Below, piece after piece: positions 1 through 64,000 of a stretch of 64,000 bases of DNA. This DNA is from Dehalococcoidia bacterium (GTDB lineage: Bacteria > Chloroflexota > Dehalococcoidia > DSTF01 > WHTK01), in assembly GCA_965219205.1 (NCBI GenBank), contig CBDCMQ010000003.1, positions 448,819-512,818 on the forward strand, in the 5' to 3' direction. The notes beneath the pieces are model-generated. The model saw nothing but the letters and a program-made list of their open reading frames with translations. It had not been told where the DNA came from and made no database searches. Position 1 is the stretch's first letter; each line of letters begins with the position of its first letter. A program made the translations under genes and the position numbers.

Positions 1-2224
1 TTGCCCTTTCAGGTCATCGAACAGGTAGACGAGCCGAGGGCCGAGAAGGACGCACGGCTCCAGGGCATGTTATTCGACCTCGACGAGCGCGGCCGACAGC
101 TCAAGGGATGGACCAACAAACTCATCTGGGGCGACAACAAGATTATCCTTTCCTCCCTGAAAAACGGACCGCTTCGCGAGGAAATCGAGCGCCAGGGTGG
201 TATCAAACTCATTTACATCTACATCGACCCTCCCTTCGATGTTGGGGCCGATTTCTCTATGGACATTGAGATTGGCGACGAAACATTCACGAAGAAGCCG
301 AACATCCTAGAAGAGATAGCCTACAGAGACACTTGGGGACAGAGATCAGACTCGTTTATCTCCATGATCTGCGAACGGCTCATTCTCATGCGCGATTTAC
401 TTGCAGAGGATGGCGCAATTTACGTCCATTGTGATTCGCGAGTAAATGCATTTCTCCGGCTGTGTTTAGATGAAGTCTTTGGGAGGGATAATCATCTTAA
501 TGACATTGTATGGAAGAGAACTAGCGCGAGAAGCGATGCAACTTTCTGGGGTCCTATCCATGACACAATCCTCTTCTTCTCAAAATCCAAAGGATACACA
601 TGGAATCGAGTTTTTCAAGAGTACGACGACAAATACCTCTCAACCAAATACTCATTCAGTGATGAACGTGGCCGCTACCGAAGGGATAACCTGACCGCCT
701 CCGGCCTTCGTTCAGGCGACTCCGTTAGACCGTGGGGTGGGTTCGATCCATCCGAAACTGGCTCGCATTGGAGCGTCAACCGCGAAGCAGTTGAATCACT
801 GGTTGGCAAAGAAGAATCATCTAGGATGACCACCCAAGAAAAGCTAGACCTCCTGTATAAGAATGACTATATCTACCTGCCAAGGAAAAATGGTGGCACA
901 GATGGAAGGCCCCAATTTAAGAAATACCTTGGCGAAGGCGTAGCAATCCAAGACGTCATAATCGATATTCCACCCGTCAATTCCCAGGCGAGTGAGCGTG
1001 TCGACTATCCTACTCAAAAGCCAGAAGCTCTGATTGAACGAATCATTAAAGCCTCCTCCAAGGAAGGTGACCTCATTGCAGACTTCTTTTGTGGATCAGG
1101 TACAACGGCCGTGGCTTGCGAGACGCTGGGCCGCAAATGGATCGCGACAGATCTAGGCAAGTTTGCCATTCACACCACCCGAAAAGCGCATGATCGGCAT
1201 TCAGCGGAAGCTCAGGACAGAGGGCAAGGACTACCGTGCATTCGAAGTCCTGAACCTCGGGAAGTACGAGCGCCAACACTATGTCGGCGTAAACCCCAAC
1301 CTCCGAGAAGCCGAGCAGCAGAAGCAGCTTGAGGAGAAGGAAACCGCATTCCTGGACTTAGTCCTTAGCGCCTACAAGGCCGAGAAAACAGACGGGTTCA
1401 AGACGTTCCAGGGCAAGAAGGCTGGCCGACTCGTTGCGGTCGGACCAGAGAATCTCCCTGTCACACGGCTCTTCGTAGAAGAAGTCATCCTTGAGTGCCG
1501 CCAAAAGCACATCACGAGTGTTGACATTCTAGGTTGCGAGTTCGAGATGGGCCTCTTCCCTAACGTCCTCGACGAGGCGCGGGCCAAAGGCATCGATATA
1601 CTGCCCAAGTACATCCCTGCAGATGTCTTCGACAAACGTGCAGTTGAGAGAAACCAGGTCGTCTTCCATGACGTGTCCTTCATCGAAGTCAAGCCACAAG
1701 TGCGAGACAACAGCGTCGCGGTCGAGCTGACGGATTTTTCGGTTTTCTACTCCCAGGACTCCATCGCCAATGCCGAAGCCACCTTGAAGGCCAAGGCTAA
1801 CCGCATTGTCGTGGAACAAGGCCAGATCGTGAAAGTAAGCAAGGACGAGGACGGTATCGTCAGCCGCGAAGTCCTGACCAAGAGTTGGACAGACTGGATC
1901 GACTACTGGGCCGTGGACTTCAATTTTGAAAACAAGCGGGAAATCATCCGCAGGCCAATTGAGGCGACAAGTCAGGTCAGATGCCGGGCTTGGAGCAACC
2001 AGAACAAGGCGCCCTACCAAGACTATGAAGAGGTTTGGACCGGCGACTACGTCTTCGAGAACGAATGGCAGTCGTTCTGGACGAAGAAAAAGCGAAAATT
2101 GGAGCTGAGCAGCGTTTTCCAGGAATGCGAGCCCGGCAGGCGCAAACTAGCAGTGAAAGTCGTCGATATCTTCGGCAATGACACCATGACCATCGTCGAA
2201 GTCAACGTCGGCGCAAGCAAGTAA
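1..2224 (+). pseudogene. mod: Type III-like beta-class DNA methyltransferase (Mod). The 5' end is probably cut by the window edge. The gene is frameshifted.
   Basis: Motif IV is IYIDPPFDVGADF. Motif I (FFCGSGTTAVACETLGRKWIATD) lies downstream of it, which is the beta order. The frame switches at the A4 run 1182-1185: ...FAIHTTRK | RMIGIQRKLRTEGKDYRAFEVLNLGKYERQ. Removing one A restores a single ORF. The stop overlaps the res start (TAATG at 2222-2226). Confidence 0.85.
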
Positions 2225-4935
2225 TGGCACTGCATCCCGACTTCCCCGAATCGCCATATGCAATCCTCAACCCTGAGATTCGCTGGTTCCCGGCGGATGA
2301 ATCCCTTCGTGACACGAGTATGGACAAACTAATGCCCCCGCTGGTGCCGGCTCTGCGCCGCAAGGTCCAAGAGTGGCGTGACAGTGGCTACATCAGAGCA
2401 ACGAAAACCAGCCGTGGCCTGCTCAATTGGTGGTTCAAGACGCCCCACCTGCTCCCTCAGCTGGATGGCGCGATGGCGGAGTTCGAGTACTACTTCGCCC
2501 AGCGCGAGGCGCTCGAAACGATTGTCTACCTCTACGCCGTGGTTGGTGTACAGGACAAATTCGACCTCATGCGCTTTGACAGCAGCGGCGCGGTTTCTGC
2601 CGGCCTATTCGACGAGACATGGCGGCGGTTCGTCATCAAAATGGCCACTGGCAGCGGCAAGACAAAGGTGCTGAGCCTCGTTCTGGCTTGGAGCTTCTAC
2701 AACAAGCTTTACGAAGGTGATTCGCAGCTCTCGCGTAATTTCCTGGTGATTGCTCCAAACATCATCGTGCTGGACCGGATCTACAAAGACTTCCAGGGTC
2801 TCCGAATCTTCTTTGAAGACCCAGTCTTACCCGACAACGGAGTCGATGGTCGCAATTGGCGTGAGGACTTCCAGTTGACGCTCCACCTTCAGGACGATGT
2901 CAAAATCACGCACTCTACCGGCAACATTTTTTGACTAACATTCACCGCGTGTACGCAAGCGACGAGGTTCCGCCATCGCCAGACGATGAAAAGTCGATGG
3001 AGTACTTCTTAGGCAAGAGGCCGACGGGTGCGACCACAGACTCAAGCGTGGACCTCGGCATGATCGTCCGTGACATCGATGAGCTGATGGTGCTCAATGA
3101 TGAGGCTCACCATATTCATGATCCGAGCATGGCTTGGTTTAAGTCCATCCAGGACATCCACAACCGGCTCCTCCACAAAGGCTCAGCGTTGTCTCTCCAA
3201 GTCGATGTCACAGCTACGCCGAAGCACGACAACGGCGCAATCTTCGTCCAAACTGTTGCCGACTACCCGCTTGTGGAGGCAATTTCGCAAAATGTCGTGA
3301 AGCATCTAGTGCTGCCCGACGCCGCTAGTCGCGCCAAGCTGACAGAACAGCACAGCGTCAAGTACACAGAAAAGTATTCCGACTACATCCACCTAGGAGT
3401 CGTCGAGTGGCGTAAGACGTATGCCGAGCACGAGAAGCTTGGCAAGAAGGCGGTCCTGTTCGTCATGACCGACGACACCCGCAACTGCGACGACGTTGCC
3501 GAGTATCTCGAAGGTACCTACCCGGACCTGAAAGATGCTGTAAAGATGCTGTAAAGATGCTGTACTGATAATCCACACGAAGAACAATGGCGAGATATCG
3601 GAAGCGAATTCAGGAAAGGCCAAGGAGGAGCTGGACACGATCCGCAAGCAGGCCAACGAGATCGACAGCATGGATAGTCCCTACAAAGCGATCATCGCGG
3701 TCATGGTCCTCAAGGAAGGCTGGGACGTGCGAAACGTCACAACGATCGTCGGCCTGCGAGCCTACTCCGCAAAGAGCAACATCCTGCCCGAGCAAACCCT
3801 TGGCCGCGGCCTGCGGTAAATGTATCCAGGCGAAATCGAGGAGTACGTGAGTGTCGTCGGCACCGCCGCGTTCATGGACTTCGTAGAGTCGATTCAGGCA
3901 GAGGGTGTCATTCTTGAGCGCAAGCCTATGGGTGAAGGTACAGGCCCCAAGACCCCACTCGTCGTCGAGATCGACAACGTCAACGAGAAGAAGGACATTG
4001 ACGCTCTCGATATCGAGATTCCGCTTCTGACGCCGCGGGTCTATCGCGAGTACAAGAACCTCACAGAAGTAAACGTGACTTCTTTGGGACACCAAAAGGT
4101 GGCCTATTTACAGTTCAGCGAAAACGAGCAACGCGAAATTGTCTTCAAAGACGTGACGACGGGAGAGATTACGCAAACCACGATTTTGGATACAGCCGGG
4201 GCTGCTGACTATCGAAGTGTCATCGGTTACTTTGCGCAGACTGTCATGAAGGACCTGCGTCTTGTGAGCGGCTACGACGTGCTTTATGGCAAGGTGAAGA
4301 CCTTCGTTCAGGATGAGCTCTTTGATCACCCGGTGGATCTGGAAAGTCCCAACACGCTTCGAAACCTTTCGGAGTTGGCCGCCACCAGGACGCTCATCGA
4401 CACCCTCAAGAAAGCGATAAACGACCTAACGATCTCAGATAAGGGCGACGCCGAAATCCGAGACACGATTAAGCTCCGTCAGACGCGGCCGTTCGTCGTA
4501 AAAGAACAGGCATATATCGTCCCCAAAAAGAGCGTGTTCAGCAGGATCATCGGCGATAGTCACTTCGAGCTGCTCTTTGCGCGCTTCCTGGAAGACTGCG
4601 ACGACGTGGTCTCGCACGCGAAGAACTTCTTGGCCGTCCACTTCCGCTTGGACTATGTCAATGCGGACGGCGACATCTCAAACTACTACCCGGATTTCTT
4701 CGTCAAGCTCTTGCCTAACCAGGTCTACATCGTCGAAACCAAAGGCCAAGAAGACCTTGACGTTCCGTTAAAGATGGACCGCCTACGGCAGTGGTGTGGA
4801 GATATCAACCAAGTCCAGACAGACGTGGCCTACGACTTCGTATATGTGGACGAAGACGGTTTCAACCAGTACAGACCGACTTCCTTCCAACAGTTAGCGG
4901 ACGGATTCAAAGAATACAAAGAACCCCGTCAGTGA
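2224..4935 (+). pseudogene. res: Type III restriction enzyme Res subunit (SF2 helicase plus C-terminal PD-ExK nuclease), disrupted at three sites
   Basis: Motifs seen: Walker A MATGSGKTKV, DEAH-like VLNDEAHHI, LKEGWDVRNV, QTLGRGLR, and the nuclease motif YYPDFF...IVETKG. Lesions: -1 at T6 2927-2932 (GNIF|LTNIHRVY), +22 nt from the 11-bp x3 repeat at 3531-3563, and an in-frame TAA at 3817-3819 (GRGLR*MYPG). Confidence 0.85.
3531..3563 (+). repeat. Perfect tandem triplication of the 11-bp unit AAAGATGCTGT inside res
   Basis: Read directly. Copies lie at 3531-3541, 3542-3552 and 3553-3563. With one copy the helicase frame continues as ...YPDLKDAVLIIHTKNNGE... Confidence 0.95.
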
Positions 4936-4975
4936 AGGCCCCCGCCTTCGGTTCCCAAAAGTAGGGAGAAACTGC

Positions 4976-6452
4976 ATGGCTTCCGAGTACTTGTCTCAAC
5001 TCAGCGCGTCAGAACGGTTCGACTTGGAAAAGACGCTTCATGCGGCTCAACCTGGCCACTGCTTCATTTGCGAAGAACCTATTGATTACGAGATCCAGAG
5101 AGCTCATTTGGACGTCGATCATGTGCAACCACTGGCGGACCAAGGGAAGGATGACACGAGCAACCTTGCCTTGGCTCACGCGAGCTGTAACCGATCGAAG
5201 CAAGCAGCCGATTTGCGCGTTGCACGAGTCATGGCCCGGTTCGACAAAATCCAACGAGCCGTTCTTGACCTCGGCAAGGATTCGCCAAACCTTGGTGACG
5301 TCCTGGGAACCCGCAAGGGGTCGCGGTTCCACCTAAAACTTACCTGCGACCGGGATCAGGTTCGTTATGGATTCCCGGACCTTGACTGCCCCGACGGCAC
5401 CCAGATTCATGAGGCAGACCTTCTAGCCGATCCGCTGAGCGGCATGAAATACTTCTTTGCATTCTTACCCATCCAGTACATCTTCCACGATGAGCGCATC
5501 AACCCCCGGCATTAGTTCCAGCCTCCGCGGACTGGTCGAGGAGTTCTTTAAGGGGCGGCCTCAACTTCACGTTTCTCTCGCCTGGGTGTCGACGTCGGGA
5601 GCTGACGAGGGCGAGGTGCAGATGTTTGACGGGCAGCACAAAGCAGCCGCACAGATACTGCTCGATGTCGGCTGGCTGCCGTTGAGGATATTTGTCGATC
5701 CGGATCTCGACGTTCTTCTTCAGGCCAACACCAATGCTGGAAGTAAGCTCCGACAGGTGGCGTTCGATAAATCGATTCTGCGTCATTTGGGCAGCGCACT
5801 GTACCTGGATCGAGCTGCACGGTATCAGGCTGAGACTACCAGGTCTGCCGACGACTTCGGCTTTTCTGAGCGAGATTTAGTCTCATTTTTCAGTGGCGAA
5901 GCCAGAGAGATGAAGAGGTACATCGTCGATAACGTCCGTGACGGCTTTACGCATGCACAAGACAATCGCTTGCGCCAATATATTGACCTGGGCGGGAGAA
6001 AGAACGAGAAGCCACTCTCCTACAGCACGATTGATAAAACGTTCTATTCCTTCTTCATCGGCGATGAAATGCTCGCTAGTCCAATCAATTACCTCCTTGA
6101 TGTTGGCGACAATCCTCGTGAATTAGAGCGAGAGCAGATCGTCACCTTAATGAATCTCACCGCCGAGACACTGTTTGAAGGTAAGTTTGACCTGGAGAAG
6201 GGTACTTATAGGATCGAGAACAGGGTTCAGGCCGGTGAGGATGTTCCCGAACTCCACCTGCGGGCGTATCGGATGGCAAAAGAAGAAAACATCTACGTAT
6301 GGCTTGGCTACGTGAAGCAAATTGTGACGACATTTTATGCCGTCCAAGGAATCCCTTTCGTCGAAACGGCACTCTTCCAACGTAGGCATCCTGATGCGCT
6401 TTGGAACAACGTGGCGAACTACTTGAAGAACCTTGGCTCGCTGCCTCTTTAG
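4976..6452 (+). pseudogene. HNH endonuclease fused to a DGQHR (DndB/ParB-like) domain protein, frameshifted
   Basis: The HNH motif is CFICEEPI...HLDVDHVQPL...NLALAHASCNRSK. The downstream part contains MFDGQHKAAAQILL. The frames join at the C5 run 5503-5507 (ERINP|GISSSLRGLVEEF if one C is removed). Beyond the TAG at 6450-6452 the same frame stays open for 47 more codons, to 6596. Confidence 0.65.
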
Positions 6453-6633
6453 CTCAATCGCGACCTCTCCTTGATGATCTTTGGCGGGAAACAAAATTAT
6501 GAGTTTTGGGGCAAGATTTTTATTACTGGACACTCGCCACAAGGCCAGCAGGTAATCACAGAACCACTCAATCTGATCAAGATGGTTCAACCTTAACTAG
6601 TCAAGGTCTGCGCCGCGAGTCAAACACGCAGCC

Positions 6634-7596
6634 CTACACCGTAAGGGCGACGCGGCCTTTGACTTGGCGGCTTTCGATGTAGGCGTGAGCGTCGGCGGCT
6701 TCGCTGAGGGGATAGGTGCGGTCGATGGTTGCTTTGAAGTTGCCCTTTTGCCAGAAGTCGAGGAGTTCCTCGGTCTCTTGGCGGTCGGGGGTGCCGCTGC
6801 CGGCGCCGATTATGGCGATGTTCTTGCCCCAGAGGTCGGGTAGCAGCACTTCGACGCTGCGGCCGCCGCCGGCGCGGCCAAAGTTGATCAGGCGGCCGTA
6901 GGAGCTGAGACACTTCAAACCCTTGAGCAGATAGTCGCCTCCCAAGCCCTCGACGACGACCGGGACGCCGGCTTTGTCTGTACGCTGCATGACTTCCTCG
7001 ACGAAGTCGTGGCTGGCGTAGTTGATCCCGTGGTCGAGACCGTACTGCTTGGCCCACTCGAGCTTGTCGTCGGCGCTGGCGGTGCCGATCACGGTGGCGC
7101 CGAGATGTTTGGCAATTTGGACGCAGGCGATGCCGGTGCCGCTGCCGACGGCGTGGATGAGCACGGTTTCGCCGGCTTGCAGCTTGGCGCAGTGGACCAG
7201 CGCTTGCCGGGCCATGGTCAGGCCGGAGACGATCGTCGCGGCTTCGGTCAAGTCAGTCTCGGCCGAGATCTTGTAGACACGGGAAGCAGGGGCGGCGACG
7301 TATTCCATATAGGTGTTTGGCAACGCGCGGCCGATGACGTGGTCGCCCGCTTTCAAGTCGGCGACATCGCCGCCAACTGCTTCGACGACGCCGGAGCATT
7401 CGTAACCGGGGATGGCTGGTAAGGTTTGACCGCCGATTAGCGGCGAGTGGCCTCCCCTGCGGCTGACCTCGCTAAAGTTGACGCCGATGGCGGCGACCTT
7501 GATCAAAACCTCATCGGCCTTCGGCTCCGGCTTGTTAACGTCGTCGTATTGCAGTACCTCGGGTGGGCCGACCTCGTGGAATCGCATCGCTTTCAT
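6634..7596 (-). CDS. MDR-family NAD(P)H quinone oxidoreductase / zinc-type alcohol dehydrogenase-like protein
   Basis: MKAMRFHEVGPPEVLQYDDV...VLIKVAAIGVNF...VLIHAVGSGTGIA is the typical Qor-like pattern. The start is placed at MKAMRF, internal to the 334-aa ORF. Confidence 0.8.
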   Translation of the reverse strand: MKAMRFHEVGPPEVLQYDDVNKPEPKADEVLIKVAAIGVNFSEVSRRGGHSPLIGGQTLPAIPGYECSGVVEAVGGDVADLKAGDHVIGRALPNTYMEYVAAPASRVYKISAETDLTEAATIVSGLTMARQALVHCAKLQAGETVLIHAVGSGTGIACVQIAKHLGATVIGTASADDKLEWAKQYGLDHGINYASHDFVEEVMQRTDKAGVPVVVEGLGGDYLLKGLKCLSSYGRLINFGRAGGGRSVEVLLPDLWGKNIAIIGAGSGTPDRQETEELLDFWQKGNFKATIDRTYPLSEAADAHAYIESRQVKGRVALTV

Positions 7597-7737
7597 CGTT
7601 GTTTCCCTTCCCCAGGTTTTGCCCCCTGGATGCGTCATGTGTCAGAGTTTAGCCGCATATCGCCTGAGGTTGGAGAGTTGCTCACTGACGAGAGCGCCAT
7701 TGATCCTTAATCGCTTGGCCAAACAGGGGAAACGATA

Positions 7738-8997
7738 GTGGCCTTTCTCAGGCTGCTTAAACGCCCGCACCTGGCGCTGCTCTGGCTGAGCCAGGTTTTG
7801 TCGTCCACCGGCGACACTTTCTATACGGTTGCCCTGATTTGGACCGCGGTGAATGTCGCCGGCAGCAGCGCCGGTGTCGTCGTCGCCGCCGGCTTCGCAA
7901 CCCGGGTGCTGTTCGGACCGATCGGCGGGGTGCTCGCCGACCGTTGGGACCATCGACGCACCTTAATTGGTCTCGACGTTACGCGCGCGATCACGGTTGC
8001 TTCGCTGCCTTTGCTCCATGCGACCGGCTCGCTGGAGCTCTGGCACCTGATCGTTGTCTCAGTGCTGCTGGCCGCGCAATCGACGATCTTCGATCCGGCC
8101 CTGCAAGCGAGCTTGCCCGGTTTGATCAAGTCCAAAGACGACATTGTGGCGATGAACGGGCTGATGGACGGCACGCGGCGTCTTGCCCTGGCGCTGGCGC
8201 CGAGCCTGGCCGGCGCTTTGGTCGCCGTTTTGCCTCTGCCGCAGTTCTTCACGCTGGACGCGTTCAGCTTTTGTGCCTCGGCCGTCGCTTTGATCGCCAT
8301 CGGACGCCACTTCGCCAAGACGCCGGCCACCGCGGCGGCCCTGACCCGGCTAACGATCGGCAACGTCTTTGGCGACGTCGTGACCGGTGTTAGGTTGGTC
8401 CGAACCAACGCGATCTTGAGCTGGTTCCTGGTCAACCAGGCGGTCAGCAACGCGGCCTGGGCGGCGACTTTTAACGTCGGCGCGGCGCTGCTAGCGTCAC
8501 GAACCCTGGGCGGCGAAGTTGGCACTTACGGCCTGATTCTTGGGGCCTACGGTGCGGGCAATATTCTTAGCAACTTCGTTGTCGGCAATCTCGGCATTAG
8601 CCGCCCGACGGTGATGCTGGCGGCCTCGCGGTTGGTCCAGGCAGCCGGCATCGCGATAATCGCCATCGCACCTTCGCTGCCGGTGGCGATGGCCGGTTCG
8701 TTCCTGACCGCGATCGGCGGGCCGATGGGCGATCTGATGCTGCTGGCCGTGATGCACCGCGATATGCCCCAGGGCACGATCGGCAAGGTTTATGCCTTGA
8801 GGATGACGATCGCCAGCATCGGCGTCTTCGTGGGGCTAATGCTGGCGGGTCCGCTGTACGCCAACGTCGCGATCAGGACCGGGATTGGAATTTGCGCCGT
8901 GCTTATGGCCATGACGGGTGTTGCGGGCTTCCTTCGCTTCGGGCTGGGTACACCGCGCACTGGTTCCACGCACCCGGTGAGCCAAACCGAGGCTTAG
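7738..8997 (+). CDS. MFS transporter
   Basis: A 419-aa hydrophobic ORF with about 12 predicted helices and an MFS-like N-terminus (LWLSQVLSSTGDTFYTVALIW, ADRWDHRR). It uses a GTG start. Confidence 0.8.
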   Translation: MAFLRLLKRPHLALLWLSQVLSSTGDTFYTVALIWTAVNVAGSSAGVVVAAGFATRVLFGPIGGVLADRWDHRRTLIGLDVTRAITVASLPLLHATGSLELWHLIVVSVLLAAQSTIFDPALQASLPGLIKSKDDIVAMNGLMDGTRRLALALAPSLAGALVAVLPLPQFFTLDAFSFCASAVALIAIGRHFAKTPATAAALTRLTIGNVFGDVVTGVRLVRTNAILSWFLVNQAVSNAAWAATFNVGAALLASRTLGGEVGTYGLILGAYGAGNILSNFVVGNLGISRPTVMLAASRLVQAAGIAIIAIAPSLPVAMAGSFLTAIGGPMGDLMLLAVMHRDMPQGTIGKVYALRMTIASIGVFVGLMLAGPLYANVAIRTGIGICAVLMAMTGVAGFLRFGLGTPRTGSTHPVSQTEA

Positions 8998-9094
8998 CGC
9001 GGCTTTCAAGCCTTTATCGCCGCGTCTATTCGGCTCTTCGAGGGCCAGTTAGAATTCAATGTGGTCTGCAAGCAAGGCCTAGCGAGTTGAATAC

Positions 9095-9119
9095 GGCGGG
9101 GTGAGTAGACTCCGCTTTT
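9095..9119 (+). terminator. Candidate intrinsic terminator downstream of the MFS gene
   Basis: GCGGGG-tgagtaga-CTCCGC forms a 6-bp stem including one G-U pair, followed by TTTTT. Confidence 0.3.
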
Positions 9120-9140
9120 TCCCTGATTGCGAGGTCGCCC

Positions 9141-10382
9141 GTGGTTGAATACGCCGCCGATGCGCCCCTGGGTGTGCTCGATGGAGTCCGAGTTATTGAC
9201 CTTTCGCGCCTGGTCGCGGGCAACACGCTGACCCAGATGCTGGGAGATTTTGGCGCCGATGTAGTCAAAGTGGAGCCGCGAGCCGGTGACACGCTGCGGG
9301 CATGGAAGGTGAAGGGTGTCGAGACCACCTGGAAAATCTATAGCCGCAACAAGCGCAGCCTGGGGTTAGAGTTTCGCCACTCGAGCACGCGGGATGTGCT
9401 CCTGCGTCTCGCGGCTGGCGCCAACGTGTTTATAGAGAGCTTCCGGCCCGACACTTTGGAGAACATGGGCCTTTCGCCGAGTGTTTTGTTTGAGGCCAAC
9501 CCAAAGCTGGTCATCGTGCGGATTTCCGGCTGGGGACAGGATGGCCCCTACCGGCAACGGCCCGGCTTTGGCACCCTGATCGAAGGAATGTCCGGGCTGG
9601 CTTCGATGAATGGCTTTCCCGATCGGGAGCCACTGCTGCCGCCCACCTACCTGGCAGACACTGTCGCGGGCTTGAGCGGCGCGGCGGCGGTGCTGCTGGC
9701 GCTAAGAGAGGTGGAAGTAAACGGCGGCCAGGGCCAGGTAATCGATCTGCCGTTGTTCGATCCTTTGTTTTCCATTTTGGGTCCCCAAGCGGCAAACTTT
9801 CGCCTGACCGGCAAGCCCAAGCAGCGCAACGGCAGCCGCTCTGCCGATACGGCGCCACGCAACGTCTATCAAACCAACGACGGCCAATTCGTTTGCGTGT
9901 CGGCCTCGACTCAAGGCATGGCGGAGCGGCTTTTGGATGCTATCGGCCGCGCGGAATTGTTCCAGGATCCGAAATTCGCCACCAGCGCCGCCCGGCTGCA
10001 AAACGTGGATGAACTGGACGAAATCATCTCCGAGTTCATCGGTTCTCGTACTTTGACGGAGAACATCTCGTTCTTCGATGCTGCCGAAGTTACCGTCGGT
10101 CCGCTCTACGACATCTCTCAGATCATCGAAGACCCGCACGTTCAGGCGCGCGGCCTGGTTGAGGACTATCCTGACGCCGACATGGAGGCCTTCCCGATGC
10201 ACGCGGTGCCGGTGCGGCTTTCGGGAACGCCCGGCAGCATCCGGAGCCCAGCCCCTACCCTTGGGCTCGACAGTCGGGACGTTCTAGTAGGCGCGGGCTT
10301 TCCCGAAGATGAGGTGGATTCCCTGATAGAGGCCGGCTGTGTCCTCGCTTCGGGCTCGGCGGAAATGGCAGAGACTGACTGA
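9141..10382 (+). CDS. CaiB/BaiF family (class III) CoA-transferase
   Basis: LDGVRVIDLSRLVAGNTLTQMLGDFGADVVKVEP is the signature N-terminus. The length is 413 aa. Confidence 0.9.
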   Translation: MVEYAADAPLGVLDGVRVIDLSRLVAGNTLTQMLGDFGADVVKVEPRAGDTLRAWKVKGVETTWKIYSRNKRSLGLEFRHSSTRDVLLRLAAGANVFIESFRPDTLENMGLSPSVLFEANPKLVIVRISGWGQDGPYRQRPGFGTLIEGMSGLASMNGFPDREPLLPPTYLADTVAGLSGAAAVLLALREVEVNGGQGQVIDLPLFDPLFSILGPQAANFRLTGKPKQRNGSRSADTAPRNVYQTNDGQFVCVSASTQGMAERLLDAIGRAELFQDPKFATSAARLQNVDELDEIISEFIGSRTLTENISFFDAAEVTVGPLYDISQIIEDPHVQARGLVEDYPDADMEAFPMHAVPVRLSGTPGSIRSPAPTLGLDSRDVLVGAGFPEDEVDSLIEAGCVLASGSAEMAETD

Positions 10383-10415
10383 AGTTAGGCAAGCTTTTCG
10401 CCCGAGGAGGTAATC

Positions 10416-11342
10416 CTGGCTCGTGAGCGCCCGCTGCCGGTTTGGCGTTCGCTGCTCTACGTTCCGATTAACGTCGAGCGCTTTGTCGAGAAAGCCCACC
10501 TGCGCGGCGCGGATTGTATCCAATTGGACCTCGAGAACAGTGTTCCCGACAGCGAGAAGGCCTACGCCCGAACGCTGGTGCAGGATGCGGCGGGCCAAGT
10601 CTCGCGCGGCGGCGGCGACGTGGTCGTGAGGATAAACCGGCCTTTGCGGATGACCATGCCGGACTTGGAGGCGGTGGTCTCAGAGCAGGTGGCCGGAATC
10701 GCGGTTGCCAAGACAGAGAATGCCGCGCACATTCAACTTCTAGATGAGGTCGTGACCGAGATCGAGGCTGAGCGCGATCTGCCTCGGGGTCACACACAGT
10801 TCATCGCCATGGTCGAGAGTCCGGAGGCGTTCTTTCAGATTGAAAAGATTGCGATGGCATCGCCGCGCATCGCCGGCATCAACATCGGCGGCGAGGATTT
10901 CAGCGCCAGTACGGGCATGGAGCCCAGGGAGGAAACGCTGCTGTACCCGAAGCAACAGGTGGTGTTCGCGGCGCGCGCCGCCGGGGTGATGCCTCTGGGG
11001 TTCATCGACACTATTGCCAAATTCGGCGATTGGGATGCGTTCCGCGCCATGGTGCAACGCTCACGCAAGTTCGGCTTTATGGGCGCCTCGTGTATCCACC
11101 CGGGTCAGGTCAAGATCGTCAATGAAGAGTATCGTCCTTGGCCGGATGAGGTTGCTTACGCTCAGAGGGTGATCGACGAGAACGAAAAAGCCGAGGCGGA
11201 GGGCCGCGGCTCATTTGCGATCGACGGCAAGATGATCGACGTGCCGGTGGTTTCGCGCGCTCAGGCGACCCTGGACCGAGACGCGAGCGTGCGCGAGCGT
11301 GAGGAGAAGCACCGCAAAGCGAGCGCCGCCAGCGGCGGTTGA
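10416..11342 (+). CDS. CitE-like / HpcH-HpaI family acyl-CoA lyase (citrate lyase beta subunit-like)
   Basis: The conserved N-terminus RSLLYVPINVERFVEKAHLRGADCIQLDLENSV lies upstream of the first TTG of the tracked ORF (10524). The only start-like codon after the in-frame TAG (10386-10388) is CTG at 10416, which sits 5 nt after GAGGAGG (10404-10410). Confidence 0.75.
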   Translation: MARERPLPVWRSLLYVPINVERFVEKAHLRGADCIQLDLENSVPDSEKAYARTLVQDAAGQVSRGGGDVVVRINRPLRMTMPDLEAVVSEQVAGIAVAKTENAAHIQLLDEVVTEIEAERDLPRGHTQFIAMVESPEAFFQIEKIAMASPRIAGINIGGEDFSASTGMEPREETLLYPKQQVVFAARAAGVMPLGFIDTIAKFGDWDAFRAMVQRSRKFGFMGASCIHPGQVKIVNEEYRPWPDEVAYAQRVIDENEKAEAEGRGSFAIDGKMIDVPVVSRAQATLDRDASVREREEKHRKASAASGG

Positions 11343-11349
11343 ACGATCC

Positions 11350-12222
11350 TCAGGGAAGCTGCTCGGTCAGAGCCCCGTAGGTCTCCGGCCGGCGATCGCG
11401 ATAAAACTGCCAGAGCTGGCGGACCTCTTCGATCTGGTCGAGGTCGCAATCGGCCACGATCAGTTCGTCGTCATCCTCGCCGGCAACCGCGAGGAAACTG
11501 CCGCGCGGATCGCAGACGTAGCTGGTGCCATAGAACCTGCCGATGCCCCAGGGGGCTTCGTCACCAACCCGGTTGCTGGCAGCCATGAAGTAGCCGTTGG
11601 CCACTGCGTGGGCCGGCTGCTCCAGCTTCCAGAGATACTGCGATAAGCCGGCCACCGTGGCCGATGGATTGAAGACGATCTCGGCGCCATTGAGACCGAG
11701 AAGGCGCGCGCCTTCCGGGAAGTGGCGATCGTAACATATGTAGATACCGACCCGGGCGTAACGGGTTTGGAAGGTCGGGTAGCCCAGATTGCCAGGCTTG
11801 AAGAAGTATTTCTCCCAGAACCCCTCGGTGTGAGGCAGGTGGCTTTTGCGGTAGATGCCCAGGGTTTTGCCATCGGCGTCAAGCATCACGGCGGTGTTGT
11901 AATAGACGCCCGCCATGGCCCTTTCAAAGATCGGCACGATCATCGCCATGTCGTACTTCTGGCAAAAGGTCCGCATACGTTCGACGGTCGGACCGTCGGC
12001 CGGTTCGGCGGCAGCGTACCAGCGCTTGTCCTGAGATGGGCAGAAATAAGGCCCGTTGAATATCTCCTGCAGGCCAAGGATTTGCACCCCGGCCTCGCCG
12101 GCTTGCTCGATTAACGGCAGGTGGGCCGCGAGCGCGGCGTCTTGGATTTCGGATATCGGGACCGACTCGTCATTTATCGGGTTGTGGGCCTGGATCAGGC
12201 CGACTTTGACGTTTCTCGCCAT
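11350..12222 (-). CDS. Carbon-nitrogen hydrolase family protein (beta-ureidopropionase / N-carbamoyl amidase-like)
   Basis: The nitrilase-superfamily pattern is present: VKVGLIQ..., LQEIFNGPYF, YRKSHLP, and ICYDRHFPE with the catalytic Cys context. Confidence 0.8.
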   Translation of the reverse strand: MARNVKVGLIQAHNPINDESVPISEIQDAALAAHLPLIEQAGEAGVQILGLQEIFNGPYFCPSQDKRWYAAAEPADGPTVERMRTFCQKYDMAMIVPIFERAMAGVYYNTAVMLDADGKTLGIYRKSHLPHTEGFWEKYFFKPGNLGYPTFQTRYARVGIYICYDRHFPEGARLLGLNGAEIVFNPSATVAGLSQYLWKLEQPAHAVANGYFMAASNRVGDEAPWGIGRFYGTSYVCDPRGSFLAVAGEDDDELIVADCDLDQIEEVRQLWQFYRDRRPETYGALTEQLP

Positions 12223-12268
12223 GGTTTTCTCCTCGTACTCAGCGGTGCCACGGTAAGCGCCGCGCTAG

Positions 12269-13561
12269 TCAGTCAGATTTTGTCTGCTGGAGTTCTTTCT
12301 CCGTTGCTGTTTCTGCGGAAGTTGTCTGCGACACGGCTCCCAGGTTTGGATCGCGCAGCTCTTTGCGGCTGGCACCGATCCCGGCGACCACGGCGGCGCA
12401 GGCGGCGGCGCCAAGAATCAGGGCCAGGGGAGCCCCCAAAACTGCCGCTAGGCCGCCGCTCAGCGTGTAGCCGAGCGGCGGAGCGCCGCCGGCCAGCATG
12501 CTGCGAAACGCATCCACCTTGCCTCTCATTTCCGCCGGCGAGATGGCAATGATCGCCGAGTTGCGCAGGATCATTTGAATCGAGTTGGTGGCGCCAAGCA
12601 GGCCGGCGGCTATGAGGGCGACGGCGAACACAGGCGCCACGGCCAACATTACGAGTGCTACGCAGTAGGCCAGAACGCCGAATACTGTGTACAACCCCTT
12701 AAATTTCATATCGCCAAGGGACAGTATCAGCGCCGAACCGAAGAGACTTCCGATCCCGGGGGCGGCGCTGAGCAAACCAAAGCCCGCCGCTCCAACGCCG
12801 AGGCTGGTAGCGAATATCGGCAGCAGGGCCCGGTAGCTGCCCAGGCCGGTCGCTGCGACATCGAGTGAGAGCAACGAGACGATAACCGGTTTCTTACGCA
12901 CGAAAATCAGGCCGTCCAGGAAGCTGCGCCACGGGGTCTCCTTGGCCTTTTCGACAGCCGTGGGCACCACAATCGCGATCAGCGAGATCATGGCCAGGAC
13001 GTAGAACAGCCCGTTTAGCAGATAAACCGAGCCCAGGCCGACGATGCCGATTGCCAGTCCGGCGATCGCTGGGCCGCCAATTTGCGATGTTTGAGTAATC
13101 GTCGCGTTCAAGGCGATTGCGTTTACCAGCTTCTCGCGAGGAATCAGTCCGGGGATGATCGCGGTGCGGGCCGGCTGGGTAAGAGCAGTAAAACCGCCGT
13201 TGAGGACCGTTATTAGATAGAGGTGCCAGACCTCGACAGAACCGGCCAGCGTCAGCGCGGCTAGGGCAAAGACCAAAACCGCATTTGCGACCTGGCCGGA
13301 TTGGATCAACCTCAGGCGGTTGACCCGGTCTGCCGCGACACCGCCAATCAGAGACAGAACTATGTGCGGCACAGCTCGGGCCAAGCCGGTGAGGCCCAGC
13401 AGGAGGGCACTGCCGGTCAGTTCGAAAACCTGCCAGAGAATGGCGGTTTGCAGAAGTTGGGCTCCAAACGATGTTAGGAGGAGTGAGGCTGCGAAGCGGC
13501 GGTAGGCACCGTGCTCCAGGGCCGTAAAGGCCTGCGCCAGCCGGCTCTGGCTATCGGCCAT
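12269..13561 (-). CDS. MFS transporter (same subfamily as 7738-8997)
   Basis: A 430-aa multi-helix ORF with VAADRVNRLR in the loop 2-3 position. Confidence 0.8.
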   Translation of the reverse strand: MADSQSRLAQAFTALEHGAYRRFAASLLLTSFGAQLLQTAILWQVFELTGSALLLGLTGLARAVPHIVLSLIGGVAADRVNRLRLIQSGQVANAVLVFALAALTLAGSVEVWHLYLITVLNGGFTALTQPARTAIIPGLIPREKLVNAIALNATITQTSQIGGPAIAGLAIGIVGLGSVYLLNGLFYVLAMISLIAIVVPTAVEKAKETPWRSFLDGLIFVRKKPVIVSLLSLDVAATGLGSYRALLPIFATSLGVGAAGFGLLSAAPGIGSLFGSALILSLGDMKFKGLYTVFGVLAYCVALVMLAVAPVFAVALIAAGLLGATNSIQMILRNSAIIAISPAEMRGKVDAFRSMLAGGAPPLGYTLSGGLAAVLGAPLALILGAAACAAVVAGIGASRKELRDPNLGAVSQTTSAETATEKELQQTKSD

Positions 13562-13735
13562 TGTTCGGACGCTTTAGGCCGGTATGCAAATGCTTCATTT
13601 CAGAGACACCGGAGCTATGGTGCAGAATCCTGGATCAGGGAGCAAGGCGGGGCAGTTGGAGCGCCGAAAGTGACACGCGGTCCTCGCCTGCAGCAAGGGC
13701 GGCCAGCGCGGAGGCAATTCGCCAGCAGCGCCGAG

Positions 13736-14977
13736 CTAGACTTCGTCGACCCGCGTGGCGCCGGACTCGCTGAGCTTGCCGATCTCCTCCCAGCTGTAGC
13801 CGATCTCGAGCAAGAGCTCCTCGTTGTGCACACCGAGGACCGGACCGGCGCCGGTTATGCGCGGCGGCGTCTCGCTCATATGCAGCGGCGGCCCCGGGAC
13901 GCGCATCGTGCCCAGGGTCTCCGACTCGATCTCCTGGAGGTAGCCGTTGGCCCAATACTGCGGGTGCTCTGACATGCCGGCATAGTCCAGAACCGGCGCG
14001 TGCGGTATGCCGTGACTTTCTAAAGGCTGCACCCACTCATCGCGCGGACGGCTGAGGAAAATTGCCGCCAGCTCCTCGACCAGGGCGTCCTTGTTCTTGG
14101 CGCGCCCGAAGGGCTCCGCAAAACGCTCGTCGGCGGCCACTTGCGGCGATTCGAGCGCCTTGCAGAGGTCGAGCCAGAACTTTTGTGAATTGGCGGCGAT
14201 CGCCATGTGCTTGCCGTCTTGGCACTCGTAATTCGTGTAGGTGGCGGCGCGCCGGGTTTGGAAGCCGCTCTGCTCACCGGTTCGCAAGAACCCGACGATC
14301 TGTTTGGACTGCATCGCGACCATGGCGCCGATTAGCGAGCCATCGATCAGCTGGCCGATGCCGTCTCGCTGACGGACGTAGAGGGCGCTGGCCACGCCGT
14401 ATGCCAGCAGCATCGCGCCGATCTGGTCGGCGAAACCACCAATTAGGGCATGCGGCTCGCCGCCGGGCCCGGTCCCCTGCTCGTACATCACGCCGCTCAG
14501 AGCTTGTGCGACGTGGTCGTAGCCACCACGCTCGGCCCAGGGTCCTTTGGGGCCCCAGGCGGAGGCGGAGGCGTAGATGATATCGGGCCGAATCTGCTTG
14601 AGATCCTCGTAGCCGATGCCGATATCATGCATGACACCGGGACGGAAGTTTTCGACCACCACGTCGACAGTCGGCGTCAGGCGGTGGACGATCTCCACCG
14701 CCTCCGGCTTGCGCATGTCCAAAGTCAGGCTCTTCTTGCCGCGGTTGTGGCCTTCAAAGTAGGAGGAAAAACCGTCCGGTTTTAGCCCGTTGGAGCGGCC
14801 CGACTCACCACCAGGCGGCTCCACTTTGATCACCTCGGCGCCCATGTCGGCCAGGAGCAGGGTCGCGAACGGCCCCTGCTGATGGCGCGTGAAGTCCAGA
14901 ACCCGCACGCCTTCGAACGCCGCGGGCTTCGCCGCCTGCGGCGCGGCGGCCCCCTCCGTCTGCTTTGGCTGTGTCAT
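13736..14977 (-). CDS. CaiB/BaiF family CoA-transferase
   Basis: FEGVRVLDFTRHQQGPFATLLLADMGAEVIKVEPP. The start is placed at MTQPKQ (ATG 14977), which is preceded by GGGAG. Confidence 0.85.
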   Translation of the reverse strand: MTQPKQTEGAAAPQAAKPAAFEGVRVLDFTRHQQGPFATLLLADMGAEVIKVEPPGGESGRSNGLKPDGFSSYFEGHNRGKKSLTLDMRKPEAVEIVHRLTPTVDVVVENFRPGVMHDIGIGYEDLKQIRPDIIYASASAWGPKGPWAERGGYDHVAQALSGVMYEQGTGPGGEPHALIGGFADQIGAMLLAYGVASALYVRQRDGIGQLIDGSLIGAMVAMQSKQIVGFLRTGEQSGFQTRRAATYTNYECQDGKHMAIAANSQKFWLDLCKALESPQVAADERFAEPFGRAKNKDALVEELAAIFLSRPRDEWVQPLESHGIPHAPVLDYAGMSEHPQYWANGYLQEIESETLGTMRVPGPPLHMSETPPRITGAGPVLGVHNEELLLEIGYSWEEIGKLSESGATRVDEV

Positions 14978-15246
14978 TTCAAGCTCCCAGTCGACTTCAG
15001 CGAAGAATTCCGCTATAGGATACGCCAATGACGGAAATCGCGGAGTTTTGTACCGTTTGCCATTTCGCGACAATCGGCTACGAAAATGCGCTAACCAGGC
15101 CGCCTCTCCGAGTATCTGCTAAAGGGACTGCGGCGGCCGAAAGCTGCCATGTCTAACTCGCGGTGACGGTACAATCCCCTTCGGCGGTGCCTTTCAGGCA
15201 GACACAAGGGTTGAGTCTCGCAAGAAAAACTGAACGGGGTCAGAAA

Positions 15247-16422
15247 ATGGACAGATTACGAGTTGGTGTCATTGGGGCGGGACGATGGGCGATGGCGGCA
15301 CACTTGCCAGGCTGGACGCGCTCGTCGCTAACCGAGGTGGCGGTTATCTGCGATCTTCACCAGGATTTGGCCGATGCAGCCGCGCAGCAGTTCAGAATTC
15401 CCGACGCGGTAACCGATTACAAGCAAATCATCAATCGCAACGATATCGACATCGTCGACATTGTGACGCGCAACGACACTGACGGGCATGAAGAGTTGAC
15501 CTTCGCGGCGCTGGAAGCGGGCAAGCACGTTCTGGTCGAGAAGCCCGTCTGCCACGACTACAAGGATGTCTGGCGGGCCCACAATCTCGCTCTTTCAAAG
15601 GGGTTAAAAACCAAGGTGGGCCTGACCTTTCGTTACTCACCGGCGGTGCAGTACATGTACGACTTGATCCGCGAGGGTTTTATCGGTGACCCCTACGTTT
15701 TCAACGGTTTCGAGCAGAACTCGCAGTGGATTGACCCCGATACGCCGATGGACAAACGCATCCACCGCGTGGCGCCGATTGACGAGCCAATCCGCGGCCA
15801 GGATTTCAGCCGGGAGGGCATCAGCATCGGCTCGCTCGAAGGCTACGGCGCCCCGACGATCGATATTGGCCTGATGTGCACCGGCAGCGACCTGACCCAA
15901 TTGGTCGGGATCATGGCGAACATGGTGCCACGGCGCCGGCCCACCAACCTCGATAGCGAGCACGTTCGCATGAACATCGATGACGCCGACATGTTTATGG
16001 GTGAGTGCGCCAATGGGGCGCTGTTTTCGCTGCAGTCTTCCTTTGTGACAGTCGGCAACTATCCCGGCATCGAAGCCAACATTTACGGTTCAAAGGGCGC
16101 AATCAAGGTGCGGCTGGTTGAGGAGTTCGGCGAGTGCCAAACGATCAACACAGCCACGCCGGATTCGGTCGAATTTGTGCCGCGCGAGATCCCGCCGCAA
16201 TACTTCCCACCGGTCTACGACCAGGGCGAATCATGGCGCTCGCTGTTTTACTCCAACCTGACTCACAACTTTGCCAAGGAAATCGGCGCGGGCGGAGACG
16301 AGAACCAAGGAAACTTCGCCCAGAGCGCCAAGGTGCAAGAGATTATCAACGCGGCGGATACCTCGCACCGGCAGCATGCCTGGGTCGACCTTCCTCTCGA
16401 CCCCGAGGCTAACGGAGGATGA
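15247..16422 (+). CDS. Gfo/Idh/MocA family oxidoreductase
   Basis: The N-terminal Rossmann region is LRVGVIGAGRWAMAAHLPGW, followed by EKPV. The start is placed at MDRLRVG. Confidence 0.85.
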   Translation: MDRLRVGVIGAGRWAMAAHLPGWTRSSLTEVAVICDLHQDLADAAAQQFRIPDAVTDYKQIINRNDIDIVDIVTRNDTDGHEELTFAALEAGKHVLVEKPVCHDYKDVWRAHNLALSKGLKTKVGLTFRYSPAVQYMYDLIREGFIGDPYVFNGFEQNSQWIDPDTPMDKRIHRVAPIDEPIRGQDFSREGISIGSLEGYGAPTIDIGLMCTGSDLTQLVGIMANMVPRRRPTNLDSEHVRMNIDDADMFMGECANGALFSLQSSFVTVGNYPGIEANIYGSKGAIKVRLVEEFGECQTINTATPDSVEFVPREIPPQYFPPVYDQGESWRSLFYSNLTHNFAKEIGAGGDENQGNFAQSAKVQEIINAADTSHRQHAWVDLPLDPEANGG

Positions 16423-17373
16423 CGCCCGAAAGTCTCCTCGATGCCGTTGAGTGGCAACGGGTGCCGTTGGGTGTCGGCGCCGCGACCGGAACTACCGAGA
16501 TCAAGATCGGCAGCGTCGAGACGGATGGGCCGGTGGCCCTGATAACCGCCGGCATCCACGGCGACGAAGGGCCCTGGAGCGCCTGGGCGATCAACCAACT
16601 GCTGGAGCAGACTCGGCTCGCGGACCTGATTGGCACGCTCCGTATCGTGCCGTGTACAAACCCGCTGGCGATGGAAGCCGATGCCCGCTGCGCGCCGCTG
16701 GACGTGCTCGACCTCAACCGAGTCTTTCCCGGAAACCCAAACGGGTCGCACACTGAGAGACTGGCAGCGCTCTTGGCCGCTCACGCCGTAGACGGCAGCG
16801 ACACGATAATCGACTTGCATGGCGGCGGTAGCTGGTGCGTGAACGCTTTCGTGTTCAGCAACGCTAGTTGGCCGGAAGGTGCGGCCGCATTCGGCGCACC
16901 GTTCTCGGTGGATATGGACCAACGAGCAACCACGCGTGGTATGGGGATCAGTGGCTACGCACGCCAGCAGGGCGCCAAGGCGGTCAGCGTGGAGTTCGGC
17001 GGACGCGGCCCCCGACGAGGCGAAGTGGGCCCAACGCCTCGCTACCGGCCTGAGGCGCGCCCTGACGGCCTGCGGCGTGCTCAGGCCTGACGATTCGATC
17101 CCGCCGCCGATCGAGGCGATTGCCGTGCAGCCGAGCCAGGTGCTACGGCCATCGCAGGGTGGCGTGTTCAAGCCTGCGGTTGACCATACTCAAATCGGCA
17201 GCCTGGTGCCGGAGGGCACTCTGTTGGGTAGCTTGGTTGACCCGGCCACTTTTGCGACGCTTGAGGAGTTCCGGGCGCCGTATCCGCAAACAGCGTTGTT
17301 GCTGCTGCGGCCGACGCTAGCGCGAATCGAAGCCGGCGCCATGACCTACGTAGTTTCTCAACCTGTCAAATGA
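16419..17373 (+). pseudogene. Succinylglutamate desuccinylase/aspartoacylase (AstE/AspA, M14-like) family protein. The frame is broken at a C5 run, which may be a sequencing artefact.
   Basis: Motifs GIHGDEGPW, LNRVFPG and IIDLHGGGSW are present. The frames join at C5 17009-17013 (VEFGGRGP|DEAKWAQRLATG when one C is removed). ATGA overlaps occur with both neighbouring genes. Confidence 0.75.
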
Positions 17374-18404
17374 AGGCCCTTTCTGTGACTGAAGCACTCA
17401 CGATTGTCATCACGACGCCCCTAGAAGCCGATCAGGTTGAGCGAATTCGCGCGGTCGACCCGCGCATAACGGTTTTGTACGAACCTGACCTTTTGGCGAC
17501 GCCGCGCTACCACGCCGATCACGCGAGTTACGAGCGCACGCCGGAGCAAGAAGAGCGCTTTCTTAGCCTGCTGTCGCAAGCCGATGTCGCCTTCGATTTT
17601 GATCGCAAGCACGACCGTAAGCTGCACAAGATCGCGCCCCGCCTCAAATGGGTCCAGTGGACCAGTTCAGGTATCGGCCAAAGGATCAAAAACGCCGGGC
17701 TGGATAAGGTGGGTGTGATTCATACCACCGTGAGCGGTGTCCACGCTCGGCCGCTGGCTGACTTCTGCTTGATGGCGATGCTGATGTTTGCCAAGGACTA
17801 CGTTTGGATGGAGCGGGACAAAAAGGCGAAGCGCTGGGAGCGCTACTCCGGCGAGGAATTGACCGGGAAAACGCTGGCCATTGTTGGCCTGGGCCGCGTC
17901 GGGCAGGCAGTGGCAAGCCATGGGAAGAAGCAAGACATGCGCGTGGTGGGCATGAAACGTACACCCGAACCCGTGCCCAATCTTGACAAGGTTTATCCAC
18001 GCGAAGAGCTGCACACGATGCTGGCCGAGGCAGACTTTCTGGTGCTAATCGCGCCCCACACTCCGGAAACGGAGGGAATGATCGGCTCCCGGGAGTTCGC
18101 GGTCATGAAGCCCAGTGCCGTGTTCATTAACATCTCACGCGCGACACTGACAGCTGAGGATGCACTGGTCAGCGCCCTGCAAGAGAACCGGTTGGCCGGT
18201 GCGGCGCTGGACGTTTTTCGCACTGAGCCGCTCCCGACCGAGTCACCGCTCTGGGACATGCCCAACGTGATCATCAGCCCGCACTCAGCCAGCACCGTGA
18301 CACAGGAGAATGAGCGGATTACAACGCTCTTCTGCGACAACCTGCGCCGCTACTTGAGTGGCGAGCCGCTCTTGAATGTTCTGGATACGAAAAGGCTCTA
18401 CTGA
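17370..18404 (+). CDS. D-isomer-specific 2-hydroxyacid dehydrogenase family protein
   Basis: GKTLAIVGLGRVGQAVA is the NAD-binding motif. The typical C-terminal ISPHSAS is present. Confidence 0.85.
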   Translation: MKALSVTEALTIVITTPLEADQVERIRAVDPRITVLYEPDLLATPRYHADHASYERTPEQEERFLSLLSQADVAFDFDRKHDRKLHKIAPRLKWVQWTSSGIGQRIKNAGLDKVGVIHTTVSGVHARPLADFCLMAMLMFAKDYVWMERDKKAKRWERYSGEELTGKTLAIVGLGRVGQAVASHGKKQDMRVVGMKRTPEPVPNLDKVYPREELHTMLAEADFLVLIAPHTPETEGMIGSREFAVMKPSAVFINISRATLTAEDALVSALQENRLAGAALDVFRTEPLPTESPLWDMPNVIISPHSASTVTQENERITTLFCDNLRRYLSGEPLLNVLDTKRLY

Positions 18405-18602
18405 CCGAGGATTCGAGCACAGCTTCGTGAGCGAGTCTTTGCTCGCTTCCCGGAAATCGGTAAGCCTGGGCTACGGACCGCTTTGTGCTTGGGCACGCCG
18501 ACTATCAGCGAGCCTAGGAACGCGAGGGCCATTGCGAGCGGCCACGAAACGATTAGGCTCGCAGCGGTGGTGGTAGCCTCGGGCGGCCCATAGCTTACCA
18601 CT

Positions 18603-19100
18603 AGCAGCGGTGCGTTGGCAGATTCTCCGTCGTAGGCTTCGGCCGTCCTTTCGCCGCTGCCCTCAATGAAAATCACCAGCGAGTTGCCCGTGGCCCAGCT
18701 TGGGCGGTTGACGATCTCCTGCACGATGACCGAAAGGTCCGGTGTAACCCGTTTTTCGTTGACCAGCAACCAAGACGCAAGGTTGTTCCAAGCGACAGAG
18801 GCGGACGTCATAGGCCGGGATGAGATGTTGTCGCGCTGGCGCACGAAGGTGGCAGGGTTGTCTGAAGCCTGTCCGCGGAAGATGACGGAAGTGCTTTCGG
18901 AGTTTGTTACGTCCACCTCGAATTCAATGTAGGCCTCGATGATGACAGAACCTTGGGGTATATCCAGGTTGTTGAAACGTAACCCGACTAGCTGGAGCCT
19001 GCCGTTGTCGGCGCCAAGTTCCATGTCGGTGCTGGTTAGATTGACTGAACCCCTGCGTAGTCGCTGCTCGGCGTCATCGGACGACGCGGAAACCCGACTG
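18603..19100. repeat. Intragenic direct repeat, copy 2 (encodes the C-terminal module)
   Basis: It aligns with 20251-20748 at an offset of 1648 bp. The first 101 nt are identical, and overall identity is roughly 90% by eye. Confidence 0.9.
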
Positions 19101-20250
19101 ACTGCAGTGACCGGCGCCAGCACGGTTGGCGTTGGTGTCGAAGTTGCCGTGAGGGGCAGCGTGGGCGTGGCAGTCGGAGACGAAGTTGCCGTGAGGGGGT
19201 AGCGTGGCTGTTGCAGTCGGCGTGGCGGTTGCCGTGGGAGGCGTGGCCGTATTGGGTGCTGTGGGGCTTGCGACGGGAGTTGGGGTTCCGGTGGTGCAAT
19301 AACCGGGGACCGAATACGTGTCGATCAAGCTGCCGGCGGCATTGAAGAATTGGTAAGTGATGTCAGATGCGCTAGCCGTGACCAGCATTGCGCCCTGATC
19401 GGCGTTGTAGCGAACCATTGAGGTCGCTTCCGCGGGTAGGTTGCCAGGGTCGCCAGAGCTATACAAGTTCTCGCCACCTGCCCCGTTTACGAAGAAAGGC
19501 ATTCCGTTTACGTCCAGGCGTTCGTAGACATGGTCGTGGCCGCCCATGACCACCTCGGCGCCCCAGGTCTGGAAAGGCCACTGCATCCTCGTCGTTGAAC
19601 CGTGGTCGGAGGAGGAATAAGGAGCGTGGTGGAAAAAAACCACGTCGTAACAGGCGATCGATGTTGCTAACTCGCTCTGCAACCAGTTGGCCTGTACCGA
19701 CCCGACGCCGGTGCCATCCGGCTCATTTATGTCGCTATCAATTGCGAAAATGTGGACTAAACCGAAATCGACATCGTAGTAGCGCTCGTTTCCGGGCAGC
19801 GTGAAGTAGTCAAAGTAGGCGCCGCTACAGCTACCGGCGACGCAGGTCATCGAGTTCCAATCGTGGTTACCCAAGCTAGGCCAAAAGCGGTTTGAGGGGC
19901 TGCCCGCTCCGTAGCTCCCCTGATAATCGCCAATGTACTGCTGGTAGTACTGGCCGATGTTAACGTCGATCGTGCTCGCGTCTCCGTTGGGGTAATTGTT
20001 GTCCCCTAAGGTGATTACAAAGTCGGGATTCCAGCTGGCAACAAGGTCCGCCACACGGCCTTCGTTGACGCTGTCCCCGCCGTAGTCACCGATCACGGCG
20101 AACCTGAAGGAACCACTCGGCAGCGGCGTGCCAGTCGGCAGGGTCGTAGCGGTGGCGGGCGGCGTGGCAGTTGGGAAGGCGGTCGCCGTGGCCGTCCCGG
20201 GAGGCGTGGCCGTGACGGTGCCGGCCCCGGTCGACCCGTGGCTGACGACC

Positions 20251-20748
20251 AGCAGCGGTGCGTTGGCAGATTCTCCGTCGTAGGCTTCGGCCGTCCTTTC
20301 GCCGCTGCCCTCAATGAAAATCACCAGCGAGTTGCCCGTGGCCCAGCTTGGCCGGTTGACGATCTCTTGCACGATGATCGAGAGGTCCGGTGTAACCCGT
20401 TTCTCGTTGACCAGCAACCAAGACGCAAGGTTGTTCCAAGCGACAGAGGCGGACCTCATAGGCCGGGATGAGATGTTGTTAGCCGCGCCGATGAAGGTGG
20501 TGGGGTTGTCTGAAGCCTGCCCTCGGAAGATCACAGAAGTGCTTTCGGAATTTGTTACGTCCACCTCGAATTCAATGTAGGCGTCGGTGATGACGGCGCC
20601 CTGCGGTATGTCCAAGTTGTTGAAACGCAAGCCGACTAGCTGGAGCCTGCCGTTGTCGGCGCCAAGCTCCATGTCGGTGCTGGATAGATTGACTGAACCG
20701 CTGCTTAGCTGCTGCTCGGCGGCGTCGGACGAGACGGAGACCCGACTG
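20251..20748. repeat. Intragenic direct repeat, copy 1 (encodes the N-terminal module)
   Basis: See copy 2. The antisense ORFs 18666-18932 and 20314-20580 translate almost identically, which confirms nucleotide-level identity. Confidence 0.9.
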
Positions 20749-20972
20749 GCAACCGTGGCCGACTCAGCTTTCAACGCCGGCACGGTGGAAGCCAGGAGCG
20801 TGACCAGCCCCACCGCCATGGTTAACGTAATTAACAGTCTTTTTCTTATGTCTCGCGCGTTAGCTCTTGGGCTCATGAGTCACTCAGATCCGCGAGGTCT
20901 AGTGCAGCGCATTATCCACCAGAATTCGATTTAGGGGAAAGTCTTTGTACTCGTCCAGTAGATGCAGGACAC

Positions 20973-21998
20973 TTACCTCCTCTCGGTGAATGCTAGCAGC
21001 CACTCTTGCGGCGTTAGATGGCCAAGGGCCTGATCGGGCCGGTAAGTGTTGTAACGCTGCTCCTGTTGGAGCAGCTGGGTTCTCAGTTGGCTGAGCGAGT
21101 CGGGTGGGTCAACCAACTGGTAAAGCTCCTCTTTGTGGGTGCGCTGGGCTCGTTCCAGGCAGCCGTTGAGCTTGGGGGAGCGTGGTGGCAGCACAAAAAG
21201 CCGCAGCCCCTTCTGCTCACAGGCGGCCTCAAACTCGGCCCTGAACTCAGAGCCACCGTCCACCTGGATCGCCTTCACCGGACCCGGCATACGCTCGATG
21301 ATCGTATCGAGGAAGTCGCGCGCCGTGCCGGCGGTAGCGCGGCCTTAGACACCCAAGACGTCCCAGCGGCTGACAATATCACGCGCCGAGAAGTGCTTGT
21401 AGGCATGGGTAATACCGGTCCAGCGCACGTCGGCGCTGTCCACCTGAACCAGATCTCCCGGCGCCTTGACGACGTAGTCTTTGGGCTTACGCACGGCATA
21501 GGGCCGCACCTGAGGCCGAGAGACGATGCAAGGGTCCTTCAGACTCGCAGGCCCCAGTTTGCCTTGGCGTCTGAGCCGGCTGAGGATGCGGCCCACCATC
21601 GAGACCGAGATAGTGACCCCTTGGCGTCTGAGGATCGGCTGTAGCTTGTCTTTGCCCCAGACGGGATTGTCTTGGCGCAGGCGTAGCACCGCTGCTTCGA
21701 ACTCTAGGCTCCAAGTCGGCTTGCGGACCTGGTGTGGCCTATGGCTGCGGTCTTCCAGACCCCGCGGACCCTGGAGCCGGTAGCACTCTAGCCACTGCTA
21801 AAGGGTTGAGCGGCTGCGTCCAAAGCGTCTTGCCGTCAGACTCACCTTCTCGCCGTGATCCTTGTGCCACTCAACAGCCCTAAGGCGCGCCTTCGCCTCA
21901 CGTGATAGTCGTGGCTCCTCCCTGCCTTCCTGCGCTCCCTCTGGGAGGAGACGAGCCAGGGTTGGACCGCCTGGGATGATCGACCCGTACGTCTGCAT
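20973..21998 (-). pseudogene. IS481-family transposase with two in-frame nonsense codons
   Basis: The HTH region is LSREAKARL...SLTARRFGRSRSTL*QWLECYRLQGPRGLEDRSHRPH, with TAG at 21798-21800. The catalytic part is ...SRWDVLGV*GRATAGTARDFLDTIIERMPGPVKAIQVDGGSEF, with TAA at 21345-21347. All three ORF pieces are in one frame. Confidence 0.85.
21916..21946 (-). repeat. 31-bp segment inside the IS481 element that recurs at 48998-49028
   Basis: See 48998-49028. Mismatches flank it immediately on both sides. Confidence 0.95.
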
Positions 21999-22013
21999 TG
22001 GGACTCCGTATCG

Positions 22014-22430
22014 TCCCCGCCTTCTCATCACTGTCGTGTACGGCATCTTTCTGAACGAGATCAGTCTCAGCCGCGTTAAGGAGGAATACGACCGCACCGG
22101 CGACAACACACAGGCTGTGGCAAAGGGTCTGCAACACACGGGAAGAATCATTACCAGTGCCGCCTTGCTGTTCATCGTAGTGACCGGCGCCTTCGCCACG
22201 ACTGACATCGTCATAATCAAGTCGCTCGGCGTGGGTATGGCGATGCCATAGCCTTGGACGCCACGATCGTGCGGGCCCTGCTGGTCCCCGCCACTATGAG
22301 GCTCATGGGCCACTACAACTGGTGGGCACCTCGTCCCTTTAAGAGGGTGTCGGAGCGCTTCGGGCTCCGAGAGCTTGAAGGATCCGTCGCCCTCACGCTC
22401 GAATCCTCCGGTGCTGGCGGTCTCGGTTAG
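22014..22430 (+). pseudogene. 3' remnant of an MMPL/RND-superfamily transporter gene, truncated by the IS and carrying a 1-nt deletion
   Basis: ...SRVKEEYDRTGDNTQAVAKGLQHTGRIITSAALLFIVV...GVGMA | AIALDATIVRALLVPATMRLMGHYNWWAP. The frame change lies near 22240-22250. No 5' part of the gene is present on the other side of the IS. Confidence 0.7.
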
Positions 22431-22480
22431 GGAGCTGCTACAGCTACGCCAAATGCCGGCCGCAGCCTTTCGTTAAGCCG

Positions 22481-22530
22481 ATTCGCAAATGAGGCCGCCT
22501 CAGCCCAGGCGGTTGAGGTGGCCTGCGAAT
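22481..22530 (+). terminator. Nested hairpin downstream of the MMPL remnant, possibly its former terminator
   Basis: The outer stem pairs ATTCGCA (22481-22487) with TGCGAAT (22524-22530). The inner stem pairs CCGCCT with AGGCGG (22495-22512). TTTGAAATT follows. Confidence 0.25.
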
Positions 22531-22730
22531 TTGAAATTCCGGCAATGCGTGTGCCACGGCACCTGCCTCCTCTTGCCAGGCCATGGCGAACAGGCTGAGC
22601 CGTCTTGCGTGGTCAGCGGCAACCATGCCGCAACCTCGCCAAGAGGCCATCAGAACTGCCTGCATTGAATGAGCTATAGTTAGTCACCGCTCGGGCGGGG
22701 GTCGCACTGCCGTTCATTGCTGGGGGCTGC

Positions 22731-25079
22731 ATGTCTGAGTTTGCGAATTCACCGCGACCGGTTGAGCCATCCGCGACTCAGTCAGAGGCGCCCGATCTGC
22801 TCGATGACCGCGGTTTTGCCCGCGAACTCTCTGAGCTAGAAGCCAGTCCACGGGTCCGGCTGGAAACGATTGCCCGCAGCCACGAGGGCCGGCCGGTCAA
22901 GCTGATCATCATCGGCACGCCGGAGGCGCTGGCCGAGATGGAGCTGCACTCTCGGGTCACCGCGGAGCCCGAACTGCTGACTTCCGGCGCCCGTCTGCCG
23001 GTTTTGTTTACCGGCGACTCCTGGGGTCACGAGGCCTCTCAGGTTGAAGGACTGCTCAAGGCAGCGCGTACCCTGGCCTTCGACGAAAGCAACGAAGTCG
23101 ACCAGGCCCTGTCAAAAACGGTGGCTCTTTTTATCCCCTTGATAAATCCGGATGGCCGCGCGGCCGCCCTGCGGGAATGGCGGCAAACTCCGCTTTCGAA
23201 TGGTGACATGGGCGCCGGCAATGCCTTTGGTTTCTACCTCAACCGCGATTTCATCCACGGCACCCAGCCGGAGGCCCGCGGCGTTATCGAAACGGTGATG
23301 CGATGGCGCCCTGTCGCGGTCGTCGACTTGCACGAGGATATGTTCAATCTCGGTACAAGGTTAGAAGAGGTCTGTTTTGTGGAGCCCTTCGCTCAAGGTT
23401 TTGACGTCGAGGAGCATCCCATGACCCGGGCGGCGATAGTTGACCTGGGCAAAGCAATTGCCGGGCGCTGGCGTCAGCACGGATTCAAGACTGCGTTCGA
23501 CGAGGAGGGCGATAACAGCTTCGCCCCGATGCCCGAACCGGGCAAGGGTCTGAATCCGGTAGCGAGCTCTGCCGGACGGCTGCCACTTCTGGCGACATTG
23601 CATGGAATCCCCGGCTTTATCACCGAAAGCGCCCGCACACCGGGCTCTCAGAGCTGGCAGGACCGGGTTGAACAAAAGTCTGACGCGGCGATGGCCACTC
23701 TCGTAGAAGTCTCAGCGCAGCCGGAAAATTTCCTCAACGCCGTCTACAATCGCCGGCTGGCGGAGATTGCTGAGGCCAGCGATCGATTTGTTGTAATCCC
23801 GGAAAAAGATCAGCCACACGATGGCCTGGTTTCACTGCTCGACCTTTTGGAGCTTCACGGAGTCGAGGTGCATCGTGTGGCTTCACCAAGCCCCGCATTT
23901 ATTGTTCGACTGGCGCAACCTGAGTCACGCATCGCCCAGCACTTGCTGTTGGGTGAGCAGTCAAAACTCAATGAGGCGCCGCCGGCCCTTGGCGTGCGGG
24001 TCCTCTCCTCCGACTCGCTTTCGGAGAGCGACCGCCAATCCTTTAGCGAGGCGCCCGTGGAGCCGCCGGTCTTAACACCGGCGGAGTTGCCGATGGCTAC
24101 AGAGGATCAGAATGCCTACGTTACTTCTATCACGGTGGGTTCGACGGCCCTGGTGAATCAACTTCTTACCGCCGGCATGGCCCGTGTGAGCGTCCAGAAG
24201 GGGCGGTTTCACTTCTCTGGAGGCGGTCCGGCAATTCGTTGGGCGGCCGCACGTCTCGGGGTTCCGCTCGAAGTCGCGCCGCCGGCCTCTGAATCGGGGG
24301 AAGGTGGGGAAGCCGCGCTTCGGCTGCCTCGTGTCGCCCTCTATGCCGGTCAGGGTATTCCGCATTACGAATCGGCCGAAATCGCCTGGGCGCTGGAGCA
24401 AGGCGGCTTCCCTGACCGAAGGTTTGAGGCAACTGACTTCGCACGGGCTGATTGTCTGGCTGATGTCGATGTTCTGGTCGTTCCCAACGGCTCAGCGGCT
24501 GAGATCGTCGATGGCTGGAACCCGCAGGCTCCAAATCGCAGGGCACCCTGGGAGATGCACCGGCCGTCAGAGGGCGTTGGCCAGCCAGGGCTCGAGGCGA
24601 TTCGGCGATTCGTAAAAGCTGGCGGAACCTACGTCGGAATAGGTGGTGGAGGCGCCCTTCTCGCGGGTAAGGATCACCTGCGAATTGCTCAGGCGGAGAT
24701 GGTGCCGGCTGAGGTGGGCCTGGGCCAGGTCAGGCTAAAAATCGTGCGGCCGGATTCGCCTCTTGCGGTCGGCTACCGAGCCGATCAGCCGCTGCCAGCT
24801 TTCTTCACCGCGCCACCCGGTTCACCGGAAGGTGGCTACGCCTTCCGGAATGACGAAGATGCGGTTGCCAACTACGACGGCGTGCGAGCGCTCGAAGAGG
24901 AGCTTTCCTTCGTCAAAACAGAGCCGCTATCGGAGGCTGCCGGAAACGCGGCCATCGTTCACCAGACATTCGGCAATGGTCAGGTTGTGCTATTCGGAAT
25001 CGCGCCCGCGTTCCGAGCCCAGTGGCGCTCCACGTTTGGTCTTTTGTATAACGCGCTCTATCTTCGATCTGAGGCATGA
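22731..25079 (+). CDS. Large M14-family (zinc carboxypeptidase-like) protein with a C-terminal extension
   Basis: The N-terminal half shows M14-like features: SHEGRPVKLIIIG, GDSWGHEASQ, LINPDGR, YLNRDF, VVDLHED. The C-terminal part (VLVVPNGSA...GGTYVGIGGGGALL) resembles a class I amidotransferase-like fold, though this assignment is weak. Confidence 0.7.
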   Translation: MSEFANSPRPVEPSATQSEAPDLLDDRGFARELSELEASPRVRLETIARSHEGRPVKLIIIGTPEALAEMELHSRVTAEPELLTSGARLPVLFTGDSWGHEASQVEGLLKAARTLAFDESNEVDQALSKTVALFIPLINPDGRAAALREWRQTPLSNGDMGAGNAFGFYLNRDFIHGTQPEARGVIETVMRWRPVAVVDLHEDMFNLGTRLEEVCFVEPFAQGFDVEEHPMTRAAIVDLGKAIAGRWRQHGFKTAFDEEGDNSFAPMPEPGKGLNPVASSAGRLPLLATLHGIPGFITESARTPGSQSWQDRVEQKSDAAMATLVEVSAQPENFLNAVYNRRLAEIAEASDRFVVIPEKDQPHDGLVSLLDLLELHGVEVHRVASPSPAFIVRLAQPESRIAQHLLLGEQSKLNEAPPALGVRVLSSDSLSESDRQSFSEAPVEPPVLTPAELPMATEDQNAYVTSITVGSTALVNQLLTAGMARVSVQKGRFHFSGGGPAIRWAAARLGVPLEVAPPASESGEGGEAALRLPRVALYAGQGIPHYESAEIAWALEQGGFPDRRFEATDFARADCLADVDVLVVPNGSAAEIVDGWNPQAPNRRAPWEMHRPSEGVGQPGLEAIRRFVKAGGTYVGIGGGGALLAGKDHLRIAQAEMVPAEVGLGQVRLKIVRPDSPLAVGYRADQPLPAFFTAPPGSPEGGYAFRNDEDAVANYDGVRALEEELSFVKTEPLSEAAGNAAIVHQTFGNGQVVLFGIAPAFRAQWRSTFGLLYNALYLRSEA

Positions 25080-25098
25080 CGCCAGCGGAGGGACAACA

Positions 25099-25776
25099 AT
25101 GAACACACGTATCGGGCTCCTCGTGCCGTCGACCAACACCGTGGCCGAACCTGATTTTTATCGTAGTCTGCTCGCCTCGGCGACCGTCCACACCGGCCGA
25201 ATGTATCTGCGGGAGACCACGGTCGAAGCGGAAGAAGAGATGTTGGACGAGTACACGATTCCAGAAGCTAGACTCCTGGCTACGGCTGAGCCCGACTTCG
25301 TCGTTTTCTCGTGCACGACGGCTGGCGCCCTGCGTGGCAACGCCTATGATGCCGACCTGTGTTTGCGGATCACCGAGGTCACGGGTGCACCGACGATTAG
25401 CACAATAAAGTCAGTCCAGAACCAGCTGAGAAATGGACCCGGCACCAGGGTGGCGGTGCTCACGCCCTACGTTCATGAGCTAAACCAACGGATAAAGGCC
25501 AGTCTGGAGGACGATGGCCTGGAGGTAGTCTCTATGCACGGGTTGGGTCTGACACACAATCCCGACATCGCGGCGGTCTCACCGTCAGAGATCGTCGAAT
25601 TTGCCCGGCGCAGCCTCGGTGACCAGCTCGACGCCGATTCTCTGTTCGTGTCCTGCACCAACTTCCAGGCGGTCTCGGCGCTGCCGATGCTGCAGCAGAT
25701 CTACGGGCCCTCCGTCGTAACCAGCAACCAGGCGACGCTTGAAGCGCTGGAAAGCGTGCTCCGCTCCAGTAGCTAA
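25099..25776 (+). CDS. Asp/Glu/hydantoin racemase superfamily protein (maleate isomerase / arylmalonate decarboxylase-like)
   Basis: RIGLLVPSTNTVAEPDF, VVFSCTTAG and LFVSCTNF are present. The start is placed at MNTRIG (ATG 25099). Confidence 0.7.
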   Translation: MNTRIGLLVPSTNTVAEPDFYRSLLASATVHTGRMYLRETTVEAEEEMLDEYTIPEARLLATAEPDFVVFSCTTAGALRGNAYDADLCLRITEVTGAPTISTIKSVQNQLRNGPGTRVAVLTPYVHELNQRIKASLEDDGLEVVSMHGLGLTHNPDIAAVSPSEIVEFARRSLGDQLDADSLFVSCTNFQAVSALPMLQQIYGPSVVTSNQATLEALESVLRSSS

Positions 25777-25791
25777 AATGGGCCGCACCAC

Positions 25792-26607
25792 CTAACGCAG
25801 CGGCTCGGAATCTAGGCGTGCCACAACGTCGGCTAACTCGCCCGAGGCCGCCGGGTAGCGTTCCAGGACCAAAGGATCGTGGCCGGGAATGATGTGGTCA
25901 GGTGATTCTGCCAGCTCATGAAGCCTCCGAAAGCCATCCTGAACTTGAGCGGCGTCGTAGGTGATGGCGAAGGGACGGCCTGTTTCGATGTTCTCGTAGT
26001 AATGAGTTGTGTCGGAAGCGAGAACCAGATAGCCGCGGGCTGTGTTCACTCGCAGGACCTGGATGCCAGGAGTATGGCCGCCAATCAGATGGACGCTTAT
26101 GCCGGGTGCAGGTTGCCAGTCACCTTCGTAAAGCCGGACACGGTCTGCATATAAGCCTTCCACGATATTTACCACATCGCCAACCTCGAACGAGCCGCTG
26201 GCGTTGGTTGCGAACAGCTCGCTGCTGGTTACCCAGCGTAGCTCTTGCTCCTGGAGGTGAAACCTGGCGTTTGGCAGGTCAGCTAGGGTGCCGGCGTGGT
26301 CGTAGTGTAGGTGGGTCAGGACGACGTCGTCGATTCGATCTGGATCGACGTCCAGGAGCCGCAGACTGGCGACGGGCCGGCGCAAGAAGGTTCTCCCGTG
26401 TCTTGTTCCGACCGGCTCACTAAAACCAGTATCGACCACGATCGTGCGGGAGGCGTTTCGAACAACCCAAACGAAGTAGTCCATCGGCATCGGTGCGTCA
26501 GGATCGGAAACGGCGGCCTTGTCGAGAAAATGATCGGCGCGCTTCGCCGCGCGGCTCGCGTATTTCAGGGCGAAGACTTCGTAGCTCTCGGTCATGGTGA
26601 TACCCAT
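25792..26607 (-). CDS. MBL-fold metallo-hydrolase (lactonase-like)
   Basis: The THLHYDHAG motif is present, and the length is 271 aa. Confidence 0.8.
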   Translation of the reverse strand: MGITMTESYEVFALKYASRAAKRADHFLDKAAVSDPDAPMPMDYFVWVVRNASRTIVVDTGFSEPVGTRHGRTFLRRPVASLRLLDVDPDRIDDVVLTHLHYDHAGTLADLPNARFHLQEQELRWVTSSELFATNASGSFEVGDVVNIVEGLYADRVRLYEGDWQPAPGISVHLIGGHTPGIQVLRVNTARGYLVLASDTTHYYENIETGRPFAITYDAAQVQDGFRRLHELAESPDHIIPGHDPLVLERYPAASGELADVVARLDSEPLR

Positions 26608-26714
26608 TTTTTGAAATACCCTGAATGGCCGTGGGCCTTCAGGGGAGCATCGGCGGCGTTATGTTGCTTGTTGATCTGATTTGAGAAACCGGCAATGATG
26701 GTCGGTCGTCTTGT

Positions 26715-27710
26715 CTAACCTCCATCGCCTCGCTTGAAGGCTGCCTCGATTTCCGCGGGCGAAACCTCGATTTGGACACCGGCGCGCTCTTCCTGCAGAA
26801 GCATCGCCACGCGCGCGTCCATGCCTCCCCAGCCGCGATTCAGCGCCTCGGTCAGCTCCTCCAGTGCCAGGTTGGAGAGACGCATCGGGACGTTCATCTC
26901 CTTACCCAGCTCGGTCGCTAGCTTCATGTCCTTGTGCGCCAGTTTCAGCTGGAACGATGCGGGTTCGAAGCTGTTGGTCAAGAACTCCCCAGCCAAACGA
27001 TCGAAGGTTCGCCGACGACCGTTAGCGCCCTGACGGACCGCTTCCCAGAGGGGCAGGGCTGGCACGCCTGCTTTAACCCCCATCGTGAAGACCTCCGCCA
27101 GCGCCGTCTGGATAGCGTAGCCGGCGCAGTTGTGCACCAGCTTGGCGACGGAGCCGGCGCCGATGGCGCCGATGTAAGCAACCTGATCGCCCAAACAGTC
27201 CAACACTTCTTTTTGGCGATCAAAGGTGTCCTGGTTGCCGCCTACCCAAATCGCCAGCTTGCCGCTGCTGGCACCGCTGGGCCCGCCGCTAACCGGTGCG
27301 TCCAACACGTCGATACCCTTGGCAGCGAACTGGGTGTTCAACGTGCGCATCAAGGTTGGCGAGTTCGTCGACAGGTCGAACCAGGCCGAGCCAGGCTTCA
27401 TGCCCTCCAGCAAGCCGTTTACACCCAAAGCCACCTCCTGAACCTCCGCTGGTCCCGGCAGCGAGGTGAAGACAACATCGCATTTTGCACCCACGGCTCG
27501 CGGGGAATCTGCCCAGGCACAGCCGGACTCGATAAGTTGTTCGACCGCTTGCCGGTTGATGTCATGGACGACCATCTCCTGGCCGACCTTGCGGACATTT
27601 AGAGCCATGGCGCCACCCATGGTTCCAAGCCCGATGAATCCTACTGTCACTGTGTTCACCTCGTATGGGTAGTTGTTGAGAGTTACTGCTGAGAGTACGC
27701 CGTGTGGCAC
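26715..27710 (-). CDS. NAD(P)-dependent oxidoreductase, 3-hydroxyisobutyrate dehydrogenase family
   Basis: VGFIGLGTMGGAMALN is present. The true start is probably a GTG near 27650-27659 rather than 27710. Confidence 0.8.
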   Translation of the reverse strand: MPHGVLSAVTLNNYPYEVNTVTVGFIGLGTMGGAMALNVRKVGQEMVVHDINRQAVEQLIESGCAWADSPRAVGAKCDVVFTSLPGPAEVQEVALGVNGLLEGMKPGSAWFDLSTNSPTLMRTLNTQFAAKGIDVLDAPVSGGPSGASSGKLAIWVGGNQDTFDRQKEVLDCLGDQVAYIGAIGAGSVAKLVHNCAGYAIQTALAEVFTMGVKAGVPALPLWEAVRQGANGRRRTFDRLAGEFLTNSFEPASFQLKLAHKDMKLATELGKEMNVPMRLSNLALEELTEALNRGWGGMDARVAMLLQEERAGVQIEVSPAEIEAAFKRGDGG

Positions 27711-27828
27711 GGCGCTGCCAAGCTAGACGCCATTTGCCCGAAGATAGCGCACCAAGAGCGACCGAATTATATTTGAGACGCTGCCGCAAATTTGACAACC
27801 GAGCATTGAACCAGGAGAGGAGCTCTGT

Positions 27829-28617
27829 GTGGACCTGGGATTGAAAGGCAGACCGGCGATCGTCACGGGAGGGAGCCGGGGCATCGGCAGGTCGGCCGCC
27901 CGCGCGCTAGCCCGCGAAGGCTGCGACGTGGCGATTTGTGCTCGTAACAGGCTGCCGCTGGAGGAAGCCGCCGCGGAAATTGCCGCCGAAAGCGGACGGA
28001 GAGTGCTGCCCGTAGTTTGTGACACGATGGATGGCGAAGCGATCGCCGATTTCGTCGCTCACGCGGCGGCAGAGTTTGGCGGGGTCCAGATCCTGGTCAA
28101 CAACGTGGCCTTTACGATCGGCGCGCCAGGAACCTTTGAGGACGTTGTCGATAGCGAAATCTTGAGGGACTTCGACGAAAAGGTTCTTGGCTACCTACGC
28201 TGCGCCCAGACGGCCGCGTCGCACATGAAAACCGCGGGTTGGGGCCGAATCGTCAACGTAAGCGGTGTTACCGGCCGCACACCGAGCGCGCTGGTCAGCG
28301 CCGGCCTGCGCAACATCGCCGTCGTCAACCTCTCGAAATCGATGGCTGACCGCCTGGGTCCGTTTGGCGTCACGGTGAATGTTGTCTATTCGGGAACGAC
28401 GATCACTGAAACGTATCGGGCGGCTCACCAGGAGCAAGAAGGCAGGACGGCTGATGAAGTTCTAGCGGACTTGGCCGAAACAATGCCGGCAAAGCATGTT
28501 GCCACGGCCGAGGAAGTCGCCAATGTTATTGCTTTTCTCTGCTCGCCCGTGGCGGTCGGGATCACAGGCGCGGCAATTGAAGTCAGCGGCAACCCCAGCC
28601 ACGATGTTCACCTTTGA
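27829..28617 (+). CDS. SDR family oxidoreductase
   Basis: AIVTGGSRGIGRSAARAL is present. It uses a GTG start after GGAGAGG. It is a paralog of 61400-62197. Confidence 0.9.
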   Translation: MDLGLKGRPAIVTGGSRGIGRSAARALAREGCDVAICARNRLPLEEAAAEIAAESGRRVLPVVCDTMDGEAIADFVAHAAAEFGGVQILVNNVAFTIGAPGTFEDVVDSEILRDFDEKVLGYLRCAQTAASHMKTAGWGRIVNVSGVTGRTPSALVSAGLRNIAVVNLSKSMADRLGPFGVTVNVVYSGTTITETYRAAHQEQEGRTADEVLADLAETMPAKHVATAEEVANVIAFLCSPVAVGITGAAIEVSGNPSHDVHL

Positions 28618-28654
28618 AAGATGTTCACCTTTAGAGGAGATTTATCTCTAGGCT

Positions 28655-29551
28655 CTAGATGGAGGCCAGCCCTACGTTTTCCACGAGACGGTGGAATTCC
28701 GCTTTGGTCTCGTCGGTGATCATCGGTCCTGGGTGTCGCACTTTCGGGTTCTCGATCAGCCCGCGGCTGTGCAGGGCGTACTTTCGCACCGAAACGCCGA
28801 TGCCTTCCTGGAATTCGAACAAGAGCAATGGCAAACAGCGCTTGAAAACCTCCTCCGCCTTGGCCTGGTCGCCTTCGGCCATGCCCTGACAGATTTCGAC
28901 GAGGACCTCGGGGTAGGCGAAGCCGGTCATGGCGCCGGCCGATCCTCGCGTTAGCTCCTCCAATAAAAAGACACCACCCAGGCCACCGAAGATCGGCATC
29001 TCATCCCCCACCAGCTTGCGGATGGCTGAGATTTTCGGCGGGGTCGGCGGGTCTTCCAGTTTGAGGTATTGAGCGGCGGGGATGCCGTTAGCCAGCCTGG
29101 CGATGAAGTCGACTGACATGTGGACTCCCGAAGTGGTGGGGTAGTCCTGTACAACTATCGGAATGTCGATTGCTTCGGCCAGCCTTGAGTAGTGGGCAAA
29201 AACTGCGTCCGGATTGGGCTTACCCATCGGCGGCGGCGAAACCATTACCGCGGCCGCTCCCAATTCCTCGGCACCTTTGCTGCGGTGGATGGCCGCGGCA
29301 GTGCTGGCCGAGGTGGTGCCCACGGTGACCGGGGAGCCGTTCGCGTTCTTGATCACCGTTTCCGCCACCTGATGGCGCTCGCGGTCGGTCAATCTCGCCG
29401 CCTCGCCGGTGACGCCCAGGCAGACCACGCCCTGGCAGCCCGTCGAGATCGCCTTTTCCACCAGTTTGGCCTGCGATGCCAGGTCGAGGGTCTCATCCTC
29501 ATTAAACGGCGTGGCCAGCATCCAGTGGACACCAGAAAACTTTTCAGCCAT
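28655..29551 (-). CDS. Dihydrodipicolinate synthase (DapA/NAL) family lyase
   Basis: A 298-aa ORF with the typical pattern GVVCLGVTGEAARLT... Confidence 0.8.
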   Translation of the reverse strand: MAEKFSGVHWMLATPFNEDETLDLASQAKLVEKAISTGCQGVVCLGVTGEAARLTDRERHQVAETVIKNANGSPVTVGTTSASTAAAIHRSKGAEELGAAAVMVSPPPMGKPNPDAVFAHYSRLAEAIDIPIVVQDYPTTSGVHMSVDFIARLANGIPAAQYLKLEDPPTPPKISAIRKLVGDEMPIFGGLGGVFLLEELTRGSAGAMTGFAYPEVLVEICQGMAEGDQAKAEEVFKRCLPLLLFEFQEGIGVSVRKYALHSRGLIENPKVRHPGPMITDETKAEFHRLVENVGLASI

Positions 29552-29619
29552 GGAGAATCTCCAATCTCTAATTAGCCGGTGACAGTCCGGTCGCGCATCT
29601 CAAAGAATCAGTAGGAAAC

Positions 29620-30912
29620 CTAGTAATTCGGGTCCGGTTTCTCCTTTGGGCCTTCGCCACGGAACCAGGGCTTCAGGTCACGCCAATCCGTCCCTGCCCG
29701 CAGGAAGCCGGCAATTGAGCGGAGGCCGTGGAATTCCTCGCCGGTTGCCAGAGGATTGCCACCGTCTTCGACCACCCGAATCTGTTGGAGTAGCAATCGC
29801 CGGACCGCGATAAGGGCCTGGTCGACTGTCCCGAGGTGCTCACGCCAACGAGGCGTAATTGTCTCCATGGTGTCCTGGATCATCCGGTCCTGAGTATTCA
29901 CCCCGGGAACTCCGGTGAAGGACTTGGTCCGTTGGGCCGACCGGTCGATGAGATACTGGTTGCTCATATTGCCAACTGATTTGAAAGTCTTCCGGTCAAT
30001 GTCGATGCCGAAAGTGTTTCCGGGAATTGGTGTTGCACGTTCCTCCTCGGAGAGCGGCTCGTCACCCCAGACATAGTGGTAGTTCCAGACCATCGTGTGC
30101 TCGTCGTCGATTGGCACCCACATGTGTCCGGCACAAAGCGGTCGCCAAGGACCTTCCGGCATCCGTTGCTGCGACGCTCGAATCGAGACGAAAGGCATCA
30201 CGAAATGGTGCAGCGTAAGGAAGTCTAAAGCCGGCGTTTCGTCCTCAATGACCCGGTGGAAGGCAGTTGTTGCGCCGAAATCAGTTGTCTCGGTTTCGAT
30301 TCCAACTACCCGCTGGCGAGCACGCGGTGAAGTCGTGTCCAAGAGATCGTTGTTGTGGAGGAAGGAGGCGTGCGACTCGTCGAAGCCGCCATCCAACGCC
30401 TGAACCCAGTTGCATTCCTGAATCACCTTGGTGAATCCCCTGTGCGTCTCCGGCACAGTTGCAAACTCAAATCGTGGCGGCGGCGGTATGTTTCCCGGCG
30501 GACCCATGTAGATCCAGACGATGTTTCCCAACTCGTGCGCTGGATAGGATTGCGCCCGAAGTTTTTCCTTGAAATTCGATTGCTCCGGTTCTGACGGCAT
30601 GTCGACGCACTGGCCGGTGACGTCGAACTTCCAGCCATGATGGACGCACCTAAGTCCATTGTTCTCGTTGCGCCCCCAAAACAGGTGGGCCAGGCGATGA
30701 GGACACCAAGCTTCGAGGACTCCGATACGTCCGTCCGAATCGCGGAACGCAACAAGATCTTCACCCAGGGCTCGAACCGATACGGGATCGCAATCCGGCT
30801 CGGGAATTTCCCAATCGAATACCAAGGGTATCCAATATCGTCGCAGCAGGTTTCCCATTGGCGTGCCGGGGCCGACTTTAGTTATGAGCTCGTTTTCAGT
30901 TGGAGATAACAT
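29620..30912 (-). CDS. Rieske [2Fe-2S] non-heme iron oxygenase, alpha-subunit-like (subfamily A)
   Basis: The Rieske motif is CPHRLAHL...CVHHGWKF. A C-terminal catalytic domain is present. Confidence 0.85.
   Translation of the reverse strand: MLSPTENELITKVGPGTPMGNLLRRYWIPLVFDWEIPEPDCDPVSVRALGEDLVAFRDSDGRIGVLEAWCPHRLAHLFWGRNENNGLRCVHHGWKFDVTGQCVDMPSEPEQSNFKEKLRAQSYPAHELGNIVWIYMGPPGNIPPPPRFEFATVPETHRGFTKVIQECNWVQALDGGFDESHASFLHNNDLLDTTSPRARQRVVGIETETTDFGATTAFHRVIEDETPALDFLTLHHFVMPFVSIRASQQRMPEGPWRPLCAGHMWVPIDDEHTMVWNYHYVWGDEPLSEEERATPIPGNTFGIDIDRKTFKSVGNMSNQYLIDRSAQRTKSFTGVPGVNTQDRMIQDTMETITPRWREHLGTVDQALIAVRRLLLQQIRVVEDGGNPLATGEEFHGLRSIAGFLRAGTDWRDLKPWFRGEGPKEKPDPNY
30462..30879. repeat. Inverted repeat arm (Rieske domain of the 29620-30912 gene)
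   Basis: It matches 33844-34258 in inverted orientation. A perfectly identical 89-bp core lies at 30605-30693. Confidence 0.9.
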
Positions 30913-30986
30913 CTCGCCCCCTTGAATTTAACTTTGCTGCGCAGACTCGCATTGGCCGCTTCGAAGAAGCTACCAAAAATCTTGAT

Positions 30987-32696
30987 CTAGTGACTCACCA
31001 TGTGGAGCAAAGCCTGGCGGTGCTCCACTTCAACCGAGTGCAGCGCGCGCTGCAGGGCATCTGGAACATCCTCCGCATCCTCAACCCGCGCCGCAAAGCC
31101 ACCGGCGGATTGGCAGATCAACTCGAAATCGAGGCTGGGCCCGAGGTCGCTAAACGGGAACTGATCGTTTTTTGCCACCCAGCCGTCTGGGTAGAGGGCG
31201 CGGGTAGTCGTAGATACAGCCGCCCACTTCGCGTTATCCCAGACGATCGTCAGGATTGGCAAGTTGGAGTTTCTCGCGATCCAGTGACCTGCTTCCGGCA
31301 CGCCAAACATGTAACTGCCATCGCCGAGACAGGCGACGACGGTTTTCTCGGGCGAGGCGAGCTTGGCGCCAAGCGCCGCACCGAGACCCCACCCGAGGGC
31401 ACCGGGAGACGGCGAACCAAAGTAGGAGCCTGGCAGAGTCTGCCGGAAGTGGGCGGCGTCAAGGCCGAGCTCGTTCACGACGATCATGTTTTCGTGGCGA
31501 GCCTCCTCGAGGCAATGCGACACCCAGGCCTTGTCCAGAGGCGTCTTACCCCGTCCGTCCTGACCGCGGTTATGGAGGTCGTCAACCGCCGATTGACGTT
31601 CTTTCTGCCACCGCGCTCCGCGCGCTTCGATGGCCGCAGCGCCTGTTGGCATGGAATCGAGCTCCGCGATCAGTGACTCAATGCCAAGCCGTGGCGAACC
31701 CTGCAGGGTAAGGTCGGCGGGGAAGCTTCTTATCGGGATGCTGCTAAACAGTGGATCGTTACCCATAACGATAACGGGCGTATCTGCGGCGATGTCCACC
31801 AGGGACGGAATCCATGGGCTGTCGCTTTCGATCACCAGGACCAGATCCGCCTCTTGCAGGTGCCGGCTAACGCCCTGCGGCTGGTAAAGGCGGTGAGACT
31901 TGGGGAAGTTGAGAAAATGTCCTGGAGCATCGAAGACGTATAGATTCAGCTTCTCGGCGAGCTGGACCAGAGGTTCCACCGCGGACGGATCGCGCCCAAG
32001 AGCATTGGTGATGACGAGTGGATTCTGCGCCTGCGCCAACATTGAGGCCGCCATCCGAATCGCTTCGGGCGAAGGTGCGGACACGGCCGGCATCATGCGC
32101 GGGCGGTCTGAGTATTTAATTGACTGCCGGTCCTCGGCGAGCACCTCGCGAGGCAAGGTCAGATAGACCGGGCCCTTGGGTTCCGTCTGGCAGATCGCCA
32201 TGCCGCGGTCCACTATGGCCTCGATGTCGGACTCGTTGCGCAGCTCATAGTCCCATTTGACCCATTCCCGGACCATGCTGCCCTGGTCTCGAGATTCTTG
32301 GGCCCATTGAATCGTGTTCGACCGCGCTCCCTTGACACCAGGACCGTCGGTGAGGGGGGTGCGTCCGGCGGTGAAAAAGACGGGGATGTTGGAGCGGCTC
32401 GCGGTGATTATCGTTCCGAGTGCGTTGGCGGTTCCTGGAACCGTATGGACCATCACAACCTGGGGTTGGCCGCTGACCATGGCATAGCCCAGCGCCATTG
32501 CCGTACCGGTTATCTCATGGGGCACCGTTATCGGCTTCGGTACCGGCTGCTCACTGGCTACGCGCTTGACGTAGGCCTCGGCGATGGGCCCAAAATCTGT
32601 GCCACCGTTGCCAAAGAAGTACTCCACTCCACGGGCACACAAAAGCTCCAGATAAGCATCTACGACCGATTCGACGGATGCTTCCCTAAAGGGCAT
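30987..32696 (-). CDS. Thiamine pyrophosphate-dependent enzyme (acetolactate synthase large subunit / benzoylformate decarboxylase-like)
   Basis: The 569-aa ORF has the N-terminal pattern YFFGNGGTDFGPI and the TPP-binding pattern GDGSYMFG... Confidence 0.85.
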   Translation of the reverse strand: MPFREASVESVVDAYLELLCARGVEYFFGNGGTDFGPIAEAYVKRVASEQPVPKPITVPHEITGTAMALGYAMVSGQPQVVMVHTVPGTANALGTIITASRSNIPVFFTAGRTPLTDGPGVKGARSNTIQWAQESRDQGSMVREWVKWDYELRNESDIEAIVDRGMAICQTEPKGPVYLTLPREVLAEDRQSIKYSDRPRMMPAVSAPSPEAIRMAASMLAQAQNPLVITNALGRDPSAVEPLVQLAEKLNLYVFDAPGHFLNFPKSHRLYQPQGVSRHLQEADLVLVIESDSPWIPSLVDIAADTPVIVMGNDPLFSSIPIRSFPADLTLQGSPRLGIESLIAELDSMPTGAAAIEARGARWQKERQSAVDDLHNRGQDGRGKTPLDKAWVSHCLEEARHENMIVVNELGLDAAHFRQTLPGSYFGSPSPGALGWGLGAALGAKLASPEKTVVACLGDGSYMFGVPEAGHWIARNSNLPILTIVWDNAKWAAVSTTTRALYPDGWVAKNDQFPFSDLGPSLDFELICQSAGGFAARVEDAEDVPDALQRALHSVEVEHRQALLHMVSH

Positions 32697-32864
32697 TTGC
32701 GACTCCAGACGAACTGACTGCCCCAGAGTGAAGAGGCTCTAGGCCGAGCAAGATTACCTTAGAAGCGGGTGGCCGGTCGATTTCGAGACTGACGCGGCGG
32801 CCGGCTTCGTTCTCTCGAGCGAGCGGTGGAAGTCCCCGCGGGACCACGTTGCATTCAGGGCCTG

Positions 32865-33695
32865 CTAGCCAGGACCTTCAGAGCGAGGAAGGTTAAGAGA
32901 CAGCAAACGTTGCGCCTCGGCCATACAGGGCAGATCGACGCCGAGTTCGTCCGACAACGACAACGCAGCCTCGGTTACTTTGTGAAACATCAAAGCGCTG
33001 CCGGCGCGCGCTGTCTGATCGGGGTCCATGGTCTTGTACATTTCTTGTTCGATAACTTGCCTAGGTCCGTAGCTGTTGGTCACCACATCGATCAGAGCTT
33101 CCGGGGAGAAACCAGCAGCCTGCGCCAGGTTTAATCCGTTGGCAATCGCGGCCATCGTCCCAAGAAGAATCGTTTGAGCCGATAACTTTGTCATCGCACC
33201 GGTGCCGAGCGGACCGGTGTGGATTGTCCGCTTTCCGAGAACATCGAAAAGCGGTTGGCAGATCTCAAGATGGCTTGTTTCGCCACCCACCATGAAGAGC
33301 CATTGACCTTTTTCGGCGCCCTCGCTGCCACCGCTCATCTCCGCATCGACCACACCGACGCCGAGTGGCTCCGCATAGGCGGCAATCCTGCCGATTGTGG
33401 CGGGGGTGATCGTGCTGTGAATGGCGACAACAGTCCCTGGCTGAGCGGCGCTAAGTGCGCCTTGATCGCCCAGAAGAGCTGTCTCGACCTGCCGGTCGTC
33501 TAAGACGGCGACCTCAATTACTTGCGAATGGGCGCCGACATCCCGGTAGGAGGAGCCGACCTTCGCGCCTTGCTGTTCCAAGATTGCCATCGCTTCTGGG
33601 CGAACGTCGAAAACTGTCACATCAAACCCGGCGCGCAGCAAGTTCCGAACCATTGGAGCTCCTGTTTTGCCGAGGTCTATAAATCCCGTCCTCAT
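32865..33695 (-). CDS. 3-hydroxyisobutyrate dehydrogenase-family protein with an atypical dinucleotide-binding motif
   Basis: The N-terminus is MRTGFIDLGKTGAPMVRNLL, where GFIGLGxMG is expected. The rest of the protein is family-typical. Confidence 0.7.
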   Translation of the reverse strand: MRTGFIDLGKTGAPMVRNLLRAGFDVTVFDVRPEAMAILEQQGAKVGSSYRDVGAHSQVIEVAVLDDRQVETALLGDQGALSAAQPGTVVAIHSTITPATIGRIAAYAEPLGVGVVDAEMSGGSEGAEKGQWLFMVGGETSHLEICQPLFDVLGKRTIHTGPLGTGAMTKLSAQTILLGTMAAIANGLNLAQAAGFSPEALIDVVTNSYGPRQVIEQEMYKTMDPDQTARAGSALMFHKVTEAALSLSDELGVDLPCMAEAQRLLSLNLPRSEGPG

Positions 33696-33807
33696 CCGGT
33701 CGAACTCCTAACTTGCACTTTTGGCTCTGCTGGACCCTTGACCGAACATGCAGCAACGTGCGGTTATTTGCAAGAATACGCGTCCTTCAGGAGGGAGGTT
33801 GGCGGCG

Positions 33808-35070
33808 ATGTCTTCAGCGGCAGATCTGAACGTCCTTGGCCGCGTCGGGCCCGGCACACCCCTTGGCAGCCTGCTGAGGCGCTATTGGATCCCTCTGGTG
33901 TTCGACTGGGAAATTCCCGAACCGGACTGCGATCCGGTGTCGGTTCGGGTCCTGGGAGAAGATCTGGTGGTATTTCGAGACACCGATGGCCGTGTTGGCG
34001 TTCTGGAGGCCTGGTGTCCGCACCGGCTGGCCCACCTGTTTTGGGGGCGCAACGAGAACAATGGACTTAGGTGCGTCCATCATGGCTGGAAGTTCGACGT
34101 CACCGGCCAGTGCGTTGAGATGCCATCGGAGCCGGAAACCTCGAACTTCAGGGAGAAGATCCAGGCACAATCCTACCCGGCCGAGGAACTGGGAAACATC
34201 GTCTGGATTTACATGGGTCCTCCGGAGAGCGCTCCGCCGCCGCCGCAGTTTGAGTATGTAACGGTGCCAGAGGATCATCGCGCAGCCACAAAGGTCATCG
34301 AGGATGCTAGCTGGCTGAACTGCATCGAGGGTGGCTTCGATGAAGCCAAGGTTTCATTCCTGCACCACAACGACCTATCGGACAACGGAACATTGCGCCG
34401 GCGCAACACGGCTCCCCAGATTGAGGCTGAGACCACCGCCTGCGGCTTCACGTATTTGGCGGCCAGACCGATCAGTCCCGAGGAGGGGACATATGCGCGA
34501 TTTGTCCACTACGTGATGCCCTTTACCCAGATTCGCCCGTCGTTCATCAACGCCCAAGGATTGCCGCCCGCGAAACCGCAAAATAGCGGCCACTTCTGGG
34601 TGCCAATAGATGATGGGCAGACGATGGATTGGGAGTTTACCTACACCTGGGGAGAAGAGCCTTTAGCGGCCAGCGAGCGCGAGTTCAGAGGCCTCGCGAA
34701 CGCCTTTAACGCCGACGTCGACAAGCAATCATTCAGAGCAAAGCTAAATCGCTCCAACCGCTACCAAATCGATCGTTCGATGCAGAGGACGAAAAGCTTC
34801 ACCGGCATTACTGGCTCGGTGCCACAGGACCGTATGATTCATGAGGCTACCGCTCCGATTCGAGAACGAGGGCGCGAGCATCTTGGTTCGCTGGACGGGG
34901 CCGTGGTTGCCCTCCGAGACTTGCTCCTCAAAGGTGTCAGTACTGTCAAGGCCGGTGGCGCGCCGCCTGGTACTGGCACGGAGTATCACGGGATACGAGC
35001 CTGGGAGGCAATGGTTCACGTCGATCAGTCTTTGGCGGCTTTGAAAAAGCAGGTGCACAAACAATGGTGA
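33808..35070 (+). CDS. Rieske [2Fe-2S] non-heme iron oxygenase (subfamily A paralog)
   Basis: The N-terminal ~150 aa are about 90% identical to the 29620-30912 product, while the C-terminal domain is diverged. The start is placed at MSSAADLN (ATG 33808, after GGAGGGAGG). Confidence 0.85.
   Translation: MSSAADLNVLGRVGPGTPLGSLLRRYWIPLVFDWEIPEPDCDPVSVRVLGEDLVVFRDTDGRVGVLEAWCPHRLAHLFWGRNENNGLRCVHHGWKFDVTGQCVEMPSEPETSNFREKIQAQSYPAEELGNIVWIYMGPPESAPPPPQFEYVTVPEDHRAATKVIEDASWLNCIEGGFDEAKVSFLHHNDLSDNGTLRRRNTAPQIEAETTACGFTYLAARPISPEEGTYARFVHYVMPFTQIRPSFINAQGLPPAKPQNSGHFWVPIDDGQTMDWEFTYTWGEEPLAASEREFRGLANAFNADVDKQSFRAKLNRSNRYQIDRSMQRTKSFTGITGSVPQDRMIHEATAPIRERGREHLGSLDGAVVALRDLLLKGVSTVKAGGAPPGTGTEYHGIRAWEAMVHVDQSLAALKKQVHKQW
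33844..34258. repeat. Inverted repeat arm (Rieske domain of the 33808-35070 gene)
   Basis: The 89-bp core at 34027-34115 is the exact reverse complement of 30605-30693. Confidence 0.9.
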
Positions 35071-35117
35071 TCTCAAAACCATAGCTGGCAGTTCAAAGTC
35101 ACGGGGAAGGACATCTT

Positions 35118-36278
35118 ATGAATGTTGAGTCCGACGGGCGGCTTCTTTCCCTGTGGCAGGAACATCGCGAGCTAGAGCTGAGCCGCCAGGGAGGATCTCA
35201 GGTCGATCTGCTTTTGTCGACGATGACTGCTAACGCACAACTCAATAATGTACCTGTAATCACGGGCGGTCAGGGTGAGTCTGAGCTCAAGAAATTCTAT
35301 TCCGAGTACTTTTTGCCGGGATTGCCCGCAGACCTCGAAATCACGCCGGTGTTCCAGGCCGCCGGGAGCGACGACCGAGTAGTCGATGAGTTCGTGCTGA
35401 ACTTCACCCACGATGTCACCATGGATTGGCTATTGCCCGGGGTTGAGCCAACCGGGATGCAAGTGAAGGTTCCTATAGTTACGGTCGCTCAGTTTGAAGC
35501 GGACAAGATCTCTAGCCAGCGGTCATATTGGGACCAGGCTACGGTGCTGGTCCAAATCGGGCTACTCAACCCCTCTGACCTGCCGGTGAGTGGTGTAGAA
35601 CAGGCTGAGAAGATCTTGCATCCCGACACGGTTCCCTCAAACGAATTGATTTGGCGGGCCCTGGGAAAACGCTGGAACATTCCTGACTTTGAAATGCCGG
35701 CGCTGGGCCAACGCCCCGCAGTGCCGGACGCAGAAGCACTGACGGCGCTTTGGACCGAGCATCTGACCCACGAGTTTATTACTCTGGATGCCGAGGCAAC
35801 GCTCGCAACCATGGTTCCTCATGCTCACGTGAATCATGTTCCGACGCTCACCGGCGGTGCTGGTCACGAGCAATTGCTTTATTTCTACGCTAATCACTTC
35901 ATAGGCCAGCGGGGCCCAAATCTGGTTGGCATTCCCCAGGCGACGGTTCGGACGATGGCCCACGATACCTTGATCGATGAGAACGTCGGCCGTGGTGGAG
36001 CACATACAGTGGCGAATGACTACGCCCTTCCCGGAGTGGCTCCAACCGGCAGGGCGGTCTCGCGGGCCGGCATAATGCTGGTCCACTTTGAGGGAGACAA
36101 ACTTGCTCATGAGCACATCTATTGGGACCAGGCAACGACGATATCTCAGCTTGGGCTCTGGGATCCAGGTGACCTTCCCGTTTCCGGCCCAGACCAAGCT
36201 GACAAAATGACGTCTTTTGATTCAGTTCCATCCAACCAGCTCGTGGAGCGAGCGCGGGCAAGGCGCGGCTCAAAATGA
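35118..36278 (+). CDS. Protein with two tandem NTF2/SnoaL-like domains (function unknown)
   Basis: An internal duplication is visible: ...SYWDQATVLVQIGLLNPSDLPVSGVEQAEKILHPDTVPSNELI versus ...IYWDQATTISQLGLWDPGDLPVSGPDQADKMTSFDSVPSNQLV. Confidence 0.5.
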   Translation: MNVESDGRLLSLWQEHRELELSRQGGSQVDLLLSTMTANAQLNNVPVITGGQGESELKKFYSEYFLPGLPADLEITPVFQAAGSDDRVVDEFVLNFTHDVTMDWLLPGVEPTGMQVKVPIVTVAQFEADKISSQRSYWDQATVLVQIGLLNPSDLPVSGVEQAEKILHPDTVPSNELIWRALGKRWNIPDFEMPALGQRPAVPDAEALTALWTEHLTHEFITLDAEATLATMVPHAHVNHVPTLTGGAGHEQLLYFYANHFIGQRGPNLVGIPQATVRTMAHDTLIDENVGRGGAHTVANDYALPGVAPTGRAVSRAGIMLVHFEGDKLAHEHIYWDQATTISQLGLWDPGDLPVSGPDQADKMTSFDSVPSNQLVERARARRGSK

Positions 36279-36409
36279 TACCGACGGCAGGCCTGAAACC
36301 AGGTGTTTACTGCCAAACGCACCTTCAAATGTCGACGTATAGGTGACAATGTACTGTCCGTGGCTCTATAAATGAGCTGGTGATCGAATCTCGTCGCAGG
36401 AGGCCACTC

Positions 36410-37816
36410 ATGAACCTCGATGTCAAAGGCCCAAATCCGACACAGAGCAACGGAAAGAACCTGCAACACGTCGGCGAAGTGGCGATGGAGGAAGCCTGGG
36501 GTGCCTCGCAGATCGGCCCGTTCGATTTTGTGCCACCGCTAGGCTTTCGCGAGTACTGGTACCCGGCCTTGTGGACGAAAGACGTCGGGGCGAAAACGCC
36601 CAAGCACGTTGACCTTCTGGGCGAGAACATCGTCTTCTTCCGGGGAAAAGATGACACGGTCTCGGCTCTGACCGACTGGTGTCCACACCGCAACGCCAGA
36701 TTGTCCTTGGGAATCTCTGAATTCCCCGGCACGATCACTTGCCCGTATCACGGCTATACCTTTGATGGCACCGGCCAATGCGTCGCCGGCCTCATCGACC
36801 ATCCGGAATCACCGGTTGTGTCGAAGATGCGTGCCAAGTCGTACCCAACGGCGGAGTACCAGGGCGTGGTCTATGTCTGGATGGGAGAAACAGACCCGGT
36901 CGCTTTGCAGGATGACTTGCCGGCCGAGCTAATAGATGAACGAAACCACCGCTTTATCCGTACCAAGGAATGGGAGACCAACTGGACTGAACCCATCGCA
37001 CAGGGGATCGATTTCCACGAGGGCTACCTTCATCGCATGGCGTTCAAGTTCTGGCCTATGTTTCCCGGCGAGCCATTTTGGGCACGCACCTTGATGAATG
37101 TCACGAGGGTCTTCAATAAGCACTTCAGATTCTTCAGGCCGAAGGTTGCCTACTACGGTGGCACAGAGATCGTGCACGAAGAGGAAACGCTCTTCGCGAT
37201 GAAAGCCAAAGATCAGGTGATGGGCCAAGGATTTCACCCGGGAGTCGACTCAAAATGGCCGAGACACACTTGGTGGCGGTTCTTGAAGAATAAGCCGCGT
37301 TCTAAGCCAGGCACCTTGCTCACGGGCGGGTCTTTCGATCACAGTTGCGAACTTCCAAGCAAGATTCGCTCGGTGGTCCGTCCCGAGAGCGTGCACCTTC
37401 GCTGGATGGTTCCGGTCACCACCGGTAAAACCCGCGTCTGGACCTACACGATCTGCCGCCGGCCACAAACCATCCCCGGGCGACTGTGGCAGAACGCCTG
37501 GTACTACTTCTGGAGGAAGGGCGAGATAGTTGTCGCAACCAACGAACAGGAAGACTTGGCCACTTTCAAGGAAGACAGACTGCGCTTCGACTTGCCGCAA
37601 AAGCTCGGACCTCTCGATGCCGGCCTGATCTATTTCCGCCGCCACCTTTCGAGGCGGTCACGTGACTACAGGCGGCTGGGAGGTTCACGAGGCGCACTCA
37701 AGGCTGAGCCGACGCGGACCGCTGAGGAGTGGCGAGCACAGCCAGAAGATTTGGACCGGCAGAACCCAATTGTGGAGAGCTCGGAAAAAGAAGTCTCGGC
37801 GCTCGCAAAGAGCTAG
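36410..37816 (+). CDS. Rieske [2Fe-2S] oxygenase (subfamily B)
   Basis: CPHRNARL...CPYHGYTF is present. The start ATG at 36410 lies 6 nt after CAGGAGG. Confidence 0.85.
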   Translation: MNLDVKGPNPTQSNGKNLQHVGEVAMEEAWGASQIGPFDFVPPLGFREYWYPALWTKDVGAKTPKHVDLLGENIVFFRGKDDTVSALTDWCPHRNARLSLGISEFPGTITCPYHGYTFDGTGQCVAGLIDHPESPVVSKMRAKSYPTAEYQGVVYVWMGETDPVALQDDLPAELIDERNHRFIRTKEWETNWTEPIAQGIDFHEGYLHRMAFKFWPMFPGEPFWARTLMNVTRVFNKHFRFFRPKVAYYGGTEIVHEEETLFAMKAKDQVMGQGFHPGVDSKWPRHTWWRFLKNKPRSKPGTLLTGGSFDHSCELPSKIRSVVRPESVHLRWMVPVTTGKTRVWTYTICRRPQTIPGRLWQNAWYYFWRKGEIVVATNEQEDLATFKEDRLRFDLPQKLGPLDAGLIYFRRHLSRRSRDYRRLGGSRGALKAEPTRTAEEWRAQPEDLDRQNPIVESSEKEVSALAKS

Positions 37817-37916
37817 CGACTGTGGCGATTCATCCAGGAGCCTAGTATCCGGCGCTGAATGAGAGCCAGCGCCAAGCGTGCTGACGGCACTTGGGAAGGG
37901 CGAAATAGTATCAGGC

Positions 37917-38085
37917 AAATTTTCGCTGCCGACGCTCTGGGGAAGACGCTGCGCTTATTCTCCCATGGCCATTCCCCGTATTTCGAAGCCCGTTGCAACA
38001 AGTAAAATAACGCTGCCGACGCTCCGGGGAAGTAGGTGCCAGAGGCACACTGATTCCCCGTATTTCAAAAAATAGGAGAAGAGAA
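37917..38085 (+). promoter_or_regulatory. Repeated leader element upstream of the LigB-like gene, with architecture A-B-A-B
   Basis: Box A (CGCTGCCGACGCTCYGGGG) lies at 37924-37942 and 38011-38029. Box B (ATTCCCCGTATTTC) lies at 37971-37984 and 38053-38066. The hairpin CGGGGAA(38025-38031)/TTCCCCG(38054-38060) has an inner GTGCC-aga-GGCAC stem. The RBS and ATG follow directly. Confidence 0.5.
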
Positions 38086-39156
38086 ATGGGCGATATTCGC
38101 GGCTTCGGCCTAAGTCACTATCCGCCGCTTAGTGGCCCAGACGGCGCGATGGCAGGCATCCTGCGCGGCACTCTGAAGCGCCCGGACATCCCAGAAGCAG
38201 CCAAGCAGGTAGACACTTGGCCGGCGCCGATGCGGGCCGAATGGGGCGAGGACGAGGGGCGCAGCTCCGCGGGTTCACACCGCGCCGAGTTCGTTAATCA
38301 CTGCAGGGCAGTCAGGGCTGAACTGGACGCCTTCGATCCGGACGTCGTCGTCATGTTCGGTGACGATCAGTATGAGAATTTTCACGAGGACCTCATCCCG
38401 CCATTCTGCGTCTATGCCTGGGACGACTTTGAAGCCACGCCTCACAAGCGCGGTGAGCAGCTCCTGGCGGATAACATCTGGGGCGAACCAGTAGACTTCA
38501 CGATTCCAATTAAGTGCCACCGGCAAGCGGGAAAACAGATTGCCAGGGGATTACTCGAGCACTCGATTGACATTAGTTACTATTACAAGTCCCTGCACTT
38601 CCAGGGTCTAAGCCACGCCTTCCTCAACGGTATTACCTACCTTGACTACGATCGTGTCGGTTGGCCCTACGCCACCGTCCCGGTCGCTGTGAACTGTTAC
38701 GGCAGCAACGTCATCGGCAGCCATGGCAGTTCGCCGCCGATCGGCAAGATTGAGCGCGAGGTCAGCGAGCTCGACCCGCCGGGGCCTTCGCCACAACGCT
38801 GCATGGCCGTGGGCGCGGCGCTTGCAGACGTTTGCCGCCAAAGTCCATGGAAAGTCGCGCTTATAGCCTCCTCGGGCTGGTCCCACGCCTTTCTGACCAA
38901 AAAACACAACCTCCTCTACCCGGACGTAGATCAGGATCGGCGCCTCTATGAGGCACTGGCGGCTGGGGATTTTGATTTCTGGCGCGGCGTCTCCACGTCT
39001 GAGGTTGAGGATTCTGGTGATCAAGAGGCGCTGAATTGGTGGGTTCTCATGGGAGCGATGGAGGAGTTGGGCCTCAAGAAGCCTGAATATCACGGCTACC
39101 TGGAGTCCTATGTCTTTAATTCGAACAAGTGCTTCGCTGTTTGGAAGCCCAGCTAG
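38086..39156 (+). CDS. Class III (LigB-family) extradiol dioxygenase-like protein
   Basis: DVVVMFGDDQYENFHEDLIPPF, IASSGWSHAF and GDQEALNWWVLMGAM resemble the LigB/gallate dioxygenase fold. This is assigned from memory and has not been searched. Confidence 0.55.
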   Translation: MGDIRGFGLSHYPPLSGPDGAMAGILRGTLKRPDIPEAAKQVDTWPAPMRAEWGEDEGRSSAGSHRAEFVNHCRAVRAELDAFDPDVVVMFGDDQYENFHEDLIPPFCVYAWDDFEATPHKRGEQLLADNIWGEPVDFTIPIKCHRQAGKQIARGLLEHSIDISYYYKSLHFQGLSHAFLNGITYLDYDRVGWPYATVPVAVNCYGSNVIGSHGSSPPIGKIEREVSELDPPGPSPQRCMAVGAALADVCRQSPWKVALIASSGWSHAFLTKKHNLLYPDVDQDRRLYEALAAGDFDFWRGVSTSEVEDSGDQEALNWWVLMGAMEELGLKKPEYHGYLESYVFNSNKCFAVWKPS

Positions 39157-39958
39157 CCAGGTTCACAATTTGCAGATTAACCGGCTAAGTTATGGTCCAA
39201 AGCCGGACCAGTATGGGGACCTCTGGCTGCCCGAGGGGCCTGGACCGTTCCCGGTAGTGGTGAACCTACACGGCGGCTACTGGCGCGAACGGTTCGCCAT
39301 GGTTCGGGAGGACGCGCGGCTGACAAGCTTGGTGGAGCAAGGCTTCGCCGGCTGGAATATCGAGTTCCGCAGATCCAACGTTTCCGCAGGCCGGGCCGCC
39401 TGGCCCGACATCCTTTGGGATGTGGCGGGCGGCATCGACTTCCTTGCCGAGTTATCCGGGAATCATGATCTCGACCTCAATAGGGTCGTATTTGCCGGTT
39501 ATTCAGCGGGCGGCCAGCTCGCCCTGTGGGCGGCGGCGCGCTCTCAGTTTGAACCGGGCGCCGTTGGCGCGGAGCCCAGGGTTTTGCCGATTGGTGCCGT
39601 TGGTTTGGCCGGTGTCACCGACATGGTGGGGCTAGACGAGGGCCATTGGGGTGAGGATGCCGTAGCTGAGTTTTTTTACGGCGTTCCGGACTACGCCGTC
39701 CACCGGGAAGAGTGCTCACCACTGGCATTGCTTCCCTTGAGCATCCCCCAGCTCTTTGTTCACGGTGACCAGGACGAGCGGGTACCGCTGGAACACACGC
39801 TTGCCTATGAGGCGAAGGCGCGAGAAATGGGAGATCAGGTGACGATGCTCGTCTTGCCGGGTGTCAGCCATTTCACTTTTCCGGATACGGAATCGTCAGT
39901 GTGGCGCTTTGTTTCCGATTGGATTCACCAGTTGGTTGCAACCGAAAAGCCCATCTAG
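39110..39958 (+). CDS. Alpha/beta hydrolase (esterase/lipase-like)
   Basis: HGGYW provides the oxyanion region and GYSAGGQLA the nucleophile elbow. HGDQDERVP is also present. The start is uncertain: ATG 39110 overlaps the upstream gene by 47 nt, and TTG 39170 is an alternative. Confidence 0.8.
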   Translation: MSLIRTSASLFGSPASQVHNLQINRLSYGPKPDQYGDLWLPEGPGPFPVVVNLHGGYWRERFAMVREDARLTSLVEQGFAGWNIEFRRSNVSAGRAAWPDILWDVAGGIDFLAELSGNHDLDLNRVVFAGYSAGGQLALWAAARSQFEPGAVGAEPRVLPIGAVGLAGVTDMVGLDEGHWGEDAVAEFFYGVPDYAVHREECSPLALLPLSIPQLFVHGDQDERVPLEHTLAYEAKAREMGDQVTMLVLPGVSHFTFPDTESSVWRFVSDWIHQLVATEKPI

Positions 39959-39981
39959 CCGGTCCGTGGGGATCACGCACC

Positions 39982-40141
39982 GCCATTGCCAGTATTCCTA
40001 TGCCCGCTGCAACAGCGAAAATAACGCTGCTGACGCTCCTGGGCGCGGGCGGAGCCCGTAAACTCCGAAGGAAAGAAACGCCTCATACGCACCCGGCAAG
40101 GCGCACCGCCATTGCCGGTATTCTAAAAATAAGAGGCCTAA
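39982..40141 (+). promoter_or_regulatory. Second copy of the leader element, upstream of the ACMSD-like gene, with architecture B-A-B
   Basis: 39982-40043 aligns with 37968-38029 at 51 of 62 positions. The terminal hairpin is CCGGCAAGGCG(40093-40103)/CGCCATTGCCGG(40107-40118). It is followed by TATTCTAAAAATAAGAGG and the ATG at 40142. Confidence 0.5.
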
Positions 40142-41152
40142 ATGCTGATCGACATGCATGCCCACGTGGTTCCGGAGAACTTTCCCGTCCGAGCTGAGAA
40201 TGCGCAGTGGCCCACCATGGACCATTTCGAGGCTGGGCGAGCCAAGGTAATGATCGGCGGCGAGGTTTACCGGACCATCCACTCGGGCAACTGGGATTAC
40301 GAACGCCGGCTTCGTGATATGGAAAGGTCGGGGGTGGACGCGGAAGTAATCTCGCCGATGCCGGAGCTTCTCGCGTATTGGTATGACGAGGACGATGGCC
40401 TGGAATTTTGCCGACACCTGAACACTTTCATTCGCGGTCTGTGTGATTCAGCGCCCGAACGATTCTGGGGCTTGGGCGCAGTGCCTCTGCAGAGTCCAGA
40501 ACTGGCGACAAAAGAGCTGTCAGCCATCAAGGCGCTCGGATTGGCTGGCGTAGAGTTGGGAACCCACGTCAATGGTCGTTCCTTGGGGATGCCGGAGTTT
40601 CAAGAGTTTTTCTCGGAGGCAGAGCGGCTGGGACTATCAGTCTTTGTGCATGCCTTGCGGCCGACCATGCGAGACCGTTTTCCCACTGGCTCGATCACTA
40701 ATCCGATTGGGTTTCCAATCGAAAACGGGGTGGCGATCGCCAGCCTGATCAGCGGCGGCATCGCCGAGGCCTGCCCGGATTTGCGTTTAGCCTTTAGTCA
40801 TGGCGGTGGGGCCTTCCCCTTCATGCTGCCGCGCTACTCACATGCCTACGATGGTGAGTGGAACGAGGAGAAGCAGAAAAGGTCACCAGCGGCGGCAAAC
40901 AGACCGGGACTTGCAAGGCCACCAGCCGAATACGCGCGCCGGTTCTATTACGATACCCTCATCTTCGATCATCGAGCGATCCAGTATTTGATTGACATGA
41001 TTGGCCCGACTCAACTCATGATTGGCACCGACTACCCCTACATGGAGAGGGAAGAGCCGGTTGGCCGGACTCTGCGTTCTATGGGTTTGGCTGAGGAGCT
41101 CGTAGAGGATATTTGCTCGAGGAATTGCCTGCGGTTCCTCGGCCTGGAATAG
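40142..41152 (+). CDS. Amidohydrolase_2 family protein (ACMSD / LigW-type metal-dependent decarboxylase-like)
   Basis: MLIDMHAHVVPENFP is the signature N-terminus. The length is 336 aa. Confidence 0.8.
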   Translation: MLIDMHAHVVPENFPVRAENAQWPTMDHFEAGRAKVMIGGEVYRTIHSGNWDYERRLRDMERSGVDAEVISPMPELLAYWYDEDDGLEFCRHLNTFIRGLCDSAPERFWGLGAVPLQSPELATKELSAIKALGLAGVELGTHVNGRSLGMPEFQEFFSEAERLGLSVFVHALRPTMRDRFPTGSITNPIGFPIENGVAIASLISGGIAEACPDLRLAFSHGGGAFPFMLPRYSHAYDGEWNEEKQKRSPAAANRPGLARPPAEYARRFYYDTLIFDHRAIQYLIDMIGPTQLMIGTDYPYMEREEPVGRTLRSMGLAEELVEDICSRNCLRFLGLE

Positions 41153-41165
41153 CAAGGAGCTGACG

Positions 41166-42662
41166 ATGGACTCCAAACCGGCCCGAATCGCCGTGCTGCA
41201 CTTCTCCCATGAGACCGTCACCTTCCTAAAAGACGACACCACTATCGACGATTTCATCTACGAAGGATCGCCGGCCAGCGGTGAGGCGCTGCTCAAGCAT
41301 GACCCCACGGGCTACATGGGCGGCTTCGTCAAGCTGGCGCGCGAGTTTGAAGGGATTGAGCTGGTTGGCATCGAGTCGCCGCTTGATTCCAAGCGGGGCA
41401 CGGGCTCCGGTTGGATCACGGAGGAGGCATTCGAGCTGTTTGTTGGCAAGATGATTTCTGAGATCAGGGCTCATGGCCATTTCGATGGAGCGTTTCTGGC
41501 GTTGCATGGCGCCATGGGTGTCCGCGGCGTGCCTCGGCCCGAGGCAGAGATTGCCCGGCGTGTAGGAGAAGTCATTGGTCCGGACGCGTTCATAGCCGCT
41601 ACGTTCGACCCCCACGGCAACGAAGACGAGCAGTTCCTACGCCACGCGGACATGGCCTTCACCGTGAAGTACTACCCCCACTACGATAGTTATCTACAGG
41701 GGGAACGCGCTGCTCGGACTCTGATCCGGGCCATTCGCGGCGATTATAAGCCGGCTCACGTCACCCTCAAAGTGCCGATCATTACGCCGACCGTCGTGCA
41801 ATGGACCGGTGCATCTCCCTGGATGGATATGATCCAGCGGGCCCTGACGTGGGAAGCACGTGAGGCAGACGTTTATGTCAACTTCTTCTTTGGTTTTCCC
41901 TGGTCTGATGTTCCCGATGTCGGCATCACCTTTCAAGTCCTGACCAACGACGACCCTGAGCTCGCGTTAAAGATCGGCGAAGACATGGCAAACACCGCCT
42001 GGCGCAAGCGCGAAGCCCTGACTTCATCGGCCGCAGTCTTTCGGGTTGACGAGGGTGTCCGCATGGCCAGCCAGGCGGTAGAGAGGGGCGAGACACCGGT
42101 GGTGTTAGCCGATCACAGCGATCGTTCTGGCTATGCGACCTGGGTCCTGCAAGAAGTAATCAAACAGGACCTGTCGAAGACCCTGATCGCTACGGTCGCA
42201 GACGCGAAGGCTATCGAAGTCCTAACTGATAAAGGCGTCAAGGCCGGCGATCCGTTCGAGATGGAGGTCGGCGGCAGGATCGAGGATTCTGCTGGGGACG
42301 CGGTATGCATCCAGGGTGAGGTTATCAGTGTCGGTGATATCACCAGGCGCGGTGCGAGTCAGCTATCGGTGAACGTAAAGTTTGGGCGGGACAACGTGCT
42401 GGTAATCAGCCCTTATCTTTCCCAGATTATCGAACCGTCGGCCTTGGAGTCTCTTGGACTCAACCCAGACGATTTCGACGTGATAGTCCTCAAATCTCGA
42501 GTCCACTTTCGGCGCGGCTTTGACGATAGCGGATTCGCCAAGGCAATCATCGTGGTCGAACCCGATGAACCCTTCCTGGGGACCTTGCGTCTCGATGGCC
42601 TCGAATATCAGAAGGTCGACCTCAAGCAGTATTACCCCTACGGCGATCCTGTTTACCCTTAA
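41166..42662 (+). CDS. M81 family metallopeptidase (MlrC-like)
   Basis: RIAVLHFSHETVTF is at the N-terminus. The length of 498 aa is typical for MlrC-type proteins. Confidence 0.75.
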   Translation: MDSKPARIAVLHFSHETVTFLKDDTTIDDFIYEGSPASGEALLKHDPTGYMGGFVKLAREFEGIELVGIESPLDSKRGTGSGWITEEAFELFVGKMISEIRAHGHFDGAFLALHGAMGVRGVPRPEAEIARRVGEVIGPDAFIAATFDPHGNEDEQFLRHADMAFTVKYYPHYDSYLQGERAARTLIRAIRGDYKPAHVTLKVPIITPTVVQWTGASPWMDMIQRALTWEAREADVYVNFFFGFPWSDVPDVGITFQVLTNDDPELALKIGEDMANTAWRKREALTSSAAVFRVDEGVRMASQAVERGETPVVLADHSDRSGYATWVLQEVIKQDLSKTLIATVADAKAIEVLTDKGVKAGDPFEMEVGGRIEDSAGDAVCIQGEVISVGDITRRGASQLSVNVKFGRDNVLVISPYLSQIIEPSALESLGLNPDDFDVIVLKSRVHFRRGFDDSGFAKAIIVVEPDEPFLGTLRLDGLEYQKVDLKQYYPYGDPVYP

Positions 42663-42695
42663 GCACCATCATCGATTTTAGACGAGAGGAAGACC

Positions 42696-43859
42696 ATGAC
42701 CAGCCACAAAAGCATCGCTGAATTCGAAGTTGGCTATGACATACCGGCGGCGATCGGCATGGATGAGGCTGAAATCCAGACGCCTTGCCTGATCCTCGAT
42801 CTCGATGCTTTGGAGCGAAACATCACGAAGATGGGCGACTTCGCCACAGAGATGGGTGTCCGCCACCGCGTGCACGGCAAAATGCACAAGTCTGTGGATG
42901 TCGCCAAGTTGCAGGAAAAACTCGGCGGCTCGGCCGGCGTCTGCTGCCAGAAGGTCAGCGAGGCGGAAGCCTTTGCCCGAGGTGGCATCACGGACGTGCT
43001 GGTCACAAACCAGGTGACAGACCCGGTGAAGATCGATCGCCTCGCCCGCATCCCGAAGCTCGGCGCCCGAACTACCGTTTGTATCGACGACGTGGCCAAC
43101 GTCGCCGACTTTAGCGACGCCGCTCAGAAGCATGGAACCACGATCGAATGCCTGGTCGAGATCGACTGTGGGGGCGGCCGCTGCGGAGTGACGACAACCG
43201 CGGCGGTGGTCGAAATCGCCCAGGTGATCGATGCAGCGCCAGGGCTGAAGTTCAGCGGGCTCCAAGCCTATCAAGGTTCCATGCAGCATCTCGAGAACTA
43301 CGAGGACCGCAAGGCGAAGTTCGAGATTTCGCTCGCGGTGGTCGAGGACGCGGTAGCTGAGTTAAAGGCTGAGGGACTGGAGTGCGAGCTCGTAAGCGGT
43401 GGCGGCACCGGCAGCTACTATTTCGAGGGCGGCTCAGGAGTCTACAACGAACTGCAGTGCGGTTCGTACGCCTTTATGGACGCCGCCTATGGCCGTGTTC
43501 TTGATAAGGATGGCGGTCGCCTGGACCAGGGCGAGTTTGAGAATGCCCTCTTCATCCTCACGGGCATCATGAGCCACGTGAAGCCGGACTTGGCGATCTG
43601 TGACGCCGGACTGAAAGTGCAGTCCGTGGACTCAGGCTTGCCGGTGGTTTATGGCCGGACGGATGTGAAATACGTGAAGTGCGCTGACGAGCACGGCGTG
43701 ATCGAGGACCAAAGCGGTGTGCTGAAGGTCAACGAGAAGCTACGGCTGGTGCCGGGGCACTGCGACCCAACCTGCAACCTGCATGACTGGTACGTCGGCG
43801 TGAGAAACGGCGCGGTCGAGACTCTCTGGCCGGTAACCGCCCGCGGCAAGGCCTTTTGA
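42696..43859 (+). CDS. DSD1-family PLP enzyme (D-serine dehydratase / D-threonine aldolase-like, alanine racemase N-terminal fold)
   Basis: TPCLILDLDALERNI, KMHKS (the Lys for PLP) and PGHCDPT at the C-terminus are present. Confidence 0.75.
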   Translation: MTSHKSIAEFEVGYDIPAAIGMDEAEIQTPCLILDLDALERNITKMGDFATEMGVRHRVHGKMHKSVDVAKLQEKLGGSAGVCCQKVSEAEAFARGGITDVLVTNQVTDPVKIDRLARIPKLGARTTVCIDDVANVADFSDAAQKHGTTIECLVEIDCGGGRCGVTTTAAVVEIAQVIDAAPGLKFSGLQAYQGSMQHLENYEDRKAKFEISLAVVEDAVAELKAEGLECELVSGGGTGSYYFEGGSGVYNELQCGSYAFMDAAYGRVLDKDGGRLDQGEFENALFILTGIMSHVKPDLAICDAGLKVQSVDSGLPVVYGRTDVKYVKCADEHGVIEDQSGVLKVNEKLRLVPGHCDPTCNLHDWYVGVRNGAVETLWPVTARGKAF

Positions 43860-43903
43860 GGCCCTTGCGGGCCGGGCAACCTGAATGGGCGAGTCTCCTA
43901 GTT

Positions 43904-45988
43904 CTACTTGAGGTCGATGATTAGATTGCCGGCGCGGTCGCGGAGAACTGATGCTTCCTCCGGCACCAGCAGTGTCGATGAGGCGTCTTCGATTATGAGG
44001 GGTCCCGGGCGGGTCTCATCAACTTTGAGGCTTTCCCGAGAAAGAACCTTCACGGTTCCAGACCCGCCGCTTTTACCGGTCCGTACTTCACGAGAATCGA
44101 TTGCGACCTCCCAGACTTCTTTTCTCGGGCCATCGAGTGTCAAGGGTCGCTCCATCAGTTGCTCTACGGCGGCTACGCGGAGGTTGATCAACTCGATTTC
44201 TGCTACGGGTGGGACTTGCCCAAAGACTTGCGTGTAAGCCGACTGGAATGCGCTATTGATACTTTCCGGAGTCGTTTGGTCGAAGGGACCGTCGGGGAGG
44301 CGTGTGATGATCTCAAATCCCTGGCCGGCGAATCTGATGTCGGCCCGGCGTTCGAAGGCGTATTCAGCGCCGGGAGTAAGCGTGTCTTGCATGACGGTCG
44401 AGGCATCTTCCTCCAATGCTTGGAATGCCGCTTCAAGCTCCTCTGGACTGGTCTGCCCTAACTGACGGGCAATCGTCGACGACCGGTCAACTCTCGCCGG
44501 CGCTACGAGGAGCCCCAGCGCGGACGCAACACCAGCATCTGGTGGGCAAATTACTCGCGTTATTCCCAGCCGGCGAGCCACGTCGCAGCCATGAAGGGGT
44601 CCGCCTCCGCCGGTCACGACAAGCGCGAAATCGGATGCATCATAGCCTCGGTCGGCTCCGTGAACTCGCGCCGCGGCGGCCATGTTCTCATTGACTATCG
44701 CGAGCACGCCGTCGGCAACCTGCTCTCTTGGCATTCTCAGGGCGTCAACTATTGCTTCGATAGATTCTGACGCCGCGTCACGGCTCAGCTTCATCGTGCC
44801 ACCGGCGAAGGTTTCGGGATCCAGGCGGCCCAAGAGGAGGTTGGCATCGGTGACGGTGGGATCTTTTCCACCGCGCAGGTAGCAGGCGGGGCCGGGCTCG
44901 GAACCAGCGCTGCGTGGCCCTACCTTGAGAAGTTTCAGGCTGTCGAGATGGGCAATACTTCCACCGCCGGCACCGATCTCGAGGAGCTCAACTGTCGAAA
45001 TATTGATTGGCATACCGCTGCCGGTGGCGAAGCGCCTCTCCCGCCCAGCCTCAATTTGATGGGCGATAAGTGGCTGGTGTCCTTCGACGATGCTCAACTT
45101 GGCCGTGGTACCGCCCATGTCAAAGGCTAGGACATCGGAAATCTGCGAGCGCTTACTGAAGTAACCAGCCGCGATGGCTCCCGCCGCTGGCCCGGATTCC
45201 AGAAGCTGGATCGGAACGCGGCGCGCTTCACCCAGGTGTGTGAGGCCGCCGTTGGAGAGCATCATGAGGAGGGGACAGCCAATGCCCAAGCCTCTCAGCA
45301 TTTGCTCCAGGCTTTCGAGGTACTTATCGGCGAGTGGCCGAATGTAGGCATTGGCGGCAGTTGTTGAGGTGCGTTCGTACTCACGAATCTGTGGTGAAAC
45401 GTCGCTAGAGATTGAAACGTAAAGTTGAGGGAGGTGCCGCTCAATTAACCCCTGCGCCTCGAGCTCATTCTGCGGATTCGCATAGGCGTGTAAGAAGACA
45501 ACGGCGACGGACTCGACTCCTCGATCAACGAGCCCTCGACAAGCCTGGAGAAGACCATCGCCATCTAGCGGTTGCTCGATGGTTCCATCGGCCCTCACCC
45601 GTTCGTTCACTTCGGCCCTAAGGGCACGGGGAATCAGAGGTTGCGGGATTTCAATGAACAGATCATAGAGATCGTATTTGTGCTCGCGACGCATCTCCAA
45701 CGTATCGCTAAAGCCTTGAGTGGTCACGAGGCCGGTGGGCGCTCCCTGGCGTTCGATCAAGGCATTGGCAAAGAGCGTGGTGGCATGGACAACCCGCGTT
45801 ATCGCGCCGGCTGATACTTGCTCTCGTTCGAGAAGGGTACGAACTCCGCTGATGGCGCCGATCGTCGGGTCGTCCGGTGTTGTCAGTTCTTTGTGGCTGA
45901 AGACGTATGCCTGTTCATGGTTGTAGAGGACGATATCAGTGAAGGTTCCACCAATATCAATCCCGAGGGAGTAGGTGTCTTTCGTCAA
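43904..45988 (-). CDS. hyuA: Hydantoinase/oxoprolinase A subunit
   Basis: SLGIDIGGTFTDIV is at the N-terminus and the length is 694 aa. The TTG start overlaps the hyuB stop (TTGA). Confidence 0.9.
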   Translation of the reverse strand: MTKDTYSLGIDIGGTFTDIVLYNHEQAYVFSHKELTTPDDPTIGAISGVRTLLEREQVSAGAITRVVHATTLFANALIERQGAPTGLVTTQGFSDTLEMRREHKYDLYDLFIEIPQPLIPRALRAEVNERVRADGTIEQPLDGDGLLQACRGLVDRGVESVAVVFLHAYANPQNELEAQGLIERHLPQLYVSISSDVSPQIREYERTSTTAANAYIRPLADKYLESLEQMLRGLGIGCPLLMMLSNGGLTHLGEARRVPIQLLESGPAAGAIAAGYFSKRSQISDVLAFDMGGTTAKLSIVEGHQPLIAHQIEAGRERRFATGSGMPINISTVELLEIGAGGGSIAHLDSLKLLKVGPRSAGSEPGPACYLRGGKDPTVTDANLLLGRLDPETFAGGTMKLSRDAASESIEAIVDALRMPREQVADGVLAIVNENMAAAARVHGADRGYDASDFALVVTGGGGPLHGCDVARRLGITRVICPPDAGVASALGLLVAPARVDRSSTIARQLGQTSPEELEAAFQALEEDASTVMQDTLTPGAEYAFERRADIRFAGQGFEIITRLPDGPFDQTTPESINSAFQSAYTQVFGQVPPVAEIELINLRVAAVEQLMERPLTLDGPRKEVWEVAIDSREVRTGKSGGSGTVKVLSRESLKVDETRPGPLIIEDASSTLLVPEEASVLRDRAGNLIIDLK

Positions 45989-47649
45989 GATATGTGGCCG
46001 TTGATTCGGTCCTGGTCTACCAACTCGGTAAGTCGATCCTTTGGATCGCCGTAGCCGCCCCCTCCGGGAGTGCGGAGGAGCACGGTAGTTCCTTTTTTCA
46101 CGGCATGTTGGGTTTTCGGGTTGACCGGCGCGTCGTCGATCAGGATTTCGCCGGGGGCGCCCGGCAGTCCGTCGTTTATTCCTGGTGCCGCCGCTTCGGG
46201 CCGAGTGCGTTCGGCCATGAAGGACATGGTGGAGGGTCCATCATTGAGATTCTCCAAAAGCATCTCTTGGCCGCTGCCGCCACGCCGGGCACCGTTGGCT
46301 TCGGCGAGGGGCCTGAACTTCCGAAAATGGACCTTCAGGGGGGCGATCTGTTCTATGACTTCCACCGGCGTGGAAGAGATATTGCTCGGCCATGACAAGA
46401 CGTTGAAGCCGTCCCGCTGGGCGCTGGCCCCATAACCCCCGTTGAGGAAAAACAGGTTGGCAAACGTCTTTCCGTCGCCTCTTACGCCGGCGATGTTCAC
46501 GCACCACAACGGGGAGCCAACGCCGGCGATTACTCCATCTGGCACGACCTTGGCCAGAGCATTCAGAACCATTGCCGGCAAGAAATGGCCAATCAGTGCA
46601 CGCGCACCGCCGGCCGCCGGCGGCACGGAGTTGAGAATCGAGCCCTCCGGGGCAATTATGTTCAGCGGCGCCAGAGTGCCGTCATTGTTTGGCACGTCAG
46701 GACAAAGTACAGCCTTTATTCCGTGGGACGTGTAGGCCGTTGTGTACGCCAAACACACATTAATAGAGCGCTGAACCTGCGGATCAGTGCCAGCATAATC
46801 AACTGTTATCTCATCGCCAGAGACATCGAGCGCCACCTGTAGCCGAATCGGCGCATCGATGCCGTCGCTGATCGCCTCGGCGCGATAGATCCCGTCGGGA
46901 AGCGCTGAGATGGCTTTTCGCATGGCGCCTTCACTTCGGGACCGCAGTTCGTGCGACAGAGTGGTTATCGAACTCAGTCCACGCTCCTGCATCAGGGTAA
47001 TAACCTGGCGTTCGATAAGGTGAAGGGCGCTAAATTGCGCGTACAGGTCACCAATCACCTGGTCCGGAACCCTTACATTCTTGCGGAGAAATTTCTCGAA
47101 GGTCTTGTCTATTTGGCCTCGTTCCAGCACTTTCATGACAGGTATTTGAAGACCTTCCTCAAAAACCTCCTTTGCGTCCGCCGAGCGGATTCGCCCACCG
47201 ATGTCAGGCGAGTGCGCGACAGATCCGGCGAACGCTACCAGTTGCCCTTGGAAAAAGATCGGCCTGGCGACCGTGATGTCGGGCAAGTGTCCGGTGCCAA
47301 GCCAAATGTCGTTAGTGATAAAGACGTCGCCCTCGCTCAAGCTCTTGGCCGGAAACTCCAGGAGAAAATAGCGAATCGTTCGGGGAGCCGTGCCGATAAA
47401 GGAAGGAATGCTGTTCGTCGCTTGGGCGACTGAATATCCCTCGGCGTCGGTGATCACGCAGGCAAAGTCGTTGGACTCACGCACGATCGATGAAAAAGAG
47501 GTTCGGACGAGGGCAGCCGCGGCTTCATCCACGATAGAAATCAGCCTGTGCCAAATCAGCTCCAGCGTAATTCCATCAATCGAAGCGGAGACCGGCCGTT
47601 CTTCGCCTTGATCCAAAACTTGAGCTTGGCGTTCGATGATTTTTTCCAT
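45985..47649 (-). CDS. hyuB: Hydantoinase B/oxoprolinase subunit
   Basis: DGITLELIWHRLISIVDEAAAALVRTSFS is typical of HyuB. The length is 554 aa. Confidence 0.9.
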   Translation of the reverse strand: MEKIIERQAQVLDQGEERPVSASIDGITLELIWHRLISIVDEAAAALVRTSFSSIVRESNDFACVITDAEGYSVAQATNSIPSFIGTAPRTIRYFLLEFPAKSLSEGDVFITNDIWLGTGHLPDITVARPIFFQGQLVAFAGSVAHSPDIGGRIRSADAKEVFEEGLQIPVMKVLERGQIDKTFEKFLRKNVRVPDQVIGDLYAQFSALHLIERQVITLMQERGLSSITTLSHELRSRSEGAMRKAISALPDGIYRAEAISDGIDAPIRLQVALDVSGDEITVDYAGTDPQVQRSINVCLAYTTAYTSHGIKAVLCPDVPNNDGTLAPLNIIAPEGSILNSVPPAAGGARALIGHFLPAMVLNALAKVVPDGVIAGVGSPLWCVNIAGVRGDGKTFANLFFLNGGYGASAQRDGFNVLSWPSNISSTPVEVIEQIAPLKVHFRKFRPLAEANGARRGGSGQEMLLENLNDGPSTMSFMAERTRPEAAAPGINDGLPGAPGEILIDDAPVNPKTQHAVKKGTTVLLRTPGGGGYGDPKDRLTELVDQDRINGHIS

Positions 47650-47743
47650 GGATTCAACCCTTCGGCAAATCGGAAGTCTGGACAGCGTTCATATAGGATA
47701 CAGCGGCGATTAACCCGCCGGTAGCTTGGGATAGACTTGCGCA

Positions 47744-48859
47744 ATGGACCTTATCATTCGCAACGCCCGCGTTGATGGCGCGCTAATCGACATCGCCATC
47801 GAGAACGGGAAGATCGCCGCCGTTGGCCCGGACCTCGCGGTCCAGGCCGAGACTTTCGATGCCGGAGGGCGGCTCACCTGTGCTGGCCTAGTCGAAAGCC
47901 ATATCCACATCGACAAGTCTCGCATTATCGATCGCTGTGAACCGCAGGAACGGAGCACTCTGAGCCCAGTGGTGGGCGTCGCACCACTCAAGCCAGCCAT
48001 GACAGTTGAGGATGTGCGCGAGCGTGCTGAGCGTACCCTCCAAGAATGTATTAAGAATGGCACCACGCGCATGCGCACGCAGCTCGAGGTCGATCCGGGA
48101 ATCGGCATGCGGGGCTACGACGCAGTCGAATCGCTGATCGAGGATTACCGCTGGGCGATCGAGGTTGAGATCTGTGTCTTTCCCCAAGAGGGCCTGACCA
48201 ACTACCCGGGTACCGACGAGCTCCTGGTTGAGGCCCTCGAGCGCGGGGCAAAAGTGGTGGGTGGCGCGCCGCGCTACGACAGCGACGGCGCGGCGCAGGT
48301 CGAACGGATCTTTGAGCTTGCGCGCGAGTACGACGTCGACATCGACATCCATCTCGCCGTTGGCCCCACTACCGATGGCATGTTTGTTCACCAGGTGCGC
48401 GATCTGACCGAAAAGTACAAGCGCGGCGGGCGCGTGGTCGTCGGCCACATGGCAAAGCTCTCCCTCATGCCACCGCCGGAGGCCGCCGCTCTCGCACGGA
48501 GCCTCGCGGACGTGGCAATCGCGGTCACGGTGCTGCCCGCGACCGACCTGTTCCTCATGGGTCGCGATCAGGACCACAGCGTGCGCCACGGCGTCGCGGA
48601 CGCCAACGTGCTGCAGCTCGACCGGCCCGAGCAGCTACAGGAATGCTTCAAGATGCTCAGCACGCGCTCGGCCAAGCTGTTGAATCTTAAAGATTACGGG
48701 CTGGAGGCCGGCAACCCGGCGGATGTCGTCATCTTGAACGCTGAGTCACCCGAGCAGGCGATCGCTGAGATTTCGCGCCCGCTGGCGATCTTCAAAGACG
48801 GCCGGCAGACGGTGCGCTGGACCGCGCCGGAGCTGCTGCGGCCATCTCGCTCGGCCTGA
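47744..48859 (+). CDS. Amidohydrolase (cytosine deaminase-like)
   Basis: The N-terminus is MDLIIRNARV...GKIAAVGPDL...GLVESHIHIDK. Confidence 0.8.
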   Translation: MDLIIRNARVDGALIDIAIENGKIAAVGPDLAVQAETFDAGGRLTCAGLVESHIHIDKSRIIDRCEPQERSTLSPVVGVAPLKPAMTVEDVRERAERTLQECIKNGTTRMRTQLEVDPGIGMRGYDAVESLIEDYRWAIEVEICVFPQEGLTNYPGTDELLVEALERGAKVVGGAPRYDSDGAAQVERIFELAREYDVDIDIHLAVGPTTDGMFVHQVRDLTEKYKRGGRVVVGHMAKLSLMPPPEAAALARSLADVAIAVTVLPATDLFLMGRDQDHSVRHGVADANVLQLDRPEQLQECFKMLSTRSAKLLNLKDYGLEAGNPADVVILNAESPEQAIAEISRPLAIFKDGRQTVRWTAPELLRPSRSA

Positions 48860-48860
48860 C
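48716..48860. repeat. Direct repeat copy 1, which is the functional 3' end of the amidohydrolase gene
   Basis: It aligns with 50161-50296 with about 11% substitutions, mostly at synonymous sites, plus a 9-nt indel. Confidence 0.9.
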
Positions 48861-48997
48861 ATCTAAACAAAGATTCGGAACTCGGTCAGGCCACTCGCCA
48901 CAACTTCCGGCGATCCTTGTCCAGACAAGACACGACACGGGTACAGGTCATGTCGCCAGACCGAGCGTTTTCCGGAAAATGTATAAGCTGCTAGGGT

Positions 48998-49028
48998 TCC
49001 CAGAGGGAGCGCAGGAAGGCAGGGAGGA
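48998..49028 (+). repeat. 31-bp perfect match to the 5' region of the IS481 transposase gene (inverted relative to 21916-21946)
   Basis: TCCCAGAGGGAGCGCAGGAAGGCAGGGAGGA is the exact reverse complement of 21916-21946. Confidence 0.95.
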
Positions 49029-49041
49029 CCCTTCACGACAA

Positions 49042-49057
49042 ACGCATATATATGCGT
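49042..49057. promoter_or_regulatory. Perfect 16-bp palindrome ACGCATATATATGCGT, a candidate PadR operator or -10 region
   Basis: The sequence is self-complementary and ends 11 nt upstream of the PadR ATG (49069). Confidence 0.35.
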
Positions 49058-49068
49058 ATAGTTCTTGC

Positions 49069-49428
49069 ATGCGTCGCAAGGCAGGAACGCTCCTCCCGAT
49101 AGAAGTATCGATCCTCGGCGCCGGCCTAGAGCTTTTTCATCGTGGCCAGTTCGAGTTCCACGGCTATGCCATTGCCAAGGAAATCCGTGAGCGAGAGGCG
49201 GCTCGCCGTCTGGCTGCCCAAGGGACGCTGTATCGAGCCCTCGACCGGGTAGAGGGGCTCGGCCTGCTCGAAAGCAGGCTTGAAGAACCCGACCTGGCGG
49301 CCGCGGAGAAGAGGCCGCGGCGGCGTCTCTACATGGTTACGGCATTGGGCGAACAAGCCCACTCTGCAGCGCGTCTTTTGCAGCCCACACAGGGCCGCCC
49401 GGTTCGCCCAGGCGAGGCGCCGGCGTGA
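49069..49428 (+). CDS. PadR family transcriptional regulator
   Basis: The winged-helix pattern is FHGYAIAKEI...GTLYRALDRVEGLGLLES...RRRLYMVTALG. The start is placed at MRRKAG. Confidence 0.85.
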   Translation: MRRKAGTLLPIEVSILGAGLELFHRGQFEFHGYAIAKEIREREAARRLAAQGTLYRALDRVEGLGLLESRLEEPDLAAAEKRPRRRLYMVTALGEQAHSAARLLQPTQGRPVRPGEAPA

Positions 49429-49757
49429 GCTCGCTCTTTCGCTCTTCGATACCAGGAATCGCTGCATGGCTGGTTCTCTGGTGGGTCCGAATCTACACAA
49501 TCGGTCTTTCAAGCGTGAGCCGCGAGCGCCGCGCCGGGCAAATACACTCTGACCTCTGGGACCACTATACAGACAGAGCTGAAGACGGAACGAATCCGGC
49601 CCTGATAGGGCTCGCAGCACTAGCTCGCGCTGCACGTGGCGCGGCGGCCGACCTGGTCTGGCGTCGGGAGCAAAAAGGACCGGTGAAAGCTCCCGCCGAA
49701 GATGTCGGGAGCAAGCTAGAAAGGACGATTAAGGTGGCTACGATGACGGTTCAATAA
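49425..49757 (+). CDS. Small membrane protein of the PadR operon
   Basis: A GTGA overlap links it to the padR stop. One N-terminal hydrophobic helix is present (IPGIAAWLVLWWVRIYTIGL). Confidence 0.45.
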   Translation: MSSLFRSSIPGIAAWLVLWWVRIYTIGLSSVSRERRAGQIHSDLWDHYTDRAEDGTNPALIGLAALARAARGAAADLVWRREQKGPVKAPAEDVGSKLERTIKVATMTVQ

Positions 49758-50105
49758 GTGATGCTAGGCCTTGTCGTGCTCCTCGCGGTCTACCAACTCG
49801 TAGTACTTGTAGCGGGTACGGCTGCCGGCGTCGGGCTGATTAGCGTCAACGAAATTCCCGGGCGAAATAGTGCAGCTGAACTCTCGTTCGCCTTCATCAG
49901 CGGAGTCGGTCTCGCGCTCATCGGTGCTGGTCTCTGGCAGCGGGCGCCGGCACCCGAGCGCGCAGGCATACTTATCGCGATAGGCGTTGTGCCGAGCATC
50001 GTCATGTTCTGGATGATCGTGCCGCCGATAGTCGCATTGGTCGTGGCTATTTACTCCTTGGTAAACGGAAGCACGCAACAGCGCAAGCTGGCGGCGGGCA
50101 CCTAA
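49758..50105 (+). CDS. Small integral membrane protein (3-4 helices)
   Basis: The 115-aa ORF is hydrophobic throughout and directly abuts the upstream ORF. Confidence 0.5.
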   Translation: MMLGLVVLLAVYQLVVLVAGTAAGVGLISVNEIPGRNSAAELSFAFISGVGLALIGAGLWQRAPAPERAGILIAIGVVPSIVMFWMIVPPIVALVVAIYSLVNGSTQQRKLAAGT

Positions 50106-50160
50106 AAAAACAATACCGTCCTCACGATTCTCCGGTTGGTCAGATAGAGAGCAAGCCGGG

Positions 50161-50295
50161 CCGGCGGATGTCGTCATCTTGAACATTGAGTCACCCGAGC
50201 AGGCGATTGCCGAGATCTCGCAACCACTTGCGATCTTTAAAAACGGCCGGCAGACGGTACGCTGGACCGCGCCGGAGCTGTTGCGGCCGGCCTGA
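50161..50295 (+). pseudogene. Orphan 3' fragment (44 codons plus stop) of a homolog of the 47744-48859 amidohydrolase
   Basis: It translates as PADVVILNIESPEQAIAEISQPLAIFKNGRQTVRWTAPELLRPA*, against NPADVVILNAESPEQAIAEISRPLAIFKDGRQTVRWTAPELLRPSRSA* in the intact gene. Confidence 0.85.
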
Positions 50296-50496
50296 CCTCA
50301 CTGACCCTGCGTGTCTGCGAATGACTAACTTCAAATCCGCCAGCCCCTGATTTTCTGGGCTCGACCTGCGTTCCTGCTCGGACCTGCTTGCGGATTTTGG
50401 CGACCAAGGCTAGGCTACGTGCGATCTTGAACAACTCCCTACCGATGTGCGCGATGTCCTTTTTGGGCAACGCTGCCAGTTGAAAGGAGATTCACA

Positions 50497-51807
50497 GTGA
50501 CTCTCATGGCTCGGAAGTCAGAGGAGTATCTGGAGCTGGTCGACCACAACAAAGGTCTGGTCGACCGCAGCATTTTCAGCGACCGCGACATCTATGAGAT
50601 GGAACTGGAGCGCATCTTCGCACGCTCTTGGAGTTTCATGGCGCACGCCAGCCAGATCCCCAACCCCGGCGACTTCTTCATGACACGCATCGGGGAGGAC
50701 CGGGTGATCGTCGTGCGCGACAACGACGGAAATCCTCAGACATTAGTGAACTCCTGCCGTCATCGCGGCAACGCCATCTGCAGGGCTGAGGAAGGCCACG
50801 CCACCTCCTTCATGTGTACTTACCACGGCTGGACCTATGACCTGAAGGGCGCTCTAGTTGGTGTTCCCGGGTTCAAAGAGGTCTATCACGAGGAGCTCGA
50901 TCGGGAGAACTGGGGCCTGATCAAGGCCCGCACCGAGAGTTACCACGGCTTTATCTTCGCCAACCTGGACCCGGAAGCTCCCGACCTTGACGAGTATCTG
51001 GGCGATATCGGCCGGATCAGCATCGACCAGCTGACCGCACGCGGAAACCTGACATGTGCTCCCGGTATTCAAAAGTGGGTGATCGACTGCAATTGGAAGT
51101 TCGCCGTCGACAACGTCTGGGACTTTTACCACCCCAACATCACACACGCTTCTTCGAGGATGGTCGGCTGGGGAGGGGTCCGGAGCCGGAGTTGGACCGA
51201 CCCGATACTTTGGATGCTTGGCGACTACGGCCATGTTATCGGTGGAACGGCGCTCACCGAGGAGCAATTCGAGCCCGATCACTTTCTGAGGGACAATAGC
51301 TGGCGTAAGCAGGAGGGGGTCCGGGAGAAGCTGACGCCGGCAGGCCAACGCTCTTTTGGTCACCCGCACATCTTCCCCAACCTGTGGATCGGGCCCAGGT
51401 GGGCTCAGGTGGGCCTGGGGATGCTTATGGGCCCAACCAAGACAGAGGTCTGGTGGTTCAGCTTTGTCTACGACTTCCAGGATGAAGAGCAGCGGTCGGA
51501 GATACTGTTGCGCTCGGTGCGTCACAACGGCCCCGGCGGCATGTTCGAGCTTGATGACGGCGAGAACTGGGGTGAGAGCACTCACGGGGCTGCCGGTACT
51601 ATCAGCGGGCGGTTCCCGCTCAACTACTCGATGAACGTCGGCAAAGGCGAAGTGACCTTCGACGAAGCGAGCCCGCCGCATATCGACAGTCTCATCGCGG
51701 AGCACGGGCAGCTATGGTACTACCGCTCCTGGAGCCGCTGGATGGCGGCTGAGAGCTGGGCGGAACTGAAGGCAACTCAGCCCTCCTTTGAAGATGGCTA
51801 CGTCTAA
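50497..51807 (+). CDS. Aromatic ring-hydroxylating dioxygenase alpha subunit (classical Rieske/mononuclear iron type)
   Basis: CRHRGNAIC...CTYHGWTY is present, and DNVWDFYHPNITH supplies the iron ligands. A GTG start follows AAAGGAG. Confidence 0.9.
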   Translation: MTLMARKSEEYLELVDHNKGLVDRSIFSDRDIYEMELERIFARSWSFMAHASQIPNPGDFFMTRIGEDRVIVVRDNDGNPQTLVNSCRHRGNAICRAEEGHATSFMCTYHGWTYDLKGALVGVPGFKEVYHEELDRENWGLIKARTESYHGFIFANLDPEAPDLDEYLGDIGRISIDQLTARGNLTCAPGIQKWVIDCNWKFAVDNVWDFYHPNITHASSRMVGWGGVRSRSWTDPILWMLGDYGHVIGGTALTEEQFEPDHFLRDNSWRKQEGVREKLTPAGQRSFGHPHIFPNLWIGPRWAQVGLGMLMGPTKTEVWWFSFVYDFQDEEQRSEILLRSVRHNGPGGMFELDDGENWGESTHGAAGTISGRFPLNYSMNVGKGEVTFDEASPPHIDSLIAEHGQLWYYRSWSRWMAAESWAELKATQPSFEDGYV

Positions 51808-51831
51808 AGAACTACTAGAAAGGACAACGAG

Positions 51832-52701
51832 ATGACGACAAATATCGACTTCACCGAGGCCAGCACGAGCAAGTTTGCCGATAGCAAGCCTTGGCGCATG
51901 CACTACAACGAGGCTGGCGAGGGTCATCCGATTATCTTTATTCACGGTGGCGGCCCCGGTGCGACGGGTTGGAGCAACTTTAGCCAGAACATGCGCTACC
52001 TCGCCCCGAATTACCGCTGCCTGGCAGTCGATATGCCGGGCTGGGGCGAGTCTGACCCGACACCGCCTGGCACGGCGAACGGTCCGCTGGCTCTCAAGGG
52101 TTTCCTGGATGCGCTTGGCATCGAGAAGGCAGCCTTCGTCGGCAACTCGATGGGCGGCGCCGCGACCCTGGGATTTGCCGTCGAATACCCGGAGCGCATC
52201 TCTCACATCATCGTGATGGGCTCCGCTCCGGTCGGCGGCGTATATACGATGCAGGCCGCCGGCGGAATGAACGAGGGTATGAAGGTACTGGTTGAGACAT
52301 ACGAAAATCCGACGCCGGAGAACTTCGGCCGGCTGATTCGGGTTATGGTCTACGACTCCGCCTTTGCCACGCCTGAACTTCTGGAGGAACGCTCTCGGTC
52401 GGTGCTATCGCGGCCGGAGCATATTCAGAACTCGGCCGAGAATCGCCGCCGTTTAGCAGCGGGTGGCCCGCCGGCACCCACGGGTCCGACCGTGCTCCAG
52501 CGCCTGACCCAGCTCGACCACCCTGCCTTGGTCATTCAGGGCAGGGATGACCGGGCAACGCCGATGGAGGCGAGTCTACAAATCTGCACAGCCCTGAAGA
52601 ACTCGCGCATGCTGATCTTCAATCGCTGTGGCCATTGGGCGCAGCTGGAGCACGCCGACGAGTTCGCCAGGCAGGTGCAGATGTTCTTGGAGAACAACTA
52701 A
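51832..52701 (+). CDS. Alpha/beta hydrolase, meta-cleavage product (C-C bond) hydrolase-like (BphD/TodF type)
   Basis: IIFIHGGGPGATGWSNF, VGNSMGG and CGHWAQLEH are present. Confidence 0.8.
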   Translation: MTTNIDFTEASTSKFADSKPWRMHYNEAGEGHPIIFIHGGGPGATGWSNFSQNMRYLAPNYRCLAVDMPGWGESDPTPPGTANGPLALKGFLDALGIEKAAFVGNSMGGAATLGFAVEYPERISHIIVMGSAPVGGVYTMQAAGGMNEGMKVLVETYENPTPENFGRLIRVMVYDSAFATPELLEERSRSVLSRPEHIQNSAENRRRLAAGGPPAPTGPTVLQRLTQLDHPALVIQGRDDRATPMEASLQICTALKNSRMLIFNRCGHWAQLEHADEFARQVQMFLENN

Positions 52702-52828
52702 GCACAGATTTCGTTCCTTAGCTTCCAAGGGCTTCCGAAGTTTCGGAAGTTCTTGGCAGAGGTTTCGGAAGGCTGCGGCTCTGGGCCGAGAGTCCTGCGG
52801 CTGGTCATTACTACGGCCGTCACGTCGG

Positions 52829-53737
52829 TCAGCCCGTGACCGGCATGTTGGCGGCCGCCCAGACGTCGAAGTTCGTAAACGGCTTTGCGGTGATAGCGTT
52901 GGCGAGGGCGATTTTGCGGGAGGCGTCAGGCCCGAAGTAGGTATGGGCGTTGAAATAGGAGAACATCTCGCGCGTACCGGCGGCCCACGGAGATTGACCG
53001 TCCCAAACCTCAGCTGGCACCTCCTCGAATGCGATGTTGTGACCCTGACGCCGAAGCACGGTGATGACGTCATCCCAGCTAAGCAGGTCTCCCGCGAGGG
53101 ACAGGTGTTAGCCGCCGCCGGCCTGTTCGGGCTGCTCGAACGCGCCCACGACGAGGTAGCCGAGCTCGGTGATGTCTCCCATGTGAATGCCGCGGGAGTC
53201 TCGCCGCATGGGCTGGCGCCAGGTGGGTGTGCCGTCGGGTCCGGCCTGTTTGGGGTACATGGGCGAAACCAGGTTCTGGAAGTAGAAGGGCGGCTCGACG
53301 AAGGTGAAGTAGTCGAAGCCCGCGGCCTCCACGGCGCCGTCAACCTGGGCCTTGTTGGTGAAGTGTGGCACCTGGAAGTTGCCACCGGAGATCTCCGCCA
53401 CATTGGGCAGCGTCGACCAAATGAAATGCGTCACACGCGCTGCCTTTGCCGCGTCGACCATGGCTTTGCCCTGGGCAATCTCGTCAGTGGCGGGTCCGTC
53501 AAACGAGTTGGTATGGGCAAACACGCCATAGACCCCTTCGAGCGCTTGGCGCAAAGTCTCCGGCCGGTCGAAATCGGCTTCAATAACTTCATCGGCGAGC
53601 CCGGCAGCCTTGGACGGGTTGCGAGTCAAGGCGCGCACGATGTAGCCACGACCCTCTTGCAAGGCGCGAACCACTCCTCCCCCCTGCGCACCGGTAGCTC
53701 CTGTTACTGCAATGATTTTCTTGCTTGAATTAGACAT
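52829..53737 (-). pseudogene. NmrA-family NAD(P)-binding protein interrupted by one in-frame TAA
   Basis: The N-terminus is KIIAVTGATGAQGGGVVRAL. The interruption reads ...EQPEQAGGG*HLSLAGDLLSWDDVITVLRRQGHNIAFEEVP, with TAA at 53108-53110. Both ORF pieces are in the same frame. Confidence 0.8.
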
Positions 53738-53795
53738 GTCAGCTCCCTCAGGTTGAAACGCGAGGCCAGAAATAGTCCCGCAGGGAATTACTTTA

Positions 53796-53828
53796 GTCCA
53801 GACGGCTCATCACCGAGCGCGAAGGTCG
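53796..53828. repeat. 33-bp direct repeat, copy upstream of the NmrA-like gene
   Basis: It matches 54743-54775 at 30 of 33 positions. On the minus strand it contains ATGAGCCGTCTGGAC (MSRLD), followed here by TAA. Confidence 0.85.
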
Positions 53829-53974
53829 TTGATGGGATTAACTTCGCCATCACCGACTACTACGACCTGAAGATGCAGCCCGCGCCGAGCGGGCGCTCGG
53901 ACGCAGAGGGCTGCTAATGCGTAGTTCGTGGTTGGCAACGCACACCAATAAGGGCCGAACCGTACCCGAACTAT

Positions 53975-54757
53975 TCAACGGTTCTTCGCGGCACCCCAAC
54001 GGTCCCAATAGGTCACGCTCTCAACAGGCTTGCGGGTGGTGGGTCCGAAGCGCTGACCGTCGGGATAGCCCAGGGGAATAAGGGCCACAGGCTTGGCGTC
54101 CTCAGGTAGCTCGAACAAGGAACGAATGGTGTCCTCGATTGCCATGTTGAGCGTCGTCAACACGGTGCCCAGGCCGATGGCTCGGGCGGAAAGCATCATG
54201 TTTTGCACCGCTCCATAGATCGAGGAGCCGGCGAAAAGGCTGTTTATGTCGTTCGTTGGGGAGCTCGGACTCACAAGACAAGGGATTATAAGCACGGGTG
54301 CCGAAGCGACATCCTCAATAAATGCTAAGGCACCTAGGAGCATGCGCTGCTCCGACGGCTCCAGTTGAGCAGCACCGCGCCTTGTTTCTTCTAGATCGCT
54401 CATGCTGCTACGAACTGCCTGCGCTATCGCCTCGCGTTTTGCGGCGTCCTGCACGATAAGCCAGCCCCATGGCTGAGTGTTAGACCCACTAGGAGCGCGG
54501 ATCGCTGCGTCAATAATCTGCCAGATAGCCTCCTCCGAAACGGCAGCAGCGTTGAAGCGTCTGATGGAGCGTTGGCTGTGAACTACCTCGAAAAAATCCA
54601 GGAGGCTCTCTTCGGGTCGCGGCGATCCGCGAATCCTACCGCTAAGAATCCATACCCGTGAGAAAACAGCATAAACCCAGGGCGTTACTGACGAATGTGA
54701 GCGCCCCCTGCTGGGCAAGTTGCTGACCAACGTCACGACTGGGTCCAGACGGCTCAT
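53975..54757 (-). CDS. Nitroreductase family protein
   Basis: FFEVVHSQRSIRRF...RAPSGSNTQPWGWLIV is present. The annotated ATG lies inside the 33-bp repeat and gives an unusual ~45-aa N-terminal extension, so the start is uncertain. Confidence 0.75.
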   Translation of the reverse strand: MSRLDPVVTLVSNLPSRGRSHSSVTPWVYAVFSRVWILSGRIRGSPRPEESLLDFFEVVHSQRSIRRFNAAAVSEEAIWQIIDAAIRAPSGSNTQPWGWLIVQDAAKREAIAQAVRSSMSDLEETRRGAAQLEPSEQRMLLGALAFIEDVASAPVLIIPCLVSPSSPTNDINSLFAGSSIYGAVQNMMLSARAIGLGTVLTTLNMAIEDTIRSLFELPEDAKPVALIPLGYPDGQRFGPTTRKPVESVTYWDRWGAAKNR

Positions 54758-54775
54758 CGCCGAGCAGGAAGGTCG
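54743..54775. repeat. 33-bp direct repeat, copy at the 5' end of the nitroreductase gene
   Basis: See 53796-53828. Confidence 0.85.
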
Positions 54776-55037
54776 CGATTGGTTGTGAGATCGTCCGCTC
54801 TACTTGCGAGTCAGATGCAGCAAGCCGTCTTGCTGCGCGATCACAGGGTCGTTAGGTCCGCTCGGACCACGAAGACCCATCAAGTTCCTGTTTCGACGGC
54901 CTGTCCATCAGCGCGTTCAAACGATCACCCCAGCAGATCCGCGGGTTATGAGCTCTCGCTTGCCACGGAACGAACTCAGACGGTCCCAGCGGTACCCGGA
55001 CAATTCAGTTGATTGGTGCGGCCCCACAAGCTTCGCT

Positions 55038-56129
55038 TCAGGCTTCGAGCTCACGCAATACGGCGGCGATGGTCGCGCCGGCCTGTTTCGTCCCGCCTTC
55101 GGGCTGAGTGAGGGCACCAATCCGGAGCCGGGAGCTGGCCAAAGCTTCGTCCACCGCTTGCCGGATCAATCGCGCCATCTCAGCTTCACCGAGGTGTTCG
55201 AGCATCAGTGCAGAGGATAGGATCTGGGAGATTGGGTTGGCCCTGTCCTGACCGGCGATGTCGGGCGCCGAGCCGTGGATGGGCTCGAAGTAGGAGTTCT
55301 CGTCGCCGATATTGCCTGAGGGGCAGAGGCCAATGCCGCCAATGGTCCCACCACCGAGGTCCGACAGGATGTCACCGACGAAGTTCTCCATCACCAGAAC
55401 GTCAAAGTTCTGCGGGCGCATCACCAGCGCCTCGGCGGCGGCATCGGCGTAGAGAAACTCGCGCTCGATATCCGGATAGGCTTCGCCAACTTCGTCAAAA
55501 ACGCGCCGGAAGAAGGCGAACGACTCAAGCACGTTGCTTTTGTCGACACACGTCACTCGGTGCTTGCCGTCTGAGGCAGAGCCGTGGCGTCGCCGGGCAA
55601 GCTCGAAGGCGAAGCGCGCCACACGCTCGGTACCCTTTTTTGTAATCATCATCGTGTCGCTCATCGCCTGGTCGGTGCCGACGCCCTTACCACGCGAAAG
55701 GTACAGTCCTTCGGTATTTTCGCGCACGATGACGTAATCGATGCCATTTGGTTCCGCCTTGATTGGCGCCTCTATGCCCGGCAACAGCCGCACCGGCCGA
55801 ACGTTGGCGTAGGTATCTAGGCCGATACGCAGCACACCCCCCAGGAGGCCGGCCTCGGTACCATCCGGCAATCGGACACCGGGCAGGCCAACCGGGGCTT
55901 TCAACGTGGCGTCCGCCTCACGCATTGCCTGGAGGGTCGCGGGTCTCAACTGAGTGCCTTCTTTTTCATAGAGTCCGGCACCGCCAGGGTGATCTTCGAG
56001 TTCGAGATGAACCGCGGTGAACCGTTCCTGAGCAGCGGCCAAAACCGTCAGCGTGGCATCCATTAGCTCGGGGCCAATGCCGTCGCCGCGGATGACGATG
56101 ATTCGAAAACTGCGTTGGTCTGCGCTCAT
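55038..56129 (-). CDS. Isocitrate/isopropylmalate dehydrogenase family protein (tartrate/3-IPM dehydrogenase-like)
   Basis: FRIIVIRGDGIGPELMDA and NFVGDILSDLGGG are present. The start is placed at MSADQRS. Confidence 0.85.
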   Translation of the reverse strand: MSADQRSFRIIVIRGDGIGPELMDATLTVLAAAQERFTAVHLELEDHPGGAGLYEKEGTQLRPATLQAMREADATLKAPVGLPGVRLPDGTEAGLLGGVLRIGLDTYANVRPVRLLPGIEAPIKAEPNGIDYVIVRENTEGLYLSRGKGVGTDQAMSDTMMITKKGTERVARFAFELARRRHGSASDGKHRVTCVDKSNVLESFAFFRRVFDEVGEAYPDIEREFLYADAAAEALVMRPQNFDVLVMENFVGDILSDLGGGTIGGIGLCPSGNIGDENSYFEPIHGSAPDIAGQDRANPISQILSSALMLEHLGEAEMARLIRQAVDEALASSRLRIGALTQPEGGTKQAGATIAAVLRELEA

Positions 56130-56249
56130 AGCGCCGCATTCTACCACCCGGCTCAGGCGAGCAGCCAACCAGAGCCGTTCTGAGGCGCCCTGGCAACCAT
56201 CTGGCAAACCGACTAGATTTAGCGCACAGGAAACTCGTTAAGGAGCATT

Positions 56250-57383
56250 CTAGAAACGCGAGACATGGAACGCGCTGATGTCCTTTGAAGGCTGTCCGCC
56301 TAGCATCATCTCGGCGATGAGTTTGCCGCTCAAGGGGCCCAGCGTGAGGCCCGTGGGGCCGTGCCCGGTCGCAAGGTAGACCCCTGTCCAGCCGGGCAAG
56401 TCGCCCAGAACCGGCATCGTGTCGGCCGTAAGCGGCCGCAATCCGATTCGGGTTTCGAGCACCTCGGCTGGCGCCAGGCCGGGAGCCACCCGCATCGCTT
56501 CGCCAAGGACCTCGTGAACTCCTGATGCGGTTGAGTGGGGGCGGAATCCGGAGCCTGTCTCGCGAGTCGCACCAGCCACGACACGATTATCCGGCCACGG
56601 CACCAGGTAGTGGCCGTGAAAAGCGGTAGTAATCGGCCACGTCGCGGTTTCAGTATCGGCCAAGCCGAGATGAATGATCTGACCGCGCTGTGGCTGAACC
56701 GGAATCTGAACCCCCAGCTGCTCGCCAAACGCCTCTGACCAAGCGCCGCCGGCAATTGCGGTCACGCCCGCCGAGATGGTTTCACCACCGACGACCACGC
56801 CAGTGACTACGCCCTGCTCAAGGATTAATCGATCGGCGCCGGCTTGCCGAACGCTCAGCCCATGTCCTTCTGCCGCCGTTAGAAGGGCACGATTCAACTG
56901 GTTGCCACCAACCCGGGAGGCACGGCGATTAAGGATTGCGCCGTGAACCGGGGCCAGGGCTGGAAAGAGCGACCGCGCTTCGTCAGATGTAATGACGTGC
57001 AGCTCATCCGGCAGCGGCAGGCCCCGGCGTTCCCGACGTGCGAGGATCCTCTGTCGTGCCTCTTCGTACGGCTCAACTTCATCCTCAGAAACCGCGACCA
57101 CGAGTGCCCCACACTGAGCGTAGCCGGTGTCATGCTCCTGTTCCGTTTGTAGCTGAGGAATTAGCGTGGCGTAGTAGTTGGCCGCCTCCACGGCCAAGTT
57201 GAACCAGGCCTCCGGATCTCGCGAATTTGTCTCTGGCGAGAGAATCCCAGCCCCGACAAATGTGGCACGGCCGGCGTCAGCCCGATCGACAAGTAGCGTC
57301 CGGGCACCTCCTCGTACCAAGTGGTAGGCGGTTGACGTGCCGACAACACCACCGCCAATGACGACCGCGTCATAATCAGGCAC
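56250..57383 (-). CDS. FAD-dependent oxidoreductase (DAO / glycine-sarcosine oxidase-like)
   Basis: DYDAVVIGGGVVGTSTAYHL is present. A GTG start at 57383, 5 nt after AAGGAG, is preferred over the ATG at 57461. Confidence 0.8.
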   Translation of the reverse strand: MPDYDAVVIGGGVVGTSTAYHLVRGGARTLLVDRADAGRATFVGAGILSPETNSRDPEAWFNLAVEAANYYATLIPQLQTEQEHDTGYAQCGALVVAVSEDEVEPYEEARQRILARRERRGLPLPDELHVITSDEARSLFPALAPVHGAILNRRASRVGGNQLNRALLTAAEGHGLSVRQAGADRLILEQGVVTGVVVGGETISAGVTAIAGGAWSEAFGEQLGVQIPVQPQRGQIIHLGLADTETATWPITTAFHGHYLVPWPDNRVVAGATRETGSGFRPHSTASGVHEVLGEAMRVAPGLAPAEVLETRIGLRPLTADTMPVLGDLPGWTGVYLATGHGPTGLTLGPLSGKLIAEMMLGGQPSKDISAFHVSRF

Positions 57384-57593
57384 GGCGACTCCTTTCCTCA
57401 GTTCGGCTTGGCGTACTTCGCCGAGTCTGCGAACGGCGCCAGCAAGGTTGCCAGGATGCAATGCTCTTATGCCGAAGTTGAGGTGTCAATTTGTTCTGGG
57501 ACCGGGAGAGGCTTGCCAACTGGTGACGCCGCAGGCCAGAAGAAGCATGCTAGCAAGACATACGGTCCCTCGAAGAAAAAGGAAGGTGCAGAC

Positions 57594-57965
57594 ATGCCCT
57601 CGCCAGATGTGAAAGAGGCTCTCTTGAAAGGCGGTGTTATCGATATCACGAGGTTTGGCCGCCGGTCAGGACAGGCCCGGCGGATCGAGATTGCCTTTCA
57701 CAATCTGGACGGCAGGCTCTACATCAGCGGCTTTCCCCGACCGCAGAAGCGGAAGTGGCTGATGAACCTTGAAGCAAACCCCGAGTTCACCTTTCACCTC
57801 AAAGATGAGGTGGAAGTGGATCTCCGGGCCCTAGCCAGACCGATCACGGAGGCGTCGGAGCGTCACCAGGTGCTAAAGAGAATCGCTCGTGTGTGGCAAC
57901 GAGACGACATCGAGGAGATGGTCCGCTACTCACCCCTCGTCGAAGTAACAATCGAAGACAGCTGA
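57594..57965 (+). CDS. Deazaflavin (F420)-dependent nitroreductase-family protein (DDN/DUF385-like)
   Basis: TRFGRRSGQARRIEIAFHNLDGRLYISG...WLMNLEANPEFTF is present. The start ATG at 57594 follows AAGGAAGG. Confidence 0.7.
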   Translation: MPSPDVKEALLKGGVIDITRFGRRSGQARRIEIAFHNLDGRLYISGFPRPQKRKWLMNLEANPEFTFHLKDEVEVDLRALARPITEASERHQVLKRIARVWQRDDIEEMVRYSPLVEVTIEDS

Positions 57966-58541
57966 GTGCTAGCTCCAGAAATGGAAGAACTTAACCGCGG
58001 GAATCTGTTGAGCTATTTCTGGACACCGATGGTGACGGTGGGGTGTAGCAAAAATGGAGTCCCGAACGCGCAGATCAGTGTGTCGATTTTCGGCGCGAGC
58101 GCCGTGCCTGACCAGCCTCGCCTCCTGGTAGTCCTGTACAAAAGCAACTTTACCCACGACCTCGTGTTGGCCAAGCGCGACTTTAGCGTCTCGCTGCTGT
58201 CTGAAGACCAGGCCGAGCTGATTCCTAAACTTGGGTTCGTCTCGGGGCGGGACCAGGGCAAGCTCGACGGGCTCGATTTTGAGATGACGGAACGCGACAA
58301 CCCCGTCTTTCATGGCAGCGTTGGCTGGTTGGAATGCTCCGTAATCGAACAATTCGATTTGGGCGATTCGACCGCGTTCCTAAGTGCAGTGCGAAAGAAT
58401 GAGAGATTGACCGAGGTCAGCCCGATGGTCTGGTCCAAGGTCCGCCAGAGGCTTCCGGATACCGTCCGCGAAGAGTGGGACGTCAAGATATCGCGCGATA
58501 TCGAGCAATACCGGCCGCTGATGCACTGGGTCGGGGATTGA
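57966..58541 (+). CDS. Flavin reductase-like (FMN-binding split barrel) protein
   Basis: The length (~190 aa) and sequence pattern fit a flavin reductase domain. This is a moderate-confidence motif-level call. Confidence 0.6.
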   Translation: MLAPEMEELNRGNLLSYFWTPMVTVGCSKNGVPNAQISVSIFGASAVPDQPRLLVVLYKSNFTHDLVLAKRDFSVSLLSEDQAELIPKLGFVSGRDQGKLDGLDFEMTERDNPVFHGSVGWLECSVIEQFDLGDSTAFLSAVRKNERLTEVSPMVWSKVRQRLPDTVREEWDVKISRDIEQYRPLMHWVGD

Positions 58542-58609
58542 CAGCCTGGGCTTATCTCAGCCTGTCGTTGCCGCGACCACACTTCGTGCCCTGCCGTGCT
58601 CTTTTCATT

Positions 58610-59851
58610 ATGTTTCTATTCCCCCTTCTGGCGCTTGCCTGCGGCGGCGAGGGAAACGATGAACCAAAAGCAGCGACGGCGGCCACTTCTTCTGGTCCGA
58701 CCCCAAGCTCCGAGCAAGGCCCAACACCCGCTAATACGCCTGAACCCCTTCCCACGCCGCCACCGACTCCAGCTCCGGTCCGGATCGAGGGGCTATCGGT
58801 CAAATTGCAGCCTGTCTTCCCCGATCTGACCTTTGAGCGGCTCCTGGGGCTCTATCAGTTGCCGAATGGCAACTGGCTGGCCGTGGAGCAAGCAGGAGTA
58901 ATATCCTTCATCGAACCATCAGGTTCGAGCGCCACTGTTTTTCTGGACATCGAAGAGCGGGTTCAATCCAGTTCACTGGAGACCGGCCTGGTGGGAGTGG
59001 CGCTGGCCGAGGATTTCGCCAAGAGCGGAGTGTTCTACGCTTACTACACGGCGCCGGACCCGTTTCGGTCGGTGCTAGCGCGTTTCTATTCCAACGGATA
59101 TTTCGCCGACCCAGGCAGCGAGACTATCCTGATTGAGATACCCCAGCCATCCCTGATTCACAACGCCGGACAAATAGTCTTTGGGCCTGACGGCTACCTC
59201 TACGTAGCGGTAGGAGACGGTGGCGGCTTCAGCGATCCATTTGGTCATGGGCAAAACCTCGACTCACTGCTCGGTTCAGTTTTGCGTATCGAGGTAACCG
59301 GTACGACGGGGTATCGGGTGCCGACGGACAACCCGTTTGTCGGTACGCCGGGCGCTCGGGAGGAGATCTGGGCCTACGGGCTGCGCAATCCTTGGCGTTT
59401 CTCCTTCGACAGCGACACTGACGAGCTGTGGCTGGCAGACGTGGGTGAGCGGAGACGCGAAGAGGTGAACACGATCGTCAAGGGCGGAAACTACGGCTGG
59501 AGCATCTTGGAGGGGAGCGTGTGCTTCCGAGACCAGAATTGTTCCGAGGCGGGGCTAAAGCCGCCGATTTTCGAGTACACCCATCGTGATGGCGACTGCG
59601 CCATCACAGGCGGGTTCGTCTACCGTGGCAGCGACATCACGGACCTGCGCGGCGCGTACGTCTATGGTGATTTTTGTTCAGGCCGGATATGGGCCCTGAA
59701 ACTTGAAGCAGGCGAGGTCGCAGAGAATGTCCAAATCGGCCAGGCCGACTTTCGCATTAGCTCCTTCGCGCAGGGCAACGACGGCGAGATCTACGTCTTG
59801 GAGCACGCCAGCGACGGCGGTGAGATCTATAAGCTCGCGCTCGAACGGTAG
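58610..59851 (+). CDS. PQQ-dependent sugar dehydrogenase (soluble glucose/sorbosone dehydrogenase-like beta-propeller), a lipoprotein
   Basis: A lipobox is present (MFLFPLLALAC|GG). HNAGQIVFGPDGYLYVAVGDGG, GLRNPWRFSFD and GGNYGW are also present. Confidence 0.85.
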   Translation: MFLFPLLALACGGEGNDEPKAATAATSSGPTPSSEQGPTPANTPEPLPTPPPTPAPVRIEGLSVKLQPVFPDLTFERLLGLYQLPNGNWLAVEQAGVISFIEPSGSSATVFLDIEERVQSSSLETGLVGVALAEDFAKSGVFYAYYTAPDPFRSVLARFYSNGYFADPGSETILIEIPQPSLIHNAGQIVFGPDGYLYVAVGDGGGFSDPFGHGQNLDSLLGSVLRIEVTGTTGYRVPTDNPFVGTPGAREEIWAYGLRNPWRFSFDSDTDELWLADVGERRREEVNTIVKGGNYGWSILEGSVCFRDQNCSEAGLKPPIFEYTHRDGDCAITGGFVYRGSDITDLRGAYVYGDFCSGRIWALKLEAGEVAENVQIGQADFRISSFAQGNDGEIYVLEHASDGGEIYKLALER

Positions 59852-59924
59852 AGATCGGATTCGGCCGGGCGACTATCTACTCGATGCTTGAGCGCTGGCT
59901 ATCAAAGTACGGACCCGTTCAACT

Positions 59925-61383
59925 TCAGTCTGGTTTGGCGTACTTCTCGCCGAGCTCTTCCTCCCACCGCAGATAGTTAAGCATCTCAGCGTAAGAGCGG
60001 CTGACCGGCAGGACATCATTGGGCGGGTCGGTGACTGACGTGAGGCCTGACTCCGTCACCAGCCCGGCATGTGCCCAAGCGTCGATCCCTCCGTCGAGCG
60101 CCACCACGCCTTCGTAACCGAGGTCGCTGAGCGTTACCGCCGCGAAAGCACTGTTCCGCCCATCGGAGCAGGTGATGGCGAGGGCAGTTGAGCGCGATGG
60201 AACAAGGCCGGCAATACGGGGCTCGAGCCAACTGCGTGAGAGCCAGCGCGAGCTGGGGATGTGGGCGCGGCTAAACTCGTCGCTGGCACCGACGTGAAGC
60301 AAGGTTGGGGCAGCCTCGCCCAACCTTGCTTTGAGCTGAACTGGCGTCAGCCAGCTCACCCGTTTCCGCGCGGCCTCGAGGCCGAGGGGTGCTTCTGGCT
60401 GGGGACCAGCCTCGAGCCGCCCGCCATCGGTCTGCCAGGCTGTGATGCCTCCTTCGAGCACGTAAACGTTGGGAAAACCCATCTGTCGGAACCAGGAGGC
60501 GGTCATGGCTGCTCGGGCTATGCCATCGCAGGCGAAAAGCAACGTGCCAGATCGAATCGCGATGCAGTTGTCGGTAGCCTGAACCGCCTGACCACCGGCC
60601 ACCCAGGAAAATCCCTCAATGTAACCAGCGGCGTATTCCTCACGGCCGCGGACATCGAAAGCATAGGTGGTTTGCGTTTCAGCGGCGGCCAGGATTTCGC
60701 GAGCCGCGGTAGGGTCGACGAATTGCACCCCTTCCGCATCGGCCATGGCCCGGGCAGCGGCTTCAGCAGGCTGGCGGCTTGGGTCGGCCGGCTGAGCCAG
60801 GTCAAGGCGATCGGAGTTTGCGGGTCCGGCCCCAGGTCCCAAATGCGCAGCCCGAGTTCGGCACCCGGCATCGAGCGGCTGCCGGGAATGCAGGCGCGCT
60901 GGTGCTCCTCCGGTGTCCCGAGTCAAGCAGGATCGGATTCCTGCCTTCGGCAATCCAGCCGGCGAGCTGGTCGGGTTCCAGCTCGGGGACTTCCTGTTGC
61001 AAAAGCACCTTCTCAGCGAAGTCCTTGCTGGGAACGTTGACGCCCCACTCCGTGTGATGGCCCTCTGTGACCCAACGGTTCGTCCCGCCGCCAAGGACCG
61101 AGACGTCTTTGTAACCCATCGCCTCCAGGGTCTGAGCTGCCAAGGCGGTTCGAACTCCATCGTCGTCGCAAGCAACGACACGAGCGCCGCGCCAAGGCAC
61201 AAGACGCTCGACACGAAGCTCTATCTGGCGGCGCGGCAGCGAGCAGGAACCCGCGATGTGCGCCAGGTTATATTCCGCTGGCTCGCGCACATCGAGAAGG
61301 GCGATGTCGTCCCCATGCGTCGCGAGCAAGCTAGCGAGTTCTGCAACGCTGATTAGTTTCTTCGTCTCGAATTGGCGCTTCAA
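59925..61383 (-). pseudogene. Multi-domain rhodanese sulfurtransferase that needs three reading frames and has a truncated second domain
   Basis: Domain 1 is LLDVREPAEYNLAHIAGS...VVACDDDGVRTA. The frame is lost at CCC 60917-60919. The third frame then reads TPEEHQRACIPGSRSMPGAELGLRIWDLGPDPQTPIAL. Domains 3 and 4 (FACDGIARAA, ITCSDGRNSA) lie in the frame of ORF 59925-61214. The likely start is TTG at 61383. Confidence 0.75.
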
Positions 61384-61399
61384 GCTAATCGCCAGGACG

Positions 61400-62197
61400 C
61401 TAGAGGTGGATCTCCTGGCTGGAGCCACCCATTGCGGCGATGACTTCACCAGTTATCGACACGGCTAGGGGCGAACAAAGGAAAGCGATAATGTTCGCGA
61501 TGTCCTCAGAAGTGATGAGGTGTTTGATGGCTGTGCGGTTGCGGAAGCGTTGGAGAACCTCTTCCAGCGGGATGCCCTCAGATTTAGCCGTGGCCTCGTG
61601 GCGGTCCATGTAGTCCTCGGTGAGGGTTATTCCCGGCGTGACATTGTTGACGGTGATGCCGTACTGACCGAGAGTGTTTGACATCGACTTTGTGAGGCTG
61701 ATTGTGCCAATCTCACGGACGGGCCCGGCGATGTTCTCGCCCGGCATGCGGTTGATGCCGCCGCTGATGTTTATCACGCGGCCCCAGCTGGCTTCCTTCA
61801 TGTAGGGAGTTGCCGCTCTCACAACCCGCAGGAAGCCGACAATCTTCTCTTCAAAGTCCCTGAGGACGTCTTCGTCCACCGCGGTTTCGACGTTTCCTGC
61901 TCTGCCGCCGGGACGCGCGGCGTTATTGACGACGATGTGCATGCCGCCCAAGGCTTCGGCAGAGCTGTCGACGAAGCGCTGAATCGACTCAGGGTCCATG
62001 ATGTCGCAGACCATGGGGAAGATCTTGCGGCCGGTCTCCGAGGAGATCTCCGCAGCGGTTTCCTGCAAAGTCGCTTCGGTCCGCGCGCAGATCGCTACGT
62101 CGCAGCCTTCCAACGCAAGCTGGCGTGCGGCTGCTTTACCGATGCCTTTGCTGGCGCCGGTCACAAGCGCCTTTCGACCATCAAGCTGCAGGTCCAT
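61400..62197 (-). CDS. SDR family oxidoreductase (paralog of 27829-28617)
   Basis: ALVTGASKGIGKAAARQLALEGCDVAICAR is present. Confidence 0.9.
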   Translation of the reverse strand: MDLQLDGRKALVTGASKGIGKAAARQLALEGCDVAICARTEATLQETAAEISSETGRKIFPMVCDIMDPESIQRFVDSSAEALGGMHIVVNNAARPGGRAGNVETAVDEDVLRDFEEKIVGFLRVVRAATPYMKEASWGRVINISGGINRMPGENIAGPVREIGTISLTKSMSNTLGQYGITVNNVTPGITLTEDYMDRHEATAKSEGIPLEEVLQRFRNRTAIKHLITSEDIANIIAFLCSPLAVSITGEVIAAMGGSSQEIHL

Positions 62198-62546
62198 TTC
62201 GCTTCTCCTTAATGCACTAGGCTGGTTTTCCCATAATCGGCGGGGAGCAGCACAACCCGCTAATCAAACGGTCAGGGCGAGCTGCCCATAGTTTGCCGGA
62301 TGGGAGCCATCCTAGACCACTCGCTCATGAATTTTACCTGCGGGAAGACGGGCGGATTACACTGTAGCTTCTCGACCTCGCTGCAATCCCTCATTTACCG
62401 GCCATGAGGCCATCGCCGGTGGTCTGTTTCCGGGGTAAAATCCTTTGCGCTTCCGAAAACGAGGAACACGCTGGGAGGGAGTATCCTACAATTGGGAAAG
62501 TGTCGCTTTGAATTTTTCGGACATCCAGCGGCTTGGGAGGCAAAGT

Positions 62547-63869
62547 ATGGCTGACTCGGTTAAGGGGAACGGGGCCTCCTCTAATGGAGGTTCAGCCAAC
62601 GGGCAGGTGCCGTCGGAAAACGCCGAGCTTTCGGCAAAACGGCGCACCGGGCTGGCTTTCGGGCCAACCTACGAAGAAGCGACCCTCGGCCTGCCCAACT
62701 ACTGGTACCCGGCCATGCTCTCGGTCCAGCTTGGCAAGCGGACGAAGCCGGTGAAGCTGCTGGGCGAGGAACTGGTATTCGTGCGCCATAACAAGAAAGC
62801 GCACGCGCTTCACAACCGCTGCCCACACCGGGGTATTCCGCTCCACAACGGCAAGTTCGAATTCCAGGGTTGTATCTCCTGCATCTACCACGGCTGGACG
62901 TTTGATTTGGCTTCCGGCCAATTGGTTGCCGCGTTGGTTGACGGGCCCGATTCGCCGATGGTGAACCGCGATACGACGAGCGTAAGAAGCTATCCAGTCG
63001 AAGAACGCTGTGGGCTGGTGTTCGTTTGGATGGGCCAGGGTGAGCCGATGGTGCCGGTGGAAGACGACATCCCGGAAGAGCTGCTCCGAGATGACATGCA
63101 CATGATGGGCTGGTTCCATTCACGCGCAGGAAACTGGCGTTTTGGCATGGAGAACGCCCTGGATGAGGGCCACGCCCGTTATCTTCATAAAGACTCGGTG
63201 CAGTCCCGCTGGCGCCAGGCACCGGCTACGACAGACATGAAGGTTCTGGAGACTCCCGACAAGAAGTGGATATACCGGCGCATCGACAAAGCGCAAACCT
63301 ACGCGGACTACCCGGGCCTGGGCACCTGGCCCCGCAAGCGCTGGTTCCGCAAGGATAAAAATGAGCGTCAGGCCAAGACGCGCCAGAAGGTGGCGTTGTC
63401 GGTGATTCCAGAGGCCGCCCGCCCCGGCAGTGCTCGGTTGCCCTGTATCTTCCGCCCCATGGGCTGGCCATACCCCATGGTCGTGAGTTATGAGTGGCAT
63501 GTGCCGATCGACGCGGAAAACGAGTTGTACGGCCAGTTCATGTGCAGGTTCACAAAAAATCCTATAGCCCTAGCTATATTCAAAGCAAAGTACCTGCTAT
63601 GGCACCGGTGGGTCGGTCAGTGGCGCTTCAACAGCCAGGACGGTTCCATGGTCGCCGCGATGACGAAAAACACGAAATCGGAGCGGTTGATGAAGACGGA
63701 TGCCTCCATCACCAGCTGGCGCAAGATGGTGGAGCGGCAGGCGCGTGGCCAGGTGGACGAGTGGCGCTCGATCGGCGTGGAGCACGAGGCTGATCCAGAG
63801 CTGGAGATTCAAGGCGAAGGCAAAGCAGCCGCTGACCTGGCGTCTTCCTACAGCGGGCTGGAATCGTAG
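62547..63869 (+). CDS. Rieske [2Fe-2S] oxygenase (subfamily B paralog of 36410-37816)
   Basis: CPHRGIPL...CIYHGWTF is present. The start ATG at 62547 lies 6 nt after GGGAGG. Confidence 0.85.
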   Translation: MADSVKGNGASSNGGSANGQVPSENAELSAKRRTGLAFGPTYEEATLGLPNYWYPAMLSVQLGKRTKPVKLLGEELVFVRHNKKAHALHNRCPHRGIPLHNGKFEFQGCISCIYHGWTFDLASGQLVAALVDGPDSPMVNRDTTSVRSYPVEERCGLVFVWMGQGEPMVPVEDDIPEELLRDDMHMMGWFHSRAGNWRFGMENALDEGHARYLHKDSVQSRWRQAPATTDMKVLETPDKKWIYRRIDKAQTYADYPGLGTWPRKRWFRKDKNERQAKTRQKVALSVIPEAARPGSARLPCIFRPMGWPYPMVVSYEWHVPIDAENELYGQFMCRFTKNPIALAIFKAKYLLWHRWVGQWRFNSQDGSMVAAMTKNTKSERLMKTDASITSWRKMVERQARGQVDEWRSIGVEHEADPELEIQGEGKAAADLASSYSGLES

Positions 63870-63902
63870 CGGCGTTTATCGGATCGAAGGCAGGACGGCT
63901 AG

Positions 63903-64000
63903 ATGAGCATGTTGAGACCGCCGGGGTTAGGGCGTGACCCGAAGTACCGAGGGAAATTCGGCATTCCGGACGATATCATCAACACTCCCCAGAAGCCGGC
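63903..64000 (+). CDS. Start of an unidentified ORF running off the window
   Basis: ATG at 63903 opens MSMLRPPGLGRDPKYRGKFGIPDDIINTPQKP... The frame is open to the window edge, and no family was recognised. Confidence 0.25.
   Translation, partial: MSMLRPPGLGRDPKYRGKFGIPDDIINTPQKP

Follow-up and report, generated by a model that had tools for sequence, protein, structure and literature searches.

A widespread family of predicted HNH-ParB-fold nucleases, represented by an apparent pseudogene in a decaying restriction-modification island of a Dehalococcoidia genome

Introduction

Nucleases that join a ParB-fold module and an HNH domain in a single chain, namely GmrSD, BrxU and SspE, are established defence enzymes. 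They combine a DUF262 ParB/sulfiredoxin (Srx)-fold NTPase with a DUF1524 HNH domain and belong to the Type IV and phosphorothioate-sensing restriction enzymes. Passages of the published work describe GmrSD as a ParB/Srx-fold domain plus HNH (PMC4619093), DUF262 as an NTPase sensor that activates its nuclease (PMC12065111), and ParB-HNH nucleases as backup restriction factors in BREX loci, for which a compensating role is proposed (PMC12839542). A section of PMC12704722 presents the ParB-CTPase fold fused to a PF01844 HNH domain as a novel, uncharacterised fusion and reports the binding of diverse NTPs. In the DndB/DGQHR domain, the DGQHR pentapeptide is nearly invariant according to the relevant part of PMC4619093.

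The window analysed here is the whole stretch of 64,000 nt from contig CBDCMQ010000003.1 of a Dehalococcoidia bacterium, whose genome assembly comprises 9 contigs and is 87.8% complete. An earlier note had proposed that it encodes an HNH nuclease fused to a DndB-like domain as the third gene of a Type III restriction-modification (R-M) operon. All coordinates below are those of the window, and all features lie on its plus strand.

Results

The nuclease gene occupies positions 4976 to 6596. Its first open reading frame (4976-5515, 179 aa) begins, as the earlier note had it and the ORF coordinates bear out, with an ATG 40 nt past the stop codon of res (4933-4935) on the same strand. The +1 frame, which contains an FDGQHK motif, runs on to a TAG at 6450-6452, and the same frame stays open for 47 further codons up to a TAA at 6594-6596. 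Aligned with intact relatives of 534-543 aa, the gene is colinear from end to end, the 47-codon tail included; these codons are the conserved C-terminus of the family, in agreement with the suspicion that the protein had originally been longer. The closest intact relative among the matches listed, P0003, has 540 aa and is 72% identical to the window copy, and a search of the source genome itself recovered two pieces of the gene and the one TAG.

The frame break lies at 5503-5509, directly after a run of five C residues. The break is real, but it is not an extra C within that run: alignment of the DNA with four intact relatives (L003, L001, L049 and L002) indicates that 2 nt are missing (about position 5508) from the codon of Arg178, a residue invariant in 116 of 116 aligned relatives. 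Contigs of other sequencing runs leave 5503-5512 uncovered and cover 5377-6200 poorly, and the 2-nt deletion rests on the source assembly. The TAG at 6450-6452 replaces the invariant Trp493 (TGG to TAG); the codon opposite is TGG in all three relatives aligned, and the TAG recurs in a contig of run X7 (record 32, 6202-6599), which comes from another study than runs X1-X4 and from a slightly diverged strain. The 116 aligned sequences share 82 invariant columns, of which the window copy deviates at merely three (R178, G181S and W493), and we infer from this that the gene was inactivated recently. To judge from its sequence, it is a pseudogene of one protein of ancestrally ~540 aa, broken twice.

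The mod gene, a pseudogene of a Type III N6/N4 DNA methyltransferase, spans positions 1-2224 with one frame change; its start falls at about window position -2 to 1, and the start of the ORF is seen in L122. The product of its first frame (1-1329) matches Pfam N6_N4_Mtase (E 9.4e-41) and PADLOC MTase_III (PDLC03633, E 4.4e-75, best stretch at profile positions 44-243), and an ORF in another frame (1163-2221) matches positions 350-534 of PDLC03633 (E 9.1e-22). One A fewer in the A4 run at 1183-1186 joins both frames; contigs of runs X1, X3 and X4 span this run gap-free, and two other X1 contigs, of higher depth, lack 1 nt at 1183. The res gene (2224-4935), a pseudogene of a Type III restriction helicase-nuclease of the BPTD_3080 family, is in four pieces. 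Those at 2224-2931, 2931-3551 and 3820-4932 match NCBIfam NF046055 at positions 68-206, 329-412 and 651-953 of 970, and the first also matches Pfam ResIII. A first frameshift (frame 1 to frame 3) is found at a T6 run (2928-2933) that contigs of X1, X3, X4 and X7 span gap-free. The second consists of two extra copies (22 nt) of an 11-nt unit, present in three tandem copies at 3528-3560; a contig of X4 (record 24, 3467-5176) is shorter by 22 nt at 3531, a difference that would bring frames 3 and 1 together. Read-through in frame 1 then meets an in-frame TAA at 3817-3819, where position 3817 is A in runs X1 and X7, giving a sense codon, and T in X4. With at least one lesion in mod and at least three in res, the R-M operon of the window is itself not intact.

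Together with the nuclease gene, mod and res form a ~7-kb island of low GC (0.50-0.55 over positions 1-6600, against 0.60-0.65 on both flanks) between intact metabolic genes, and this three-gene island is imported. The proposed Type III operon thus stands insofar as the nuclease gene arrived with mod and res on one island, and falls insofar as all three genes are pseudogenes. Since the nuclease gene and the R-M pair are all broken, what remains is a relic in decay and no functional new system of three genes; in the source genome the whole island is decaying, and the nuclease gene does nothing. The remaining 47 ORFs of the window, at a coding density of 91%, have no visible splits, and where NCBIfam gave a match it often extends over the full profile. 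The ends of the island bear no sign of flanking repeats or of a target duplication: a single weak pair of 14-nt direct repeats was met upstream, and the right end gave none. A promoter and terminator scan of the island stayed at shuffle level, and the 10 kb upstream contain no tRNA.

The order of domains in the protein is an N-terminal Cas9/McrA-type HNH domain, a short beta linker, a predicted ParB/sulfiredoxin-fold domain with an invariant DGQHK loop, and a helical domain of ~275 aa. The HNH (beta-beta-alpha-metal) nuclease domain (4976-5260, residues 1-95) matches Pfam PF01844 over residues 29-76 (E 1.6e-10, 41.4 bits against a cut-off of 21.4 bits), and the series CxxC...DH...N...H..CN can be followed in the translation, so that the HNH finger recognised by the earlier note holds. 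HNH domains are defined by a Cys/His zinc finger and the catalytic residues, in the pattern CxxC, DH, N and HxxCN. The corresponding C29, C32, D48, H49, N63, H68, C71 and N72 do not vary in any of 116 relatives, and the window copy keeps every one of them; residues 12-94 of the P0003 model align with the HNH domain of Cas9 (7mpz_A; VIA-align Z 8.3, rmsd 3.3, 79 residues).

Our structure models are those of the relative P0003, not of the window copy, with a mean pLDDT of 90.8 for the whole protein and 85.6 for the C-terminal module. They place the ParB/sulfiredoxin-fold domain at family residues of about 149-260, equivalent to 5420-5753 in the window, where it is cut by the frameshift. In VIA-align the C-terminal module comes closest to PadC (6ryk_B; Z 11.9, rmsd 2.3, 100 residues aligned), followed by Srx (Z 9.9 and 9.3), pNOB8 ParB-N (9.0), KorB (8.8), SerK (7.9) and SbnI (7.1); eight ParB/Srx-fold chains score Z 6.8-11.9, and the next unrelated row at most 4.9. 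With the whole 540-aa model, Foldseek gave no match at E<=0.001, and the module had to be folded alone, its best match then being 5k5d_B (E 7.4e-4). The ParB-like assignment is a prediction that draws on this fold and on a local profile match. The DGQH(K) motif announced earlier for the C-terminal part is present, as DGQHK, at 5628-5642 (family residues 219-223), and the stretch F218 to K223 (FDGQHK) is invariant in 116 of 116 relatives. DGQHK appears to be the counterpart of DGQHR in DndB, DGQQR in GmrS and GCHR in sulfiredoxin; in this phosphate-binding loop (GxxR, GCHR, DGQxR) it aligns with DGQHR, yet its last residue is Lys, not Arg.

The helical C-terminal domain (5766-6593, family residues about 265-540 by the secondary structure of the model) is interrupted by the TAG. 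No solved structure aligns with it above Z 4.7 in VIA-align, which is not proof of a new fold. Searches with the C-terminal 313 aa gave zero matches in Pfam (E<=10), NCBIfam (E<=1) and PADLOC (E<=1), and the C-terminal 360 aa are covered by no model of these collections, those for DndB/DGQHR and DUF262 included. A sequence-profile search of the PDB matched the HNH region alone; PADLOC-DB v2.0.0 yielded only Cas9 and PtuB matches to the HNH region (residues 16-89, E 6e-6 or weaker) and none for residues 179-491.

The likeness of this protein to GmrSD, BrxU and SspE lies in the joining, within one polypeptide, of a His-Me (HNH) nuclease to a ParB/Srx-fold module, nucleotide-binding in those enzymes and putatively so here, and to a helical domain in the middle or at the C-terminus; in a DGQxx motif at the putative phosphate loop (DGQQR there, DGQHK here); and in an occurrence in defence islands and next to R-M or BREX genes, as parts of PMC4619093, PMC12065111 and PMC12839542 describe them. 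The order is reversed, however, with HNH first in the HNH-ParB family and ParB N-terminal to the nuclease in the known enzymes; moreover, the HNH domain is of the PF01844 Cas9/McrA type, not DUF1524, and the motif ends in Lys. Both DUF262 (PF03235) and DUF1524 are absent from the Pfam matches of the nuclease at E<=10. BrxU (7p9k_A) aligns poorly (Z 3.3, rmsd 11.5, 227 residues aligned), and an Atlas feature search pointed to a GmrSD_N cluster (score 0.93), which we take as a lead only.

With DndB/DGQHR proteins (PF14072, TIGR03187) the family shares a predicted ParB-superfamily domain followed by a helical domain, at a similar overall size. Predicted Atlas models of PF14072 DndB-family clusters align over about 285-290 residues (TM 0.55-0.58 by query), and hhalign, over a stretch of just 36 columns, matches the motif to the DGQHR of PF14072 proteins (probability 80.7%, E 1.3e-5). 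Among the Atlas clusters there are also DndB proteins fused to nucleases (NERD). No PF14072 or TIGR03187 HMM matches the C-terminal part (Pfam E<=10, NCBIfam E<=1), PF14072 was not found in the source genome, and cross-HMM scores are at most 11 bits. The earlier note had called this part DndB-like and had named the lack of an HMM match as one way to refute its reading; by HMM the label fails, the C-terminal part having neither a DGQHR nor a ParB-like match, and the likeness comes down to the 36-column profile match and the resemblance between predicted structures. The family further differs from DndB in the Lys that takes the place of the signature Arg in its invariant motif, in carrying an HNH domain and in having no dnd-type neighbours, none of these families being among the Pfam matches of 141 neighbours at -1/+1. 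A profile of the module matched only 555 clusters among 1.84 billion representatives, all unnamed, and apparently does not reach the DndB or DUF262 families. As for ParB, Noc, KorB, PadC and sulfiredoxin, the best solved matches span the whole ~100-residue core; unlike ParB-CTPase proteins, the family is without HTH, parS-binding domain or partition context and is fused to a nuclease.

The family comprises at least 2,344 proteins at E<=0.001 (8,000 candidates scored). The 120 matches listed measure 534-559 aa, save four (320, 476, 490 and 526 aa), and a source gives the name 'HNH endonuclease' to roughly a dozen of them, the others being 'hypothetical protein' or unnamed. Of 394 stretches matched in the genomes of bacterial and archaeal species, 374 encode a relative, with copies in cultured strains such as Variovorax sp. 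Root411, Stenotrophomonas panacihumi JCM 16536 and Pedobacter sp. B4-66; the intact relatives form a tight, strongly conserved family in both domains. By tblastn no copy was found in 72,556 plasmids or in 50,697 phage records, an absence that is unusual for a mobile defence gene. The copies L031 and L006, one from a bacterium and the other from a Methanocellaceae archaeon, are near-identical, with branch lengths of 0.034 and 0.052 in our family tree, a quick IQ-TREE run from which L024 and L049 were left out. Merely two full-family copies were found in the genus of the window, both broken; the second (G313), about 3 kb from a mod homolog, was considered as an ortholog of the window gene and rejected at ~66% nucleotide identity over 350 nt. 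Our literature search found no experiment on any member of this widespread family, the larger half of whose protein has no current domain or defence-system model.

The idea of a dedicated Type III partner did not survive the comparison of loci, Type III genes being nearby in merely 5 of 79 distinct loci (L002, L006, L017, L031 and L045), a distribution that needs at least 3 independent changes on the family tree. Apart from a short helicase segment, the res type of the window has no match in any of the other 80 loci. An immediate neighbour is a DNA methyltransferase or restriction subunit by Pfam in 15 of the 79 loci, in Type I, IIG and III contexts; about 60 have no adjoining R-M gene, and housekeeping functions (tRNA synthetases, methylmalonyl-CoA mutase, release factor, ThiC) are common among the neighbours. 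The family gene (X) can lie between subunit genes, as mod-X-res (L031, L006), hsdR-X-hsdM (L059, L065, L068, L071) or MTase-X-MTase (L022, L076), and gaps of 2-13 nt or overlaps occur in mod-X-res (L031), hsdR-X-hsdM (L059) and mod-res-X (L017). The hsdR-X-hsdM loci all belong to a single Bacteroidota clade and are therefore counted as one event. Members of the R-M neighbour clusters lie at most two genes from the family gene in 31 of 34 cases, compared with 47% of all neighbours examined. Clustering the neighbours by sequence revealed no dominant partner (the largest cluster has 12 members from 11 loci); the R-M theme emerged through Pfam annotation, not from sequence clustering alone. The Pfam scan covered 141 of 149 proteins at -1/+1, with the 133 at -2/+2 outside it; the proteins dropped were both neighbours of L024 (a duplicate of L023), the neighbour of L049 that is a second piece of the gene itself, and L068 +1, L071 +1, both of L075 and L078 -1, which are cluster mates of scanned proteins.

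Discussion

We consider it fairly probable that the protein is a single-chain, restriction-like nuclease, probably NTP-gated and stand-alone, that was recently inactivated in this genome and is an analogue of GmrSD, BrxU and SspE with reversed domain order. By analogy with these enzymes and with the literature on ParB-CTPase switches, we infer that the ParB-fold module of intact copies would bind and hydrolyse NTP and sense the state of the DNA, that this sensing would gate cleavage of invading DNA by the HNH domain, and that the nuclease may provide a self-contained layer of defence complementing R-M systems. Several observations count against this reading: the final Lys of the motif, where DndB, GmrS, Srx and ParB have Arg; the poor alignment with BrxU (Z 3.3, rmsd 11.5); the C-terminal 360 aa that no Pfam, NCBIfam or PADLOC model covers; the majority of loci (about 60 of 79) in which no R-M gene adjoins, many neighbours being housekeeping genes; and the failure of tblastn to find a copy among the plasmid and phage records.

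A closer tie to R-M systems could take two forms. The protein might be a dedicated third component of Type III R-M, working only with mod and res as a modification-dependent second effector or a DndB-like regulator; this would fit the three co-oriented genes of the window, 40 nt apart on one low-GC island, the tight mod-X-res and mod-res-X operons elsewhere (L031, L006, L017, L002), the broken same-genus copy (G313) about 3 kb from a mod homolog, and the role of regulator reported for DndB, the nearest named ParB-type family, in parts of PMC12704722 and PMC10853773. Type III R-M systems are two-gene systems, however, to which the HNH-ParB gene is an add-on that accompanies unrelated pairs. The 5 loci among 79, with their at least 3 independent changes, involve Type III systems of different families, the gene is also found alone or in Type I and Type IIG contexts, and its invariant HNH catalytic residues favour a nuclease over a repressor; a dedicated third component is thus distinctly unlikely. 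The other form would make the family a new class of guard or backup nuclease, embedded in operons of Types I, IIG and III and in BREX-like ones, in many cases between subunit genes, which stays silent while the R-M or BREX-like complex is intact and fires once a phage anti-restriction protein disables the complex. Such a guard has a precedent in the PrrC anticodon nuclease of the EcoprrI Type I locus. The ParB-type NTP switch would in that case silence the HNH domain while the host R-M works, and an anti-restriction factor would release it. The placement of X between subunit genes, 2-13 nt away from them or overlapping (L031, L006, L059, L065, L068, L071, L022, L076), is consistent with this, as are the ParB-like genes (COG1479) within a Type I locus of Campylobacter, in connection with which a passage of Makarova 2013 suggests a cell-death system linked to DNA-modification systems (PMC3632139), and the proposal, in part of PMC12839542, that ParB-linked HNH proteins are compensating restriction factors. 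Most copies lack an R-M neighbour, however, and the hsdR-X-hsdM cases amount to one event, so that we regard a guard function as unlikely; if it were true, the decay of the window's island would be the loss of a co-dependent unit.

The gene could also be selfish: it would encode a homing-type HNH endonuclease, spread through the cleavage of empty sites, bring no benefit to the host and land in R-M operons by chance. This would account for its patchy distribution in bacteria and archaea, the near-identical L031 and L006 copies across domains, the very varied flanks, housekeeping genes included, and the repeated decay that has left both copies in the window's genus broken. With its 540 aa and its conserved module of ParB fold and helices, the protein is, however, unlike known free-standing homing HNH genes, the phage and plasmid collections gave no match, R-M cluster members are concentrated within two genes (31 of 34), and the island ends without flanking repeats or target duplication; we therefore rate selfish spread as highly unlikely. 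It is most improbable that the breaks are assembly or sequencing errors and that the nuclease gene and the R-M pair are intact in the organism, even with a 9-contig, 87.8%-complete assembly, with short homopolymers (A4, T6, C5) at or next to three of the six lesions and with 5503-5512 uncovered by contigs of other runs. The A4 lesion of mod, the T6 lesion of res and the TAG at 6450-6452 recur, gap-free and unchanged, in contigs of sequencing runs that represent as many as three studies. A homopolymer error explains neither the two substitutions that create stop codons nor the tandem insertion of 22 nt; two lesions (the 22-nt insertion and the TAA of res) are polymorphic between runs; and the other 57 kb of the window shows no split genes.

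The value of the window itself is mainly descriptive: it offers a datable case in which an entire defence island of three genes erodes where it stands, with some lesions common to runs of different studies and others still polymorphic between runs. Under the preferred reading of a stand-alone, probably NTP-gated nuclease, the HNH-ParB family would present the same parts list as GmrSD, BrxU and SspE, in opposite order and drawn from different sub-families. Hundreds of species, bacterial as well as archaeal, carry the family; with its single gene it is an inexpensive candidate for phage challenge, and it bears on whether ParB-type nucleotide switches gate nucleases generally.

A broken gene in a decaying cassette

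Judged from its sequence, the stretch at 4976-6596 is one gene broken twice. It starts at an ATG 40 nt beyond the stop of res, the second gene of the upstream Type III restriction-modification (R-M) pair mod/res, behind a ribosome-binding site of the GGGAGA type, and its first ORF (4976..5515, + strand, 179 aa) matches the Pfam HNH domain (PF01844, E 1.6e-10) over residues 29-76; both the start and the domain are as the earlier note had described them. The +1 frame is open from about 5508 to a TAG at 6450-6452, with FDGQHK inside, and continues past this stop for 47 more codons to a TAA at 6594-6596. The gene, translated across the break to give our whole-protein query (P0002, 491 aa), aligns colinearly with intact relatives from residue 1 to 540. 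The frameshift had been ascribed to a C5 run, and the break does lie there, but not through an extra C, since two bases are missing within the Arg178 codon, directly 3' of the run, by comparison of the window DNA with four intact relatives (a 2-nt deletion at about 5508, read from the assembly alone). Arg178 is invariant in 116/116 aligned relatives. The TAG stands opposite the TGG of invariant Trp493 in 3/3 relatives and the 47 codons beyond it correspond to their conserved C-terminus (FGGKQNY..W), which bears out the suggestion that the original protein was longer. The inactivation is recent, because the invariant columns are otherwise well kept: the copy departs from 3 of 82 (R178, G181, which is Ser here, and W493) and from 7 of 109 near-invariant ones, and no catalytic or zinc residue of the HNH is lost.

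The neighbouring pair is damaged as well. In the frame-1 product of mod (1-1329) the core of an N6_N4 methyltransferase is complete (Pfam E 9.4e-41); this product aligns to positions 44-243 of the PADLOC MTase_III profile PDLC03633, while a second frame (1163-2221) aligns to positions 350-534; the frame breaks at an A4 run (1183-1186, + strand). Three pieces of res (2224-2931, 2931-3551 and 3820-4932) match consecutive parts of NCBIfam NF046055 (BPTD_3080-family restriction endonuclease). Read through on the + strand, res has three lesions: a frameshift at a T6 run (2928-2933), another that results from an 11-nt unit repeated three times in tandem (3528-3560), and a TAA (3817-3819). GC content is 0.50-0.55 from the start of mod to about 6600 and 0.60-0.65 on either side, with hydantoinase and peptidase genes upstream and a quinone oxidoreductase gene downstream. 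No splits are visible in the window's other 47 ORFs, which are metabolic genes (coding density 91%), and many of the NCBIfam matches among them span the whole profile. The damage is therefore restricted to an imported three-gene cassette of ~7 kb.

The source genome is a 2.98 Mb assembly in 9 contigs (87.8% complete), and Logan contigs from four sequencing runs of three studies were aligned to window positions 1-6700. The A4 site in mod is crossed gap-free in three runs (X1 record 5, X3 record 9, X4 record 18) and the T6 site in res in all four (X1 record 6, X3 record 15, X4 record 22, X7 record 27). The TAG is present in X7, whose record 32 (6202-6599) differs from the window at four places, none of them at 6450-6452. 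None of the contigs aligned here covers the deletion at about 5508. Position 3817 is A in X1 and X7 (no stop) and T in X4. Thus some lesions are common to strains and others still polymorphic, a mixture that fits real ongoing decay and not assembly error. The 11-nt repeat in res is present in three copies in the window and one in X4 (record 24 has exactly 22 nt fewer at 3531, where the frame would be restored), and its copy number therefore differs among environmental strains. The variation has the look of slippage in a gene that is dead, not of phase variation, because the T6 frameshift upstream of it is common to all four runs.

Elsewhere in the window, four paralogous ORFs of 430-478 aa (29623-30912, 33748-35067, 36380-37813 and 62445-63866) have partial, N-terminal matches alone to a methylsterol-monooxygenase model (E 1e-14 to 1e-18). 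Genes of the aromatic-degradation type surround them, with dioxygenase alpha at 50497-51804 and a BphD-like hydrolase at 51832-52698, as do caprolactamase/hydantoinase pairs at 43907-47649, and the whole looks like a catabolic gene neighbourhood. NCBIfam gives no match at E≤1e-10 for the ORFs at 19077-20876 (600 aa) and 22731-25076 (782 aa), and 712 nt at 25080-25791 contain no ORF of at least 100 aa.

A widespread HNH, ParB-fold and helical family

Of 8,000 candidates scored in a homolog search, 2,344 reached E≤0.001. Among the 120 matches listed, lengths are 534-559 aa except in four (320, 476, 490 and 526 aa), roughly a dozen bear the source name 'HNH endonuclease', the others being 'hypothetical protein' or unnamed, and the closest is the intact P0003 (540 aa, 72% identical). 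A relative is encoded in 374/394 matched stretches of species genomes, and no copy was found in 72,556 plasmid or 50,697 phage records. Across 18 genomes of the window's genus, full-family matches are found solely in G000 and G313, both broken and not orthologous to each other. The G313 copy (L120, G313:C1:2818000-2833000, at 9238-10853) is frameshifted into pieces of 372 and 197 aa; a phage-type integrase lies ~4 kb upstream of it (3973-5106, minus strand) and a Type III mod homolog starts ~3 kb downstream (13901-15001).

The AlphaFold2 model of P0003, built from 116 aligned relatives (mean pLDDT 90.8), comprises an HNH domain (residues 1-95), a small beta region (about 100-148), an alpha/beta domain with DGQHK (about 149-260) and a helical domain (265-540); catalytic and loop residues are invariant in the family. 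Against about 48,000 solved chains, the whole model matched the ParB-like protein PadC (Z 9.4) and the Cas9 HNH domain (Z 8.3). A separate model of residues 149-540 (pLDDT 85.6) matched eight ParB/Srx-fold chains, namely PadC (Z 11.9; 100 residues aligned at rmsd 2.3), two sulfiredoxins (9.9 and 9.3), pNOB8 ParB-N (Z 9.0), KorB (Z 8.8), the serine kinase SerK (Z 7.9), SbnI (Z 7.1) and Atu1540 (Z 6.8), the next row having Z≤4.9; Foldseek agreed (top match 5k5d_B, E 7.4e-4). The helical domain matched no solved chain above Z 4.7 in this search. Proteins of ~326-386 aa (P0131, P0180, P0188, P0245 and two Atlas rows; Atlas TM 0.82) have the ParB-fold and helical module with the HNH absent, and could represent either stand-alone forms or fragments of genes.

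The earlier note had taken DGQH(K) as the mark of a DndB-like protein and had staked this on a DGQHR or ParB-like HMM match. The motif is present, but the C-terminal part matches nothing in Pfam, NCBIfam or PADLOC, the family scores ≤11 bits against a profile built from 15 PF14072-type DndB proteins, and a profile-profile comparison (probability 80.7%, E 1.3e-5) covers only 36 columns centred on DGQH. The signature Arg of DndB is moreover replaced by an invariant Lys in the family. A search for PF14072 (DndB/DGQHR) in 301 genomes, the window's own and 300 others of its phylum, found it in 25 but not in the window's own. Predicted PF14072 models in the ESM Atlas align over about 285-290 residues (TM 0.55-0.58 by query), and Atlas feature neighbours include ParB_N and GmrSD_N clusters at 0.93, all of which we treat as leads only. 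DndB membership is rejected by sequence; we therefore class the family under the ParB/Srx fold, not with DndB or GmrSD. The module profile, run against 1.84 billion representatives, found only 555 clusters at E≤0.001, of which 125 reach E≤1e-30; many of the hits are fragments and none carries a family name. So small a set suggests that the family is tight and isolated and stops short of the DndB and DUF262 families.

Genomic neighbourhoods

We fetched 80 loci from species genomes (79 distinct), called genes greedily, clustered the neighbours and scanned 141/149 immediate neighbours with Pfam. Contexts are heterogeneous, with many housekeeping genes, and are biased towards R-M yet not obligately so: a DNA methyltransferase or restriction subunit stands at -1 or +1 in 15/79 loci (17 when L075 and L078 are counted through cluster membership), and 31/34 members of R-M neighbour clusters lie within two genes of the family gene, against 47% of all neighbours examined. 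The gene (X) can be packed against R-M subunit genes, 2-13 nt away or overlapping them, as mod-X-res (L031, L006), hsdR-X-hsdM (L059, L065, L068, L071), MTase-X-MTase (L022, L076) or, in the window's order, mod-res-X (L017); in L041, L043, L073, L075 and L078 it is flanked by large Eco57I-like methylases and helicases or kinases (BREX- or DISARM-like). The tight mod-X-res cassettes of L031 (1736-7942) and L006 (818-5126), from a bacterial and a Methanocellaceae archaeon MAG, have nearly identical X genes (branch lengths 0.034 and 0.052), which suggests recent inter-domain transfer or mis-binning.

Synteny of homologs with mod/res had been proposed as a check on whether this is a new three-gene system of Type III, and that reading is not supported. 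Type III genes are near the family gene in 5/79 loci (L002, L006, L017, L031, L045), this label requires at least three changes on a maximum-likelihood tree from a quick search (79 rows, with L024 and L049 omitted), and the window's res type stands beside the family in no other locus examined. On this tree the window copy groups with L003, L001 and L002 in a clade of Chloroflexota (support 97). In a deep sub-clade (support 100), 7 of 9 rows have a protein of ~112-206 aa at +1 (L052, L063, L064, L066, L070, L079, L080), which carries a C-terminal Mrr_N winged helix in the five scanned and was assigned by clustering in two; the pair may be a two-gene variant.

Possible function

Our literature searches found no experiment on the HNH, ParB-fold and helical architecture. 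GmrSD is described as joining an HNH to a ParB/Srx-fold domain that carries DGQQR (PMC4619093), DUF262 modules are NTPase sensors that switch on a linked nuclease, a ParB domain is followed by a helical one in DndB, GmrSD and SspE (PMC12065111), an auxiliary restriction role in BREX loci is proposed for ParB-linked HNH proteins (PMC12839542), ParB-CTPase folds bind diverse NTPs and PF01844 HNH fusions are noted as novel (PMC12704722), and a Type I locus contains COG1479 genes (PMC3632139). By analogy with these, an intact family member would be an NTP-gated, DNA-state-sensing HNH nuclease that may act as a self-contained defence layer. Its mode of action would resemble that of GmrSD, BrxU and SspE, yet the family falls outside these enzymes by HMM matches and domain order, and outside DndB by HMM matches and motif. 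What the window contributes is a case in which both the HNH-ParB copy and the Type III pair that travelled with it are dead.

What the first reader, a model, noticed from the sequence alone, without database searches (positions are those of the whole stretch)
37917..38085. Tandemly repeated, hairpin-forming leader element in front of the LigB-like dioxygenase gene
The 269-bp spacer before the 38086 gene holds two direct copies of a ~68-nt unit.
- Each unit has box A (CGCTGCCGACGCTCYGGGG), a variable segment, and box B (ATTCCCCGTATTTC).
- In both units the 3' end of box A (YGGGGAA) is complementary to the core of box B (TTCCCCG).
- The proximal unit therefore folds into a long hairpin: a 7-bp outer stem plus an inner GTGCC-aga-GGCAC stem.
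- That hairpin ends 25 nt before the ATG and is followed by TATTTCAAAAAATAGGAG, a U-rich stretch plus the RBS.

This geometry suggests a transcription attenuator, riboswitch-like leader or protein-bound RNA or DNA operator. No such element is known to me. A REP/BIME-type extragenic repeat is the alternative.
Basis: seen in the sequence. Interest (0 to 1): 0.65.

Follow-up and report, generated by a model that had tools for sequence, protein, structure and literature searches.

The report
Dispersed hairpin repeat, not a riboswitch
The "leader" in front of the LigB-like dioxygenase gene is three tandem copies of a small hairpin-forming DNA repeat present about 100 times in this uncultured Dehalococcoidia genome and in one sister genome, so it is selfish or structural repeat DNA of the REP/BOX kind and not a sensor specific to this gene.

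Summary
Two direct units (box A, a covarying stem, then ATTCCCCGTATTTC) lie at 37921-38077. The proximal hairpin is strong and ends 25 nt before the ATG.

It is not a gene-specific leader. A covariance model built from the hairpin finds about 112 copies in this genome and about 117 in one sister MAG (OZ252017.1). It finds none in 39 other relatives, and there is no Rfam match.

- **Structure:** the stem is kept by compensatory changes (95-97% paired; 0 of 500 shuffles reach this).
- **Context:** copies lie in 72 different spacers, and the start-adjacent ones precede 27 unrelated gene families.
- **Turnover:** in a 100-kb collinear block, 15 orthologous gaps hold copies only in the sister genome, 4 only here, and 2 hold copies in opposite orientation. 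Junctions are clean, lie at gene boundaries and lack target-site duplications.
- **Orientation:** it follows GC skew (sister genome 63:5 versus 20:51), which suggests spread through single-stranded DNA at replication forks. The enzyme is unknown. The genome's RAYT transposase has its own, different GTAG hairpin.

A weaker sense-to-gene bias, and a tail that often stops 20-30 nt before start codons, leave room for a secondary effect on mRNA.

Verdict: a new, uncatalogued member of a familiar kind of element; modest interest.

The parts
37849..37916 (+). Degenerate third copy. It is the 5' half of a 'long-form' family member: a box A variant CCGGCGCTGAA, an extra GAGCCAGCG hairpin arm, and the stem arm TTGGGAAG.
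   Evidence: Local alignment to long-form copies scores 31-34, against a shuffle maximum of 22-25. It is also 80% identical to a sequence next to a family copy in the sister genome.
37921..37995 (+). Distal unit. Box A 37924-37938; outer stem 37938-37944 pairing with 37972-37978; inner module 37946-37970 (type M3, ACGCTGCGCTTATTCTCCCATGGCC); tail TATTTCGAA 37979-37987.
   Evidence: Covariance-model hit of 33.2 bits, E = 1.5e-6. Boxes located. The fold is weak. The inner module type was identified.
37996..38007 (+). Linker between units (part of GAAGCCCGTTGCAACAAGTAAAATAA). It resembles an 'upstream module' (gagcccgYtaNc..caacgcaaNNa) that recurs before box A in other copies.
   Evidence: Seen by eye in the flanks listed. 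Not tested statistically.
38008..38077 (+). Proximal unit. Box A 38011-38025; outer stem 38025-38031 pairing with 38054-38060; inner hairpin GTAG-GTGCC-aga-GGCAC 38032-38052 (type M2); tail TATTTCAAAAAAT 38061-38073.
   Evidence: Covariance-model hit of 53.2 bits, E = 1.6e-11. Fold of -23.1 kcal/mol, z = -2.7 to -5.2.
38074..38088 (+). Shine-Dalgarno AGGAG (38074-38078) and the ATG (38086-38088) of the LigB-like gene. These belong to the gene, not to the repeat.
   Evidence: Read from the sequence. In a filled-versus-empty site comparison, the SD is present in the empty site and the repeat sits just 5' of it (site 5).
38086..39156 (+). Downstream gene: LigB-family extradiol ring-cleavage dioxygenase-like protein, 356 aa.
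   Evidence: Pfam PF02900, E = 6.6e-10. Called by codon usage.
36380..37816 (+). Upstream gene on the same strand: a Rieske [2Fe-2S] oxygenase alpha-subunit-like protein. The repeats therefore lie between genes of one same-strand catabolic cluster.
   Evidence: Pfam PF00355, E = 1.2e-18. Gene calls.
40022..40135 (+). Further copies of the same family in the next long spacer, ending 7 nt before the amidohydrolase gene that starts at 40142.
   Evidence: Covariance-model hits at 40076-40135 (57.8 bits) and 40022-40070 (13.5 bits, weak).
26602..26661 (-). Another short-form copy of the family on the minus strand, directly upstream of a minus-strand gene start.
   Evidence: Covariance-model hit of 77.2 bits. 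Listed as start-adjacent (C3:475420-475479).

Best explanation
The flagged segment is a head-to-tail array of three copies of one repeat family: two good copies and one decayed one. The family is lineage-specific, modular and dispersed through intergenic DNA.

**Anatomy of a unit**
- An unpaired 5' box (aCGCTGCCGACGCTCC).
- A 7-bp outer stem whose sequence varies between copies but stays complementary.
- An interchangeable inner module, usually itself a small GC hairpin, which can occur in either orientation.
- An A/T-rich 3' tail (TATTTCAAAnAAT).

**Shown**
- The family has about 100-115 copies in each of two sister Dehalococcoidia genomes and none elsewhere.
- Copies are gained and lost between those two genomes.
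- They sit at gene boundaries and lack target-site duplications.
- Arrays keep a single orientation.
- Orientation follows the replication strand: the box A-to-tail strand lies on the C-rich strand.

**Inferred**
- The units spread, or spread until recently, as non-autonomous elements through a single-stranded hairpin DNA intermediate at the replication fork. This resembles IS200/IS605 and REP/RAYT elements, or template switching. My odds are about 45%, and the enzyme is not identified.
- At this locus the array landed just upstream of the LigB-like gene's own Shine-Dalgarno, inside a same-strand catabolic gene cluster, and lengthened a short spacer to 269 nt.
- Any effect on expression is a by-product of a stable hairpin in the transcript, such as a decay barrier or a 5' stabiliser. 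It does not involve sensing a metabolite.
For: **Copy number and distribution**
- Box A has 26 near-matches in the genome, against 1 for the reversed control.
- The covariance model finds 112 copies at E <= 0.1, of which 97 have E < 0.01.
- It finds 117 in G012 and 0 in 39 other relatives, including 16 of the same genus.
- G012 is OZ252017.1, a Dehalococcoidia MAG.
- Metagenome scans give at most one weak hit, and Rfam gives none.

**Selected hairpin**
- In this genome 97.1% of cells are paired and 6 of 11 pairs show compensatory changes; 0 of 500 shuffles reach this.
- 109 copies from G012 reproduce it independently: 95.3% paired, 7 of 11 pairs, 0 of 500.

**Not tied to one gene**
- The 97 copies lie in 72 spacers.
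- The 31 start-adjacent copies precede 27 unrelated protein clusters.

**Turnover**
- In a collinear block, 15 gaps are filled only in G012, 4 only here, and 2 in both but in opposite orientation.
- Filled and empty junctions are clean, with no duplication. Examples are 80 nt against 0, and an insert that splits an ATGA stop/start overlap.

**Replication-strand bias**
- G012: 63 '+' to 5 '-' where skew is negative, and 20 '+' to 51 '-' where it is positive (Fisher p = 1e-15; by locus 11:3 against 2:11).
- One 120-kb block has 44 '+' to 1 '-' elements although its genes are 45 '+' to 53 '-'.
- This genome: 57 concordant to 28 discordant, p = 0.002.
- Y1/HUH elements are documented to act on the lagging-strand template (PMC6006769).

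**Arrays and this spacer**
- 14 of 15 multi-copy spacers have a single orientation.
- The spacer here is almost entirely repeat-derived.
Against: **No mobilising enzyme is linked to the family**
- The RAYT genes of both genomes are flanked by a different hairpin, GTAGGGACGG...CCGTCC, and not by family copies.
- Both RAYT copies in this genome carry an in-frame TAG.
- RAYT-like genes also occur in relatives that lack the family.

**Strand signals do not all agree**
- If the active strand is the one on the lagging-strand template, it is the strand on which stem mismatches read A·C rather than G·T.
- Leading and lagging strands were inferred from GC-skew sign alone. No origin was mapped.
- Copies within arrays are not independent counts.

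**Some features point to an RNA-level role**
- Sense-to-gene bias is 53:17 in co-directional spacers.
- There is a sharp 20-30 nt spacing between the tail and start codons.
- A purely selfish model does not by itself explain these.

**This locus**
- The three copies here are in the minority orientation relative to skew.
- No transcript data could be obtained.
Confidence: 0.85

Rival explanations
1. The repeat has been co-opted as an RNA element. In sense copies such as this one, it provides a stable stem-loop followed by an A/U-rich stretch just 5' of the Shine-Dalgarno. This would work as a portable intercistronic module: a barrier to exonucleases, a processing site or a weak terminator. The result would be to stabilise the downstream cistron or to uncouple neighbouring genes. 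This can coexist with a selfish origin.
For: - Sense bias is 53:17 by copy and 34:14 by spacer in co-directional spacers.
- 28 of 63 tail ends that face a gene start lie within 30 nt, with a peak at 20-30 nt.
- 20 of the 31 start-adjacent copies have an SD.
- Stem mismatches favour G·U over A·C: 15:4 to 22:5 here and 24:10 in G012.
- REP, BIME, ERIC, BOX and Correia elements are reported to affect mRNA stability, attenuation or processing (PMC3049150; PMC3733652).
Against: - The hairpin is equally stable on both strands: mean -17.5 kcal/mol each, p = 0.66-0.90.
- In G012, orientation ignores gene direction. It is 44:1 in a block with 45:53 genes, and 5 of 6 spacers between minus-strand genes hold antisense copies.
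- The tail lies just as close to stop codons of convergent genes (11 of 29 within 30 nt).
- Copies come and go between sister genomes.
- No T-run terminator signature was found.
- There are no transcript data.
Confidence: 0.25
2. One reading: a dedicated attenuator, riboswitch-like leader or operator that controls the LigB-like dioxygenase gene in response to an aromatic effector.
For: - A strong hairpin lies 25 nt upstream of the ATG and is followed by a moderately U-rich stretch.
- The location is a catabolic gene cluster.
Against: - About 100 copies sit next to unrelated genes.
- The element is absent from 39 relatives.
- The sister genome lacks this locus altogether.
- The variable part of each unit is one of a few interchangeable modules, not a conserved ligand pocket.
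- There is no alternative anti-terminator pairing, and the whole region is not unusually structured.
- No Rfam family matches, and no terminator T-run was found.
Confidence: 0.02
3. The family is a classical REP mobilised by the genome's RAYT (REP-associated tyrosine transposase).
For: - A true RAYT is present. It scores 89 bits against NF047646 (cut-off 80), far above its IS200 score.
- There are two copies in each of the two repeat-bearing genomes, intact in G012.
- G012 also has more copies in the collinear block (45 against 19).
- The family shows a replication-strand bias and no target duplications.
- Some inner modules begin with GTAG directly before their hairpin, including the proximal unit here.
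Against: - In both genomes the RAYT genes are bracketed by inverted GTAGGGACGG...CCGTCC hairpins, which have not spread (7 genome hits against 9 for the control). No family copy lies near them.
- Most family members, the short form, have no GTAG.
- GTAG-plus-hairpin sites are not enriched in the genome.
- Arrays are direct rather than inverted pairs.
- RAYT relatives occur across the genus without this family.
Confidence: 0.12
4. The strand bias reflects a chromosomal DNA function that depends on orientation relative to replication. Examples would be a Chi-like or KOPS-like polar signal in box A, or a binding site for gyrase or a nucleoid protein as reported for BIMEs. On this reading copies are kept by selection rather than by a polar insertion mechanism.
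For: - There is a strong correlation with GC skew.
- Box A is the most conserved and unpaired part of the element.
Against: - The family is restricted to two genomes, whereas chromosome-organising signals are normally conserved across a lineage.
- Copies cluster in a few regions and in tandem arrays rather than being spread evenly.
- No protein partner is known, and nothing here tests binding.
Confidence: 0.08

Closest known systems
REP / BIME elements of Proteobacteria, including the GTAG- and CGTC-tagged REP superfamilies (PMC3733652)
   Same: - Short GC-rich hairpin repeats, present about a hundred times per genome.
- Intergenic, and often clustered into mosaic arrays.
- Species-specific.
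- Stems are kept by compensatory changes.
- Copies differ between close relatives.
   Different: - No GTAG or CGTC tetranucleotide sits directly against the stem. The CGTC inside box A lies on the wrong side and 4 nt away from the stem.
- Units are longer (about 60-90 nt), with a conserved unpaired 5' box and an A/T tail.
- Arrays are head-to-tail rather than alternating or inverted.
- The genome's RAYT is flanked by a different hairpin.
REPINs and RAYTs (Pseudomonas; PMC3116915, PMC3337134)
   Same: - Non-autonomous small repeats thought to move as single-stranded hairpins.
- A RAYT gene is present in the genome, with its own flanking hairpins.
   Different: - REPINs are inverted REP doublets. 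In this family 14 of 15 multi-copy spacers are in direct orientation.
- No association between the RAYT and this family was found.
IS200/IS605-family single-strand transposition (PMC6006769)
   Same: - Orientation is tied to the direction of replication.
- There are no target-site duplications.
- The element depends on a hairpin rather than on terminal inverted repeats.
   Different: - This family has no transposase gene inside the element and no identified enzyme acting in trans.
- The strand that would lie on the lagging-strand template is the one with the slightly poorer stem.
- No target sequence has been defined.
Pneumococcal BOX elements (boxA-boxB(n)-boxC; PMC3049150)
   Same: - Modular build, with conserved ends and a variable, interchangeable middle.
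- Fold into stem-loops if transcribed.
- Found in operons as 5' or 3' extensions of transcripts.
- Effects on neighbouring genes depend on orientation.
   Different: - No sequence relationship.
- BOX elements have terminal inverted repeats and are enriched between convergent genes. This family shows no TIRs and only a mild context preference.
- BOX leading-strand bias (about 61%) merely mirrors the coding bias, whereas this family's strand bias is much stronger and independent of gene direction.
Mycobacterial interspersed repetitive units, MIRU (PMC3184786)
   Same: - Units of 40-100 bp in direct tandem arrays.
- Lie between genes of polycistronic operons.
- Filled and empty sites differ between related species.
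   Different: - MIRUs carry small ORFs that overlap the flanking genes' stop and start codons, and they show short direct repeats at filled sites. Neither feature was seen here.
- This family is dominated by a strong hairpin.

Membership tests
Riboswitch / transcription-attenuator leader | Conserved upstream of orthologous or functionally related genes across species | tested here: not met
   - 0 of 39 other relatives carry it.
- The sister genome lacks this locus.
- The start-adjacent copies precede 27 unrelated protein clusters.
Riboswitch / transcription-attenuator leader | Match to a curated RNA family, or a terminator hairpin followed by a U-run with an alternative anti-terminator pairing | tested here: not met
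   - No Rfam hit, even at E <= 10.
- The terminator scan finds nothing in the spacer.
- The region as a whole folds no better than shuffles.
REP (GTAG-tagged superfamily) | Conserved GTAG tetranucleotide directly at one end of a 20-40 bp palindrome | tested here: not met
   - Only some inner modules (M1 and part of M2, about 20 of 92 classified copies) have GTAG before their hairpin.
- The predominant short form has none.
- GTAG-plus-hairpin sites are not enriched (121 against 77-215 for control tetranucleotides).
REP (GTAG-tagged superfamily) | Cognate RAYT gene flanked by members of the family (REPtron) | tested here: not met
   In both genomes the RAYTs are flanked by GTAGGGACGG...CCGTCC hairpins, not by this family.
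REP (CGTC-tagged superfamily, PMC3733652) | CGTC at the head, then an 8-9 bp stem beginning with A·T pairs, a 4-5 nt loop and a short CCA-like tail | tested here: not met
   - The CGTC of box A, read on the antisense strand, lies 3' of the stem with a 4-nt spacer.
- The A·T pairs are at the loop end of the outer stem.
- Loops and modules are much longer.
REPIN / BIME | Units paired in inverted or alternating orientation | tested here: not met
   - 14 of 15 multi-copy spacers have all copies in one orientation.
- The array here is head-to-tail.
MITE (DDE-transposase-dependent) | Terminal inverted repeats and target-site duplications | tested here: not met
   - The two ends (CGCTGCCGACGCTCC and TATTTCAAA) are not inverted repeats of each other.
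- Clean filled-versus-empty junctions show no duplication.
- Only eight junctions were examined.
Generic small dispersed structured intergenic repeat (REP-like in the broad sense) | High copy number, intergenic location, a conserved secondary structure, lineage restriction, and presence/absence polymorphism between relatives | tested here: met
IS200/IS605-like single-strand mobilisation | Orientation bias relative to the direction of replication | tested here: met
   - G012: 63:5 against 20:51 by sign of GC skew.
- G000: 57:28.
- Leading and lagging strands were inferred from skew only.
IS200/IS605-like single-strand mobilisation | A Y1/HUH enzyme that binds and cleaves the element's hairpin strand | not testable with these tools
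   Needs biochemistry. The only Y1 genes found have a different cognate hairpin.

The most novel reading that the evidence does not exclude
The family could be a previously undescribed type of non-autonomous single-strand-DNA element. It would lack GTAG and CGTC tags, lack a linked RAYT, and have its orientation set by the replication fork. It would insert with its A/T-rich tail immediately 5' of Shine-Dalgarno sequences or 3' of stop codons. In sense orientation it would have been co-opted as a portable "hairpin plus A/U-rich spacer" module that breaks translational coupling and sets the stability of individual cistrons in the large catabolic gene clusters of these Dehalococcoidia.
Probability: 0.15. 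Interest if true: 0.6.

Novelty: new member of a known kind. Interest (0 to 1): 0.3.

Why it matters
- **Annotation:** it prevents a false riboswitch or attenuator call. About 100 intergenic segments in two Dehalococcoidia genomes can instead be annotated as one repeat family.
- **Genome plasticity:** the family marks rapid, local change at gene boundaries inside catabolic gene clusters of an uncultured lineage. Copies split overlapping stop/start codons and lengthen intercistronic spacers, which is likely to alter operon expression.
- **Mechanism:** orientation follows the replication strand far more closely than it follows gene direction, and no cognate transposase is evident. This bears on an open question raised for CGTC-type and untagged REP-like repeats (PMC3733652): how are such elements mobilised when no dedicated enzyme is evident?

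Tried and rejected
- **Rfam:** scans at gathering threshold and at E <= 10 found no relevant hit.
- **Promoter and terminator scan:** nothing in the spacer.
- **First gene calls:** longest-ORF calls made orientation look almost random (42:31). I replaced them with codon-usage-scored calls.
- **Any-ORF distance analysis:** swamped by shadow ORFs, so I redid it on called genes.
- **Public genome pattern scan:** GCCGACGCTCC-N24-54-TATTTCAA was too loose. Only OZ252017.1 had several hits.
- **Metagenome scans:** 0 hits and 3 hits, with only one weak model match.
- **RAYT co-occurrence:** uninformative, because PF01797 is present in all 18 genomes of the genus and the close RAYT lineage simply follows the sister-species relationship.
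- **GTAG and CGTC tags:** not met.
- **Spread by gene duplication:** rejected.
- **Sense versus antisense folding energy:** no difference, so the G·U excess is not proof of an RNA-level role.
- **Orthologous-spacer comparison for this locus:** impossible, because G012 lacks window 30997-38787.
- **Collinear chain:** it broke after about 58 kb, so 17 G012 copies and 11 G000 copies in that block were not assigned to gaps.

Full report
**Observation.**
- Box A (CGCTGCCGACGCTCYGGGGAAG) occurs at 37924-37945 and 38011-38032 and nowhere else in the window, even with three mismatches allowed. None is expected by chance.
- Box B (ATTCCCCGTATTTC) lies at 37971-37984 and 38053-38066.
- The spacer between the Rieske-type gene (ends 37816) and the LigB-like gene (ATG 38086) is 269 nt.
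- The proximal unit folds into a 7-bp outer stem (38025-38031 with 38054-38060) around an inner GGTGCC-aga-GGCAC hairpin. dG is about -23 kcal/mol, and z is -2.7 to -5.2 against shuffles.
- That hairpin ends 25 nt before the ATG and is followed by TATTTCAAAAAAT and AGGAG.
- The distal unit folds no better than shuffled sequence (z = +0.97), and neither does the 196-nt region as a whole (z = -0.34).

**It is one locus of a large family.**
- Box A has 26 near-matches in the 2.98-Mb genome, against 1 for a reversed control.
- Inspecting the hits shows a common layout: a 5' box aCGCTGCCGACGCTCC; a 7-nt arm; an inner segment drawn from a handful of types; the complementary arm; and a tail TATTTCAAAnAAT.
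- I aligned 19 short-form copies. The 11-bp hairpin is 97.1% paired, and 6 of 11 pairs show changes on both sides. None of 500 column shuffles and no slid register comes close.
- The covariance model built from this alignment finds 112 copies in the genome at E <= 0.1, 97 of them at E < 0.01. They include both units of the finding, a pair before the next long spacer's gene (40022-40135), and one at 26602-26661 on the minus strand.
- Window 37849-37899 also aligns with the 5' half of long-form members (scores 31-34 against a shuffle maximum of 22-25). The 269-nt spacer is therefore essentially three repeat units.
- No Rfam family matches.

**Distribution.**
- Among 40 relatives, only one same-genus genome, G012, has the family. 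It has 117 copies.
- Its collinear genes are about 76-91% identical in nucleotide sequence to this genome.
- 109 G012 copies reproduce the covariation independently: 95.3% paired, 7 of 11 pairs compensatory, 0 of 500 shuffles.
- Exact-pattern scans of metagenome contigs gave nothing, apart from one weak match of 21.9 bits.

**Context.** I used gene calls scored by codon usage.
- The 97 copies lie in 72 spacers: 48 co-directional, 12 convergent and 12 divergent.
- 15 spacers hold 2-5 copies, and in 14 of those all copies share one orientation.
- The 31 copies whose tail lies within 45 nt of a start codon precede genes from 27 unrelated homology clusters. The element therefore did not spread with a paralogous gene family and is not tied to aromatic ring-cleavage genes.

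**Turnover.**
- G012 lacks window 30997-38787 entirely. One deletion endpoint lies inside its LigB-like gene, so no orthologous spacer exists for this locus.
- G012:1,270,001-1,390,000 is collinear with C3:213,443-314,632. In the part that could be chained, 15 orthologous gaps hold copies only in G012, 4 only in this genome, and 2 in both.
- In one of the shared gaps, the copies face opposite ways in the two genomes.
- Filled and empty junctions are clean. One is an 80-nt insert against zero extra bases. Another is an insert that splits an ATGA stop/start overlap and replaces the first codons of the downstream gene. A third sits just 5' of a Shine-Dalgarno that is already present in the empty site.
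- I saw no target-site duplications and no terminal inverted repeats.

**Orientation.** Two signals coexist.

*Gene direction:*
- In this genome, copies between co-directional genes are sense 53 times and antisense 17 times. By spacer the split is 34:14.

*Replication strand:*
- In G012, where local GC skew is negative, copies are 63 '+' to 5 '-'. Where it is positive, they are 20 '+' to 51 '-' (Fisher p = 1e-15; by 20-kb locus 11:3 against 2:11).
- In the 120-kb block, genes are 45 '+' to 53 '-' but elements are 44 '+' to 1 '-'. Five of six spacers between minus-strand genes hold antisense copies.
- This genome shows the same bias more weakly: 57:28, p = 0.002.
- The box A-to-tail strand therefore lies preferentially on the C-rich strand.
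- Orientation coupled to replication is documented for IS200/IS605 elements, which excise from and insert into the lagging-strand template as single strands. It is discussed for RAYT/REP systems as well (PMC6006769).
- I assigned leading and lagging strands from the sign of the skew only.

*Polarity of the element itself:*
- Measured from the stem, the tail side lies close to the neighbouring gene. 28 of 63 tails facing a start are within 30 nt, with a peak at 20-30 nt. 11 of 29 tails facing a stop are within 30 nt.
- The box A side has a median distance of about 185 nt.
- Because the tail abuts stops as well as starts, this looks like insertion or array-growth polarity rather than a dedicated leader geometry.

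**RNA or DNA?**
- Stem mismatches favour G·T(U) over A·C: 15:4 with no register choice and 22:5 with Watson-Crick-only register choice, and 24:10 in G012 (though that alignment was fitted by the model).
- Total folding energy is nevertheless the same for the two strands: -17.5 kcal/mol each, p = 0.9 and 0.66.
- I therefore cannot say whether the hairpin is selected as RNA or as single-stranded DNA.

**Candidate enzyme.**
- The genome has two Y1 genes. They are true RAYTs: NCBIfam NF047646 scores 89 bits (cut-off 80) when an in-frame TAG is read through, against 27 bits for IS200.
- Both copies here carry that TAG. The two G012 copies are 85-88% identical to them and intact.
- In both genomes each RAYT is bracketed by inverted GTAGGGACGG...CCGTCC hairpins. 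This is the classic arrangement.
- That hairpin occurs only 7 times in the genome (reversed control: 9). No family copy lies near a RAYT.
- RAYT-like genes are found in nearly every genome of the genus.
- A RAYT link is therefore possible but unsupported.

**Comparison with known families.** The definitions of GTAG- and CGTC-tagged REPs (PMC3733652) are not met.
- Most copies have no GTAG.
- The CGTC inside box A lies on the wrong side of the stem and 4 nt away from it.

Other comparisons:
- REPIN/BIME architecture (inverted or alternating units) is not met, because these arrays are direct.
- MITE hallmarks (TIRs and TSDs) were not seen.
- The modular build recalls pneumococcal BOX elements (PMC3049150).
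- The direct intercistronic arrays recall MIRUs (PMC3184786).
- There is no sequence relationship with either, and their defining details differ.

**Conclusion.**
- The finding is a real, structurally constrained element, but it is an ordinary kind of thing: a local array of a lineage-specific dispersed hairpin repeat.
The riboswitch/attenuator reading is not.
- The most likely mode of spread is through a single-stranded hairpin intermediate at replication forks. This is an inference, at about 45%, and the enzyme is unknown.
- A secondary RNA-level effect on neighbouring cistrons remains possible (about 25%) and is testable with transcript-end mapping.

Noticed in passing
Genome contigs C9:97673-98137 (-) and C2:282901-283365 (+), outside the window; loci L009 and L010: Two 98-99% identical RAYT (REP-associated tyrosine transposase) genes. 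Each is interrupted by an in-frame TAG and bracketed by inverted GTAGGGACGG...CCGTCC hairpins. The sister genome has two intact copies with the same flanks. That hairpin has not multiplied in the genome.
   Followed up: yes
Window 30997-38787, compared with G012:C1:2527679-2528071 (L011 about 8045-8047): The sister genome lacks this 7.8-kb segment, which holds the LigXa-like Rieske gene, the SnoaL-like gene, the second Rieske gene, the repeat spacer and the 5' two-thirds of the LigB-like gene. A truncated LigB-like remnant, 84% identical over residues 226-356, is left behind. This catabolic cluster therefore varies between the two genomes.
   Followed up: partly
Window 37946-37970 (inner module of the distal unit) and family-wide: Inner module type M3 (ACGGCTTCGCCTATTCGCCACGGCC) is the reverse complement of type M4 (GCGCACCGCGAATAGGCGAAGCCGTC). 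The loop segment therefore occurs in both orientations inside the same outer stem. One possible cause is inversion by recombination between the stem arms.
   Followed up: partly
Genome contigs C1:27885-28263 and C6:69961-70259; also C4:28042-28101 and C9:32583-32642: A five-copy tandem array with an 80-nt period appears identically on two contigs, and another copy with identical flanks also appears on two contigs. These are either recent segmental duplications or assembly redundancy. Copy counts may be inflated by a few.
   Followed up: no
Window 39110-39156: The LigB-like ORF (38086-39156) and the following alpha/beta-hydrolase ORF (39110-39958) overlap by 47 nt when the longest ORFs are taken. 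The true hydrolase start may lie further downstream.
   Followed up: no
Whole genome (G000): About 82% of 60-kb windows have negative GC skew as the contigs are laid out. For a nine-contig assembly this is an unusually one-sided picture. It left few positive-skew spacers (7) for the strand-bias test in this genome.
   Followed up: no
G012:C1:1283600-1284500 (L126 13659-14455), compared with C3:225298-225943: In the sister genome, repeat insertions sit exactly at gene junctions that in this genome are zero-length or overlapping (ATGA). One insertion replaces the first three codons of the downstream gene and leaves a GTG start with no obvious Shine-Dalgarno.
   Followed up: partly
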